Shown: positions 1 through 64,000 of the stretch, in pieces | Position numbering within the stretch: the first letter of the stretch is position 1 | How the letters are laid out: the number at the start of each line of letters is the position of its first letter | Origin: Cycas panzhihuaensis | Taxonomy: Eukaryota > Plantae > Cycadophyta | DNA: 64,000 bases | Assembly: GCA_023213395.1 (NCBI GenBank) | Contig: CM041465.1 | Location: 56,737,741-56,801,740, forward strand | Direction of reading: 5' to 3' | The notes under the pieces: model-generated | Seen by the model: only the letters and a program-made list of their open reading frames with translations | What the model was told of the DNA's origin: nothing | Databases searched by the model: none | Program-made: the position numbers and the translations under genes

Positions 1-445
1 AGGCAAAAACTGAAGCTAAACATGAATTAAGGCAGCTGGGGGAATGCCTAGGCAGTGGGCAAGCACCCAAAACAACCCAAAAAGTCCTAACTAAGGATCG
101 AGTTTGACTTAGAAAGGATGGCAACACAGACGACATGTCGTAACATGAGCAAGTAAACTGGCAGAAACACACCTGGGAGACTTTGGAGACATCATGGGTG
201 GCTGTACACCATATGGGGTGTCGCATTCACTGAGGAATGCCCCCGCTGTGAGTCGTCATAGGCTGAAGGTGTGCCATTAGGCACATGCATTATGAGTAAG
301 CAGGCAATCAACGCGTGAAGGTAGGCAGATGTCAAGCAACCTACTCTAAATAACCTTAATCAAACCACGGCAAAAAGGGTAAGAGAATATACCTGAACAA
401 CCTGCGTCGATGTATCTCGAGTCCATTCCCAGTGGCTGGGAAACA
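1..445 (-). mobile_element. 5' end of a Tat-family LTR (5' LTR or solo LTR) inserted in inverted orientation into a chromovirus pol
   Basis: The reverse complement from 445 reads TGTTTCCCAGCCACTGGGAATGGAC..., matching the LTR starts at 19357 (TGTTTCTCAGCTCCTGGGAATGGAC) and 8271. It also shares AGCCTATGACGACTC with the Tat-B LTR. No PPT precedes it; the flank is chromovirus pol. Confidence 0.8.
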
Positions 446-1845
446 AGGTGCTACAAAAAATCAAGGACTTAATACCAAGTACTCTCTCAAAGGAAATTTA
501 ATCTTGCGAAAAGGTAATATGCTAGTGCCTATAGTAGTGGCAATCAAAATAAAGATCTTAGAGGAGGCCCATCTGTCACCAGTGGGAGGCCATATAGGAG
601 TAGACAAAACTTATCACAAAATTTGAGAAAATTTCTTCTAGAAAGGAATGAAAGAAGAAATACAGAAGTTTGTAGTAGAATGTGATCACTGCCAGATAAA
701 CAAAGGAGAGAATGTAAAAGCTCTAGGTCTTCTTCAGCCTCTATCGATTCTGAAACAAAGATGGGAGGAGATATCTATGGACTTCATCACGAGGCTACCA
801 AAATTAGAAGGTAAGGATACCTTTTTTGTTGTTGTGGATTGACTAACTAAGTATGTACATTTTAGGGGAAGTCAAGCAACAATAAAAACTCCTCAAATAG
901 CAGAGTTATTCATCAAGGAGATATATCATCTCCATGGGTTTACAAAAGTAATAGTTAGCGATCGTGATCTTAAATTCACCAGTCATTTCTAGCAAGAATT
1001 ATTCAGATTGCCAGGCATGAAGCTTAATATGAGTTTCGCATATTATCCGCAATCAGACGGTCAGATAAAAGCTATAAATAAATGTATAGAGGGGTATCTA
1101 CGTAATTTCACCACTCAAAGCCTACTCCAATGGCACAAATGGCTTCATTTAGCAGAATGGTGGTATAATACAACTTACCACACTTCTTCCAAAATGTCCC
1201 CTTTTCAAGCATTATATGGATTTGAACTACCATCTATTCTTAATTGGACCCAGCCATCCAAAGTACAATCAATCAAAAAGTATCACAAACAGTCAAGGTA
1301 GATACTAGATACCTTAAAAGATAACTTCAACTTAGCTTGCAATCGAATGAAGCAACAAGCTGATCTTCAAAGAACGAAGTGTTTATTTGAGGTAGGAGAC
1401 TGGGTTTTTCTGTGATTACAATCCTACAAGCAAAATAGCCTAAAATAAACAGGATAAAATAAACTTCAACCGAAATTTTTTGGATCCTATAAAATCTTGG
1501 CTAAAATTAGAGATGTAACCTACTAATAGAGCTTCCCCTAGATTGCCGAATACACAATACATTCCATATTTCTTGCCTTAAGAGGAAGTTAGGAGAAAAG
1601 GTACCAATCCAGATAGAACTTCCAATATTAGATGAGGAAGGAGGACTATCAGTTGAACTAGAAGGTATCCTTGAGAAACGTACCAAAAGGTTGCATTCTC
1701 ATGAAATCACAGAATACCTTATCAAATGGAAAGTAATAGACAACAATGAAGCCACATGGGAATCTGAAGAATGGATACAATAGTACTAAATTTTACCCAT
1801 GCTTTGAAGGCAAAGCATGTTTTGAGGGGGGGGGGGGGGGGGGGA
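446..1845 (+). pseudogene. pol: Ty3/Gypsy chromovirus pol 3' part: integrase Zn-finger (HHCC), core and chromodomain; degenerate
   Basis: Translated fragments EEAHLSPVGGHIGVDKTY, VVECDHCQINK, WEEISMDFITRLP, AYYPQSDGQ, WLHLAEWWYNTTYHTSSKMSPFQALYG, a GPY-like segment and a chromodomain remnant (EYLIKWK...EATWE). Multiple stops and frameshifts. Confidence 0.9.
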
Positions 1846-2088
1846 GATTTTTAGTATTCCTAAATATGGTCATAAATATAGCTTATGACCATTTAAATCA
1901 AAGGTCTTTGAACGACGATTCCAATGATCTAGATGAAAGTTAATTCTGACATCTATATCAAAAGTTATGACCATTTATATTTAGCTTGCCAGTTTTTGGA
2001 GAAGTTCTGGCCGACTTCTATTTGAGCAGTATTAAGAAGAATATCACCTTTTCTGGCTGCCATCTATCTTCATTCACCGTTTCTGGCC
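1824..2088 (+). mobile_element. Poly-G PPT (1824-1847) and probable truncated 3' LTR of the chromovirus
   Basis: A G-run immediately follows the end of pol. About 240 bp of non-coding sequence follows, then homology to Tat pol starts at ~2089. Confidence 0.55.
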
Positions 2089-3433
2089 AACCCCTATCCC
2101 AAACCCTTCTGATGCTCCTGTTGATAATTCTTTGCCTTATGAGCCCATTTTGGCCATTTAAGATTCGTCTCTCCATCCATTGACTGACAACAAGTGGTAC
2201 ATGGATATTGTGCGATACCTCACCGAGTAGTAGTATCATCCCAATATGAGTAACAAGGTTAGGTCATGCATTCGGGCTACTACCAGGCAGTATTTTCTCA
2301 TAGGAGAGGTATTTTAGAAGAGGTCCTTTGATGGGATCCTTCTCCACTACGTCAACCCCAACAAGGTGGGCCAAATACTTCACGAATGCTATAACAGCAT
2401 TTGTGGTGGTCATTTTGAGGGCCAATCTGTTGCCTAAAGGATCCTTCGTATGGGGTATTATTGGTTGTCCCTCTTTAAGGATGCCCACACCTATGCCCTG
2501 AGATGTTGTCGTTGTCAAAAGCATGCTAACATCATCCATTTACCTTCTGAGGCCTTACACCCCATCATATCTCCATGGCCCTTCTCCCAATGGGGATTAG
2601 ACCTCATTGGGGCCATAACCTCACCTTCCTCATCGCAACACAAGTTCATATTGATGGCAATGGAATACTTTACTCAATGGGCCGAAGCAGTCCCTCTATC
2701 CTCTACTTCTGGCAAAATGATAGCCACCTTCATCTACCATCACATCATTTTTTGATTCGAGGTCCCTGACATCTTGATCACAGACAACAGAACCCCCTTC
2801 TGTAATAAGGAAATGGACAAATTTTGTGAGAAATTTAAGATCTCTCACAAAACCTCCTCTCCTTATTACCCCTAAGATAATGGCCAAATAGAATCTTTTA
2901 ACAAAACCCTCATAAACATCCTGAAGAAAACTGTCACCCAATCTAAAAAAGATTGGCACCTTCAAATTCCTCTTGCCCTATGGGCATATTGCACATCTAT
3001 CTGCATAGGGATGGCCCCATTCTCCCTTGTGTATGGAACTGAGGTAGTCCTCCCATTGAAAGTTGAGATCCCTTCCTTGCGAGTTTCCCTTTGGGGTCTT
3101 ATTGATAAGGAGTCTTACTGCCAGGCCCATCTCCTAGATCTCGAAGCCCTGGACAAGAAACGCTTGATCACCTATCAAGTAAATCTCGCCTCTAAAGCTA
3201 GGGCATGAAAGACATATAACAAATGCCTTTTCCCCTGCCCTTTACATCCTGGGGACCATGTCCTCAAGTTGGAATATCTCCATGATCGTTTGTCCAAGTT
3301 CAGACCTAAATGGGTTGGTCCCTTCGTCATTCTCGAAAACCTTGATAATGGCGCTTACATGATCACAACCTTGGAGGGTCTTGAATTTAAGAAAGTTATC
3401 AACCATAAGTTCCTTAAGAAATTCTACGTGTGA
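2089..3433 (+). pseudogene. pol: Tat-A integrase (degenerate)
   Basis: ECYNSICGGHF, GYYWLSLFKDAH...RCCRCQKHAN, SPWPFSQWGLDLIG, EYFTQWAEAVPL, PFSLVYGTEVVLP and KWVGPF...KFLKKFYV*, typical of Athila/Tat integrases. Confidence 0.9.
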
Positions 3434-4199
3434 TTATCCTTACTCCCGGGTAAGCTAGGCATACCGATTCCCCTTTTCTCACTCTAAAATAAGCTTAAAC
3501 TACAACTCTAAGTGTGTCCTCATTCCCCTAAACCATAGGTGGAATGATGGTTTAGGGTGGCCTTCCTATCTCTGCATTTTCTCCTATGGCATCTTATGTT
3601 TCCCTCCTGAGGGAAACCTTTCCTCCTTGTTGGATATGTAGGTTTCTGTTGCTCCCGAGCTCGAAAACACACTGCAACTAGGATTGCATGTGCGAGTACC
3701 TGTACTCCTTCTTCATCGTCATTTCCTTTACAAATCTCGCTATGCCCCTTCGACAGACATGCATGGTCCTCCATCTCTTAGCCTCATACATGCCTATCAC
3801 CTACACTCATAGTGGTCATATGTGCTCGCTACGAGTATGGCCCTGCATGAAAGGAAGTGTAGGCATCACCCAAACGATCTAATAACAAAAGCCATATAAC
3901 AACCAACCAAAATCATCATGATCTATAGTCTCTTGTGCACCCATGCACCCATGTCCATATACACATAAATATATAAATAAATAAATAACAAATACAACAT
4001 CATACACCATCATAACATCATTACCATGGATCAAATGGGGTGCCAATAGGCCCCTATCTATATATATAAAGAATCATATCATACAAAACAATATGGTACA
4101 TCATCCTAAGGAAGCTGGAATCCTTGTAGGGAGGAGTACAATCATGTGGTAACATATGGTGACTCCATGAAGGTCCATTTCTTTCCTGATTAAAATTGA

Positions 4200-6614
4200 C
4201 CATGTACTGCTCCTTGGTGCCCCTGCTCTCAAGGGGTATTATCTCCTGGCTAGTGTGATCCCTCCCTAGGAGACCACATGCCTCCTAGGCTCCTCCTACA
4301 CCGCTGTGAGCTCCCAACCTCACTCCCCTCGTCTCGAGGCCTCCTCGAGGTCATCGTCATCGTGTGGGTCTGAGTCTTGCTCTGCGACGACCTCGCTACC
4401 ATCTACTCCACCAACTGATTGTATCACCCCTAGATACGATCCCTCTCTCCCTCCACTCCTCGGAGCCTCTCCTCTAACACAACTATCCTAATGTAGCTCT
4501 CTGCATCGTCGCCTGCTGCTCCTCCACCCTAAGCCTCCAACGCATGTACTCAACCTTGTAAGGCATCCCTCTTCACGCGAATCCCATCCAACTCTCCTTG
4601 TAGTTGTCCTACCATCACCTAGTACTCTTGGGATTCTACCAACCTATGTCTGTGGTTCTGATTAGTGGGGCGAATGCCACTGTATGCGTCCCTGCTAATC
4701 AAGGCTCCTCCCTAGCCTGGATGGGAGGTTGCCCCTTCGCGTAGACCTGGGGGAATACCTCCTGGACTATTACCTCTATCAATCTCACCATCTCTGCTGC
4801 TCCTTCCAAGTCAAATATATCACGTGTTAGTATCCCCAAAAATAAATCAAAGCAAACTGTATAAGTACCTATTGGTCAAAAGATGATAGGAAGAGGTAGT
4901 GTCTCACTTCCTAAGATAATTGGCTCCTCGACTCAGACGACCACCTCCTCATCGGGACCTCCCTCGGTCATTCGTACCTCCTCCTCAACCTCGGGTACCA
5001 CCTCGCCTACTGCCTGGCCTACTAGGGCATCTCCTCCTCCCTCTGTCGCTGCCACTACTAGAGCTCTACCTACCACCCTCAATCTCTGCACTGGTGTGCG
5101 GGGTGGCCTACCTCCTCCTGCAGCTCCCAAAGGACCTGCCTCTCATCCTATATCCCTTGATGGACTAGCCACTCCTGATGGGCCTGCCCCGTCGCCTCCA
5201 TAATCACCTTCATCATCACCTCCATCTCCAGGACCACCTCCTAACCCTCCTACCTTGTCGTCGCTATCCCACCTCACTCCTCTATATGGGTTCACCGTGT
5301 AGTCTACCAGAGTGAGGAGGTCTAGCGATGTCACCTCTACTGACTGCCTAACATGTGCCTGATCCTTAGTCCCTCTAAACCGAGTCTGCCACTTGTATAC
5401 CATGGGCACTCTCGCTGAGATAGGGTGAGGTCCTCCTAGTGGTGCCACCACCCCAAAATGATAAAAAAGTAAATGATGTAGTAAGGTGTAATAGGAGAAT
5501 CCTCCTCTCCCTGCCACCCTGATAGCATCTAACTGGGCAACCATGTTTGCTGCTATCAGGGCGGCCCAATCTAGTCTCTCCATGGCCTCACATCTCATGA
5601 TCGTGTCCATCCATCTGCCTGGAATGTCTCTATAATTCTGTTTCTGGGAAATCTAGAACAGAATGGCCATTGTGATAAGTTTCCTTAACCGAGGAATCTG
5701 TGACATCACCATTGTCTCGACTGATATCCCCCACCTGTCCCACCTATCTTAACTAGTGAAGAATATAGGTGCCTCCCTGTGTGTAGTATCGGTGTTAGGT
5801 AGTGTCCCTAAAGATGTTGGTGCTCCTCCTATTGGTACACCCAAGATCCTCCTGATGTCTCCTAGCATGGTAGTAACGTCCCCCACTTGAGAAAGGTGGA
5901 AGACATACCGCCTGTAATCCCAATAGGTGACTATATCCACTAGGAGGCATTGATCCGACACATACTGGGGGGTCCTGATAATCTTCAGCAATCCACATCA
6001 CTCCAATATCCATCTATCCCCCTGTGTCATCATCTTTATGAAACTCATCATAGCAACTCTTATGTTTTCACAATTGTCCACTGCAATAACTGCCTTTAAA
6101 AACCACCCGAAAGTCAGTCACATCAATCCACACTATGTCTAGTTGCTCCTAGGATGCCCCTCATCTCACTCAAATGCGTCTGGCACCCTTTTGGGCCTAC
6201 TTTCCCTCTTTTTTCTCACTTTACACCTCTACCCTATGTTAAACTCTATGGTATCGCAGAGTTTGACATGGGCCTCACTGAGATTTCAGTATTTTCTCAA
6301 TGGCCCCGCGGTACACTCTGCGGCACCGCGATATTTGCCGCAGGGCCCTTCTTCCCCCCCATAAGAGGGGGGATGTCCAAAAACCCCAAAAAGTTTTATC
6401 TAGGTGGGCCAAAGCTACGCTGATTAGGACTAGGGTTGCCTAATGCCCTAGTCCTCCCACTCTTTAGACCCAAATCAGGCTCTATAGGGTCCTAAATTTC
6501 CCTTAAGGGGCCTGAAACTACTCTAAAAAAACTTAAAAACATATTAAATTAAATTGACGAAATGGAATAGTTAGGGGTTGATCCACTGACTGGATCCATC
6601 TTAGCTACTGCCAT
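4200..6614 (-). pseudogene. Tat-A antisense spliced PMD (Plant Mobile Domain, PF10536-like) gene; exons 6614-6591, 6093-4908, 4802-~4200
   Basis: LLVDIVTYWDYRRYVFHLSQVGDVTTMLGDIRRILGVPIGG and RLDWAALIAANMVAQL resemble the PMD motifs (W...HTFHLP.GE.TITL.DV..ILGLP..G; W...LA.LY..L). The GT-AG introns restore the frame. The 3' end is approximate. Confidence 0.75.
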
Positions 6615-7352
6615 CTCATTGCCCTAGTCTCGTTGGCTATCTCTACTCTTTGATCCAATGGTCAGATCTCTTGATGTGTGCCTCTGAAGTCAAGCGGTGC
6701 TCCACTGCATAAGGGAAAGGGCTCTAGATCAATTGTGAGCCCGTGAAAATGAACTTCATTTTCACCTTGTTTCCCTCATATAGGCAGAGGCCCCGATGAG
6801 AACTTTCTCCTTTCCTTCCTCCATGATAGCCCCTACAACTACTTTTTCTCCCATATCATTTTTGCCTTCTGGGTCTGTCCCTTGTTTCGCCTCTGTGGCC
6901 TCCTTTTTTTACCTTCCTAGTGCATTTATAATGACCCCTTCAGTCTTTTGCAAACCCCTTCTACCTCCATTTTCACACCACTCCAAAACATACCCATGTT
7001 TATACTCCTTTGGCTCATTTCACTGCCTTGGATCTGTTTTTGCTATTCGTTCGAGCCTTTGGAGTTCCCAAAAGAAGCACCTTCCCTATTTGAGGCCTCG
7101 CCTTAGTCCCTTTTAATGGCCTTTGGGACCTCGGAGGGGCCCTTTTGCCGTTGTTTCCTTCCCTTCTGTCGGGTTGGTCTCCTTGTCCCTGGGTAGCCTC
7201 CCTTTAGGGCTCTCCTATCCTTCACGATCCCTATTCATAGCCTTCCGAGTGCTTTGTAGCCCTATCGCTACCTCTCATACTTTTCTTTGCTCATCAACCT
7301 TGTCATCGCTTTTCTCCTTCTACCATCTAACCGAGACCCTCATCACCTTACC

Positions 7353-7775
7353 ATGGCATTGCTCATCTTTACCGATGGGGGAAGCTGTGGAAACCTAGGC
7401 CCTTCTTCCACTACGTGGATCCTTAGTGACCCCTCCGGATATGATTATATACATTCTGGAGTCTTCCTTCTTGAAGTTACCAATAACAAAGCTGAGTACA
7501 CAGCCGTTATCGAAGCCCTTACCGATGCACTCTATTTTCACTGCAAACCCCTCAATCTTCTTTGTGACTCTCAGGTCATTGTGTCACACCTTACCTAGGT
7601 TTACCAAGTACGTTGCCCATGCCTGAGAGCCCTCACCTTGATTTCTAGGTCCCTTTTATCTCATTTCTCTTCTGTAGATATCCGACATATTTCTGGGGAC
7701 CACAATGCTGAGGCGGATGACCTCATCTGTCTCATCCTTGAGCGTCGTCTCCCTCTCCTCGATAACCCCCCTTGA
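7353..7775 (+). pseudogene. Tat-A free-standing archaeal-type RNase HI (aRH), 140 codons, one internal TAG
   Basis: ACCATGG start. MALLIFTDGGSCGNLGP...TNNKAEY...CDSQVIV...HISGDHNAEADDL, with the D/E/D/D catalytic set present. Confidence 0.85.
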
Positions 7776-8260
7776 GGAACTTGTCTGGTCATTCAGGTGC
7801 CCAGGTTTTGGGCCATTCCATCTTCCATATTACGATCCGTTCATACCTCTGAAAGCTGGCCACTAATGAGGTTAAACTATGGTGACCATCAAGTTTGTTC
7901 TCTTCACTCTACCTTTCGTACCACTCCCGGTACAGAGTTCCAATTATTTTGATTCCCCTATGTAAATAGCATCCCATTCATAGCATTTGTTCGATCGTGT
8001 TGGTGACTATCATTGTTATTTATCTTGTACTTATGTGATGGGGGCATCCCCCTCATTTGCTTTCACCACCAGTCGACTTTAGGGTGACACATAGGCAACC
8101 CCTATACTGCCACTCTCTCATCTCCCTATCCACATGTCCCGACACGACACTCATCGTCACCCTTAGTTGATGACATTGTTGTATTTATTATATATTACTA
8201 GCATTTTATTGCTAGCATTTGCCATCACGTTATGCTTCTGAGTAATGAGGCTCTGTTGCC

Positions 8261-8270
8261 AAGGGGGCAG
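8261..8270 (+). other. Polypurine tract of Tat-A
   Basis: AAGGGGGCAG directly before the LTR-initial TG. Equivalent tracts lie at 19347-19356 and 43836-43845 (-). Confidence 0.8.
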
Positions 8271-11200
8271 TGTTTCTTGGCAATGGACATGGGCAAGTTG
8301 ACTTAGGTAAGTTTAGGTATGTTGTTATCCCTTACCTTTATCAGTTCTAGAGAATGTAGATTGAGGTACTTTACCTGCATTGCATGATGATTAATTGACT
8401 GCATGATCAGTACAACATTGTTGGACCATATTGCATCCCAACACTTTTCAGCCTATAATGATCTAGGGATACATATCCCATGGCACTCCACAAACCTCCT
8501 CCATGTCTCCACGACATCCCAGAGTACTGCTTGGCCTCCGTAGCCCATATCACATCACTTGTTGGTGTGACATAACCCCTGGCACCTCGCTTAGGCCTGG
8601 TTGTTGCCTTGCACCTACTTCTTATATCTCTTTTAAGAATCTTTTATCATCATTGCTTACTTGTTGTGGCCCCTTTAAGTCCCATAACCCCTTTTTACCA
8701 CTTGGATATAATAGCATACCTCCTTAGGCCTAAGTTTCCCTTTTTTGGAGCTTCTGAGTTCCCCTTTCTCTCCTTTTACTTTGTTTTTACCGTGCCGTGT
8801 TAAACTTCGTGGTACTACTGCAAACTTTGTGGTACTACTAAGTTTACCATAGGGTGACTATCCACGGTCATTTTTTAAGTTTGCCATGGCTAATTTCACA
8901 TTTATTATGAAATTACCATATGGCAGTAACTTGTTTCTTACCTAAGTTGAACCCTAATTACTCGATTGAGCTAGGGTTGGGTTTAAAAACCCAAAAACCA
9001 CCTCATTTTAGCTTTCTTTCTTAGCGATCTCCTCTAAAAATTCCCTATAGACAGCATCAAGTTTTGCTAGACCTGATTCTCAGCCAGTTGCCAGCCTCCT
9101 ACAGCTCAAGACACGTGTGTTGTAGGTCTACAATGTGGCCAACCAAGGGAAGATCTTACTTCAAATGCTCCACCAATCTTTAGGCATCCTTCTTGCTCTA
9201 ATTTTATCTCTATTTGCTGCACTATTGGGGTCTTCTCCTACAAACCCTAAAGGGGCTACTTCTTCACCTAGTTTCACTAGTAAATCTACCTCAAAATTGC
9301 CCATAACAAGTACCCTCAATTTAGTCTCTTACTTTCCTTTCTTTGAGCAATATAAATACTTTTCACCAGTATCTTTTTTGCAACAAGTTTCTTCTTTTCT
9401 TTCCATTGCAAAGGGAGGTAAACCCTCCCTTTTTCTTGGCATGTCTTCTTCTCCACTTGGTTCCTTTCTGGGTTCTTCAAGGAGGCAGCAAGGAAGAGGT
9501 TCCCATGGAGAGCAAAAGGAGTCATAGGCAAGGTCCTATACCTAATGTGCCTTCTCCTCAAGGTCAACCCCCTTCTCTCCTTACCTCTCCTTCTCCATAC
9601 CTCCCTTAGATCACTGTTGGCAGTAGCGTAGGAAGCCCCCTTGCTACATCTGCAACTAACACAGCATATCCTACATGGTTAGGGTTTCACCCCCACTCCA
9701 TACCCCCCTTGCCTCTTGATTCAATCCTTACAAAAATCTGCAAAAGTTGCACTTTGTAACTTTTGCAATATCAACAATATTAGTAGCATTTCTTGCCAAC
9801 TTTGCTTATATTTTTGGAAACTTGTTTGCATTTTCTTACCCTTTCATCTTGGTACTCAGGGGCAATGTGGAGCACCTTTGATTTGGAGGGTTAGACATTT
9901 TAAGGCTAACCACCCTTCCTCTTTCTCTTCCCCCCTTTTCCCATATCATACGTTAAACAACATATGAAACACAAGGAGTAATATTGATATTGGATGCATT
10001 TCTTTCAACAGAGACAATCGTATCTTGTTACTTTCCATATCGTATACTCATCCTGCATATGTTTGGTGCCCCTTGGGAAAGGGTGAACCTTGTTGGTTAA
10101 AGTTTTCTTTTACATTTGGAGGAAAAGAAGATTGCGTCCTAAGTACGTTCCTCCCTCTTTCGATAGTTATTTTTCTTTGCTCTAAAAAATTGTAAGGTAA
10201 AGTTGCATTAGTCTTTACGTTTCCCTTCCTCGCATTTCCTTTTTCTTTTCAGTTTCAGGGAAGGTAAGGAAGCCCCCCCTTTCTTCGTCAGCACTCCTTC
10301 TGTTATGCTATCTGTGGCAAGGAGAAGGACAAGGATTGTTGGTGTAGTGAGGGTAGCAGTACTTCGGCCATCACATTCTGGGTACATCTCTCTCTTCCTA
10401 GCCTTCTTTTCCGTACTCTTTTTCCCCCTTTCGAGTACCCCTTAGGCAAAATGAAAGAAAAGGATTGGTATGGTCTTTTGCACTTTGCTTATTTGTTTTA
10501 TGTTTGCTCATTTTAAGCTCATATAGTAGAAGACCTAGGCACTTGCTTGCACATACCTCTATCATCTTGTTACATGTCACTATGCAGCTTTGCATCCCTT
10601 GCATGAGCTTTGTGCCACGTAGCAATCTCCTTAATTCTATTTTTTCATTCAAAAGTATAAAGAGAGTGAGGTTGCATATAGTAAAAGAGAGGGAGAGATT
10701 TGCATTACTTTCTTTCTTTGAAAATTAATTTCTCTTAAACATAAATGCAACATTCCCATAAACACTACACTCTCACTTTGTATCTCTCTACCATACACGA
10801 AACAAAGACAAACACAAGACAACCCCCTTTGTCAACCTGCCATACCTAGAATCCTCCTTAGGTTTGGCACTTTGAGAGAACCACCTCTCAAGGTCATTTG
10901 CTCCCTTTTGACTTTGTTCCCCTAAGCTAGACCTCCCAAGTTTGGTCTTTAGGTCGACGCTTAGCTTGTGAAACTAGCCACCATCTTGACTACTCCTATT
11001 CTAAGCCACTTAGGCTTACGCGTGTGTCTTCCCCTCTTCTTACTAAGGATCATTCCTTTCATAACCCCCTTCACAAGGGGAGCTATTCCCTCGCCTCTTT
11101 CCTCCCTCCTTCAGCCATCCAAGGATGGGAAGGCTCCCTTTTGAGGTTACTTGGGAAACCGAGGAGATCACTTGTCCATCCACTACTCCATATCGAGGGA

Positions 11201-11379
11201 GAGTTACCTCAAAGGAGTTTGTGCACCATTTATGGGTCCTGAACCTACGTTTCGACATACGGATGTCCTTTGTGGGTGATTTCTTTCACTTGCCATTGCA
11301 GGTCCATAGCCATCAAAACCATTTATCATTTGGCTCAATCTCATTCAAGTTTAGTGACCCCTCTAAAAGTGTGATTCCA
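8271..11379 (+). repeat. Tat-A 3' LTR (~3.1 kb)
   Basis: Starts TGTTTC after the PPT. Blockwise homologous to 19357-22535. Homology ends at GTGTGATTCCA (Tat-B: GTGTGCTTCCA). Confidence 0.7.
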
Positions 11380-11399
11380 CACAAGTGGGAGGTGTTTGC

Positions 11400-14300
11400 T
11401 TCATTTCAGGTCCTAGCCTGAGGCTTCTTCCATTGAAGAGCCTATTCCTCTTCTCGAGTCACATGTTGTTACTCTTATTTCTTGTATGACTTCCCCTCTC
11501 ACTTCATCTTCCACCTCATCACCTTCCTCGAGTGGTGAGGCAAGAGAACCTCCTGTCGCTTGTCATAAGAGATTACCCTCTAACTCTTCTGAAGAGTCCT
11601 TTGACTATATCGAGTGGTAGGTCAATCACTATGGTCCCACTACTCCTCCTACTCCTCATTCCTCATCCTCTCTGAGTATAACTATCCATGGGGTAGAATG
11701 CTTCGAGAATGATGAGGCCTTATTAGAGCATCTAGTGGGCTCTATGCCCAACCTGCCTCTTGGTCACCATAAACTTGGTTACCAAAAGATTTTAGCCCTT
11801 GGATCACCCTTAACTAACCCAAGTCTACCTAATTCCTCTTCTCCCCTTCCTATTGACCAAGCCCCCCTTTATTTTAAGGAAGGGAATGCCATGTTCATGG
11901 GGGCAACCAAGGACATCATCCTTACTCTTGTCAAAGTCATCAAGGTGGGAGCAGAGTATTTCCCTGAAGAAATAAAGGAATACACCCTTCTTTTTCAGGA
12001 GTTCCATGATGTTTTCACATGGGATTACACTGACATGAAGGGGATAGACCCTTCCATTGTCACCCATAATCTTACTACTATTACTACCCTTCCATACCCC
12101 CTCCATCCTAAACTACCTGCCACCATGAAGATGGAAGTTAAGAAACTCTTAGACGTAGGGTTGATCACCTCCATCGATTACCCCAAGATGGTCTCAAACA
12201 TCATTTCCGTTGCTAAAAAGAACAGAATGATCTGGATATGTGTTGATTTCCATGATATTAACAATGCATGTCCCAAAGACAACTTCCTTCTACCTTTCAT
12301 CGATCGAACCACTGGATTTGAAGTCATGTCCTTAATAGACAGCTTCTCTATGTATAACTAGATCCAGATCTCTCCTAAAGACCATTACAAAATAACCTTC
12401 ACCACTCCTTGGGGTACCTTCGCTTACAAAGCGATGCCCTTTGGGCTAAAAAATGTAGGCATCACTTACTAAAGGATGATGCAATTCATCTTCCATGACC
12501 TCATAAATGAAACCCTTGAGGTCTTCATAGATGACATGATGGGCCTTTCACATAAAAGGACCTAGTATCTTGATGATTTATGCGCAATCTTTACTAGGTA
12601 TCACAAATATTATGTTAGCTTGAATCCTCTTAAATATGTGTTTGTTGTAACAGCCGACAAACTTCTTGGTTTCCTTGTTTTAAAACAAGGAATCCAGATT
12701 AACCCCAATAAAGTCAAGGCCAACCTTGACATGCCTCCTCCTAAGACTCAATGACAAATCAAGTTGTTCTTGGGTAGGTTGGGTTTCCTCAATCATTTCT
12801 TGGCAAACTTTGCCATAAATGCTAAACCCCTCACTAACTTATTGAAGAAGAGGGTCCCATTTGTTTAGTCTCCAAGGACCCATGAAGCTTTCCAAGAGCT
12901 CAAAAGAGCCTTAGCTTCTGCCCCGATCTTGGCATCTCCCCTCTTCAATTGACCTTTTATCCTTTACACATCAGCTACTAATGAATCCTTAGGGGCTATG
13001 CTTGCCCAAGAGAATGATTCAGGAACTGAGAGGGCTATCTATTTCATCAGTTATACCTTAGTTACTGCTGAGCTTAACTATTCCCCTGCCGAGAAGGAAT
13101 GCCTCGCCTTAGTTCATACAACCAAGAAATTTAGGCATTACTTGCTCAGTAACACCACTCAAGTGATTGTCCAATCTGATCCCTTGAGATATCTCTTAAC
13201 CAAATCTGACTTGACTGGTAGGACTGGCAAGTGGGCCATCCTCCTTCAAGAATATGATCTCCAAATCATTAATAGGAAGTCAAAGAAGGGGATGGTGGTC
13301 ACCAAGCAGCTAAATGACGCCCCCATCCCTAATTCTTCAAACATTCCTATTGATGATTCCTTGCTGGACAAGCCTATCCTTTCTGTGTAAGACTTATTCC
13401 CCCTATCCATTGGCTGATAGTAAATGGTATGGGGATATTGTGTGATACCTTACTGAATAGCAGTATCATCCTAATGCTAGTAGTAAGGTAAGCTCATGTG
13501 TTAGGGCCATTACTAGGCAGTACTTCCTCATGGAGGAGGTGTTGTGCAAGAGATCCTTTGATGGGGTCCTCCTTTGTTACGTCAACCCTAATGAGGCAAA
13601 CCAAATACTTCGTAAATGCCACAATGACATTTGTGGAGGCCACTTTAGGGGCCAATCCATGGCCTAGAGGATCCTTCACATGGGTTAGTATTGGCCATCT
13701 CTTTTTAAGGACGTCCATGCCTATGCTTTGTGATGTCGTAGGTGTTAAGAACACGCCAATGTCATCCATTTGCCTTTTGAGGCCCTACATCCTATTATCT
13801 CTCTATGGTCTTTTTTCCCAATGGGGATTAGACCTCATCGAGGCAATAACCCGTCCTTCTTCATTGCAATACAATTTTATCTTAACTACAATAAAGTATT
13901 TCACTAAATGGGCCGAAGCGGTCCCCTTGTCTTCCACTTCTGGTAAGACTATAACTACCTTCATCTACTAATATATTATCTGTCAATTTGGGGTTCCTAA
14001 TATCTTGATCACAGATAATGGTACTCCCTTTTGTAATAAGGAAATTGACGAGCTTATCAGAAGTTTAGGATATCCCACAAAACTTCTTCTCCTTATAACA
14101 TCTCAGGCCAATGGCCAAATCAAGTCCTTCAATAAGACTCTTATAAACATCAACCTCGAAGCTTTAGACAAGAGACGCTTGATCGCATATTAAGTGAATT
14201 TCACCTCTAAAATTAGGGCACAAAGAATGTATGATAAGCATCTTCACCCTTTCCCTTTTCATCCTAGGGACCATGTCCTCAAACTAGAATATCTCCACAA

Positions 14301-14448
14301 TCGCTTGTCTAAATTTAGGTCTAAATGGGTTGGTCCCTTTATCATTCTCGACAATCTTGACAATGGCACCTATAGGATTGCAACTCTAGAGGGTCTCAAG
14401 TTTGAAAAAGCCATCAATGGTAAATTCTTAAAGAAATTCTATGTGTGA
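11400..14448 (+). pseudogene. pol: Tat-B pol: RT, RNase H, integrase (degenerate; ~220 bp deletion in INT near 14150)
   Basis: EFHDVFTWDYTDMKGIDPSIVTH, WICVDFHDINNACPKDNFLLPFID, MPFGLKN, EVFIDDMM, AELNYSPAEKECLALV...FRHYLL, WAILLQEYDL, FSQWGLDLI and KWVGPF...KKFYV*. Confidence 0.92.
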
Positions 14449-15249
14449 CTTTCCCTAGTCCCAAGTAGATTAAGCACACTCCTTTTTCCCTCTTGCTCTG
14501 AAATGAGCCTAAATTACCCCTCTAAGCATGTCCCCATTCCCCCTAACTATAGGTAGGATGGCAGCTTAGAGTGGTCTCTTCTTCATGGTTTTGTTGGTTG
14601 CATATCATCCTTTGTTTCCCTCCCGAGGGAAACCTCTCCCCTCCTAGTTGGATGTGTAAACTTCCTTCACTCCTGAGCCTAGAATCACACCCCAACTAGG
14701 GCCTCTTGCTTGAGTATCTATACTCCCCCTTTGTCATTATTTCCTTTGCATATTTGTTTTGCTTCCTCAGTGGACATGCATAGCTCCCCCTCTCCTAGCC
14801 TCATACGTACCCATCATTGATATGCATGGTAGTCATGTATGCCCGTTGTGAGTGTTGTGTTGCATGAAAGGAAATACGAGTGTCATCTACACATGATTTA
14901 ACAACAAACACCATATATAATAATCAACTAAAACTACCATAATGCATAATCTCTCATGCACCCGTGCACCTATATCCGCATGCATCTATCTCTCCATGCA
15001 TATATATAAACAAATAAACAATACAACAACATCATAAAATCATCACAATACCATCATCATGGAATAAATGGGGTACCAATTGGCCCCCATCTATATATAC
15101 ACAAATCATACCATACAAGGTCATATAGTACATCATCTAGGCATCATGCCTTAGGAAGCTGGAATGCTTGCAGGGAGGAGTATAATCATGTGTCTACATA
15201 TGGTGAAACTCCCTGGACGTCCAATGCTTTCTTGCCCAAAACTAATAAT

Positions 15250-17724
15250 ACATCAAAACTCCTTGATACCCTACCCTTAGGGGGTATCATATCCTCGTCT
15301 GTGAGATCCTATGCCAGGAGACCACATGCCTCCTAGGCTCCTCTGACGTCACTGTGAGCTCCTTGCCTCACTCTCCTTATCTTGAGGCCTCCTCTAGGTC
15401 ATTGTTGTCGTATATGTGTGAGATCTGCTCTGCGATGACCTAGTGGCAATCTGCTCTACCAGCTGATCATATCTCACCCAGATACGATCCCTCTCCCCCT
15501 CTGCTCCTTGGAGCCTCTCCTTTAGCACGATGATCCTGATCTAACTCCCCACATCTCCGCTTGTTGCTCCTCCTTCTTAGGACTCTAATTCCTGGACTTG
15601 GCCTTGTAGGGCATCCCTCTCTGTAGCTATCTAGTCTATCTCTATGCAAAGTCCATCTAGCACACCCTGCAATTGTCCCATCCTTGCCTAATGCCCCTAG
15701 GACTCTATCGCCCACATGTCCCTATTATGATCAATAGGTTGAATATCGTTGTGTGTGTCCCTGCAAATCGAGGCTCCTCGCTAACTAGGATAGGAGGTTG
15801 TCCCTTTGCGTAGACCTGGGGAAATAACTCCCAGACTACTACCTCTAGTAGTCTTGTCATCTCTGTTATGCCTGCTAAACCATGCATACCACGTGTCAGT
15901 CTAATATATATATGTATGAAAGCATCTAAATCAAATCAAAGTAAATTATCTAAGTAACTAGTGATAAAAAAGACATCAAGTTAGGGTAGTGTCTCACCTC
16001 CTAGGATAGTTGGCCCCTCGACTATAATGATCACCTCCTCTACAGGAGGTCTCTCAGTTACTGCCTCAGCCTCCTCTGCCTCTAGCACTATCTCCTTTAC
16101 CTCATGGCATGTTGGAGCACCTCCTGCCTCTACTCCTCCCTCCGTTGTAGCTACTGCCACCTTTGATGCTACCACCATAGCCATGGTAGCTGTTGGAGCT
16201 CTACCCACAACTCTCTCTCTGCCTACAGGCGTATGTGGTGTCCTGCCTCTCCTTTCAGGTAACGATGAGCCTGCCTCACCTCCTGCAACTCCTGATGGGC
16301 CTGCCCCATCGCCTCCATCATCACTTCCACCCTCATTGGGCTCATCTCCTAGCTCCCCTGCTATGTTGTCACTCTTCTAGTGTACCCCTCTATATGGATC
16401 CATCGTGCAATCTACTATAGTGAGTAAATCAAGTGGCGTAGCCTCCACTGACCTCTGTACGTGAGCCTAGTCCTCTATCCCTCCAAACCAAGTCTACCAT
16501 CTATGGACCATAGGCGCCTGCACTGAGATGGGATGTGGTCCTCCTGATGGTGCCACCGCTCTGAAGTGGTCGAAGAACAAGCACTATAATAATGTGCAGT
16601 AGGAGAATCCTCCTCTCCTGCTATCCAAATCTAATCTAGTTATGCCACCAGGTTGGTTAGTATCAAGACAACCCAATCTAGCCTCTCCCTGACCTTACAC
16701 CTCCTGACTATGGCCAACCATCTACCCGATATGTCTCTATAATTCTGTTGCCATGAAATTTGAAATAGAATAGCCAATGTGATAAGTTTCCTCACTCAAG
16801 GAACTCTGGACATCACCATCACCTAGATCGACACACCTAATCATTCCCACCTTCCCTGTCTTGTAAAGAATGTGGCTGCCTCTGTGTGGGCTGCGTCTGT
16901 GCTAAGCAACGTGTCTAATGATGATGGTGTTCCTCCTACCAATACACCCAAAATCCTCCTAACATCGCCTAGTGTGATAGTAATGTCCCCTATCTAGGGA
17001 AGATGGAAAACATGCCTCCGTCGATCCCACTGGGAGATAATATCTACCAGGAGGCACTGGTCTAATGCATATTGGGGCGTCCTAATGATATTTAGGAGCC
17101 TACAATGACTTAGAGTCATCCTATCTCACCTCAACATCATCTCAATGAAGCTGAGCATGGCCATCCTGATATTCTTGCACTTATCCATTGTGATAACTGC
17201 CTACAAACAATCTAGAAGTCAGTCCATAACTCCTCACCTACATGTCATGTTGCCTCTTCGATGCCTCGTGCTCCATCAGAGTAAGCTAAGTCATCCATCG
17301 GGCCTTATTTATTCTTTTTTCCATTATGCATTCTCTGCCCTACTTCAAACTCTATGTTATTGCAGACTTTGACACGAGCCCCACTGAGAATTTCTCGTCT
17401 TCTCAGCAGCCCCGCCACAAATTTCATAATACCATGATCTTTGTCGTGGAGCCATTGTAATCCCCCCTAAAAGGGGGCGGGGGGGGGCTAAAAAACTCTA
17501 AAAACTTACCTGAGTGGTCCAAGGCCTGGCCCATTGGGATCAGGGCTACCTAATACCCTAGTCTTCCCCCTCCCAAGGCCTCATTTGAGCTCTAAGTGGT
17601 CCTGATTTGCCCTTAAGGGGCTAAAACTAAGCCAAAAGACTACAAAAAATCCATGAACTTGAAGTAACGAAATGAAAGGGATAAGGAATGATCCACTTAA
17701 TAGATCGAGTCTGGCTAACACCAT
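15250..17724 (-). pseudogene. Tat-B antisense spliced PMD gene; exons 17724-17701, 17200-15998, 15871-~15250
   Basis: LLVDIISQWDRRRHVFHLP...DITITLGDVRRILGVLVGG. Same exon structure as Tat-A. The intron-1 donor is mutated (TTAAGT). Confidence 0.75.
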
Positions 17725-18441
17725 TTCATCATCCTGATCTTGTAGGCTATCTCCTCACCTTGATCCAATGGTCGAATCTCCCATAAAGTGCTCCCGAAAT
17801 TTAGCAAGGCTCTGTTACGTAGAGCAAAGGGCTCTAGATCGATCGTGGGGCCTATGAAAATGAATTCCATTTTCACCCCCCTTCCTTTGTATATGAGAGG
17901 CTCATGGGGTACACTTCCTCCTTTTCCTTTGTTGTGATAGCCTTCAAGACCATCTTCTTGGCCTTGCCACTTTTGTCTTCAAGGTCCATCCCCTGTTTAC
18001 TTCCATAGCTTCCGTTCTGACCTCTTTTGGCGCATTTATGATGACCCCTTTTATCTCATTTTTTATGTTGCTTCAAAACATACCCATGTTTATACTCCTT
18101 TGACTTGTTTTGGCATCTTAGATCTATTTTTGTCACCTATTCAAACCTTTGAGGCTCCCAAGGGAAGCACTTCCCTCTTTCTGGACCTCCTTTGGCCCTT
18201 TTCACTGACCTTTGGGAGCCCCAAAGGGGCTTTTTCGCTATCGCCTCCCCACCTCTTCATCGAGTTGGTTTCTTCAAGCCTAGTAGCCTCTTCTCAAGAC
18301 TCTCCTATCCTTTTATGGTCTATATTCATAGCATTTGGAGTGATTATAGCCTCATCGCTACATCTTGTCCCTTTCTTCACATTTTGACCTTATCGTCACT
18401 ATGTCACTTACCGTTCAATACAGAACCTATTTTGTTTCACC

Positions 18442-18864
18442 ATGGTACTACTTATCTTCACTGATGGAGGAATTCGTGGTAATCTAGGACCTTCTATCGC
18501 CACATGGATCCTTCATGACCCCTCTGGATATGACTATATGCGTTCTAGAGTCTTTCTCCCTAAGGCCACAAATAACGAAGCTGAATACACAGCTATTATC
18601 GAGGCCCTTACCAATGCACTTCACTTCTACCATGGTCCCATCATCCTCCTTTGTGACTCTTAGATCATCATATTGCAACTTACCTAGATTTACCATGTGC
18701 GCTACCCACATTTGACAACCCTCGCTTCGACCACCAGATCTCTCCTATCTCATTTCTCCTCCATGGATATTCAACATATTCCTTGAGACTTAAGTGTTAA
18801 GGTAGATGGCCTTGTCCGTCGCATCCTCGAGCATCGTCTCTCCCTTCTTGACGATCCTCCCTAG
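18442..18864 (+). pseudogene. Tat-B free-standing aRH, 140 codons with internal stops
   Basis: ACCATGG start. MVLLIFTDGGIRGNLGP...ATNNEAEY...CDS. Same length as the Tat-A copy. Confidence 0.85.
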
Positions 18865-19356
18865 ATAGCCTAGTGGGCTACCTAATCACCCATATTTCAG
18901 GATTGTCCTGTCCTTCATTTTACGATTCATTCGTACCTCTGAAAACTGGCCACTAATGAGGTTAAACTATGGTGACCATCAGGTTTTTTTCTTTACCTTG
19001 CCCTTCATACCACTTATGGTATGAGGCCCTTGCATTATAGTCTCCACATGTATAAAGTTCTCATTCATGTTATCTTATTGATTACACTCACGACTATTAG
19101 CATCACTTGTCTTGCATAGGTGCGATAGGGGCACCCCCCTCATCTACCCTCTCTTTCATCAAATTCTAGGGTGACGCATAGGCAACCCCTATGTCATCTC
19201 ATTTCTGTCCTTGTCCACACGTTCTGCCACGATGCCTGCCACTCCCTTGGATGATGACACTTCTATACTTTGATGCACAATACTAACCTTTATGTTGACA
19301 GCATTCGCCATCACTTTACGCTTTCGAGCAGCAAGGCTCTACTGCCAAGGGGACAG

Positions 19357-22300
19357 TGTTTCTCAGCTCCTGGGAATGGACATGGATGCCATCTCTCAGG
19401 TAAGCACAGGTACATGTCTAGCCTTATCTTTCATTAACTTTAGAATGTAATTGAATGCTCATTAGACTTGTTCTGCATGCTATTGCTTGACTGCATGATT
19501 GTTATGCTTAGCTTGCCTACCTACTTATGCTTGCACCTACTACTTTAGCCTATGACGACTCGGGACAAACATCCCATGGCACCACATGGCTCTCCACCAT
19601 GCCTCCACAACATCTTCAAGTACTCTCAGCTCTCGCAACTTGCTTTTTTAGCATAATATGATCCCTAATGACCCATTTAGGCATGATCACTCTCCTCACT
19701 TGCCACTTGTCTCTCATTAGGGCCTAGTTACCACCTTTTTCTTTCTTATCATGGTCCCACTAATATCTAAAGTCTCTTAGATGCCCTAACAACCCACTAT
19801 TTTGCTCTTTTAGGGCCTAGGATCCCTTTTTTGGGAACCTTCTAGGTTCCCCTTTATTTTTCTGCCTTGTTTTGAGTGCATCGCGACACTATTTGCGGTA
19901 CCACGACAAACTCTATGGTATCGCGAAGTTTGGTGCGATGCAACTATCTACTTATAATTTTTGGCCTGGCAATGGCTAGTTTTGCATTAGTTACAAAATT
20001 AACACGTGGCATTGGGTTGTTTCCCACCTAGGCTGAGCCCTAATCGCTCAATAGGTTAGGGTTGGGTATAGAAACCTAATTTTTAGCTCATTCTCTTCTT
20101 CTTGGCTCACTTTTGGGGAAAAAAAAAAGCTCTCCTTCAACTGCCTCCTGCTTTCCACTCTTGCCTCTTCCATCCTTAAGGAAAAAACCCTAAGCTACAA
20201 GCCTATAGAAGTCTTATCCAGACAAGTCCTCCTCTCAAGTACTCCTTCAAGTCATTTGCATCAAGTTTTCTTTGTAGGTTTCACTCCTCTCTCGCGCCAT
20301 TGAGGGGATCTCTCGTCCATCCTTCAAAGGAGACCCTCTTCTCCCAACCACCTTATGAGGTGAAAACTATTTCAAATTAGTGTTAGTAGGGATTTTTAGG
20401 CCTATGTTTTATTGTCTCTTTCTTTTGGCAATGGCATTTTTTGTATATTATTCTGGTTTTTTATATAAACCCCCTCCATACACTTCTCCTTCGGAAAGAA
20501 AACCCTTCCTCCTCTCGACTTACTCCCTTCATGCCTTGAGGTTTCTCCTGAGTTTCCACTAAGAAGGTTGAGGGAAAATATTATAGAATAGGGAGAAAGG
20601 AGTTTGAGGTTAGGGTTTCGACCCTCTTGGCCATCTCCTCTAGGGCAGCCCCTTATCCTTTGCAACTTTTCTTGCCCTATACCTATCTTGCACACCCAGA
20701 AACCTTAAGGGAAGGGATTCCACTAGTTGTAGCATTAGTAGCTACTTGCATCACTAGCAACCAACCCTCATATGCCACTAAAATCTAAATTTTTTAGCAG
20801 GTCTTTGTAGTTTGTAAATTCCTAGCCTTATCTTACAAATCTTGCAAAAGTTGCATATTGCAACTGTTGCAACATTTATAGCTTTTTCATTTTTTTCAAC
20901 TTTTATTATTCACAAACTATCACTTTTCCTATTGCTTGGAAGCCATAACTTCTTTCTTGACACACTAGTTTAGAACACTTGGGTATGTGGAGGTGCCTTA
21001 CTTAGAGAGCTAGCCATTCTGAGGCTATCTTTCTCTCCCTTTCTACCCCCCTTTCTCCCATGGTTGTTTGAGCAATTCGCATGTATATAAAGCAAAGTTT
21101 AAACTACACATTGTGTTTATTTAAAAGAGCATTTATATAAGATTACACTCTTCTCTTTTAGCAACCATACACATACATATATGAATGCATATTTGCTCTC
21201 ATGTATATCTAACACCTGTGGAAGGGAAAACGAACTTATTGTGCAGGTCTTATTTTTTTTAGAGTAAGCAAGGATTATCATGGAAGGTATAGATATTTCT
21301 TTTATTTTTATTACTTTAATTTGAACTTTCTTTTTTTATTGCAACTCTTTTCTTTTGGTTTCTTTATGCACTAGCTCTTGGGGAAGGTAAGGAAGCCCCG
21401 CCGGTATTTCTCTTACAACACCAACCGCGACAAGGAGCGCTAGGTGGGTGAAAGAAGATCATAAAGAAAGGAGAAAGGTTTGCTTCACCAGTCATCCTAG
21501 TCCCAGGTGTACCTTCTCATACCTTATCTTATTTCTCATCATTCTCCCCCTCTCCCAAAGGAAAAAAGAGAAAAGGAAAGGTTACACATACTTTTTTGCT
21601 TGCGGATTGCTTGATTTACACTCATTAGGGAAAGAAATAAACCCTTTGCACTTGTAGTTATTAACCTCACTAGTGAAATAGTATCCTACTTTTGTTGCAT
21701 TCCCATTCTCTTTTTTTGCATGACTCTTACATCTATTAGAGTAAGGGTACAAAGGGTTGCAATCTCTTCTATCACTACTTTTCTTTCCCATGCACTACCA
21801 AGGTAGTTTGCATTAATTGCTACTCTCTTTTATGCAATTTGTTGTCCTCTTAGTTCCTTTGCTTTTATTGTCATTCGTAAAAAAAAGAGAGAGATGCGAG
21901 AATCAAAAGAGGGTGTTATTATTCTTTTCCTTCTTCTTTTAATTTGTAATAAATCAGTAATAGCAACACTTTATACCATTGCACTACCTATCTAAAGCAA
22001 AACATAAACATACCACATAGTACTTTATTCACCTAGTTGCCTACCTAGTGCATTGAAATCTTAGGAGGACCCTCCTTTAAGTGCCCCTCTAATAAGGCCT
22101 CATCTTGTCTTACCCCCATTTAGGAGTTAGTCCTTCTACCCAACCTCCTCTTTGCATCTTCGTTATTTCGCTACTCCTTTCTTGTCCATAAGAACCCCCT
22201 TCTCCATTAGGGTCATCCTCCCTCTTTTCCCTCCTTCTTGGAAAAAGTGCCTTTTCATCTCATCTCTCCTTCATCTACTAGTCAGGATAGGAGAGTCCCT

Positions 22301-22535
22301 TTTGAGGCTACTCGGCAAACTAAGGGAGCCTCTTACCAATCTCGAATCCGAGAAGGTGCTCATCATAAGGGAAAGTTTGTGTGCCATTTGCAGATCCCTA
22401 AACCTATATTTTAACACATGGATGCCTTTTTTGGGTAATCCTTTCTTTTTCTTCTAAGGATCCTTTAGCCTTAAGATTACTGATTATATAGGTTTGATCC
22501 CCTTACATCTAGTGACCCCTAGAGGTGTGCTTCCA
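19357..22535 (+). repeat. Tat-B 3' LTR (~3.2 kb), preceded by PPT 19347-19356
   Basis: AAGGGGACAG|TGTTTC start. Homologous to 8271-11379. Ends ...GCTTCCA at the junction with Copia RT. Confidence 0.7.
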
Positions 22536-25500
22536 GCCATTTTGGCCATAGGTGCAAAGGTCTCCTCAAAATCCACATCTTCAGTCTATGTATATCCCTT
22601 AATTACGAGTTGAGCTTTATATTTGTCAATGTCATAATTAGATTAATACTTCACCTTATATACCCATCTGCAACTAATAGGTTTCTTTCCTAAAGGAAGC
22701 TCAATAAGATCCCATGGTCATTCCTCAAAATGGAGTCATACTACTCTTTCATAGTTGTCTACTAGTGGGGTGCATCCTTGGATTTAATAAATGACTTAGG
22801 TCCATTAGTGTTTAAAACATTAGATATCAAGGTAAAATTAACCTTGCTTCATGTCTGAACACCTGCACTAGTGTCAATGTCACCAATCTTGGAATCTTTT
22901 ATGGTATGAGTATACCACTTAAGCAATTGTTTATGAGGATAGAGGAAGAAGAAACATTTGCAAGATTTTCTCTCTCTCTTAACTCTTTTCATTAGTCTCA
23001 TATTTCTCTTCCTTGCTTTTAGCATCAACATTTATAATTGGAATAATTCCCTCATCAAATTCATCAAAATGGACATTCCTACTAATTACAATCTTCCTCT
23101 CACAGAGATCTCAAAGTCTACATGCCTTGGTTAACTCACTATACCTGACAAGAATACATTTATGACTTTTGTCATTAAGTTTTTATCTTTCTACATTAGG
23201 TACATGAACAAAAGCAGTACAACCAAAGACTCAAAGATTATAAATAAAAGATTTCCTTCCTGTCCAAGCCTCTTTAGGAGCTATATTTTGAATAACTATA
23301 ATTGGACTTCTATTCAAAACATATATAATTGTATTCATAGCTTCATCGCAAAAACCATTAGAGACATTCCCAGCTTTAAGCATATACCTAGCCATCTCAG
23401 CAATGGTATAATTCTTTCTCTCAACCATACCATTTTGTTGTAGTGTATAGGATGTCATCGGCTACCACCTAATGCCATGATCCTTGCACAAAGTAATAAA
23501 CTCATATGACAAGTATTTTCCTTCATTATCACTACTCAAAATCTTAATCTTCTTCTCAAAGAAGTTTTCTGTTTAGCTTTGAGCTCCTTGAATTTTTCAA
23601 ATACCTTCGAATCCTCTTGGTTAAGTTATCGATGAAGGTCATGAAGTATTTACCTCTTCCAAGTGAGATTGGTGTGATTAGCCCACACAAGTCTGAATGA
23701 ACCAATTCTAATTTGTCTTTAGCCTACCAAGTGGACTTGACAAATTTTTCTTTATGTTGTTTCCCTAAAGCACATTCACTACAGATTTTATTACCTTTTT
23801 GTACAAGAGGGAGAACAAGCACCATTTGGAATTTGTTCAATAACTAAAGATTATGGTAATTTGAATGACCATAGCAGTCATACTATTATGTATCAGATAA
23901 ACTTACAATAAGATTATGCTCAGGTGAGCTAGAGAATTTATACAAACCATTCTCTTTGATTTTTTGAGCTATTACAAAATCTCCATCCTTATTGGTACAT
24001 TTACCAGTGTTAAATAGAACCTTCAAGTTAAGTTTAGCCACACAACTTATAGAGAGCAAGTTATGCTTAAAATAATGTGGATACAACATATTAGAGATCT
24101 TGATTTTGTGACCAAGCTAATTAAGAATAATTGTACCCTAGCTAACTACCTTGTGCTAACTATCATCATGTAGAATAATGGTTTGATTACATTTATCTTT
24201 TGAGTTTATTAAACCACTCTTTATGGAAAGTGATGTGGTTTAAGGTACTTGAATCAATGTACCAAGTACCATTAGTGGTAGAAATAGCACTAAACACAAA
24301 AACCTTTTCATCGTCAACAAATAGAAATGTAGCTTTTCCAACTTTCTTTTCGTCTACTTTCTTCTTCCAACAGTTCTTTTTAAGGTGGCCTTTCTTGTTA
24401 TAATATATGTATATGATATCCTTTTTTGTTTTGCTTTTGGATTCACTTGTGCTATGAAAAAGTGGTGGAGTTTGCTTAAGAGCACCCATTTAAAGCTTCC
24501 TTTTAAATTAAGAAGAAAGTCATGCCACTATAGTTACCTATGTGACCATCCATGCATTGCTCCTTATGCAAGAGAAGCCCATCAAACTCCTAAAAAACAA
24601 GCAATTGAGCTTTCTCAATTAAACATAAACTAGTTACAAATATGTGATAGCATTCATGGAAGCTATTAAGAGCTATAAGTTCCCTATCTTCTACATTTAA
24701 ACCAATTGTAATCAACTGATCTCTAATGTCCTTTAATATTTTCAAGTGTACAAAGATAGACTTATTTACTGATCTTACATGAGTACAATAGGTTTCTCAG
24801 GTAGAAAACTCTAGTTTCATTTTTAGTCTTATGCATATCTTTAAGAGTTTGTCATGCATTTACAAACAAAGCCTTGACTTGAAGATGAGTAATAAGTTTA
24901 TTAGCAACAAAAATTCTAATGATTACCAATACCTCTTTGTCTTGATCTTTCCAATCTTCAACATCTTTAGCTATAACAATAGAGGTCAATAATATAAATA
25001 CAATTGTGGCTTGAGGGGATGCTAGAATTGGTTTCAACTCCTTTCCTTCAACTATTTTCATCAACATTTTAAGTGCTAAAATATTTAAAATTTTAGATTA
25101 CATAGTTCTTTCTATTAAGTTTTTGTGCATCTAGAAAAATATAACGAATAATATTAACACTAGACATGGTAAGAAAAATAGAAAAAAACAAGACAACAAG
25201 CATGAGTTTATAAAGAGACTTAGTGGTTGCAAGGTCATATTGCAATTTTAGACTTATAGAGTGAAAGTACAACTAAAAATATGATGACAGCAATTAAAGT
25301 TTTTAAAAACAAACAACTAATGGTTGAGTTATGGCACTTAGCCCTTTTTCAAAGTCTAAGCCCCCCACACTATGTGATTGATAACTTAGAAAATTTGAGT
25401 GTAGATTCCAAATAGATTTAAAAGCAATTTAATATTGCTAACCATTAAAAAGTGATAAATTAAATAATTTAATAGATTTTCATTGAAATTTTCACAGATT

Positions 25501-26020
25501 TCCAAATTCATAGCTACAAAAAAGTCACCCCTGTACACCCACGAGGCTTCATCAATTAAATAAAGTAATTCTAAAGTGGATTTCTTTAAATGAATGTTGG
25601 AATAGATAAACACCAACTTGGTCTACACATTTGTAATGAAAATCAAAGGAGAAACAAGATATGTTTGATAAATTTTGAGGAAGAAATGGAGTTTAGAGGG
25701 CTATCCACTTCCTTGACATTCTGAAGCAGATTTAGAGTAAAATAAATCATTCAAAGGGCAGAAATTAGTGCCAAATGTTCCTCAAATATATTGGCAACAG
25801 TCCAATAAGTAAGAAATCTACAAAAATAAGCTATTTTGAGTTCCCAATGCTACAAAAAATGCCCCTGCAATGAAAATGATGCACTTCCACTAATAAAAAC
25901 CCTCATGTGTTCACTCACAAGATACAAGAATCAACAATGAAGCTCTGCAGTACAAAATAATATGCCAGTAGATTGAAATGCATGAAGGAACTAGAAAAAT
26001 TCCTATGTAATGAACCATGG

Positions 26021-26032
26021 GCTCTCATACCA
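26021..26032 (-). other. Primer-binding site (initiator tRNA-Met) of Copia-1
   Basis: TGGTATGAGAGC, one mismatch to TGGTATCAGAGC, directly after ...TTTTGACA. Confidence 0.8.
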
Positions 26033-26424
26033 TGTCAAAAATATGAAATAACTAGACTAAATTGTAATAAATGAGAGGAATGACACGAGAAATTGTATAA
26101 GGATTATAAGTAATAATCTTGCATTAGATCACAAAGAGTACAATGGCTCGGTTTATTCTTAATGCCTCAATCAATCAATTTGATTAATCATAATGAGAGC
26201 AAGAATACTCCTCATTTTAATGAGAGTGTGGAGCAAAGAATAAAGTTGTAAAAGTTTCAAAACAAGAAAACATTATGGCACACCTCATGCATGCTCTTGC
26301 ATATGTAAGAGAAAAATAGAAATACAACTCTCATGAGAATCTACTTAATGTGGAATATCAATCAACTCGAGAAAAAGAATGAGAAATGCACATTATTTCT
26401 AATAAATAGTGCTAGTCTTATACA
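26033..26424 (-). repeat. Copia-1 5' LTR (~390 bp)
   Basis: Ends CA adjacent to the PBS. Candidate TG start at 26424 (TGTATAAGAC). No partner LTR in the window, so the outer end is tentative. Confidence 0.55.
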
Positions 26425-29400
26425 CCTTTTCAATCACATATGGACTTTTCCAATGTATTCTTAATCCTCCTTGCTGCATTTGGGATTTGTTGTTGAATTG
26501 GCATACTCAATCATACTTTCTAAAATACGATGTCCTGACATACCCTATCTTTCTTTGTCTTTTCTTCATTGTGCTATGTTTTTGTAGTTTCTTCATAGCC
26601 ACTTGAAAGTTTAAGATTTCAAACTCTTAGAATTATTGTTATTATTCATATCACTAGAAGAGAGTAAATTACATAGAAGGTGGTTGAACCTTATAAGATT
26701 CCCACATCCAGTAATTTACAAATTGCTTTACACCCTCTCCATATGAAGAGTTATCAATGTGAAGCTCTTTGTGATGGTTGGGCTAATATTTATGTGGATT
26801 ATTCATGATGTGTGCTTTCTTTGTTATATGTTATAAATTTGTTTCTTTGAATGTCGATGGTGTTTCCTCACTAGCAATGATTGTGATGGAGGCATGAGTA
26901 CTTCCCTTTCCCTAGCATAGGAAGTACCACTTCACTTCTGCCATCTATTAACATGAAGGTTATATCTCTCTAGCTCTGGAGACATTTAATTTTATACAAC
27001 CATGGGTGGCTTAGTAATAATGGATAGGGCACCATCTCTTTCATTATCTCGGCTATAGTAAAATCTATTAGGACCATGATACACTCTACATCCACCTTCA
27101 TATTCAACAATCTTCCCATTTACCAAAAACTCAATGGCCAACTTTAATAAATAAGTTGTGTCATCTAATTTTAGGCTTCCTAGTTTCGTCCACATTGTTG
27201 TTAGTAACATGTTGACTGCAGCTCTTCCATCGACAATCACCCCACATGATATCTCTCCCAATATAGTAATGGTGCTTGTATGGTCAAGGTCAAAGGAAAA
27301 CATTACTTTTTCAAAATTTTAATCGTTCCTTTATGTTGCAAGACACTCATTTTGATCCATTCAATGACTTGTTCAAGTGGAATGGTTAATTATAATTGCT
27401 TCATTAAATTCTCCATCAATAATAACATTTTTGGTATGTCCTCCATTGGTAAACCCTTAAATAGATCTTCAGCTTAGACTATAGGCAATTATGTTGGTCT
27501 TTCTTGTATTGCTAATTCCTTCTTCTTGGGTTTGTTTTTCCTTGTATACATATATTTTGTTACGGGTTTACTCGTAGGTAATTTCTTCTCTTCTTCTCTC
27601 TTTATCGCTTCTTCAAAGACTTTCCTCGTTGCTTTGGAGCACTCTATTTCAACTTTAGGGTTGGGGTAGTCATTCTGTACCTTTTCCTTCCTCTTTTCTT
27701 GACTCTTTGTTTATAATTTCATATTCTTATTTGATTCAAGGACCATAGCCATGGGCTTTGTTACTTTGGCCTTTCCTTTATAGTCTTTCGTGTGATGATT
27801 CCCTAGTCTATAATCTTTACATATAAAGGGACGTTGCTTATGTGCCTTGGCCATAGGGAAATCTAATTTCCAATGGACAAACTCAAGGAATACTAGGCAT
27901 CTCCCAATAAGTGTCTTCTTCTTAGAAGTTTTTGACATATTTATGGTAGTGTATAAGTTTTTAGTTGAATCAACACCTCTACCTTTGCCTCTTCCTCTAT
28001 AATTTCTCCCTTGAGAATTGATATAGAAATCTTTTGTGTTGTGGTTGTCCACATCATATATATGGCACCAATTATCATGTTTCCTCATAGTACTATTCTT
28101 AGGGTTAAGTTCTTTGTGGAATAAGAATCCTCTTTACAAATGTAACATCATTTGTCAATTCAAAATTCTTTCCCTTTCTTCTTCTTTACTTTCTCTTCCT
28201 CCTTTTTCTTCTTATTAGATTTCATTTTCAATCTTGCCACTTTTTTCATAAGGGCTTCTACCTAAAATTCTTCTTCTACTTTCTCCACTTAAAAGAGATG
28301 TCAACTATTTTGTTGTCATTTTATCTCTTGAAGCTCATCTTGTAGTTTTAACAATAATAGGTCATGCCTTCCTATTTAGGCATCCATCTCCTTCTTAAAA
28401 TCTAAGGCCAGCTCTTGGGTATTCTTAAAAGATTTCAATTGATATGTTTGCATTTCATTTTATCTTCTAACAAAATAATTGTTCATATTATGATTTATCA
28501 CATTTTCATACATCATACTAGCTACTATGATTTTCATGCAACTTACATAAGTCAACACTAGTTCTCCATGTCTTTGTTTGATTTTTTTCAATATGATTTG
28601 GACAATTTTATTGATGTGAAACTTTTGAAATATTTTCTCAAACTCTTTTTTCACATCCTCCTAAGATTTTATTTTGCTCAACTCTTTGTACCATGCTAGT
28701 GGTACTCCTCATAGTGTGCATGTAAATCTAACCTTAATCTCAACTTTATTTGTGATTTTTTTTCACATTCACCAAATTTTGGAACAAATGTATATGCTCA
28801 ATGACATCTAATGTATCATTGAAGATTAACTTCCTAAACTCCTTTTAATTATCCAATTTTGGAGAATCAGGTACTATATTTTTTATTTCTAGAGACTTCG
28901 TTGGTATAACTTCTAATTTTGGAGGTATAGCTTCTTCCTCTCCTACACTGGCTTTTGGCGATGTCCCAGGTGAACTTCTCATAATATGATCTCTCTCAAA
29001 TAGGGGATTCTTAAAGGGTGTCCTTAAATGGATAAGTTTTAAAACCCATGATATTTACACTATTAATGGTGTTGCAATTAGGAATCACTATTTAGAGACC
29101 TTTTTGGCATCTCCTTAAAGAACTGCCTTGTTAAATAGTTCTCCCAGTATGCCAAGGGACCTTTCCCTGCTTTTTCTTATTATCACTCAAACTCTTTAAA
29201 CTAAAGCCCATACTTATTCCTTCCTATTTCCCTAAAGTTTTTCTTTTCTCCTTTGAAGTGTCATTTTTGTCCTCTAGATTTTCTTTTTCCTTTGGAATCT
29301 CCTCCTCTTTTTTCTCTGAGCTAAGTATATCTTATTCAAATGGGGTAAGTCTTATTACCATTGGGTCTCTATGTCCTTCATTTCCTTATTTTTTCAGTGT

Positions 29401-30748
29401 CTATGTTCCACTTGCTTTAGACTCTATTAGAACAATAATAATGTTCTATCTTTTGTAGTTCTTAGGGTAAAGTTGAGGGTTATGTGTCCAACCCTTCTTT
29501 CATGTACTTATGACAGTTGGCCAACATGTATTGGATCTTTTATGTATACATGATGTACTTATATGAGAGATTTCCTCTCCTCATTTAATGAATTAAATCA
29601 TTGTCCTTCGAATCATTGATTACTTTGACAGACCCTTCGACAAATCGTCCCTTGGTTTTGTCATTTTTAATGACACTTAACCTCTTAACCCTCTTTAATT
29701 TCTTTTCATTTGACCATCTTAGTGCCCTTTGTTTGCTTGATTCTATCATCCCCTTAAGTGAAGGTCCTTGTAATGGATCCCTTGCCTTTAAAGGTTACTT
29801 TGGTGGCATTGGAAGGTCCCCTAGATATCAGAGGCTTAGTTACAAACTACCATCATGATGACAGACAAGGTTCCTTAATCTTTGAGCATAATATGTATGG
29901 TGAAACTTTGGTCCATTCCCTCCTTAATGGACATAGGCAATAGAACTAATGTTGAATTCTACTTTCTTCCTGTTAGAAAATGCACTTGTTAAGAGCCACC
30001 TTTTGGTAGTCTACTTAGGGTTTTATCAACATGTTAGTTTAATAACATCACACAAATGCCATAACTTATGAATCCATTCACATATCATAATCATAACACC
30101 ATAACATCATAATGTCATTACACCAACCATAACATCAAACATAAACTCAGAAATTAGTCATAATCATGCTCATAGTATAGAATTTCCATGCAATTCATAA
30201 TTTCAATGTCCAACGATTTCTTACATCACTTGGAGAATGTTTCACACACATACTATATTACAAAACATGACATCAAACTCAAATACTCAACTCTCATACT
30301 AGAATGGTGGAGAAATAACCATTAAATACATTAATGCATTTTGTTTTAGGGAACAACTATTCCTTTTTATAACAAATTACACCATTTTGATAATACTTAT
30401 TAGTTATGCCTCTTAATACATTAATTCAACTATATGATTGTACAAACGTATGTTCATAGATGATGTCAGCAGATTTAGAGTGCATCACTTTGATTGGTCT
30501 TTATTTTCCATGCATTCATCAAGGTGAATTCCTCATGTATTCCAGATTTATGTTGCATTTTATTCTAGAATGCAACCTATCATGTATTCCACAGGAGCTC
30601 TTTTCAGGCAGTTTCTATTGATTCTTAGCATGCATTCTTTTGTACGACCCATAACTGATACATTCCTACACTTATCAAGTTAGGCTAAACATGCATTACT
30701 AATTTTCTAGTGTCTAAAAGCACTTAGGTACTAGATTTTACCCCAACA
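26425..30748 (-). mobile_element. Highly degenerate Ty3/Gypsy 5' part (candidate LTR ~30004-30748, gag, Zn-knuckle, protease)
   Basis: Retrotrans-gag-like KKEFEKIF...LKKIKQRHGELVLTY (28460-28654), knuckle relics WCHIYDVDNHNTKD (27711-28088) and protease VIVDGRAAVNML...LKLA (26992-27303). Candidate LTR start TGTTGGGG at 30748. Confidence 0.65.
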
Positions 30749-30799
30749 TTATGAGAATGAAGCATTAAAGAAGGAATGAAGGTTGCAGTCGAGAAAGAG

Positions 30800-31621
30800 G
30801 ACTAATAGTAGGGTCCTAGGGAGGGGGGATTTCTAAATAATCCCAACAACAACTATTAAGCTTTTGTAGGAGTAACTAGCAAAAATCGAGTCCAATGGAA
30901 GCACCTCTTTTCAATAAATATTATAAGATAGCAAGTTCACATCATAAAATGCTATAATTGATGTGCATCTTTGGGAGTTATGAACTACTGAAAGTTGCCA
31001 CATGTATTAGTCTATAATAAGTGATTGCCACTTGAGCTAGCCTCCCTCATTTAACAACCACTATAATGATGAAATATAGTGGCATCATGCCTAAATCAAT
31101 GGAGGAGATTCTTTTTATCTAATTAACAACCTCATTTGCTCAACATGAGACCACATTTGGTTGGAATATAGGAGCATAAGCCCTTCCATGGGACTGCATA
31201 GTAAGTCCAGGTACTAGATTGTAATGTTATGACTACTTTTATGTATTTATTGAATTATTTTAGACCCATGGAAAATAATAGCCATGACAACACTTCCCCA
31301 ATAATGTAGACAATGGTAATAAAATACATTCATAGCATAGTTCCTCTTGAAGAGCAAGGGGAACATGTACTTTATCTCTTATGCAAATATTATCCTAAGA
31401 TAATTCACATTGTTGGCAAATCTGGATCTTACTAAAGTTATTAGTTTTCTTGGAATTTTATATGGACCTAATCTATGTTTGGCTATCACTAGTGCCCTAT
31501 GCATTATATTTTTGCCACTTTGTTGGTCGAAATGGATGTTAATAATAATTGAGTCATCATTCCATTTAGTTAGTTTGTTTTCAATATTGCACATAGAAAC
31601 ATACATGGCTAACTCTAAAAC
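30800..31621 (-). pseudogene. Possible hAT-like transposase relic
   Basis: QQSGKN...IPRKLITLVRSRFANNV resembles the hAT 'KL..P..TRF.S' motif. A strong 3' splice acceptor (TCTTTTCTTTTTTGCTCCTAG) precedes 31621. Resemblance by eye only. Confidence 0.3.
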
Positions 31622-32699
31622 CTAGGAGCAAAAAAGAAAAGATAACCAATGAATAATAAATCTATTGAAGAAAATCTCATGCCTATTAACTATTTGCTTA
31701 TCGTTTCATGTAGTCCTGGGCACTAGCTAGGCATTTCTTGAAAATTTTGACTATGTCTAAGAACTCTATGGGTTGCTTATGTTAACATTATCAATGTAAA
31801 TCGATTAATCGACTATCGTGGTTTGTTGATAAGCCCAGTTGTCAATGTAGATTGGTGTTGAAATAGGTTTATTTACTAAATGACCATTATAAAACCATTT
31901 TTAGATTTATGTAATTGTATTTTTCAAAATAAATACATATTGTAATGATATAAGAAGATTGAATAGATAATTAATAAGTCTTATAGTTTGTATAGCCTTA
32001 AGGTAATAGTGATCTTATAGCCCTAAGCCAGACACTCTTATAAGCATTGACTATGAAACAATGTGATTAGTGAGAGTAATCACATTGGATTATTATGGTT
32101 CAACTAATGAAATAAAGGATTGGTAGTGAATTCTATGTTTTTTTTAGACAACACTTGGTTGAATGCTAATTATTATTAAATAATTGATTAAATGTATGAA
32201 CAAAACATTATATAAATATACATCTGACATTTGGTTCTATTACTAATTGGATTTAATGTATTATAAGAAAATTCATATAAATTTGATAAATTAACAAGAT
32301 TACAATGGTCATTGTGATCTTTGTATAAGAAAGAGGTCAATTGAGAAGAGTCGAGAGAGAAATAGAGCAATAGTAAAAGATAATTTATACAGAATCAGGG
32401 GTGATGAAGCAAAGCTGCTAGGATAAATAATGGTTAGAAGAAAATTAACACTTTCAATTTATTAAAGAGTCACACAGAGAAAATATCTGTGAATTGAGAG
32501 AAAAGGAAATAATATTAGAAATAGTAATCCATTGTCCACTTTTAGAAGGGAAGTGAAAAGAATTTGACTCATCAAATGATACATTAGTTGAATTGGAGAG
32601 GAAGATAAAAGCACTCTCAATTTGTGATTAGATTTTCGAGAAAAACCCTCCTCCCCCACAACTATAAAAGAAAGGCAGTCACAAACTCTAAATACTAAC

Positions 32700-33355
32700 A
32701 ACAAGATGACAAACATTATCCTTATAATTCAATATGCAATCAAGAACCCATTACTAAAATATGATGGCATGGCTGATAGAAATTAACACATGTTTGTTCA
32801 TGAACCATCCTGGAATTACAAAGGATTGATTGATGGTCAAACAAAATGGAATGAGCTCATGACTACATTACATAGTAGGGCTTGAACCTTGTACCAAAGA
32901 GCAATAAATTAGAGGTTAATCAAAGATTACCAAAATGCAAAATATAATTCTTAAAAGTAATTGGGCACTAGAATTAGTGATAATTAGCGTTCACATCATT
33001 ACAAAATTTGTAAATACAAGCTAGTGAAACATTTCAAACACTTGCTTATAGTACATACTTGACAACATACCAATTAGATGATCGATTACTTTGTAGGTAG
33101 GGTTCCATCGGTAATAAGAATTACTATTTGACAAAGAAACCCATAGATATTTCGAAAAGATTATTGATATCATAGTCAAATTGAAAGGTAAAATGGAAGC
33201 AATTCCACATATCTAAGATTCTCCCCATATTGTTGTTTAGTTGATTCAAGCATTGCAAAAATTAAACATGCCCAACAAGGAGCAAACACGAAGAGAAAAT
33301 GCATGGAGCATGAATTGTGGAATATAAGGTCACTTTAGAGAAAAATGTCCTATGA
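32700..33355 (+). pseudogene. gag: Ty3/Gypsy gag relic with CCHC zinc knuckle
   Basis: LLKYDGMAD...HEPSWNYKGLIDGQTKWNELMTTLHSRA and a terminal WSMNCGI*GHFREKCP. Confidence 0.6.
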
Positions 33356-33589
33356 ATTTTATGGTAGATCCATTACATGGAAGATGCACCACCATAAATA
33401 ATCTGCCATCCCTTATCATTGAGTAGAAGTGTTTAAATAGGGCATTTAAGCTCTCGAGGGTGTTTTTTAGGCCTTATGAATAATATTCTTCTAGGATGCA
33501 TTCCTTACAAGTAATTTTTGACTTTTTTCTAATCTTATTTGTCTCTTTTCTATAGTTTTTTAGTTTATTTACTATATTTTTACATTATT

Positions 33590-36500
33590 TTATTGTTGGG
33601 CTCATCTTATGTGATATCAAAGTGTCTCATTATCCTCGAATCATTAGTGACTCAGGTATGGACACCTTATTTAGGATTAACACTTTTATTTTGAATTCTA
33701 TTGTTGCTATGGATGTGGGAATTATGTTCCAAACCTTTTCACACTACAAAATAATGGTTCATAAACCAATCATTGAAAAATAATGGTTCAAAAACTAATC
33801 TATCATCCACCTACCTTGTTGGGCTCCTAGTCTACAACATAATGTCATACTCTAGGTGTCTCATATACAGGAAGGATGATACCTAATACACTCACATAAC
33901 CCTCAAGGATAATGTATGGAATATCCATAATGTACTGAAAGGATTCCCCAACCTTAATGTTATTTTAAGAATCACTTACCCAAGGAAAAAGACCTGGAAA
34001 AGTCTCCACTACCAAACTCAACCATGATTGGGAAATAATAGTTGTCATAGGAAGAAATAGATACCCAAAGCACTTTAAAAAAATGCCACCCATATTAGGC
34101 ACTATTTCCTAAATCCTGGAAAGTTTACACTTATCTCACCAACAAGTAAGTGAAGGTACGTGCCTCTTACTTTTTTAGTTTAGATGTCTTTCATTTTGTA
34201 GCTTATCATAATTTAGATCTTTTTATTAGCATGCACTAATATTTTCTTGTTGTCTCGGTAAGTATGTGTGAACACTATTAGCCTATGACAATTCTGACTA
34301 TGGTCAGTGGCTCTAAAGGTTGCTCACTGAGCTTAAAGGATTACCAAAGAGTCCCTTAATACTCTTGCAGACACTTTACAAGTCTTCTTCTTATCCCATT
34401 TGTAGTGATTCTATTTTCATTTTGCTCTTTTGGGGTGTTTTTGTTAGCAAGATCTTTTATGTTGTATACATTTCCCACTATCATATAGGTTTGTCTAGCC
34501 TTTATTTTTGGTTTGTACCATGTTGGAATTTGCTTATCTCATATTTTATGTTGCTCCTAAGTGATTTTGTAGTATCATTGAGCTTTTCATGATACCATGA
34601 AGACTTTCATAATGATATTATTAAGATCGCAATGGTACCAATGTGTTCTTCATAGAAGGATAGTCCACACCTATAAAAGAAAAAGTAGGCATTTCTACAT
34701 GTAATAAATATACCTAGATGTATTTTCTAACATGGTTAGCATCCAAAATCATATGGGGATCCATTTTTCTTCTTCCCAATACTTGCTTTTAATGTTTTAT
34801 CCTCATTTATTGCTTTATTTTATTGATTTTTCCAAATACATGGGGAATCTCTCTATGGCTTTGACCCATAGTTTGATTCCAAACCATGGGCCCAATACCA
34901 CCTCCCTTGGGGAATTTATCATCTATAAGTAGCCCCTCATTTTCCATGGGAGAAAGGGAGGTAAAAATTGCATCATTATGTTGTTAAATGTTGCTAAAAT
35001 TTTTAGAGCATTCTCTTGTTTACATTATCTACTTGTTGGCTTCCTTTTAGCTTGGAGATTATAGGCCAATAATCATTGGAGCATTCTTCTGTGGAGTAAC
35101 TTGTCATTGGAATTCCTCTTCACCAAGATTTGGGGCAACACCCCCTAATGTTATTAGAAATCCCTACTCCTTCTAATTGATTTCTTATTTTATATTATGT
35201 TTTTTTCTATTAGTTCATATTCTCTTATTGTTTGGTTATCATTTTCTTAGTTGCATATTTCACTTTCGTACTTATGAGTGTCTAGTAGGAAGAATTAGGA
35301 CCTAGTACAATTCTTAGAGCCTAGATATTTGTGGCACTATTTCCATCTTTAAGGCTCACTTTTACACTAATCTGCTATTTAGTTTTGATTCAATAACTTG
35401 CTTTCTAGTTAATAGCACTTTTAAGTTTGGATTTCAAATATACTATTGCATGCTACTAACTTTGTAGGTGGAGGAGCACTTTAATTTGTTAGTGTATAGG
35501 TTAGGAGCATGTAGAGTTTATCATACCTCTCTTTCACTCCTCTTCTCCTCCTTCTTAGAAAGTAAATGTGCCTATTTCACAACCGATATGCTACCAAATT
35601 TTCTTTGATAACATCAATTAGTATGATTTGATTTTTATTTTTATTTTATTTATTTTGTTATTATTTTAAGTTTCATAGCTAATGTTTTCTTGTTATAAGC
35701 TCATCTGGCAAGTAAAAATGTTGCCAATTTTTTCTTAGAATTTGATTTAATATATGTATGCTTTCTTAATGTGAATTTAAGTGTGTTGGCATTATCATTA
35801 GGAAATTTGCATGATAAAAAGGAATGTGTAGTAAATATTTAGGATGAAAATCTAGTTATTCTTCTCAAATCGCCCTTTATAGATTTTATTTCAAAAGAAA
35901 AAAAATACTTAAAATTGTATTTTCATTTCCTATATTTATTTGAAAATAAAAAGAATAGGAAAGACATTGATTGCTTGTGAGATTCTCATTATTGCTTACC
36001 TTCCCTTCCCCTTTGCATATAAGTGAGTTTGTCAACTATAAAAATATATATATATATTAAAAACAAAACAAAAAGGAGAAGAGAAAAGTTAAAATTTTTC
36101 ATTTGCTTCAATATTGCATTGCATTGCATGTTTGCATGTGTTTCATTGAAAGTTAAATAAAGTAGTGATTCACACTTGTCACAAGTCCTTGAACTCATGG
36201 GGCCCATAGACTTGTTTCCTTTAGGTTAGCTTTGTTTGTTATTTACATACAAATTTAAAGTTGCATTGTAGTTGTATATTAGAGTTTATTCTTTCTCTCT
36301 AGTTTTATTAGGGTAGGGTCTATTCTCATACAAAAGAGAGGGGGCTATGGTTTCTCTACCTAGATTTCATCACCAGATGAGAGATGTAGTCTTATGCCTT
36401 TAGGTGCATCAAGTCCTCCATCTTTGTATTCCAAACAAGTCAGTGAAGAGCATTTATCCTTGCCACATGCTTACATATGGGTGTGGATAGTCAAGTGAGC

Positions 36501-37639
36501 TTCATTTGTCTTGTTAAAAGAAGTGTTATTGTTTAAATCACTATTTAGAAGCTTGAAATTCATTAAAATTGAATATGAGCACTATTGGGCTATCTCACAC
36601 TTGTGCAAATTCTGTCACTAGTAGAAAATTTTCCATTGACTTATCCATAAGCAGATTTATCCTATGGTATTAGTTCCTTTAGACCTCTCACTCGGGGCAG
36701 TCTCCCCCCACTCTTATAGATTGCATACAACATTTTAGAGATGTATAAGAGTTTAGGTTAGGTTAGGTTAGTTTACTTGGGTAGGTTTAGTTGAGTAGGA
36801 TAGGCATGTAGTAGCATAGGAGTTTAAACATTCATGCTCAATCAGCCCCCTCACATGGTGAGGCCATTTTATGTGTTATTTAGTCCTTTTAAGGATGTTA
36901 ACTATTTGTTTGATTGATCTTATCTCAAACTCTTCTCAGTTAGACTTTAGCACACTTTCTTGGTTGATACATCTCTACCTCATCTACTTATTTTCATCAA
37001 TTGCTTAGGTTGATGATTAACTTTGATTTACTTTTAGCTTAGGTTGATGATTTACTTTTCAGTTTTCCTTTTTGATTTCTCTCTTTTTCTTTCGACACAT
37101 CATATACACCTACACATTTCCCCCAACTAACTAAGAAACTCTTTCAGTCTTTAGATTTTACACCAGTGTCCAAGTGATGTATTGGTGCCCTGTAGAAGGC
37201 TTTTATTCACATCCATCCTATGCCAAGTTCACTTTAGCTGATGAATTGGTTATGGTGTTATGTTACGCATCGTCCTCTTTCGTGATATATGCTTCAATAG
37301 CAACCATATTAGGAACTCATCAGTAAGGTTTAATATATTGTGTTAATCCCTTCTTGATTTCATTTTTTTCCTTTACTTTAGGGCTTAACTCTTTAGCTTT
37401 TGGTTTATTTATCTATGCATTGTTCACCTTTCCTCCACCTCTTTAGAGTTTGATTATATCTTTCTAGATCCATCCCTTGATTTTTGCATTTTAACATTAC
37501 CCCTTATATGTATTGATTTTCTTATCACTTGAAGTGTTTGCCTCCTTTGAACCTTAACTCAATGAGTTCATCTAAATCTTTGATTGTCAAGCAATGCTCA
37601 ATGGCAGGCCAGTACCCACCTAATGGATATATTGAATCT
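33590..37639. mobile_element. Unclassified LTR-like / 5' leader sequence, probably of a further Tat-like element that continues at 42837-42989
   Basis: Non-coding, LTR-like composition. Rejoining across Copia-2 gives MAGQYPPNGYIES/YQT*DTYQYEDPYHAQEPYQAYSQDW, sharing QDW and YEDP words with the Tat-C leader ORF (62883-63212). Confidence 0.3.
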
Positions 37640-37840
37640 TATTAGAATATAATGTTTTATCCTAATAATATTAGAGAAAAGGGGCAATGTGCTTAAGACC
37701 CTCATTATATTTAATTCTTATGTTTAATGTTACAATTATGTAATGGTTACAAGTCTGTTGTATATAAAGGAGGTTTTTCTCCATCAATAGAGTGAGTCTA
37801 ATTCCATTCTTCCTCATAATTGAGGGTCTGATTTTCTACA
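37640..37840 (+). repeat. Copia-2 5' LTR
   Basis: Direct repeat of 42636-42836; ends TCTACA before the PBS. Confidence 0.95.
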
Positions 37841-38558
37841 TGGTATCAGAGCAGGGAAATCTACTTGACTAAAGAGAAATAGTCAAAGGGTTGTTGAAGA
37901 AAATTTTAATACTCGAAGCCAAAGATATATTCAAAGCATTGAAGATAAAGATCAAAGTCCAAAAGGTTGAAAGACTGCAAAAATTCCATTGTACAAAACT
38001 GTATGGATAGATTTTTGAAAGTTGTCAAAATTTGATGAAACTTGGCTAGATTAAATATCTCATCAAGGGCATCACTTTCTTCAATTATGACAAATTGATC
38101 CAAAGTTGTTTTGAGGTTGTTTTATCCCTCTGAGTAGCCCATGTGAATTTAGAGCTTCTAAAGCATATTTCTTTTAAATCTCATCAAATTGTTGATTAAT
38201 ACATGTTCCAAACTCATTGTCTATACCATACAAAGAGATTAAGTTCAATTTTGAAGGAGTTTTTCTCAAATTTAAAGTTTTTGAGCATTTCTTCAAAAAC
38301 CCTAGCCATCAATTTTGACCTTTTGGGCCAATTTTCTCCCAAACTAGAAACGGCCTTAAAAATCTAACTGCAGATCTAAACTCAGCTTGAAATTCTTTTT
38401 TATTTGACATACTCATCTCTTAAATCTATACACCTTGATTTTTGAATAGAAATCTGTACAATCATATGATCTGGCACTAATTACAGGCTTTAAAACCTTT
38501 GATATTTATACTTTTGAATATGTTAGTTTTCTTAAATCTACCCTCAACTCAATTCACC

Positions 38559-41500
38559 ATGGCATCCTTGATTCTAGGCTTAAGTGACATTGATAAATTG
38601 ACTGGAAATAACTATAATATATGGAGGATTAAAATGGAAGACCTTTTACGTGCTAAAAATATGTGGGAACTGACCATAGGAGAAGAAAAAATGCCTGATG
38701 TTGAAGGAGATGCTCAAAGGAATTGGAAAGAAAGAAATAATATAGGAGTAATAACGTTAAAACTATCTATTTTTTATTATTTATTGATATATATAGACAA
38801 ACTAAACACTTATTCTTAAATCTGAAAAACCTTAGAAAATCTCTATGCTCAAAAGAATAGAGCAATGGTTGTTACTTTAAAAGAAGAATTGTTTAAATTG
38901 GTTATGAAAGAAATAGACATTGTAGCTGACTTTATTCACAAGGTTACCACTATCCAGAATGAACTTCTAAGTACTTGGGAAGAGATTTCAGAAAAGTAAA
39001 TTGTTGAAATGGTAGTAGGAAAACTTCCCAAGGCCTTTGATGTGACCATTAATACCATCCCCAACATCGGCATAATTGAAGAAATATCACTTGATGTTTG
39101 ACTGGCATATTGATGAGACAAGAACAAAGGAATAGAAGATATGAAGATGAAATAGAAGATGTCTTTGCAACAAGACTCAACATAGGAAGCTCAAGAGGAA
39201 GAGGGTGCTTCAGAGGAAAAGGATGCACATCTGAGTTTAGGACTCCTTCACGTGGAAGATGGCCAGAAAACTAAGGTTGGGGTCATATGTACACTCCAAG
39301 AGATGCTTAGGTTTACTTCCACTACAACAAACATGGTCACTTTTCAAGTCAATGTCAGATGTTTGATATCTGCTATCATTATGGATAGTCAATGCACTAT
39401 CCATATCAATGTTGTCAAAGAAGAGATGAGATTTAGAGAGGAAAAAAACCTATCGGTAACTACAATAAGGAATAATTAGAGGAGGAAGAAGAAGAAACAA
39501 CTTTCATTACTACTCTATCAGCTAGTCTTCATGACTCTGATGTATGGTTCATCGACTCAGGGGCATCCAAACATATGACAAACATAAAGGATTGGTTCGA
39601 GTCAATCAAAAGCTATTCATCAAAGGCAGTCGAGCTTGGAGATAAGTACCCTTTGCCTATTAAAGGAGTAAGAACTATTCCCATAAACCTGTAAGGTTTT
39701 GTAAAAAAATTGGGAATGTACTCTTTATACCTAAACTTAAGATGAATCTCATGTTAGTATCTCAACTAAGCAATAAGGGCTTGAGAACCATTTTTGATAA
39801 AAAGGGAATGCGTTATGTGATGGATATAAAAAATGGAGGTGTTATCATTACTAAGGGAGTGAAGTACAATGATCTATACAAATTGTTATCCATTCATGTT
39901 GATCCTAACATAGATGTAAAAGCATTCTCTGTTGTAAATCTCAATAATAACAAAGTATGGTATTTGAAGTATGGGCATCTTCCCTTGGATAAATTAGAAA
40001 TGATGAATAAAAATAATGTAGTGAATGGTCTTCCTTCCATCTCATTAGAAGATTTTATTTACAAAGGCTGTCAATGTGGAAACAACATCGTTTTCCCTTT
40101 AGAGTTAATAAATGGCATGCTTATGAGAAACTAGAGTTAATACACATAGACTTGTGTGGTCCACTAACACCTTTGTCTATAAATGGTTCTAGATGTTTCT
40201 TAACCTTCATTGATGATTCCACCAAAAATGTGTGGGTGTATTTTATTCATAATAAGTCAAATGTGTTTGATACATTTAAGGAATTCAAAGTTGAGGTAGA
40301 GTTAGAATCAGGATGTAAAATTAAATGTATCAGGTCTAAAAATGGAGGGGAATATATCTCAAAGGAATTCCTGGACTTCTGTAAATCCAAGGCAATTTAG
40401 AGATAGTTCACAACTCCTTATACACCTTAGTCAAATGGTGTAGTTAAACAAAAGAATAGAACCATAATAGAAATGGCTAAAAGTATGATCCATAAAAAAT
40501 AAGTTCTGAAGACCTATTGGGTAGAGGTAGTAAATACAACTTATTACCTAATCAATCGAAGTCCAACAATAGCACTATAGTAGATAACTCTAGAATAAAC
40601 CTAGACTAGAAAAATCCTGATGTAAGTAATTTAAGAATCTTTAGTAGTCATGCCTTTATATATATTCCAGATAAATCTAGGAGAAAACTAGATTTAAAAT
40701 ACATAGAATGTGTTATGGTAGGGTATAGTAAAAATTCAAAAGAGTACAAATGCATAGATCCCAAGACAAATAAAATCTATGTAAGTAGAGATGTAGTCTT
40801 TAATGAAGATTTTCTATTTGAGGTCAAGTATCTAATACAAACAATTAAAGGAATGCCCAGAATCAAACCTCAAGAAGAATAGGTTGCTAAAGAATTAGGA
40901 ATGACAACAGAACCATAACTGGAAGAATCTGAATTTATTGAAGAAGAACCTTCATCAAAAGAATTAGCTTTAGAAGCACCACAGAAAAAGGTACTAAAAT
41001 GGTACATCAAAACCATAAAAGATGGAAAAGGAAATACATTCATACATAAGACCAAAAGTCAACAATAACAACATCAAGCCCTCTTTAGTAGACTACAGCC
41101 ACAGTCATTTAAAGAAGCAAAAGAGCATGCAGAGTGGAGAACAGCCATGGATGTGGAGATGGATGCCATAGCCAAGAATCAAATATGGGACCTGATAGAA
41201 CTACCTCTAAATAAGCTAATAGTCAGTTGCAAATGGGTATACAAGGTTAAAGAGGGTGCAGATGGAAAAATAGAAAAATTCAAAGCAAGACTTATGGCAA
41301 AAGGGTACACCTAGACTACTAGAATTTACTTTGATGAGACTTTTTCACCTATAGTAAAAATGAATATAGTTCAAATGGTGATAGCACTAGTAGCCCAAAA
41401 GAACTGGAAAATCTACCAATTAGATATCAAAAGTGCCTTTCTACATGGAGAACGAGAAGAAGAAGTTTACATGCACCAACCCGAAGGTTATGTCTAGTCT

Positions 41501-42628
41501 GGACAAGAACACATGGTATGTAAACTCAAAAAGGCGTTGTATGGTTTGAAATAAGCCCCTAGGGCATGCTACGCTAGACTAGACTAGTATCTATCTCAAA
41601 ATGGCTTCCAAAGGAGTAACTCTGATTTAAGTCTCTACACAAAAAGAAATGATAGAACAATTTCAATTATAGTAGTCTATGTCGATGATATGATACTCAT
41701 TAGAGATGATACCATGTCTATCTCAGACATAAAAAGTCAGTTAGAAAAGGATCTTGAAATGACTGACTTGGGTCCTTTGAGCTACTATCTAGGAATGGAA
41801 ATTGAGAAAAATGAAAAGCATATTGCAATCTCAGAAGGCAATTATATCAGAGATTTGTTGACTAAGTTTCAAATGGAGAATTGCAATAAATGTGCAACCC
41901 CTATGGAAGTTAGCTGCAATCTAGTCCCAGAAGAAGGAGAGCCTTTAGCTAATTACACACTTTATAGACAGTTGATTGGAAGTCTTATTTACCTCACTGC
42001 CATAAGACCTGACATCTCACATTTAGTAGGTTTGGTTTCCAGATATATATAGGAGCCCAAGCTAAAACATTGGAAGGCTACAAAAAGAATACTTAGATAC
42101 TTTAAAAGGACAACAGATCTAAAACTAGTATATAACAAAGAAAAGATAACAAAATTGATTGGGTACTACAATTCTAATTGGGTGGGTTATAAGGATACTA
42201 GAAGATCCACTAGTAGATATTATTTCTTCCTTAGGTCAGCTGTCATTTCATGGTATAGTAAAAAGCAACCCATTGTTACACTTTCTTCAACTAAAGCAAA
42301 ATACAAATTAGTGATTAATGCAACTTGCGAAGCTTTCTGGCTTTGACAACTACTAAGAGATATGAACCAATTACAACAAGAACCAATGATGCTTCTCTAT
42401 GATAATCAAAGCACAATTAAGCTAGATAAAAATCTCGTCTTACATGCATAAACAAAGCACATAGAAGTACACCATCACTTTATTCGGGAAGAGGTGAAAA
42501 ATAAAGACATCGATCTAACACATTGACCAACAACGAATCAAGTTGTAGATATATTAACAAAATCCTTTAAGAGAGAGAAGTTTAAAACTCTCAGAGAAAG
42601 ATTAGGTTTAGAAAAGATAAAACATTAA
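38559..42628 (+). pseudogene. pol: Copia-2 gag-pol (gag, PR, INT, RT, RH), many stops and frameshifts
   Basis: KLTGNNYNIWRIKMEDLL, WFIDSGASKHMT, LELIHIDLCGP, KCIRSKNGGEY, YVDDMIL, MTDLGPLSYYLGMEI, YRQLIGSLIYLT, ISWYSKKQ and TKHIEVHHHFIRE. Confidence 0.93.
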
Positions 42629-42635
42629 GAGAGGA

Positions 42636-42836
42636 CGTTAGAATATGATGTTTTATCCTAAGAACATTAGAGAAAGGGGAAAATGTGTTTAAGACCCTAA
42701 TTATATTTAATTCTTATGTTTAATATTATAATCATGTAACGGTTACATGTCTACTATATATAAAAGAGGTTTCTCTCCATCAATAGAGTGAGTCTAATTC
42801 CATTCTTCCTCATAGTTGAGGGTTTGATTTTCTACA
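42636..42836 (+). repeat. Copia-2 3' LTR
   Basis: Follows the PPT; direct repeat of 37640-37840. Confidence 0.95.
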
Positions 42837-42989
42837 AATCCTACCAAACCTAAGACACTTATCAGTATGAGGATCCATATCACGCTCAAGAGCCATATCA
42901 AGCTTACAGCCAAGATTGGACCTAAGGGTCTAATCTATATGGGCAATGAAAAGCTACAAAAATTTGGAGATAGTGGAATAACACTTTCT

Positions 42990-43835
42990 TGTTTACACAA
43001 TAGGCCTAGGGTGTTTTCTCTTAGAGAAAATATGTAGATCCCACAATGCCAACTCCAAGTACTAATGTGTTACATGAGTGTGGGTTATAAGGGAATTATA
43101 TGGATGGTGTTTTGGAAGGAAACTAAATTGAGAGCATGAGTGGGTACATGTATATATGGGAGAAGTGAATAAGTTGGTCCCCTAAACTAAACCTATGGTC
43201 ATCTATAGGGTAAACAGATAACACACATAACATGTAACTATATGCCATTTAATTTTTTATAAAAGCAATCTACTTTAAGAAATGCTATAAATTTTCCTTG
43301 TAGATTTGTAACTCTTAATAAGTGGTTCCTCCTTGTGTCTTGGGTATTATGATAAATAATATGCACACACTAATTCCTACTCCTAAAATGGATGTGATGC
43401 AAGGAGTTTAGAATGCAAAAGAATGACTAATGAAAGAAAGAAAGAAAAAAAAAAGTTTTTTTTTTTTTTCTTTTATGGAAAGAGAAACAAAAGGGGAAAA
43501 GGGGGGAATGGAGAGTAAATGAATGAGCAAAATTACTTTCCTTTTTTACCCTTTTCCTTTCTATAAATAAAATAAATCAATTCATCCCCCCAGTAGAGGA
43601 AATATCACCTTTTTAATCCCAAAGAGCCTGATGGGTAGACTAAATGGCTATGGACCAAAGTTGTACTTATTATCGGTAAAATGGGACATGGACAAGTAGT
43701 ATGTATAAGCAAATAAAGCATACATGTGCTACTTAAAATCAAATATAAATCAATAGAGTATAAACAAAGTAGTAATGCATACCTACATTACTTATATATC
43801 ACCATCTCCATGCCATTACCAAAAACCCAGAAACG
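42990..43835 (-). repeat. Tat-C 3' LTR (~845 bp), PPT at 43836-43845
   Basis: The minus strand reads AAAGGGGCAG|CGTTTCTGGG (TG mutated to CG). Clear direct repeat with 63379-64000. The left boundary is approximate. Confidence 0.8.
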
Positions 43836-44841
43836 CTGCCCCTTTGGTAAAATAACACCTTCAATCTAAAGCTAGAAGATGGTGAATGCTACCAGCATAG
43901 ATGATGTAAGATGCAATAATAATAATCAAATGTATATATATAACATGGGGCAATGCTTTTCATAGGGTGCCTCATTAGTAGAAGGTTAGAGGGTGTTGCC
44001 CTTAGTTTAGCCTCTTAAGAAAACTATGTTAGAGGAGTACAAGCTAAGGAGAATTATGGGTCGGTGACCATATCAGTCCCCATAGGCCTATGTCTACAAG
44101 CTCTAGACGTGTATGAAATGGAGTGTTAAATAATAGAAGCATTGTCTTGATGGTAAGATGAGATGGGTGGCATGGCCCAAGAATAGGGCTTTGAAGCCCC
44201 AAACCCTTAGATATATAAAACAGTGCCTTAAATACCCAAAGGAGAGACTTAATGAGTTAGAGTGGGTCACCATAGTTTAACCCCATTAGTAGCCATCTTT
44301 TACATGAGGAGTTATTTAGGCTCTTCTCAAAGACTTTTTTTTTTTTTTTTTTTTTTCAGGTTTTATGTTTTTTTTACATTTTTGTCATTTTATATTATTT
44401 TTGGGTTTTATTATTTTTTTTTATTTTTTTGTAATATTTTGTTAGTTTTATGATTTTTTTAAAATTTTTCAATGGTTTTATATTATTTTTTGGGATTTTT
44501 TGAATTGTTTACTAGAAAAAGAAATAGACAAATTAAAGAAATGACAATAAAATAGTAGAAAGGATAAGGATATAAGACACCAAGGGGTAATGCAACCTAG
44601 AAGGGCCATGACCTAGTCTAATATATACAAGTATACAAGGTAGTTTACCCTCATTTTGAAGTATGGTGGTAGTTTAGGCTCTCATTAGAGCATAAGGGAA
44701 GCTTTGGTAGTAGGGCATAGCTTCCAAAGAGGGCTAAATGTGCTTGAGGTTACCACCATAGTTTAGCCTCTTTAGTGAGTACCCCTCAGAGATGAGACTA
44801 GGGGGATTGCCCTCTAAGCATATATCTCAATTGGTGGCCTA

Positions 44842-45270
44842 TTAGGCTAAAGAAGGGATGTTTGGTGGTGGTAAATGATGCTTAAGGATGAGATCCACTA
44901 ACCTATCCATTTTAGTGTTAAGTTCATGAGGAATATGGTGGATTAACATAAAAGAAAACTAGGCCAAAAGGGACCTAGTAAGAGTGGTTAAAGATCTCAG
45001 TTGTGAGCAATTAACCTATTAGACCTAAGTTAGCTAGGACATAATAAGTTAAGAGTCATAATATAGAATAATGGGGCCACTATGGAAATATATTACATCC
45101 ATTAAGGCCTCCATAATGGTAAGGTACTCGACCATGTCATTGGCAACAAAAAATATGTAGACTCTATATCGGATAAGGGTGTGCCCATGGTAATCTTGAA
45201 TGGTCCATGCTACAACAAGAGGCCCCAGATTTCCATGACTACCCCCATCGGTATGGATGATCAATGCCAT
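44842..45270 (-). pseudogene. Tat-C free-standing aRH
   Basis: CCCATGG start. MALIIHTDGGSHGNLGP...ANDMVEY...YDS. About 143 codons with stops. Confidence 0.8.
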
Positions 45271-46829
45271 GGGGATAATGCAGAGATAACTCAAGATAGG
45301 GTCACTAAATAAAGGGATATGGTGAGAATCAACTGATCAACAAAAGGACTCAGGCATGCATGAAAATATGACTGAAACAATAAGCAAACTTAGTCCTTAG
45401 AAATGATCATGTACTAGTATCTCAACTCCATTTGAAATCTGCCCAAAGTGGTAGCCATACCAAGTGGGTTTTAATTATGATTGAGACCACAATAGGTCTA
45501 AACAACTAGGTTCAAATGTCCCAAATGGCCCATACGTATGGACCTAACCTACCAATCATAGGTGGGGATGAGGCTATCATGCAACCTACCCTTAATGCCA
45601 AGAAGGTGGTAGGAGATATACCCCCTTAAAATGGTTTTTCTTTTTTTTCATCTTCCTTTTTTTTTTCTCTTTTCTTCTTTTCTTTTTCTTTCCTTTTTTT
45701 TTATGTCCCTTTTTGGGCTTTTTATATTTTTTTTCTTCTTTTTCTTTTGGTTTCAAGAGGGTATATATATATATATAGTAACTTGGGTGGTATGAGGTAG
45801 GTGTAAAGGTGAATTAGACCATGAGGATACTAAGAGATCTTTCCATGTCAATGATACTTTAATAAAGAGTAGCACCAAGCCATGAGTACCTAATGGAGAA
45901 GGTCAAACTGTGGAACACAATGGCCAAGTCATGAGACGATCTTGAGTGTCCATTGTAGGGTATACATGGAGTAGGGTCTTTAGGTCAATGAACATAAAGA
46001 ATGAGGACTACTAATTACAATAGGGATGGGGTACCAAAAGCTTATGTTTGAGTTACAAATAAATGGAATGTTATACAAGTGAAACCAGGAAGGTGAAAGA
46101 ATCGCCATAGGTCAAGAGAGTGTTATTCTATGAGTGGGATTATATACAAACAATGACTAGTGAAGTGGAAGCCAAGGGCACCCATAAAGCTCAGTTGATC
46201 ATCAAAGAGATGACAGGAGAGACCTACAGGCTGATTGCATGGTCAAGGAGAGGTTGAGCTATGAATACTAAACCAAAGGTGTAATATGTGCATAAAAAGC
46301 TTTCTTGAGAAATAATGAAAATGAGATGGACAATGAGAAAACGGGGGTCAAGTGGTGCTTAGAATATAATGGCCCAATGTGGGCATAAGATAAGTGATCA
46401 GGGTGGTGATATGGTCCTATGGACTGTAAACACTAATACAGGATAAGATAGGTCATCAAGAGGTTTAAAAGGCTCTCTTCTAGTATGGTAGAAGGCCATT
46501 AATGTCATGCACTAATGGAAAAAAAGTGGGGAATTGGGCATGAAAGAGCTATAAGCCAAATGGGTGTAACATGGGCATTAGGATGACCATGGCAATGATG
46601 TGATTTGAAAGGAAGAAGAAGGGGATTAAACTGAAGTTATATGACTAACTTGAAGTCATCTATATATTCAAGTTTCCTATAGAATTTGATTTTATTTTCA
46701 GTGCTGTCCTTAGGATTCTAAGAGAAACCTTACTCTACCTATTTTTTCCCCTACATTCCTAAGCTCACCATTCATAAGCAAACCATTGAATCATTGCATG
46801 GATAGAGCTATTAGATCCAAACTATCAAG

Positions 46830-49200
<2,371 letters not shown>

Positions 49201-49351
49201 GAGGGTGTGAGAGAACTTGTGTTTTTAAGAGTAAAGGAAAGTTGGACCTCTAGGGGTATAGAATTTATATATACCAAGGCCCCATTAGGTGATTATATAC
49301 TCTTGCAAGGATTCTAACTCCCCCATGACATGTTTTACTTATATCCATATT

Positions 49352-49714
49352 TGACATGATTAATGATTAGTCCTCCTTGCTTTGAGCATAAGTTTTCCCT
49401 TAGAAAGAAGAATCTTCAGGCTTCAGAGTTTTCCCAAGAAGTCAAGACCTGAATAAAGCTAGAGGAAAGCTAGGAAGGAATGTCTTCTCTTCTTTTTTCA
49501 TTAATTCCTTTGAAAGTTGTACATATTTATACAAACTCAAGTTAGTTTGTATATGAGATGTGTCATCTGTGTACTTAATTAATAATTAGGTACCATAAGT
49601 AACTTTTATAATGTTATGTATACCTAATTAACAATTAGGTACCCTAAATATCTTTTTATAATATTACTTTAGAAAACAAGACTAGGACTATACTCATTAG
49701 GACTACACTTATCA
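49352..49714 (-). repeat. 3' LTR of nested chromovirus
   Basis: Direct repeat of 54981-55342; adjacent to the PPT. Confidence 0.93.
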
Positions 49715-52700
49715 TTTCCTCCCTACTTAAAAAAAATTGGCCCCAATTTCTATTGAAGATGAGGAAAATATTCTTGGAGTGCTGATGCAAAGACCTATTT
49801 GGCTTTAGTGGGTAGAGTCCCTTTTCAACTAATGAGATATATGGTTGTAGTGTATTGTTACACTCGTCGATGTCGAGTGTCAAAAATAGTATCTTTAGAA
49901 AGAAGAGGCTAGAAATATGGAATTATATCAAGAGGATGAGTAGGAGGAGGTTCAACTTCCAAATGTGATACCACATATAACTTGAGTTGATTAATATTAA
50001 CAACATCATGAATACCCAGATAAGTAGGGAGATCAAGGCAAAAAGCATTTGGTCCTATTACTTGAAGGATAGTATAGGGGCCAAACTAAATAGGTTTAAG
50101 CTTATGGTGATGCTTAAATTATTTGTGATCAAGTCAAAGCCAAACTTGATCGCTAACCTTAATGGAACTTGTAGAATGATATTGATCTTGAGCAAATTTA
50201 TATTTGACCTATGTTTGATAAAGTATCTGGCTAATCTTACAATGTAGTTTGGTAAAAGGAAATAGCTTTTTGTTGTTCCTTTTATTCATGCCCTACCACA
50301 AAAGGAGGTACAACAAGGGAGAGTTCATAAGGAGCAAGTGGTCAATATCCATAGCAAACTTCGAAGATAGATTGTCCAAGAGAAACGTGAGTTGCTCAAT
50401 TATAACTATGTTGGATATGATGAAGATGTGTATCCCATTATTTATTACTATATTGGTAAATACGAAATGCATGCACCAAGGTGTAATTTACCACTTCTAT
50501 TTATCCATTAGTATGAGGATGGAATGATGTGGAAAATTTTAGTTGACAACCAAGCATCTTTCAAAGAAATTTCCAAAACTGGCTAAAAAATCTATTATCC
50601 TTGTCAAAAATTATAGAAAGGGGAAGTCCATAATAAGTCCAAACATATTGAAAAAATAAGTCTACTATATGGTGAGCAGAAATATTTTTTGTATAGGGAA
50701 TAAAAATTACCATTTTAGAAAACCTATAAACAATGATGAATATATAGTCGTGACCATGCTAAGTTGTAGAAAGGCCACTAACGAAGTCCATCAAAATAGA
50801 TTCCCATGGTCCACTAGGAATAGGAAGTGGCTAATAAAGTCCAAGTTTATGATTAGATTGTTTAGACTAACTGTAGAGAGAGCAATGTTGTACATAATCT
50901 CCAACTATATTTTGCATTGAAGGCTAATAAAAATATAGTTGAAGATGTTGAAGAGTTTTATGCATTCTAAAATATCTACCATAAGTTAAAGAATGATCTT
51001 ATTTAAGTATCTATTATTGTAGAGTGCCCATTAGAACACATAGACAATTTACTTTATAGTGGAGTCTATTTTTGAGATGATAATCTAAAAAAGGCTCAAG
51101 ATTTGTTTGTGTGGGCTAAGATAAAATAGTAAGGATAGGACCAAAGTGGGGATCAAAAGGAAGCAACTGTTACCATTCCAAATATGGACTGAGTGTGGTG
51201 TTGAGGAATGAGGCTAAGGCTAGGGTAGGAGGTCAGTTGAGGAAATCAACTACTTTGTTAGAAACTCCTTTCTTATATTTAATGACTAGTTGAAATTATT
51301 GAATATTAGAAGCCCATTTAAGATGTCTATGTTCTTGGATTTTGGATTGGGAGTTAAGAAATTATAATGGTTGGTGATTAGTATGAATAATGGTTTCATT
51401 GCCTAGGAGAAAGTGTCTCCAATGACGTAGAGCTTAGACAAGGGCATAAGTACTGTAATTGAGTTTGGCCTAGGAAAAGATTTTAAAATGATAAGCAATA
51501 GGATGTCTTCCCTACTTGAATGGCACCAAGGGAAAATTGGGAAGCATCAGTTTCTAATTTAAAGGGTTGAGTGAGACTTATAAGATGAAGAATAAGTGCA
51601 GTACAAAGGGTAATTTTGAGTTCTTAGAAAGCGGATTTAGAAGAGAAGTTCCAAAAAAAACTTATAGAATTTTTGGTAAGAATGTTGAGAGGATGTACAA
51701 TGCTAGAAAAGTGAGAAATGAATTTCCTATAAAAGTTAATAGAACCCAAAAAACTTTTGAGCTCAGTTAGAGTAGAAGGGGTTATCCATTGCTAAATTAT
51801 TCAGGCATTTTCTAGATCAACATGGATGTCATTTTCATTGATGATGAATCCTGGATAAGAGATAGATTTTTGTATGAAGAAACATTATTTAAATTTGGCT
51901 TTGAGATGATGTTGTAGTAATAAAGCCATGACTATATCAACATGATGTAGATATACTTCCAAATTGTTGCTAAAGACCAAGATATCATCAAAATATACAA
52001 TGACAATTTTACCCAAATGAGGGCAAAATGTATCATTGATAAGTTGTATAAAAGTAGCAGGAGCATAGTCAAACCAAAAGGCAAGACTAGCCACTTATAA
52101 AGGCCATTTTGAGTCTTGAAGGTTGTTTTCCATGTGTCCTAAGCATTGACCTGAACTTGATGGTATCCAGAGGCTAAGTCAATCTTTGTAAAATATTTGG
52201 CTCCTTTGAGATGATCTAATAAATCATCAATGTGTGGCAGTGGATATCAATTTTTAACAGTGATTTTGTTAAGAGCTTGATAGTCAATATACAAATGACA
52301 TTCTTTATTCTTTTTTAGAATGAGAATTGCAGGTGAACCACAAGGAGAATAGTTAGGTTGAATTTTACCTTCATCAATCAGCTAAGCCAATTATCTCTCT
52401 AATTTAGCACATGTAAGAGGAGTAGTGTAATAGTGTGAATGTTGCATAGCACACATGGGAGATAGTCCCTTAGGTTTTGCAAAAACATCAGAGTATGCAT
52501 CTAAAAGAGATTTTATTACTTTAGGAAATATCTTGGTATAATTTTCTTTTTCTTCTTGTCAGATTACACAAAGTACCATTTACTTAGAGGTGTTGGCAAG
52601 TTTGACTGTAAGATTGTCTATGATTATAACTAAGGATAGAGAAATACTATCTATTGAAGTTAGTTTATATACCTTTCCATTTTTATATAGTGTATAAGTG

Positions 52701-53985
52701 TTCTTATATACATCATATAAGGCTCATCAATTATGTTGATAAGATCATCCCAAGAGAATGTTATTATAATCCATAGGAGCCACATCATAATCAATTATAT
52801 CTAGAAATGGTAGAATAGCAAAAGTAGCAGTATATATTTTATTGACCACCATTGTATGACTATTAGCTTTTACCCACCTAAGAGTATAAGGCTTAGGGTG
52901 TAACTTGGTCACTAATTGTAAAGAATCCACCAATGATTAAGAGATCAAGTTCTCCATGCTTCCATTATCAATGATACAGAGAGCCAAGTGGTCCTTAATT
53001 TGACAATTTTGTCTAAAAAGTCTCTCTTATTAAGAAGCAGAATATTCAGTGGTCATTAGCACAAGATGTGGTTTTAGAGCTTGTAAATTAGGGATCTCTA
53101 TGACATCAATAGATTCTATTAGTGTCTAATGTTTAGTGATCAAGGTGCGAGATTTATGATGTGATCGATATTTAGCATCTATATGGCTTTGGCTCTTATG
53201 TAAAGAACAATATTTTTTTTATTAACCATATGTGGCACATTAAATGCCTTGGAGGTTGATGAAGATGTTAGAGATGGTCATGGTCTTTGTTGTAGTTTAT
53301 TTTTAATTTTAAGGGCAAATTAATAAGCAACTTCAAGTGTATGAATCTAAAGAATATCCATTTCATGCTATAAAGATGAAAAGAGACCTCTAATAAATTT
53401 CAATTTAAGAATGTAGTCAGGTTCAGAGACTACTAACCATATAGAAAGTTTGATAAACTCATCAATGTATTATTGAATTATTTAGCCTGCAACTTGTGAG
53501 AGGTAAAGCCAATGTGTAGTGAGTCCATCAATGTATCCCAAAGGATAGAATTGACTATGGACAACACTTTTGAATTCAGCCTAGGAAACAAGTGGTTTAT
53601 CACGAGAGTATACCTACCATAATGTTAGTGCCTGTTCTTCTATATGTACTTCAACAACAATTATTTTTTGTACCTTTGTGAATTACTATATCTTAAAATA
53701 GGCTTCCAGACTTCAAAGCCATACATCTAATTTATCTGTATTTATCATACCTTTAAAAAGGATAATACTGATTTTAGCATCTGAATTGAATGGAGAATGA
53801 AGATGGTTGGATCGAAATGACTGTTGGGATGTTCTATTGGTGTAAGATTTGTTGAAACATGGTCATCATGATTATGACCAAATTTTGCTAAAAAGTTTAA
53901 GCATCTTGATGTTGATCATGAGGCTCTTGTATTAAGAGTTCAATGATATCTAGGTGTGATTGATCCTCTTGATTAGGAGACATGA
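49715..53985 (-). pseudogene. pol: gag-pol of the nested chromovirus (gag, PR, RT, RH, INT, C-terminal chromodomain-like relic)
   Basis: CIIDNGSMENLIS...LHPKPYTLRWV (PR), [13 protein letters not shown] and [11 protein letters not shown] (RT), IIHTNHQPL (RH), PWESILMDFVSGL (INT). Confidence 0.88.
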
Positions 53986-53993
53986 TTCTATGT

Positions 53994-54225
53994 GGGGTAC
54001 GCTTGCCTATGAAAAGGGCTTATGGTAATATGCCCGATCAACTACAAATATAAATTTGTATGGGGTATGCCTACCTATGAAGAGGGCTTATGGCAGTATG
54101 CCTAATTAAAGATAAAGGAGAAATTGTTTGGGGTACGCCTGCCTATAAAGAGGGCTTATGGCAATATGCATAATGAGCACAAAGGAAATTTGTACAAGGT
54201 ATGTTTGCCTATGAAGACGGCTTAT

Positions 54226-54230
<5 letters not shown>
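53994..54230. repeat. Tandem repeat, ~68-bp period, 3.5 units, in the chromovirus 5' leader
   Basis: Units start at 53994, 54062, 54130 and ~54196. Core GGGGTAYGCYTRCCTATRAARAGGGCTTATGGYARTATGC. Confidence 0.9.
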
Positions 54231-54316
<86 letters not shown>

Positions 54317-54337
54317 GTGTGTGTGTGTGTGTGTGTG
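54229..54337. repeat. Compound (AT)n(GT)n microsatellite
   Basis: Read directly from the sequence. Confidence 0.97.
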
Positions 54338-54980
54338 GAGCCTAAAAAACTTGAGAATATGAAAGGTAGAAAAATTTTCCTAGAAAAAAATTTCTTTTAG
54401 GCCTGAAAGTATAGTTTCATATGGATGTATGGTCATGCAGAAACGTATGACCAAAAATTGAAATGGATCTCAAATGAAAGGTATTTGAGTTGTCTATTGG
54501 ATTCTGTAGTTAGTTTTTTGATTTGGCTATTTTGATTTGCAGATATTAGAGTTTAAAAGAATTTCAGTGACTAGGGTTTCAAAGCTATTTTTATGCATTT
54601 AAAAAAAATATAGAATTTAATACATCAAATCTATACTGAAAAGATAGATTTGTTTAATATGAATATCTTAAGACCAGTTTGAAATGATCTGCCTGACATT
54701 TTAAAGAGAAATCTGCATTTGTAACTTTAAACATGCACCCTTCATTTTTTAGTAATTTCTCAAAATTTTAGCGAGATTCTGGCCTCGATCCTTTGGAAAA
54801 ATCTGTTGGCCATACTATTATGCACCTACTGATAAATTTTCATTGATTTATGAGCACTTTTCTATTTGTCTACACAATTCTATATGGTGTTCATACCACT
54901 GTCTGTACACTTCTACAATGGCTAAAAAGAAATTCTTTTGGGTCTTCTTTAGGCAATTAACCTTGCTCTAATACCAAAAT

Positions 54981-55342
54981 TGATATGATTATGATTATTC
55001 CTCCTTGCTTTGAGCACAAGTTTTTCCTAAGAAAGATGAATCTTTAAGCCTCAAAGTTTTCTCAAGAAGTCAAGATTTGAATAAAGCCAGAGGAAAGATA
55101 GAAAGGAATGTCTTCTCCCATTTTTTCATTGATTCCTTTAAAAGTTATACATATTTATATAAACTCAAGTTAGTTTGTATGTAAGACATATCATCTGTAT
55201 ACCTAATTAATAATTAGGTACCTTAAGTAACTTTTACAATCTTATGTATACTTAGTTGATAATTAGGTACCTTAAGTATCTTTTCACAATGTTGCTTTAG
55301 AAAAAAAGACTAAGACTATACTCACTAGCATTACACTTATCA
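54981..55342 (-). repeat. 5' LTR of nested chromovirus
   Basis: Adjacent to the Met PBS; direct repeat of 49352-49714. Confidence 0.93.
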
Positions 55343-55962
55343 ATATTGTACCCTTCCTTGTATATATGTATACAAGGACCACTCAATTCCCCAACATTCT
55401 TTTGTATGTTGGTGTACTAGTATATGGATATATATGCATGCATCCTATTATTTTTGTGTATCGATGTATGCTTTATTTTTCATGTATGTTTAAGTTGATA
55501 TTTGCTCTTGTGCATAACAACATAGCTCATACATGTATATATGGCATTATAGTTCATACACATAGCACTTAAAAACCACATGAAATAATATTACATAGTT
55601 GGCTACTAGTTTATACTCATGAAGTAGTTTCATGCCCTATTATGGGGCAAAACTTAGTCGATGGCCAGAGATGGTAGAGAGGTAGGGAATGTCATGTGGT
55701 GAGGCGTCCTCTATGGGGGTAACAAACCCACGGGAAAAAGTCGTTTAGGCTCATTTTGGAGCTAAGAGCCCACATAGGGAAGTATCCTTACCTATGGTGA
55801 AGGATGGGGTATAATGGGAGTGGCATGGTGCCTTGCCCTAGATGGGGGCACTTAGCACCATCATCAAAGGTAATTTAGGTTTATTTCATAGTAAGTTGGC
55901 AGTTTAAGCTCATATCAGAGCTTGTCGACAGTTTAGACTCATACCATAGCAAGTTGTCCCTC

Positions 55963-58900
55963 TACATTATAGGGTGAAGAGGTGAACTATAAAACCTCTT
56001 AAAGAACTACCCATTGATGGCTTTCTCAAACTTAAGGCCTTCTAATGTAGTAATCTAATACATCCCATTGCCAAGGATCTTGATAACCATAAAGGGGCCA
56101 ACCCATTTAGAGCCAGAAATAAAGAGGTGATCATATAGATATTCTAGTTTGAGGACTTGGTCCCCAAGAAGTAGGGGTCATGGTCATAGGTGTTTATTAT
56201 ACATCTTTTGGGCTTTGACCATAGATTCTAAGTTGGCTTGGTAGGCAACAATGTGTTTGCAACAATGTGTTTTTCATCTAACACTTCAAGGTCAATGAGA
56301 TGGACTTAATGACACCACTCTTTATCTACAATCTCTTTAAGAGAAACCTATAAAGATGGGATTTCTACTTTGATCTGAAAAACTACTTCTAATTTATAGA
56401 CTAAGGAGAACAGTGTCATACTCATAGCTATCAGAATGGATGTTTGATAGGCCCACAAGGCCAAGTAGTGTTAGAGGTACCAATCCTATTAGGAGTGGGC
56501 AATGATCTTCATTAAAATATTAATCAAGGCCTTGTAAAAGGCTTCGATCTATCCATTGGCCTGAGGGTAATATGGGGAAGAGGTTTTGTGAGAAATTTTA
56601 AATTTCTCATAAATCTCATCTATCTCTTTATTATAGAATGGGGTCCTGTTATCAGTGATGAGGTCATCATGGACCTTGAACCTATAAATGATATGTTGGA
56701 ACACAAAAGTGATGATCATCTTACCCATAGTGGAAGAAAGAGAGATCTCCTCAACCCACTTGGTAAAGTATTCTATGGCTGCCAGAATAAACTTATGTTA
56801 CACTGAGGAAGGAGAGGTGATGACCCTAATGAGGTCAAGACCCCATTGGGAAAATGGCCATGGCGACATAATAGTATGTAATATCTCAAAGGGCTAGTGT
56901 ATGACACTAGAATGCTCTTGGAATTTATGACATCATTATGTATAAGCATGGGCATTCTTAAAAAGGATAGGCTAATAGAATCCCATGTGAAGGATTCTTT
57001 GCGCTATAAGTTAGCCCTTAAAGTAACCATTGCATTGTTATCATGGCATTTGAGAAGGACTTGGTTGGTTTCCTTAGGATTGACACAACAAAGGAGGATG
57101 TCATCAAATGATTATTTGTATAACACATCCTCGATGAAGAAGTATTATCAAGTAGAGGCTTTCATGTATAGCTTAAGCTTCTCACTGGTGGTCATAAGGT
57201 ATTTTTGTTGAGTTAAATAATTGGCAATATCACCATACCATTTACTATTTTCCAACTTAGGCCCCTTAGTTTGTTGAAGGGAAAGGATTAGTTCCTCAGG
57301 TAGAGAGTCGTCAACTGGTGCATTTACAAAATTAGGGAGAGAGGCATAAACAAGTTACTCAGTCATGACCATGTCCTTTTTGGATTTATGGTTGGCAACC
57401 TTCAAGTTGTATTCTTAGAGGAGGATGGTTCATTTGTCTATTCTTCTTGCTAAATTAGATCATGTCATGAGCTAATATAATAGGTCTGATTGGATGATTA
57501 CATAAGTGGTGTTACCAAGTAGGTAATGCTAGAGCTTTTTGATGGCAAACACCAAAGCCAAGCACTCCTTTTCAGCTTGTGGGTAATTTACTTTGGTTGT
57601 GACGAGGGTCTGATTTATAAAATACATGGCTTTTTTGACCTTTAAATTGTCCTCTTGGGTGAGCATGATGTTGACGAATTCTTTAGTTGCTGAGGTGTAT
57701 GGGATGAAGGGCCAATCAAATTATGGTGGAGTTAATGTAGGAGCTAAGAGAAGGGCTTTCTTGAGCTCTTGGAAAGCTTCTTGGGGCTTGCAAGACCAAA
57801 TAAATGGGGTCCTCTTTTTAAGCAGGTTAGTTAGTTAACAACTTTGCATTGGTAGCAAAGCCCACTAAAAATTGCCTCAAGAAGCTTAAATGACCCAAAA
57901 ATAACTTGATTTATCATTGACTCTTAGGAGAAGGCATCTCTATTATGGCCTTGACCTTATTGGGGTTAGCTTGGATCCCTTGTTATGAAACTAGAAAACC
58001 CAATAATTTGTTGACCATAATTGTGAAGACGTATTTGAGTGGATTGAGGCTCGCATAATATTTGCTATACTTGAGGAATATCTTTCTGAGGTTGGTGGGA
58101 TGACTGGACCTCTTATGTGAAAGGCCCATTAAATAATCTATAAAAACCTCAAGAATCTTGTTAATGAGGTCATGGAAGATGAAATACATGGCTCATTCGT
58201 ATGTTACACTAATATTCTTGACACCAAAGGGCATAGCATTATAGGCAAATGTTCCCTAGGGAGTTGTGAGAGCAGTCTTGTGGTAGTCTTTAAGGGATAT
58301 CTAGATTTGATTATAACCTAAGAATTCATCCATTAATGACATGACTTCAAACCCCATGGTGTGATCAATGATTTGATTGATAAATGGGAGGGGGAAGTTA
58401 TCCTTGGGATAAGCATTATTAATATCCCTAAAATTTACACAAATCCATATGATCCCATTCCTTTTGGCCACCGGGACTATATTAGATACCCACTTAGGGT
58501 AATCTATAGAGGTGATAAGGCCAATATTATACAACTTTCAACCTTCATCTTCATCACAGTTGATAGTTTGGGGTGTAAGGGTCATTGTTTTTGTTTGATG
58601 AGCTAAGTACCTAGGATCATTATGAGGTTATAGGTGATAATGTCAAGATCGATGCTCTTCATGTTAGTATAGTCCCATACAAAAGCATCAAAAAACTCAT
58701 GAAAGAGTTCTATGTACTCCTTGACTTCCTAGGGGGAATATTTGACCCTAATCTTGATGACCTTATCAGAGGCAAGGATAATGTCCTTAGTTGCCCTGGC
58801 ACATAAATCATTCCCTTCTTCAAAATGGAGGGGGGTTTGGCTAATTGCTAAGTTAGGTAGAGCATCATGGTATTAGGGTTGGTTAAGGGTGAACCAATGG

Positions 58901-61900
58901 CCAAACACTTCTAGAAAATAACTTCTCATGTCTAGATGGTAGGTTGGGCAAAGATCCCACTAGGTGATCTAACAAGGCTTCATCATTCTCATAATAATCT
59001 ACCCTATAGATAATCTTACTTGTAGGAAGTGAGGATATAGGTGGAATAGGCAAAAACTGATAACGATCAATTACTTAGTCGATATAGTGGAGACACTCTT
59101 GAGAAGAGTTGGAATTCACTAGCATAATGGGCATACCCCTCATTGGAGATGAAGGGCTCCCTAGTGGCTCTAGGTCATAAATGATGGATTCATCATAGGA
59201 AAACACTGAATTGGAATTGTCATCAGCATTAGGAGCCAAAGGATCTTGGCTTGGGCCTTCTAATGAGTGCCCTTGGGTCGATTAACCCCTCATATATCGA
59301 CCCAAATTAATGGTATGAAGTAAAAAGGGGATAACTAATGAAGTATCTAGTATATCGACTAAGGATTCATTAGCCATACACTAGGGGATCCTCCCTTGGA
59401 ATGTAGCTTGAATGGGAGGGGGAGATGGGTATCCTTCATATGGGGCAACCAACAAGTTGGGATGTAACTAATCCAGGTGCCCGTTATAGGGGATTTGAGA
59501 TGAATGGTGAGTCATCCTAGCTTGTAAATAGGGAGACTCCCATCCTGGGGGAGATTGAGGGGATTGAGGTTGAGAGGGGCTCAAAGAATAAGGATTCAGA
59601 TTGAAAGAGAATAAGGTGTCCACTTGGGATGTCTCTCCCATGGTGACATTAAGAAAAGCTACTTAGTAGAAGGGTTCTTCATAACCCTCATCATGAGACT
59701 TCTAATCACTAAGAATAATAAGGTAACCATAGCTTCTAATGCCAATAAGGGCAAAATGTACCAAATTTAGTTAAGGGGGAGGGGGTGGTCCTCCACTTTA
59801 TAGCGTGCTTCATCTTTAAAGAAAGCTATGATAGATGGATCTAAAGGATCCTCTTAACCATTCGTACCTCCAAAGATGGCTTGGCAAGCTTGGCGTGATG
59901 ATTGAGAGGGTGGAGGCTCGCAAGCCACAAATCTAATTTATCCTTGATGGATAAATTTGAGTTGCCCTTAGCATGAAGAGTGGATTGCCCTCATCTAGTC
60001 CAACTAAGGTTAACCTAAAAGCAAATTGTAATCAACATCAATATCTAAAATGATGATGTCAACCTGGATAGTCTTATCTTCCAAGGTGAGAGGTAAGTTG
60101 ACCATCCCAAGAGGTGCCTTCTTGCTTCCATCGTACCCTTGGAATTTCTAAGGGATGAGCTTAAGAGCTTCAATGCATATCTTCTCTAGAATATACACAG
60201 GCATGACATTTATAAAAGAATTATTATCTACAATAATCCTCTTTAAGGCAAATTCTAGGGTCTCCATTATTATCATGAAGGGATAGTGCCAATACAATTG
60301 CCTCTCTTTAGTGGATGGGCGGTCATATGGGTCAAAGGAAATGAGAGATAACCCTTGTGATGAAGTACTCATAGCATGGACAGGAGCATCGTGCTATCAT
60401 AAGGCCTCCAAAAGTAGGGCTCTCTAGTCAAGGCAACTCTTTAGGACATCCATCATGGACATCCTTACAAAGATATTGTGAAGCTCTTCTATGATTGAGG
60501 TGGTCTTTCCTTTGCCTATAGGTTAGGGGATGGGATGGGTCTTCTAAAATCATAGCATCCTGGTCAAACGAGGATGGTGTTCAGAATGACCAAGATCTTT
60601 ATAGGGATGTCATCCAAAGGATGTTATTATTGTGAGGTTGAGGCTTCTATCACTTCCTTTGCAGCTTATGAGTGGGTGATGGAGCAAACTTGAGTGGTCT
60701 CAAGTAGCTAGATAATCTTCTTACCCTTATAATTGGGCCATAAGGAGGAAGGTTAAGTCATAAGACTTGAAGGTATAGATGTATTAACTAGGGCCTTACC
60801 CTTAAGTTGATCTGATGAAGGAGGGGGAGGTGTGCCCTTCTATTGAGGTGGGGGACACCCCCTAGTTCACTAGTTCTAGGGTCAAGGCACTTGATCCAAC
60901 TCCTCATGATCGGGGAATAGGTTCTGATAGATTAGTTAATCCAAAACAAGTTTGGAAGGAGCTTGAAACAGAGGGTCTCTTAGAGGAGCTAACTCAAGAT
61001 GTTGGGTCTAATACATCGAGTCATCATTAGTACACTAGCCATGGGTAATGTACCATTTCTTTTCAAGAGGGGGTCTTGTCCTCTTTCCTTATGGAGGTTG
61101 GGTGGCTTTATTTATTGGTGGTGAGGTCTAGGTGGTCTGGTGGACCTATCAATAACCTTACACTTGAGGTTAGGAGTCATTTTAGAATTGTAATAGTTGA
61201 AGCTTAAGGTCTATTTGAAGGATTAGATAGTAGAGATAAAAGGGTCCAAAGTCTTACTAGACATATTAGTATAGGACTTGGGACCAAATGGTTACTTCCT
61301 TTGGTCATGTAGGAGAGGTAGTGCCTCATGACATTATGCATTATGGTTGATCTTCTTGAGATTGGCTTGGATATTAATAGATTTTAGGGCTAAGCACTTA
61401 GTTATAGCCAAGTCACACATGATTGCTCCCATCTTGAGGACCTCAGTGTGAATTCTAAAGTACAAGGCATTTACAAAGATGTCCCTCTTTAGATCCTTAG
61501 GTAATGTGGCCTTTGAGGAGTAAAGGAGATCATGGAACTGATAGACAAAGTCTTGGTTAAGCTCATCTTGGCCTTGTTTGAGTGAAAGGAGGGCCTTACC
61601 CCTACTCTCAAATGGTCAAGCAATGTCAAAGTAGATGGTCATAGAGTCAACTAGTTGTTGAAAGGAGATAATAAAATGGGTAGGCAAATAATAAAACCAC
61701 TTGAGGGCATCCTCTTAAAGAGACCTAGGCAATAACTTTATTAAGATGTGATTGTAAGCTTAATAATCTATGCATACCATGGTAAATGCCCTAATATAAT
61801 TAGTAGGGTCTTGTGAAGAAGTGACATCAAATTTAGGTACTTTTAGAGAATGAAGAGGTAAATTTATTTGTAAAGCCTCCACAAAAAAGGGACTCAACAT

Positions 61901-63212
61901 ATAGTCAATGAAGAGGCATACCCTTGGTTGAACAAAGGGATTAATGGGAGGGTAGGTAGAGGTTGGATAAGGATATCCCACCCTAATATAATATGGATAA
62001 GGAGGTGTGTTGTAAGGGCTATGTCCCTATTGATAAGGGACATAAAGAGGCATTGGATAAGTGGTCTCTTTTGATTAATAGGAGGGAACCATTCCTGAGT
62101 GTGGGTAAGTTGATTAAGGGGATGGGTGAGGATATCTTAGCCCACCTCTTACTTGCATAACATAGGTAGGATCAATGTGGGTTGTACCCCTAAGGATAGA
62201 AGTATAAGATGGTGGTATATAAGGTGCCATCAATCTCATTTGAGAGGGGATCAAAGGAGGGGGATAATTAATTAGGTCATATGGGTGGTTTGATGCAGTA
62301 ATAGATTTTACCTAAATGGCCCTCCTAGAGGAGGGGCTACTCCATAGGGGTGGAGTAGGTCTATCCCATAAGTGGACAAGGGAATGGTGCCCTTATGTCC
62401 CCATGGTTGTGATGTATAGCCTAAGGGGATGTAAAGCAAGGGATCCCCATGCCTTGGGTGAGGTCGGATGGGTATTCTTCCCCCTTTTCATGAGTATTGG
62501 GGGCATAGAGGAATGGTGGTATAGAGTAGTAGAACCAAGGCTATACTTAGTTGAGGGATGGAGGTTTAGAATGATGACACACTCATCATAGCCTAGAATT
62601 GAGCTTGCATGACTTGTGAGACCTCTTCATTTGGCAAAGCACTCATAAAAATAGGCACTGATGTAGCTTCTTAAAGAGGAAGAGTAGTTGTTTGGATGGA
62701 AGTGGGAGGCAAAATCATAGTGGAAGTGGTTATGGTACTAAAAAGTAATTGGTGTGCCTATCTTAGGGAGGTTTGACTGGCTACTACCTTAAAATAGGCC
62801 CTCAACGCCTCCATCACATCCCTTAGTTGGGTATGAATTTGGTCGAAAGGGGAGATGTGCCCCCCTTGTTGACTAGAATAAACTAGAAAAGGTGAAAGAA
62901 CCTGCTTAAGATATTGAACAAGGTCTTGAGGTCGATGACCCTTAATAATGTGAGTATGGGGGCCATCGGGTTATGATAAGCTTTAATTAGATCATAGGTG
63001 TAGTAAGACAAATCCCCACTAGTGTGGGTAGGATCTTCATATAGGTAAGGGGCCTCATGAGGAGACCAATCTTGGGTATACAAATCGTATGCCCAATCAA
63101 ATGGATAACCCTCCATGTATGACTCTAGTGATTCAACACAACTAGAACATAAGTTAGTTTTGGATCCAAGGGAGGAAGGCCATGCAAGTAATGAGAGAAG
63201 TATTGCATTCAT
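55963..63212 (-). pseudogene. pol: Tat-C gag-pol: leader/Pro-rich region (~62000-63212), gag (~61300-61980), PR (~59950-60370), RT (~57800-58700), RH (~57400-57700), INT (~55963-57250)
   Basis: LKVPKFDVTSSQDPTNYIRAF, ALKRIIVDNNSFINVMP, KWVSNIVPVAK...WICVNFRDINNAYPKDNFPLPFI, NYPQAEKECLALV, HGHFPNGVLT (frameshifted WPFSQWG) and FEKAING. Confidence 0.9.
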
Positions 63213-63378
63213 AGGCTAAAGGTCTTGCTTAGATAAAAAAAGATAAGGAACAAAGACACCCTATACAAAACTCAAGATTCACAAATGAGGGAAATAAATG
63301 CCTAAAGTTTCAAAAGGTGCTTCCTACCAGTGACTCTCTAGTATAGTTATCAATGAAATGCTACAAAAGGTTCTTTAT

Positions 63379-64000
63379 TGTCTACATGATAGGCCTAAGG
63401 TATATGGTTTTAGCAGAAATATGCAAGTCCCACATATAAATGCCCATGAGTTACGTGAATACAGGTTTCAAAGGAATTATATGGATGGTATTTTAGAAGA
63501 AAACTAAACTAAGGGAATGAGTGGTTGTATATGCATATGGGGGAGTGAATGAGTTGGTCCCCTAAATCAAACCTATAGTTGTCTATAGGAAAAACAGATC
63601 ATACACCTAACATGCAACTATATGTTATTTAGTTTTTTATGAAAACACTCCACCCTAAGAAATGCTACAATTTTCTCTTATAGATTTGGGACTAGCAACA
63701 AGTGATCCCTCCTCATGTCTTAGGTATTGTGATAAACAATATGCATATACTAATTCCTACTCCTAAAATGGATACGATGCAAGGTATTTAGAATGTAAAA
63801 GAATGACTAATAAAAGAAAGAAAGTGAAAAAAAAAAAAAAACATTATTTCTATTTTGTTTTTCTTCTTTTTTTTTTTTTTTTTTGTGGAAAGAGAAACAA
63901 AAGGGAGAAAAGGGGGAATGGAGAGCGAATAAATAAGCAAAGCTACTTTTCTTTTCTACCCTTTTCCTTTTTATAAATAAAATGAATCAATGCATCCCCT
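63379..64000 (-). repeat. Tat-C 5' LTR (inner part; continues beyond window)
   Basis: Colinear with 42990-43590, e.g. GGAATTATATGGATGGT, GTTGGTCCCCTAAA and CTAATTCCTACTCCTAAAATGGAT. Confidence 0.85.

Follow-up and report, generated by a model that had tools for sequence, protein, structure and literature searches.

A stretch of Cycas panzhihuaensis DNA of 64,000 nt (the window) contains three diverged, dead copies of an LTR retrotransposon, A and B on the forward strand and C on the reverse strand, which share one gene order in their 3′ region: integrase, an antisense PMD-like gene, a spacer of 0.72–1.56 kb, a sense ORF for a stand-alone RNase H (aRH), a conserved motif, and the LTR. We lean towards the reading that this is the 3′ region of a TatIII-kind element, in which the antisense PMD-like gene and the separate aRH were expressed apart from gag-pol, the aRH from an mRNA of its own. 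The finding refines a known family and does not represent a new kind of system. The three copies bear on a question discussed by specialists, namely, whether an aRH located after the integrase is a part of pol or a separate ORF. In addition, the conserved introns of the antisense gene give exact junctions that are checkable in gymnosperm RNA. If these junctions were confirmed, the gene would provide a clear example from nature of a plant retroelement carrying an antisense gene with introns.

Element class and shared gene order

Regarding the identity of the element, the domain content and order match those of Tat-clade Ty3/gypsy elements of the gymnosperm TatIII or "post-integrase" kind; therefore, the three copies likely represent the 3′ internal part of such an element. 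The group bears three names in the literature, which is represented here by parts of the cited texts: Tat lineage III (Ustyantsev 2015), TatIII (Neumann 2019, REXdb), and Tat H/I with structure #3 "post-integrase" (PMC10508981, PMC13468544). As in published TatIII elements, the aRH lies downstream of integrase (in copy A 3.9 kb downstream of the pol stop, and at the same place in B and C), a reverse-oriented eORF with a PMD match, albeit a sub-threshold one, occupies the 3′ part in all three copies, and the native RNase H is degenerate in B and C, the RT-RNase H part of A being outside the window. Copy C, into which an element of 6 kb is nested, covers at least 21 kb in all, and its 5′ LTR runs off the window; without the nested insertion its size is thus approximately 15 kb with an incomplete 5′ LTR, compared with 12.7–17.3 kb in the available text on TatIII. 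A PBS complementary to tRNA-Arg (in 64%) and a 5-bp TSD are expected for TatIII; neither a PBS nor a TSD was assignable at the LTR ends inspected, the outer LTR ends of A and C lying beyond the window.

A local tblastn search within the window using the PMD and aRH pieces of copy A as queries gave matches at exactly three places, A itself, B, and C. The gene order relative to the integrase and the LTR is the same in all three, as claimed in a preliminary description of this DNA, and the ends given there for the antisense and aRH stops were reproduced in every copy (Table 1). Between copies A and C, an alignment is possible in the two genes and in the 3′ motif only; the spacers do not align. 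This confinement of the A–C similarity indicates that the shared cassette is more than a product of chance. The preliminary description had placed a polypurine tract between the motif and the LTR; the motif is real and can be aligned in C, whereas a canonical polypurine tract was not confirmed. Among contigs from a sequencing run with the same species label (the kind of run is a guess), 139 and 30 short pieces were found, mostly less than 90% alike, and judging from these short contigs related copies are evidently abundant. All three copies in the window are broken. As no copy is intact, every gene model is a read-through of broken frames. The 5′ part of copy A lies outside the homologous stretch.

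Table 1. Positions of features of copies A, B, and C in the window.
Copy	Feature	Positions	Strand	Remarks
A	Integrase part of pol	2091..3433	+	Homology to B 13320–14445; Integrase_H2C2 and SH3_Tf2-1 matches; pol stop 3431–3433
A	Non-coding spacer, pol stop to antisense stop	3437..4228	.	Predicted 3′ UTR and poly(A) region of antisense gene
A	Antisense exon 3	4229..4802	−	ELFPQVYAKGQPPI motif, helical charged part, tail; stop 4231–4229; at least 8 stops, one frameshift
A	Antisense intron 2	4803..4907	−	105 nt, phase 1; GTGAGA ... TACTAAC ... GGAAG
A	Antisense exon 2	4908..6093	−	PMD-like domain, then Gly/Asp/Glu-rich low-complexity stretch; one frame, 5 in-frame stops
A	Antisense intron 1	6094..6590	−	497 nt, phase 0; GTCAGT ... 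CTGAC ... TTTTTAAAG; pseudo-dN/dS 0.58–0.80
A	Antisense exon 1, coding part	6591..6614	−	8 codons, MAVAKMDP; ATG 6614
A	Divergent region between ATGs	6615..7352	.	Predicted promoter region; CCAAT 6655–6659, TATA 6779–6782
A	aRH ORF	7353..7775	+	140 codons; ATG 7353, stop 7773–7775; one in-frame TAG 7596–7598; RVT_3 46.6 bits
A	Conserved motif, internal-region/LTR border	7840..7899	+	95% A–B identity
A	3′ LTR, approximate start	7886..8994	+	About 60% to B 19014–20079; start not fixed by LTR pair
B	Native RNase H adjoining RT	12953..13387	+	RT_RNaseH E 1.3e-28; TSAT for TDAS
B	Antisense gene	15277..17724	−	ATG 17724; exon 1 coding 17724–17701, intron 1 17700–17201, exon 2 17200–15998, intron 2 15997–15872, exon 3 15871–15277; stop 15279–15277
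B	aRH ORF	18442..18864	+	ATG 18442, stop 18862–18864; 3 in-frame stops; RVT_3 54.7 bits
C	3′ LTR end	42984..43589	−	Paired with 63373–63999 (5′ LTR end); 76.9% identity, 636 columns
C	aRH ORF	44842..45270	−	ATG 45270, stop 44844–44842; 6 in-frame stops; RVT_3 22.0 bits
C	Antisense gene	46830..49202	+ (element on −)	ATG 46830; exon 1 coding 46830–46853, intron 1 46854–47325, exon 2 47326–48323, intron 2 48324–48536, exon 3 48537–49202; stop 49200–49202

Structure and product of the antisense gene

The antisense gene contains three coding exons and two introns in each copy and extends over 1.8–2.4 kb from ATG to stop, in agreement with its earlier designation as a spliced gene. Across the three copies, 11 of the 12 splice dinucleotides are intact; the donor of intron 1 in copy B is TT instead of GT. 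The 8-codon start exon joins exon 2 in frame across the splice in A, B, and C. Because this exon and the acceptor upstream were seen in all three copies, a model without splicing, whose PMD ORF would begin at 6051 at a distance of 1.3 kb from the aRH, was dropped. Intron 2 contains GT, a branch-like CTRAY, and AG at the same phase (phase 1) in every copy, and its GC content is 0.35, 0.32, and 0.14 in A, B, and C, respectively, versus 0.43–0.58 in the flanking exons (0.52–0.58 in A). A (TA)59 array is present in intron 2 of copy C. In the exon 3 region, the piece 4809–4645 of A aligns to 48530–48694 of C. Being antisense to the genomic RNA, the introns of this gene would never be spliced out of it and would thus be kept through retrotransposition.

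In copy A, at least 13 stops and one frameshift interrupt the antisense gene as a whole. As a source of the stops in the copies, decay of methylated cytosine was not supported, since only 5 of 24 unshared stops show a single C>T or G>A difference from the codon of the other copy. The stretch separating the antisense stop from that of pol gave pseudo-dN/dS values of 0.51–0.84 in all six frames, is UGUA- and U-rich on the antisense strand, and contains a conserved island (3975–4199) with 81% A–B identity; it is predicted to serve the antisense gene as 3′ UTR and poly(A) region.

The preliminary description had assigned a PMD domain to the product. In a search with the broken gene, in which X was placed at the stops, two of five pieces matched Pfam PMD (PF10536) at E ≤ 0.01, with E values of 2e-7 and 8e-8 over profile positions 5–246 of 347, but the scores of 30.7 and 32.3 bits are below the gathering cut-off of 34.9 bits. 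The product is therefore termed PMD-like. A word-based protein search with the PMD read-through (whole or residues 1–295) gave no match. A metagenome scan with the 169-aa PMD ORF gave 594 pattern matches, none of which were confirmed. In the ESM Atlas, nothing better than a weak lead (0.88) was obtained for the PMD part, pointing to a cluster with PMD in 36% of its members. AlphaFold2 modelling of the exon 3 tail of copy B from a single sequence with X at 5 stops yielded three helices at a mean pLDDT of 59.5, a model too weak to call a coiled coil. By analogy with MAIN/MAIL1, the PMD-like protein may act on host chromatin or transcription.

The stand-alone RNase H

The aRH read-throughs of all three copies exceed the Pfam cut-off of 21.6 bits for RVT_3/RNase_H (PF13456/PF00075), which bears out the RNase H assignment made earlier. 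By its HMM score and D-E-D-D residues, aRH is classified as a predicted type 1 archaeal-like RNase H. Its best solved relatives, 3u3g and 4h8k (E 4e-16), are RNase H chains of 140 aa, and all four of D8, E48, D72, and D122 of the copy A aRH align with the acidic catalytic residues of 3u3g. Compared with archaeal-type RNase HI (3u3g, 4h8k, 4e19, and 3hst), aRH has the same length of 140 aa as 3u3g and 4h8k and is alignable from residue 3 to 132, whereas it sits inside a retrotransposon and its copies have 1–6 stops. Among RVT_3/RNase_H clusters, the ESM Atlas placed the N-terminal part of aRH at 0.96, and the word-based protein search with this part gave one match, a 136-aa RNase HI-like protein.

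The aRH ORF starts with CCATGG in all three copies, six codons before the DGG motif containing the first catalytic Asp; additional ATGs are present within 130 nt upstream of this start in B and C. In a HMMER search, the two most identical proteins among the 150 representatives listed were short predicted proteins with the same Met: P0023 (63% identical) starts at it, and P0021 (57% identical) has it internally. P0014 is an intact stand-alone relative of 142 aa with 44% identity. Programmed read-through of a TAG common to the three aRH copies is less likely, because two contigs of related copies (depth 16.3 of 32.4 at the first letter of TAG) read a sense codon there; the other contigs keep the stop.

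In the native RNase H of B and C, TSAT replaces the TDAS of chain 8r0s, and the first catalytic Asp is lost. Degeneration of the native RNase H in aRH-bearing Tat elements has already been published (PMC10508981). As the native enzymes of B and C have no first catalytic Asp, aRH likely supplies the RNase H of the element. Thus, the preliminary view of aRH as an optional accessory nuclease is probably not correct; aRH would probably be the working RNase H of the element, likely acting in trans during reverse transcription.

Divergent region and expression of aRH

In A, B, and C alike, each gene has a start codon of its own, and the two are oriented away from one another. The distances between the ATGs calculated with the three-exon model (739, 718, and 1560 bp, respectively) coincide with those in the preliminary description. 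In copy A, the region between the ATGs is regarded as non-coding because its pseudo-dN/dS is 0.46–0.63. A three-way alignment shows GATCCAATGGTC without any difference between A and B and with 10 of 12 positions matching in C, and the TATA core is kept in all three copies approximately 165 nt upstream of the antisense ATG. A bidirectional promoter shared by both ATGs is plausible from the short conserved CCAAT and TATA motifs. Such motifs are short, and their conservation may have other reasons. The antisense gene was likely transcribed from an internal promoter within the 0.7–1.6 kb between the ATGs, and aRH was likely translated from its own CCATGG on a sub-genomic mRNA, for which the same divergent region is the favoured start. 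The most specific form of this scheme, in which the only competent RNase H has moved from pol to a mini-gene of 140 codons that shares one internal divergent promoter with the intron-bearing antisense PMD gene, is put forward tentatively and is rather doubtful. If a single divergent promoter were true, the element would run three transcription units (LTR, antisense, and internal sense).

An AG after a pyrimidine-rich tract is aligned in all three copies 19–33 nt upstream of the aRH ATG. As this feature fits a 3′ splice site, an LTR-driven spliced aRH mRNA fits as well. In this alternative, which follows the retroviral mode of expression and is possible though not probable, splicing would join an acceptor just upstream of the aRH ATG to a donor located in the 5′ leader or behind pol; the internal promoter would then serve the antisense gene only, and therefore no bidirectional promoter would exist. 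The pyrimidine tract before the AG is long, and the distance from the AG to the ATG is 19 nt in A and B and 33 nt in C (TTTATTTAG); behind the pol stop, GT is present in A (GTAAGC) and B (GTAGAT). Furthermore, spliced sub-genomic RNAs in env-class plant elements and a spliced intron in Ogre are on record in the portions of text available (PMC11963269, PMC4408406). However, GAG, the acceptor of A, makes a weak 3′ site, the AG aligned to it standing in CAG in B and in TAG in C. No conserved donor is definable; the GT of copy C is shifted by 4 nt.

An improbable alternative holds that aRH is the C-terminal domain of Pol, a splice removing the antisense-gene region and joining the integrase to aRH in frame. 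The frame is open from the candidate acceptor to the aRH ATG in all three copies, and Ustyantsev 2015 placed the lineage III aRNH at the very C-terminus of the putative Pol (PMC4408406, available part). In contrast, the sole GT upstream of the pol stop (GTGTGA in A and B) is in phase 0 against phase 1 of the acceptor and is deleted in C; an in-frame pol-aRH splice was rejected for want of a compatible conserved donor. The conserved CCATGG and the distance of 3.9 kb with the intervening antisense gene also argue for a separate cistron, and Biryukov and Ustyantsev 2023 termed aRH a separate ORF (PMC10508981). Taken together, the intervening antisense gene, the strong-context start of aRH, and the selection on aRH favour the separate cistron.

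Selection on both genes

Selection was estimated as Nei-Gojobori dN/dS between A and B, comparing the true frame with the two shifted frames. The integrase gave 0.06–0.07 (shifted, 1.29 and 1.51). Antisense exon 2 gave 0.22 (shifted, 0.66 and 1.11), with 0.16 for its domain part, and a part of exon 3 (A 4618–4232) gave 0.26 (shifted, 0.62 and 0.86). For aRH, the value was 0.21 over the whole ORF and 0.20 and 0.22 in its halves (shifted, 0.64–1.37), approximately the same strength of selection as for the PMD-like gene. Non-coding controls gave pseudo-dN/dS values of 0.46–0.84. Between A and C, the N-terminal part of the PMD-like gene gave 0.17 (shifted, 0.65 and 1.40). These values, well away from the dN/dS of about 1 that would have spoken against the preliminary description, indicate that purifying selection acted on both genes. 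It is accordingly very improbable that the cassette is functionless passenger DNA, that is, captured host or transposon fragments lingering in old copies: all three copies are broken and heterogeneity is frequent among the eORFs of plant LTR elements (PMC6317226, in part), but the low dN/dS (0.16–0.26) appears in the true frames only, and this between copies differing by 30–60%, and start codons, splice sites, and order are kept where the spacers no longer align.

Relationship to known elements

The preliminary description had tentatively treated the combination of a PMD gene and aRH as undescribed, a claim that fails, because gymnosperm TatIII elements with both have been published (PMC4408406, PMC6317226, PMC10508981; partial texts). 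Ustyantsev 2015 described a gymnosperm lineage III that has a PMD eORF in antisense orientation at its 3′ end and an aRNH after the integrase (PMC4408406), and Neumann 2019 found aRH in 92% and eORF-3′R in 18% of 39 TatIII elements (PMC6317226). The text available (PMC10508981, PMC13468544) left open whether the post-integrase aRH belongs to pol or forms an ORF of its own, and in the latter case how it could work. The accessible text on TatIII does not state that a PMD gene lies between the integrase and aRH, although Fig. 2B (2015) or Fig. 2 (2023) may draw the order, and no PMD-gene introns, coiled-coil-like third exon, or head-to-head pair were found in it. The 2015 supplementary figure files contain no text on the element order, and PMD, ORF, or antisense do not occur in the 2023 supplement. 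A literature search, likewise covering partial texts, found no head-to-head layout or antisense introns.

In Retand/Grande/RIRE2 elements (TRP28 or gene23) and in Ogre/TatV (PMD-CC eORFs), all of the Tat clade, an antisense gene likewise occupies the interval from pol to the 3′ LTR. These elements have no sense partner gene, because their aRH is inside pol, between RNase H and integrase. PMD with a coiled coil has been reported for angiosperm lineages IV–V, and an own promoter and a nuclear product for the antisense gene23 of maize Grande (PMC7264820, PMC11963269; seen in part), the promoter being a precedent for the reading favoured here. In the review text available on the Retand/Grande/Ogre antisense genes, the word "intron" does not occur.

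The Cycas gene resembles HTLV-1 HBZ and other retroviral antisense genes: each is a spliced, protein-coding antisense gene with a presumed regulatory role, located towards the 3′ side of an LTR retroelement. Transcription of HBZ begins in the 3′ LTR, whereas the first coding exon of the Cycas gene is located in the internal region; the proteins are unrelated, and the resemblance is one of layout only.

Gene Structure of the Antisense PMD-Like Gene

A, B and C, three dead copies of a Tat-clade Ty3/gypsy retrotransposon (probably of the TatIII, "post-integrase" type), carry an antisense plant mobile domain (PMD, PF10536)-like gene and a stand-alone archaeal-type RNase H (aRH) gene between integrase and the 3′ LTR. 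Genes and layout are the same in all three, confirming the cassette reported in the preliminary description; its ATG-to-ATG distances are borne out by the three-exon model (739, 718 and 1560 bp in A, B and C).

Coordinates of the features (window positions)
Feature	Position	Strand	Remarks
Chromovirus-type integrase with chromodomain	360-1780		directly upstream of copy A, unrelated to it
Copy A	2091-8994	+	end-to-end alignment with B, 68-74% identity (self-comparison)
A antisense exon 1, coding	6614-6591	-	three-exon model
A antisense intron 1	6590-6094	-	
A antisense exon 2	6093-4908	-	
A antisense intron 2	4907-4803	-	
A antisense exon 3	4802-4232	-	
A antisense stop	4231-4229	-	
A aRH ORF	7353-7775	+	1 in-frame stop
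Copy B	13320-20079	+	end-to-end alignment with A, 68-74% identity (self-comparison)
B aRH ORF	18442-18864	+	3 in-frame stops
Copia element	37642-42836		LTRs 90% identical; gag, integrase, RVT_2 matches; unrelated to the cassette copies
Copy C LTR ends	42984-43589 and 63373-63999		77% identical to each other
C aRH ORF	45270-44842	-	6 in-frame stops
Nested element in C	49345-55342		6 kb, LTRs 86% identical; between integrase and cassette
Copy C RT-integrase	59020-55989	-	aligns to B, 66-73% identity

In each copy, an ATG, eight codons and a donor lie approximately 470-500 nt upstream of the exon 2 acceptor, and this short exon 1 is in frame with exon 2 across the splice. The intron 1 donor is CCA/GTCAGT in A, TCG/GTGAGT in C and broken in B (CTA/TTAAGT); the acceptor is TTTTTAAAG/G (A), TTTGTAG/G (B) or TTTTTATAG/G (C), always preceded by a branch-like CTGAC or TTAAC motif. 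Intron 2 follows the low-complexity part, measures 105 (A), 126 (B) and 213 nt (C), is of phase 1 in all three and shows the signals GT ... CTRAY ... AG. Its GC content is 0.35, 0.32 and 0.14, respectively, versus 0.43-0.58 in the flanking exons, and it contains in-frame stops in A and B. Of the 12 splice dinucleotides in the three copies, 11 remain intact. The product of exon 3 contains a conserved ELFPQVYAKGQPPI-like motif as well as a segment that is helical and charged, and the gene ends at the same stop in A, B and C. An unspliced PMD reading frame starting at 6051 was rejected because protein similarity between copies reaches upstream to the conserved 3′ splice site. Intron 2 of C holds a (TA)59 microsatellite (48384-48502, 98% pure); with it, the length of the intron is divisible by three and the frame stays open.

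Exon 2 matches the Pfam PMD profile at positions 5-246 of 347 (E 8e-8 to 2e-7). As its score of 30.7-32.3 bits is below the cut-off of 34.9, the product is named PMD-like.

The RNase H Gene and Its Probable Role

The aRH ORF (138-140 codons) begins with CCATGG, six codons ahead of a DGG motif, in all three copies; the in-frame stretch upstream of the ATG is pyrimidine-rich, and no coding signal was detected in it. Read with X at stops, the products score 46.6 (A), 54.7 (B) and 22.0 bits (C) against RVT_3 (cut-off 21.6). Over residues 3-132, the A product aligns (E 4e-16) to 3u3g and 4h8k, solved RNase H chains of 140 residues, with D8, E48, D72 and D122 at the acidic catalytic positions. Of 1.84 billion representatives searched with HMMER, 5456 matched at E <= 0.001, and no match reached E <= 1e-30. 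Identity is 26-44% for most of the 150 matches listed; the four looked-up matches that bear an informative name all belong to the ribonuclease HI family. Among the matches listed, three appear to come from elements of this type: P0023, a protein of 73 aa that begins with the aRH start Met (63% identical), P0021, of 115 aa, in which this Met is internal (57% identical), and P0014, an intact stand-alone protein of 142 aa (44% identical).

In B and C, the native RH, which adjoins RT, has TSAT in place of the TDAS of relatives (chain 8r0s) and has therefore lost its first catalytic Asp, while the RT FIDD motif is retained. This matches the tether-like degeneration of native RH published for aRH-bearing Tat elements (PMC10508981; PMC5348765). 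It is straightforward to infer that the aRH would provide the RNase H required for reverse transcription, and would thus be a core enzyme relocated to its own cistron instead of an optional accessory.

All three aRH copies have an in-frame TAG at codon 82 (7596-7598 in A, 18685-18687 in B and the codon of C aligned to these). Over 771 codons, taken from aRH, antisense exon 2 and two integrase stretches, A and B share no other premature stop. The part behind it still has a dN/dS of 0.22. In X1, a sequencing run with the same species label (contigs only, kind guessed), codon 82 is a sense codon in two contigs (half the local depth) and a stop in the rest. Programmed read-through seems a less likely explanation than repeated decay at one hot site. 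Summed contig depth in this run is 590-1090 at 7487-7537 and 7691-7775, the two most conserved aRH segments, versus 3-30 elsewhere in the ORF; owing to this jump, aRH-bearing elements of many families seem very abundant in the organism.

Selection and Decay

Nei-Gojobori dN/dS was calculated for A versus B from one nucleotide alignment, with two shifted frames as controls. The values were 0.06-0.07 for integrase (shifted, 0.85-1.92), 0.22 for antisense exon 2 (0.66, 1.11), 0.26 for part of exon 3 (0.62, 0.86), and 0.20 and 0.22 for the N and C halves of aRH (0.72, 1.37 and 0.64, 0.99). Introns, spacer, LTR and the divergent region, the non-coding stretch separating the two ATGs, gave pseudo-dN/dS of 0.46-0.84 in every frame (divergent region, 0.46-0.63 across six frames). 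Between A and C, the N part of PMD gave 0.17 (shifted, 0.65, 1.40); synonymous sites were saturated in the remaining A-C and B-C comparisons. Low true-frame dN/dS, along with A-C alignability limited to both genes and the motif preceding the LTR, argues that the copies diverged mostly within living lineages where both genes mattered, and that decay came later.

Proposed Expression of the Two Genes

The 5′ LTR promoter is unavailable to an antisense gene. This one has its first coding exon inside the internal region and would be transcribed from an internal promoter in the divergent region. A TATA core approximately 165 nt upstream of its ATG (antisense direction) is conserved in all three copies (element sense strand: CATATAGG in A, GTATATGA in B, CATATAAC in C), and GATCCAATGGTC lies between core and ATG (A and B identical, C 10/12). 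Downstream of the stop is a conserved UGUA- and U-rich stretch, a composition typical of plant poly(A) regions. The best conserved A-B non-coding stretch, 3975-4199, lies just downstream of the A stop (81% identity versus 60-70% elsewhere), and C has a related sequence after its own stop. The stretch may be the 3′ end signal of the antisense gene or an element that acts in cis in the sense RNA.

The aRH mRNA may arise from a sense start within the same divergent region, which fits the shortness of this region and the bidirectional promoter of the preliminary description. Alternatively, aRH could be expressed from an LTR-driven spliced mRNA: an AG after a long pyrimidine-rich tract occupies an aligned position before the aRH ATG in all three copies, and splicing has been published for related plant elements. 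No donor fusing integrase to aRH in frame was found in A, B or C. The internal promoter is favoured only slightly. A candidate element of the sense promoter is a 40-bp block of the divergent region, ACTCCAAAACATACCCATGTTTATACTCCTTTGGCTCATT (6980-7019; A-B 88% identical, C partly alignable), whose TTTATAC motif lies approximately 350 nt ahead of the aRH ATG.

Relation to Published Tat Elements

In gymnosperm lineage III, the first eORF in Tat history was reported as antisense, at the 3′ end and with PMD, and aRNH as located "at the very C-terminus" of the putative Pol (Ustyantsev et al. 2015, PMC4408406). Among 39 TatIII elements (mean 14.7 kb), aRH follows integrase in 92% and eORF-3′R occurs in 18% (Neumann et al. 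2019, PMC6317226). Biryukov and Ustyantsev (2023, PMC10508981) describe this aRH as an ORF separate from pol. Reports conflict as to whether the "post-integrase" aRH belongs to pol or forms an ORF of its own (2026, PMC13468544). An antisense gene that has its own promoter is also described in Grande, and antisense aORFs in Retand and RIRE2 (PMC7264820, PMC11963269). A-C resemble the gymnosperm TatIII elements in combining an antisense PMD eORF with post-integrase aRH; because this combination is already in print, the novelty claimed for it falls. The earlier interpretation is partly supported: it holds for two separate selected genes, including a spliced PMD gene, fails for novelty of the combination and probably needs changing for aRH as an accessory. 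A PMD gene between integrase and aRH was not found in the text passages searched, though the order may already be drawn in the figures of these papers; nor did full-text search find introns in the TatIII PMD gene, a third exon of coiled-coil-like character for the lineage or head-to-head PMD/aRH pairing. The A-C gene model improves on that of the published texts for TatIII.

Arrangement of the Copies

Decayed LTR retrotransposons, including further element fragments, crowd this window of plant DNA. With the PMD and aRH pieces of A as tblastn queries, exactly three places were found, namely A, B and C. The nested element in C gave no Pfam hits at E <= 0.001 (ORFs of at least 70 aa), with no recognisable coding domain, and no clear target-site duplication was seen; the C pieces flanking it sum to A's spacer length (approximately 790 nt from pol stop to antisense stop). 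B is without its own 5′ LTR, its internal region starting directly after A's 3′ LTR (7886-9000), in the tandem order internal-LTR-internal-LTR. This LTR is too diverged from B's 3′ LTR (19014-20115; only approximately 60% identity) to be B's own pair, and the arrangement suggests that two different members of the family recombined long ago through their LTRs. Past both LTR ends of A and B, weak similarity goes on.

Follow-up and report, generated by a model that had tools for sequence, protein, structure and literature searches.

Conflicting reports, set out in the accessible part of PMC13468544, describe the archaeal-type RNase H (aRH) of Tat Ty3/gypsy retrotransposons either as a part of pol or as a separate 3' ORF. 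A 64-kb stretch of the Cycas panzhihuaensis genome (contig CM041465.1, positions 56,737,741-56,801,740; hereafter, the window) contains decayed Tat elements for which the question can be put in three parts: where aRH lies with respect to pol, whether it was once a gene in its own right, and what an RNase H encoded outside pol may have done. PMC4408406, PMC6317226, PMC11963269, and PMC13468544 are cited throughout from their accessible parts.

Position of aRH relative to pol

A tblastn search of the window with the protein of the first copy (copy A) identified three aRH copies, A, B, and C, and nothing else of note (Table 1); the third copy (45270-44842, minus strand) is absent from the original prediction. 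Translation confirmed the predicted length of exactly 140 codons for copies A and B. Copy A has a single internal stop, a TAG at codon 82 (7596-7598), and its protein is 63 and ~46% identical to those of copies B and C, respectively. With X placed at this stop, it matches the Pfam families RVT_3 (4e-12) and RNase_H (7.5e-9), and its residues 3-132 match the RNase H chain 3u3g (140 aa; 4e-16), the best of 26 solved sequences. Judged by such matches to solved RNase H chains, the RNase H fold of aRH is settled, and by its sequence the frame is identified as an archaeal-type RNase H1. The four acidic catalytic positions, which had been noted for copy A alone, are kept in all three copies (D8, E48, D72, and D122). 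Archaeal-type RNase H has a fifth active-site residue, at position 115, which none of the copies keeps; this position is invariant in all 81 prokaryotic relatives and is altered in three different ways in copies A, B, and C. We infer that none of the three copies is able to make an aRH protein today.

Pol ends with its own stop in all copies. The distance from this stop to the aRH ATG is 3.9 and 4.0 kb in A and B, respectively, close to the ~4 kb that had been predicted, and 10.7 kb in C, including a nested element of 6.0 kb. It had also been claimed that RH runs into the integrase with no aRH between them in B and C, and both junctions bear this out: residues 660-774 of the Vitis pol P0004, which hold its fused aRH, are matched in B by only 28 nt (13387-13416), and ~40 in-frame codons separate RH from the integrase in C. 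At the RH-integrase junction, element A is collinear with B; before position 2091, it has nothing homologous to B. Throughout the window, tblastn places aRH downstream of the integrase only; neither the RH-INT interval nor the region ahead of RT contains one.

An antisense ORF with a plant mobile domain (PMD; pN/pS 0.41-0.58) lies between the pol stop and aRH, and in A it stands head-to-head with aRH, ~1.25 kb apart. Because the 4-kb spacer holds this antisense gene, aRH is not the unspliced end of pol, and an unspliced pol-aRH fusion is ruled out. The order gag-pol(RT-RH-INT), antisense PMD, sense aRH, PPT-like motif, and 3' LTR holds in all three copies, with LTR ends fixed for element C only and not for the tandem elements A and B. 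The polypurine-tract-like (PPT-like) motif is common to all copies and lies ~0.5 kb (A and B) or 1.0 kb (C) past the aRH stop. In C, which is just over 15 kb long without its 6-kb insertion, aRH lies inside the LTR pair and before the PPT-like motif, and thus in the 3' internal region.

Table 1. Coordinates of the aRH frames and of the associated features of elements A, B, and C in the window
Feature	Position	Strand	Remarks
Solo aRH ORF, copy A	7353..7775	+	140 codons and stop; internal stop at codon 82
Solo aRH ORF, copy B	18442..18864	+	140 codons; 3 internal stops
Solo aRH ORF, copy C	44842..45270	-	142 codons; 6 internal stops; belongs to element C
Pol remnant, element A: RH-INT linker and integrase	2091..3433	+	Stop 3431-3433
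Pol, element B: RT, native RH (Ser for first catalytic Asp), integrase; without aRH	11933..14448	+	Stop 14446-14448
Pol, element C: RT, native RH (Ser for first Asp), integrase; without aRH	55962..58764	-	
Antisense PMD ORF, element A	5070..6100	-	Pfam PMD ~5278-5979, E 2e-6, below curated cut-off
Antisense PMD ORF, element B	16380..17215	-	Pfam PMD E 2e-7, below curated cut-off
Antisense PMD-homologous ORF, element C	47302..48136	+	tblastn to A frame 6e-39; no Pfam hit of its own
Unrelated Ty3/gypsy element inserted in C between pol and PMD ORF	49345..55342	-	370-nt LTRs, 86% identical
Conserved non-coding 36-mer past aRH stop	7852..7887	+	~90% to B 18942-18977 and C 44300-44265
PPT-like motif, element A, then TG (probable 3' LTR start)	8260..8270	+	Same motif in B at 19346
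PPT-like motif (43846-43836) and 3' LTR, element C	42974..43846	-	1.0 kb past aRH stop
5' LTR, element C	63353..64000	-	Truncated by window edge; 80.5% (500/621) identical to 3' LTR
Decayed primer-binding-site-like 18-mer	63335..63352	-	Directly behind 5' LTR of C

The 18-mer behind the 5' LTR of C agrees at 11 of 18 positions with what we take to be the tRNA-Arg-type primer-binding motif. Six of the seven differences are of the deamination type. Taken alone the motif is weak, and an 11/18 match arises somewhere in the window in 7 of 20 shuffles. Allowing up to three mismatches, no tRNA-Arg (or His) primer-binding site was found in the 64-kb window, and no primer-binding site was found between the tandem units A and B. 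The 36-mer that follows aRH shows much stronger conservation than the sequence around it and has four occurrences in C (44791-44000); it is a candidate packaging, polyadenylation, or strand-transfer signal.

Elements A and B are arranged in tandem with a spacing of ~11.1 kb (2091-24000). The units are only ~68% identical, and weak matches (9727/20832 and 11216/22374) hint at a third one that would begin past B. At its truncated start, element A is abutted by the integrase, with a Tf2-type SH3 domain, of another Ty3/gypsy element (1-1900). Downstream of the PMD domain of A, a minus-strand stretch (4200-4620) has a low pN/pS (0.44) and a coiled-coil-looking translation, and could represent either the terminal part of the PMD gene or another antisense ORF. 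A reverse-strand segment at 40113-41362, 56-65% similar to 22538-23729, is probably a further Tat fragment. The window also contains a 199-nt direct repeat of 90% identity (37642-37840 and 42638-42836), three 68-nt tandem units (53982-54185), and long TA microsatellites (48384-48500).

Past selection on aRH and the stop shared at codon 82

Between A and B, the aRH frame has a pN/pS of 0.46 (bootstrap 0.32-0.62; 137 of 140 codons; counting method with transitions weighted 6:1 and stop columns dropped), compared with 1.13 and 1.14 in the 300 nt upstream and downstream, respectively, and with 0.32-0.36 in the integrase. Mismatches at codon positions 1, 2, and 3 number 34, 24, and 59. No indels occur within the 423-nt frame, as against 11 in the 600 flanking nt, from which ~8 would be expected inside the frame. 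The CCATGG start is invariant in all three copies, compared with 95 of 350 columns in the upstream alignment, and the nearest upstream in-frame stop lies 31, 18, and 22 codons before aRH in A, B, and C, respectively. Thus aRH is a separate gene outside pol that was formerly under purifying selection. The original prediction that it is a gene with a CCATGG start and a stop of its own, and not a pol domain, holds for all three copies and agrees with the unselected flanks. The antisense frame of aRH was also considered as a gene and rejected: its pN/pS is 0.48, but it contains seven shared stops and only mirrors the third positions.

The upstream flank also bears on whether aRH could be an exon joined to pol by splicing of a 4-kb intron that holds the antisense gene. 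This arrangement would account for a 2015 description of aRH at the Pol C-terminus, and has a parallel in Ogre elements, which splice between gag-PR and pol (PMC4408406). The sequence before the ATG is pyrimidine-rich, and A and B share an AG ~20 nt upstream, but this AG is not aligned in C, and the upstream sequence is unselected and contains seven one-base indels. In addition, the start Met is present in all three copies at the natural start position of free RNase HI, and pol has a stop of its own in every copy. We therefore regard a spliced exon as very unlikely and retain the separate gene.

The family to which these elements belong is abundant in several related organisms: 58,566-67,837 contigs per run matched over 2900-9200, and all 30 bins were covered in each of four runs. 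In three of the four runs, a few DNA contigs pass directly from the pol end to the motif at 7862, with PMD and aRH left out (3502-7863); the sides of these joints are only 21-23 letters long, and they may reflect a related family without the cassette or chance joints.

Codon 82 is TAG in all three aRH copies, and it is the sole stop common to all copies among 754 aligned codon columns (140 in aRH, 342 in the integrase, and 272 in PMD). That copies only 47-63% identical in protein share it could mean that the stop was programmed, with full-length aRH produced only through leaky read-through that limited the enzyme dose. Selection persists past codon 82 (pN/pS 0.51; 0.32-0.78), and 78-87% of the contig depth in three DNA runs keeps the letter of copy A at 7596. 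However, other letters are found at this position in 94-102 contigs per DNA run, and the mapping under-reports differences from the reference letter: it has no entry for 7572, a position at which copies B and C each depart from A. The elements are also heavily deaminated: CG, CAG, CCG, and CGG are depleted in all copies (observed/expected 0.0-0.57 for CAG, CCG, and CGG), and CTAG is enriched 1.45- to 1.79-fold. Decay rates of ~0.25, 0.3, and 0.45 per copy over 18 comparable columns lead by themselves to an expectation of roughly one shared stop. Position 15 provides a control, being invariant in all 81 prokaryotic relatives and changed in all three aRH copies by two different codons. On these sequence comparisons, the TAG is most likely the product of recurrent methyl-cytosine decay, a reading that we hold with high confidence, and programmed read-through is highly improbable.

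A still more elaborate proposal, to which we give scarcely any credence, is that a captured prokaryote-type RNase HI was expressed from a bidirectional internal promoter shared with PMD, its output throttled by a family-wide amber codon 82 that needed read-through. If true, this would be a recoding-controlled, trans-acting RNase H within an LTR retrotransposon.

Published relatives and origin of the solo aRH

The aRH layout is that of the published Tat structure #3, or TatIII, the placement being made by architecture rather than by RT phylogeny; since this architecture has already been published, the layout is not a discovery. In structure #3, aRH lies in a separate ORF in the order RT.RH.INT.aRH, and the structure has been reported in Pinaceae (Tat H) and in Cycas and Ginkgo (Tat I), where it accounts for 68% of 2,906 aRH-bearing elements in Cycas panzhihuaensis; in Pseudotsuga, its share is 31.6% of 65,496 (PMC10508981). 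The main text of that paper places this aRH 'upstream of pol', while its Table S3 gives INT.aRH. The same structure is named 'post-integrase', with a 'solo aRH' ORF, in PMC13468544, and on the accessible descriptions we equate it with TatIII, in which aRH follows the integrase in elements of 12.7-17.3 kb that are mostly tRNA-Arg primed (PMC6317226), and with gymnosperm lineage III, described with an antisense PMD ORF and with aRH at the Pol C-terminus (PMC4408406).

The window elements share with structure #3 the order RT-RH-INT followed by aRH as a separate ORF (A, B, and C), the D-E-D-D core of the archaeal RNase H1 type, and a decayed native RH (B and C), and no categorical difference was found. 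They further share the antisense PMD ORF in the 3' part with lineage III, and the length of C without its insertion falls within the range of TatIII. The published text, as far as accessible, gives neither a location of PMD between the integrase and aRH nor the 4-kb distance, both of which may be recorded in the element table and FASTA supplement of PMC6317226. An aRH at the Pol C-terminus, as stated in the accessible part of PMC4408406, is impossible here without splicing. In structure #4 ('pre-capsid'; mosses and Selaginella tamariscina), aRH also occupies a separate ORF outside pol, but it precedes gag, whereas the aRH of C follows pol and comes before the PPT-like motif and the 3' LTR; tblastn over the window detected no aRH match between the 5' LTR and pol of C. 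Ogre/Retand and other structure #1 elements (P0002, P0003, and P0004) have a related RT, a decayed native RH, and an archaeal-type aRH, and the RH of P0002 is 53% identical to that of B. Their aRH, however, is fused in pol between RH and INT, and the fused aRHs are only 18-32% identical to those of the window. Free archaeal-type RNase HI proteins (3u3g, 4e19, 3hst, and the prokaryotic set below) resemble the window aRHs in length (~130-150 aa), start, and the four acidic residues, with 28-40% identity, but are encoded by cellular genes, not carried by a retroelement.

The prokaryotic set comprises 84 loci (L001-L084; 4 + 80 from metagenome and genome scans), all encoding RNase HI and found with a scan pattern that itself selected an aRH-like N-terminus. 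One of them, L003, encodes a 143-aa protein that starts at the same Met as aRH. In L001 (922-1383) and L003 (8001-8432), the N-terminus of the RNase HI is close to that of the window aRH, and by eye a DNA-methyltransferase-like gene lies directly behind each. Protein searches with the aRH of copy A, which covered 26 candidates of similar length and 545 longer ones, yielded nothing at E<=1e-10; word-based searches of this kind are weak for a decayed query. With the RH of B as the query, nine longer proteins were found, four of which have a fused aRH, and none was close enough to belong to the same family.

It had been proposed that the solo aRH may represent a stage before fusion into pol. On such a reading, it would descend from a prokaryote-type RNase HI gene that was captured separately and became fused only later. 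The window aRHs do score higher against prokaryotic RNase HI (bit scores up to 87) than against fused Tat aRH (up to 50), but the prokaryotic set was picked by similarity to the query and only four fused aRHs were compared. In the accessible parts of the literature, lineage III aRH falls in a clade of its own with a bacterial enzyme (PMC4408406), and clusters H/I are basal to the fused clusters J-L (PMC13468544). Our aRH tree of 49 rows (three from the window, four fused, and 42 of the 81 extracted prokaryotic rows, the other 39 being left out) joins copies A, B, and C in one clade (100/100), with deep branches unresolved; a single clade of solo and fused aRH is not rejected (p-AU 0.61), and the tree neither separates nor joins the two. 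The fused form, moreover, is already present in hornworts, clubmosses, and ferns, and PMC10508981 withdraws the idea of multiple captures and takes fused aRH as ancestral and structure #3 as a later rearrangement. A stage before fusion thus finds no support, and we consider a separate capture unlikely.

Decay of the native RH and a proposed role in trans

In both copies that preserve the native RH (B and C), Ser replaces the first catalytic Asp, with the intact Ty3/gypsy RH P0010 as the reference. Reverse transcription of LTR elements needs RNase H, and with a native RH that lacks the first catalytic Asp, it needs another source of this activity. The elements contain three decayed copies of the solo aRH gene of a post-integrase Tat Ty3/gypsy family, and on sequence grounds this gene probably supplied RNase H in trans for reverse transcription. 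The element's own RH domain is predicted to be inactive, and the solo aRH would have taken over the RNase H step, its protein joining the complex of RT and its tether, or the particle, non-covalently. The same decay of the native RH accompanies aRH in all aRH-bearing Tat structures, whatever the position of aRH (PMC10508981).

This association is also relevant to the suggestion in the original prediction that the solo aRH acts outside the particle, for example by clearing R-loops at loci of the element itself. Such a role would suit a protein that stands alone, matches cellular RNase HI in size, has no link to Gag or Pol, and is encoded beside another accessory gene (PMD). Its 140 codons, however, leave no room for a hybrid-binding domain or any other extension, and both the loss of the first catalytic Asp and the decay of the native RH with aRH in every position make replication the simpler need. 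An R-loop function consequently gains no support and appears quite improbable, and the in-trans supply of RNase H for reverse transcription remains our preferred reading.

In the genomic RNA, aRH is the third ORF and follows both a stop and a 4-kb spacer, so that it would need a message of its own, and the prediction that it requires its own or a subgenomic transcript is thus judged right from the layout. The simplest source of such a subgenomic message would be an internal promoter in the 1.25- to 2-kb gap between the divergent PMD and aRH genes; spliced RNA would be an alternative. An accessory gene of Grande elements, which a title cited in PMC11963269 describes as transcribed from its own promoter, provides a precedent. 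Upstream of the aRH ATG, no signal for transcription start or splicing is conserved in all three copies, and the stretch of C from PMD to aRH does not align with that of A or B. Five contigs with <90% identity over aRH, in one run guessed to be RNA, are uninformative on transcription, and no report of solo aRH transcripts or activity was found in the literature searched, which lay largely outside subscription journals.

The stop at codon 82 in all three copies and the loss of the fifth active-site residue from all of them are counterpoints to the in-trans reading, and the path of a free 15-kDa aRH protein into the particle is an unexplained difficulty for it. How aRH works from a separate ORF, and with it how such a solo enzyme is made and comes to meet the reverse transcriptase, is a question already raised in PMC10508981.

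The present locus adds a data point to the disagreement, described in the accessible part of PMC13468544, over aRH as a part of pol or as a separate 3' ORF. It also sharpens the question of PMC10508981 into that of an RNase H made outside the polyprotein and replacing a decayed native domain, and the divergent layout of PMD and aRH shows where to seek the promoter. If RNase H was indeed supplied in trans, this would be an unusual way of dividing the functions of reverse transcriptase, with a natural parallel in the retroviral pair of tether and RNase H.
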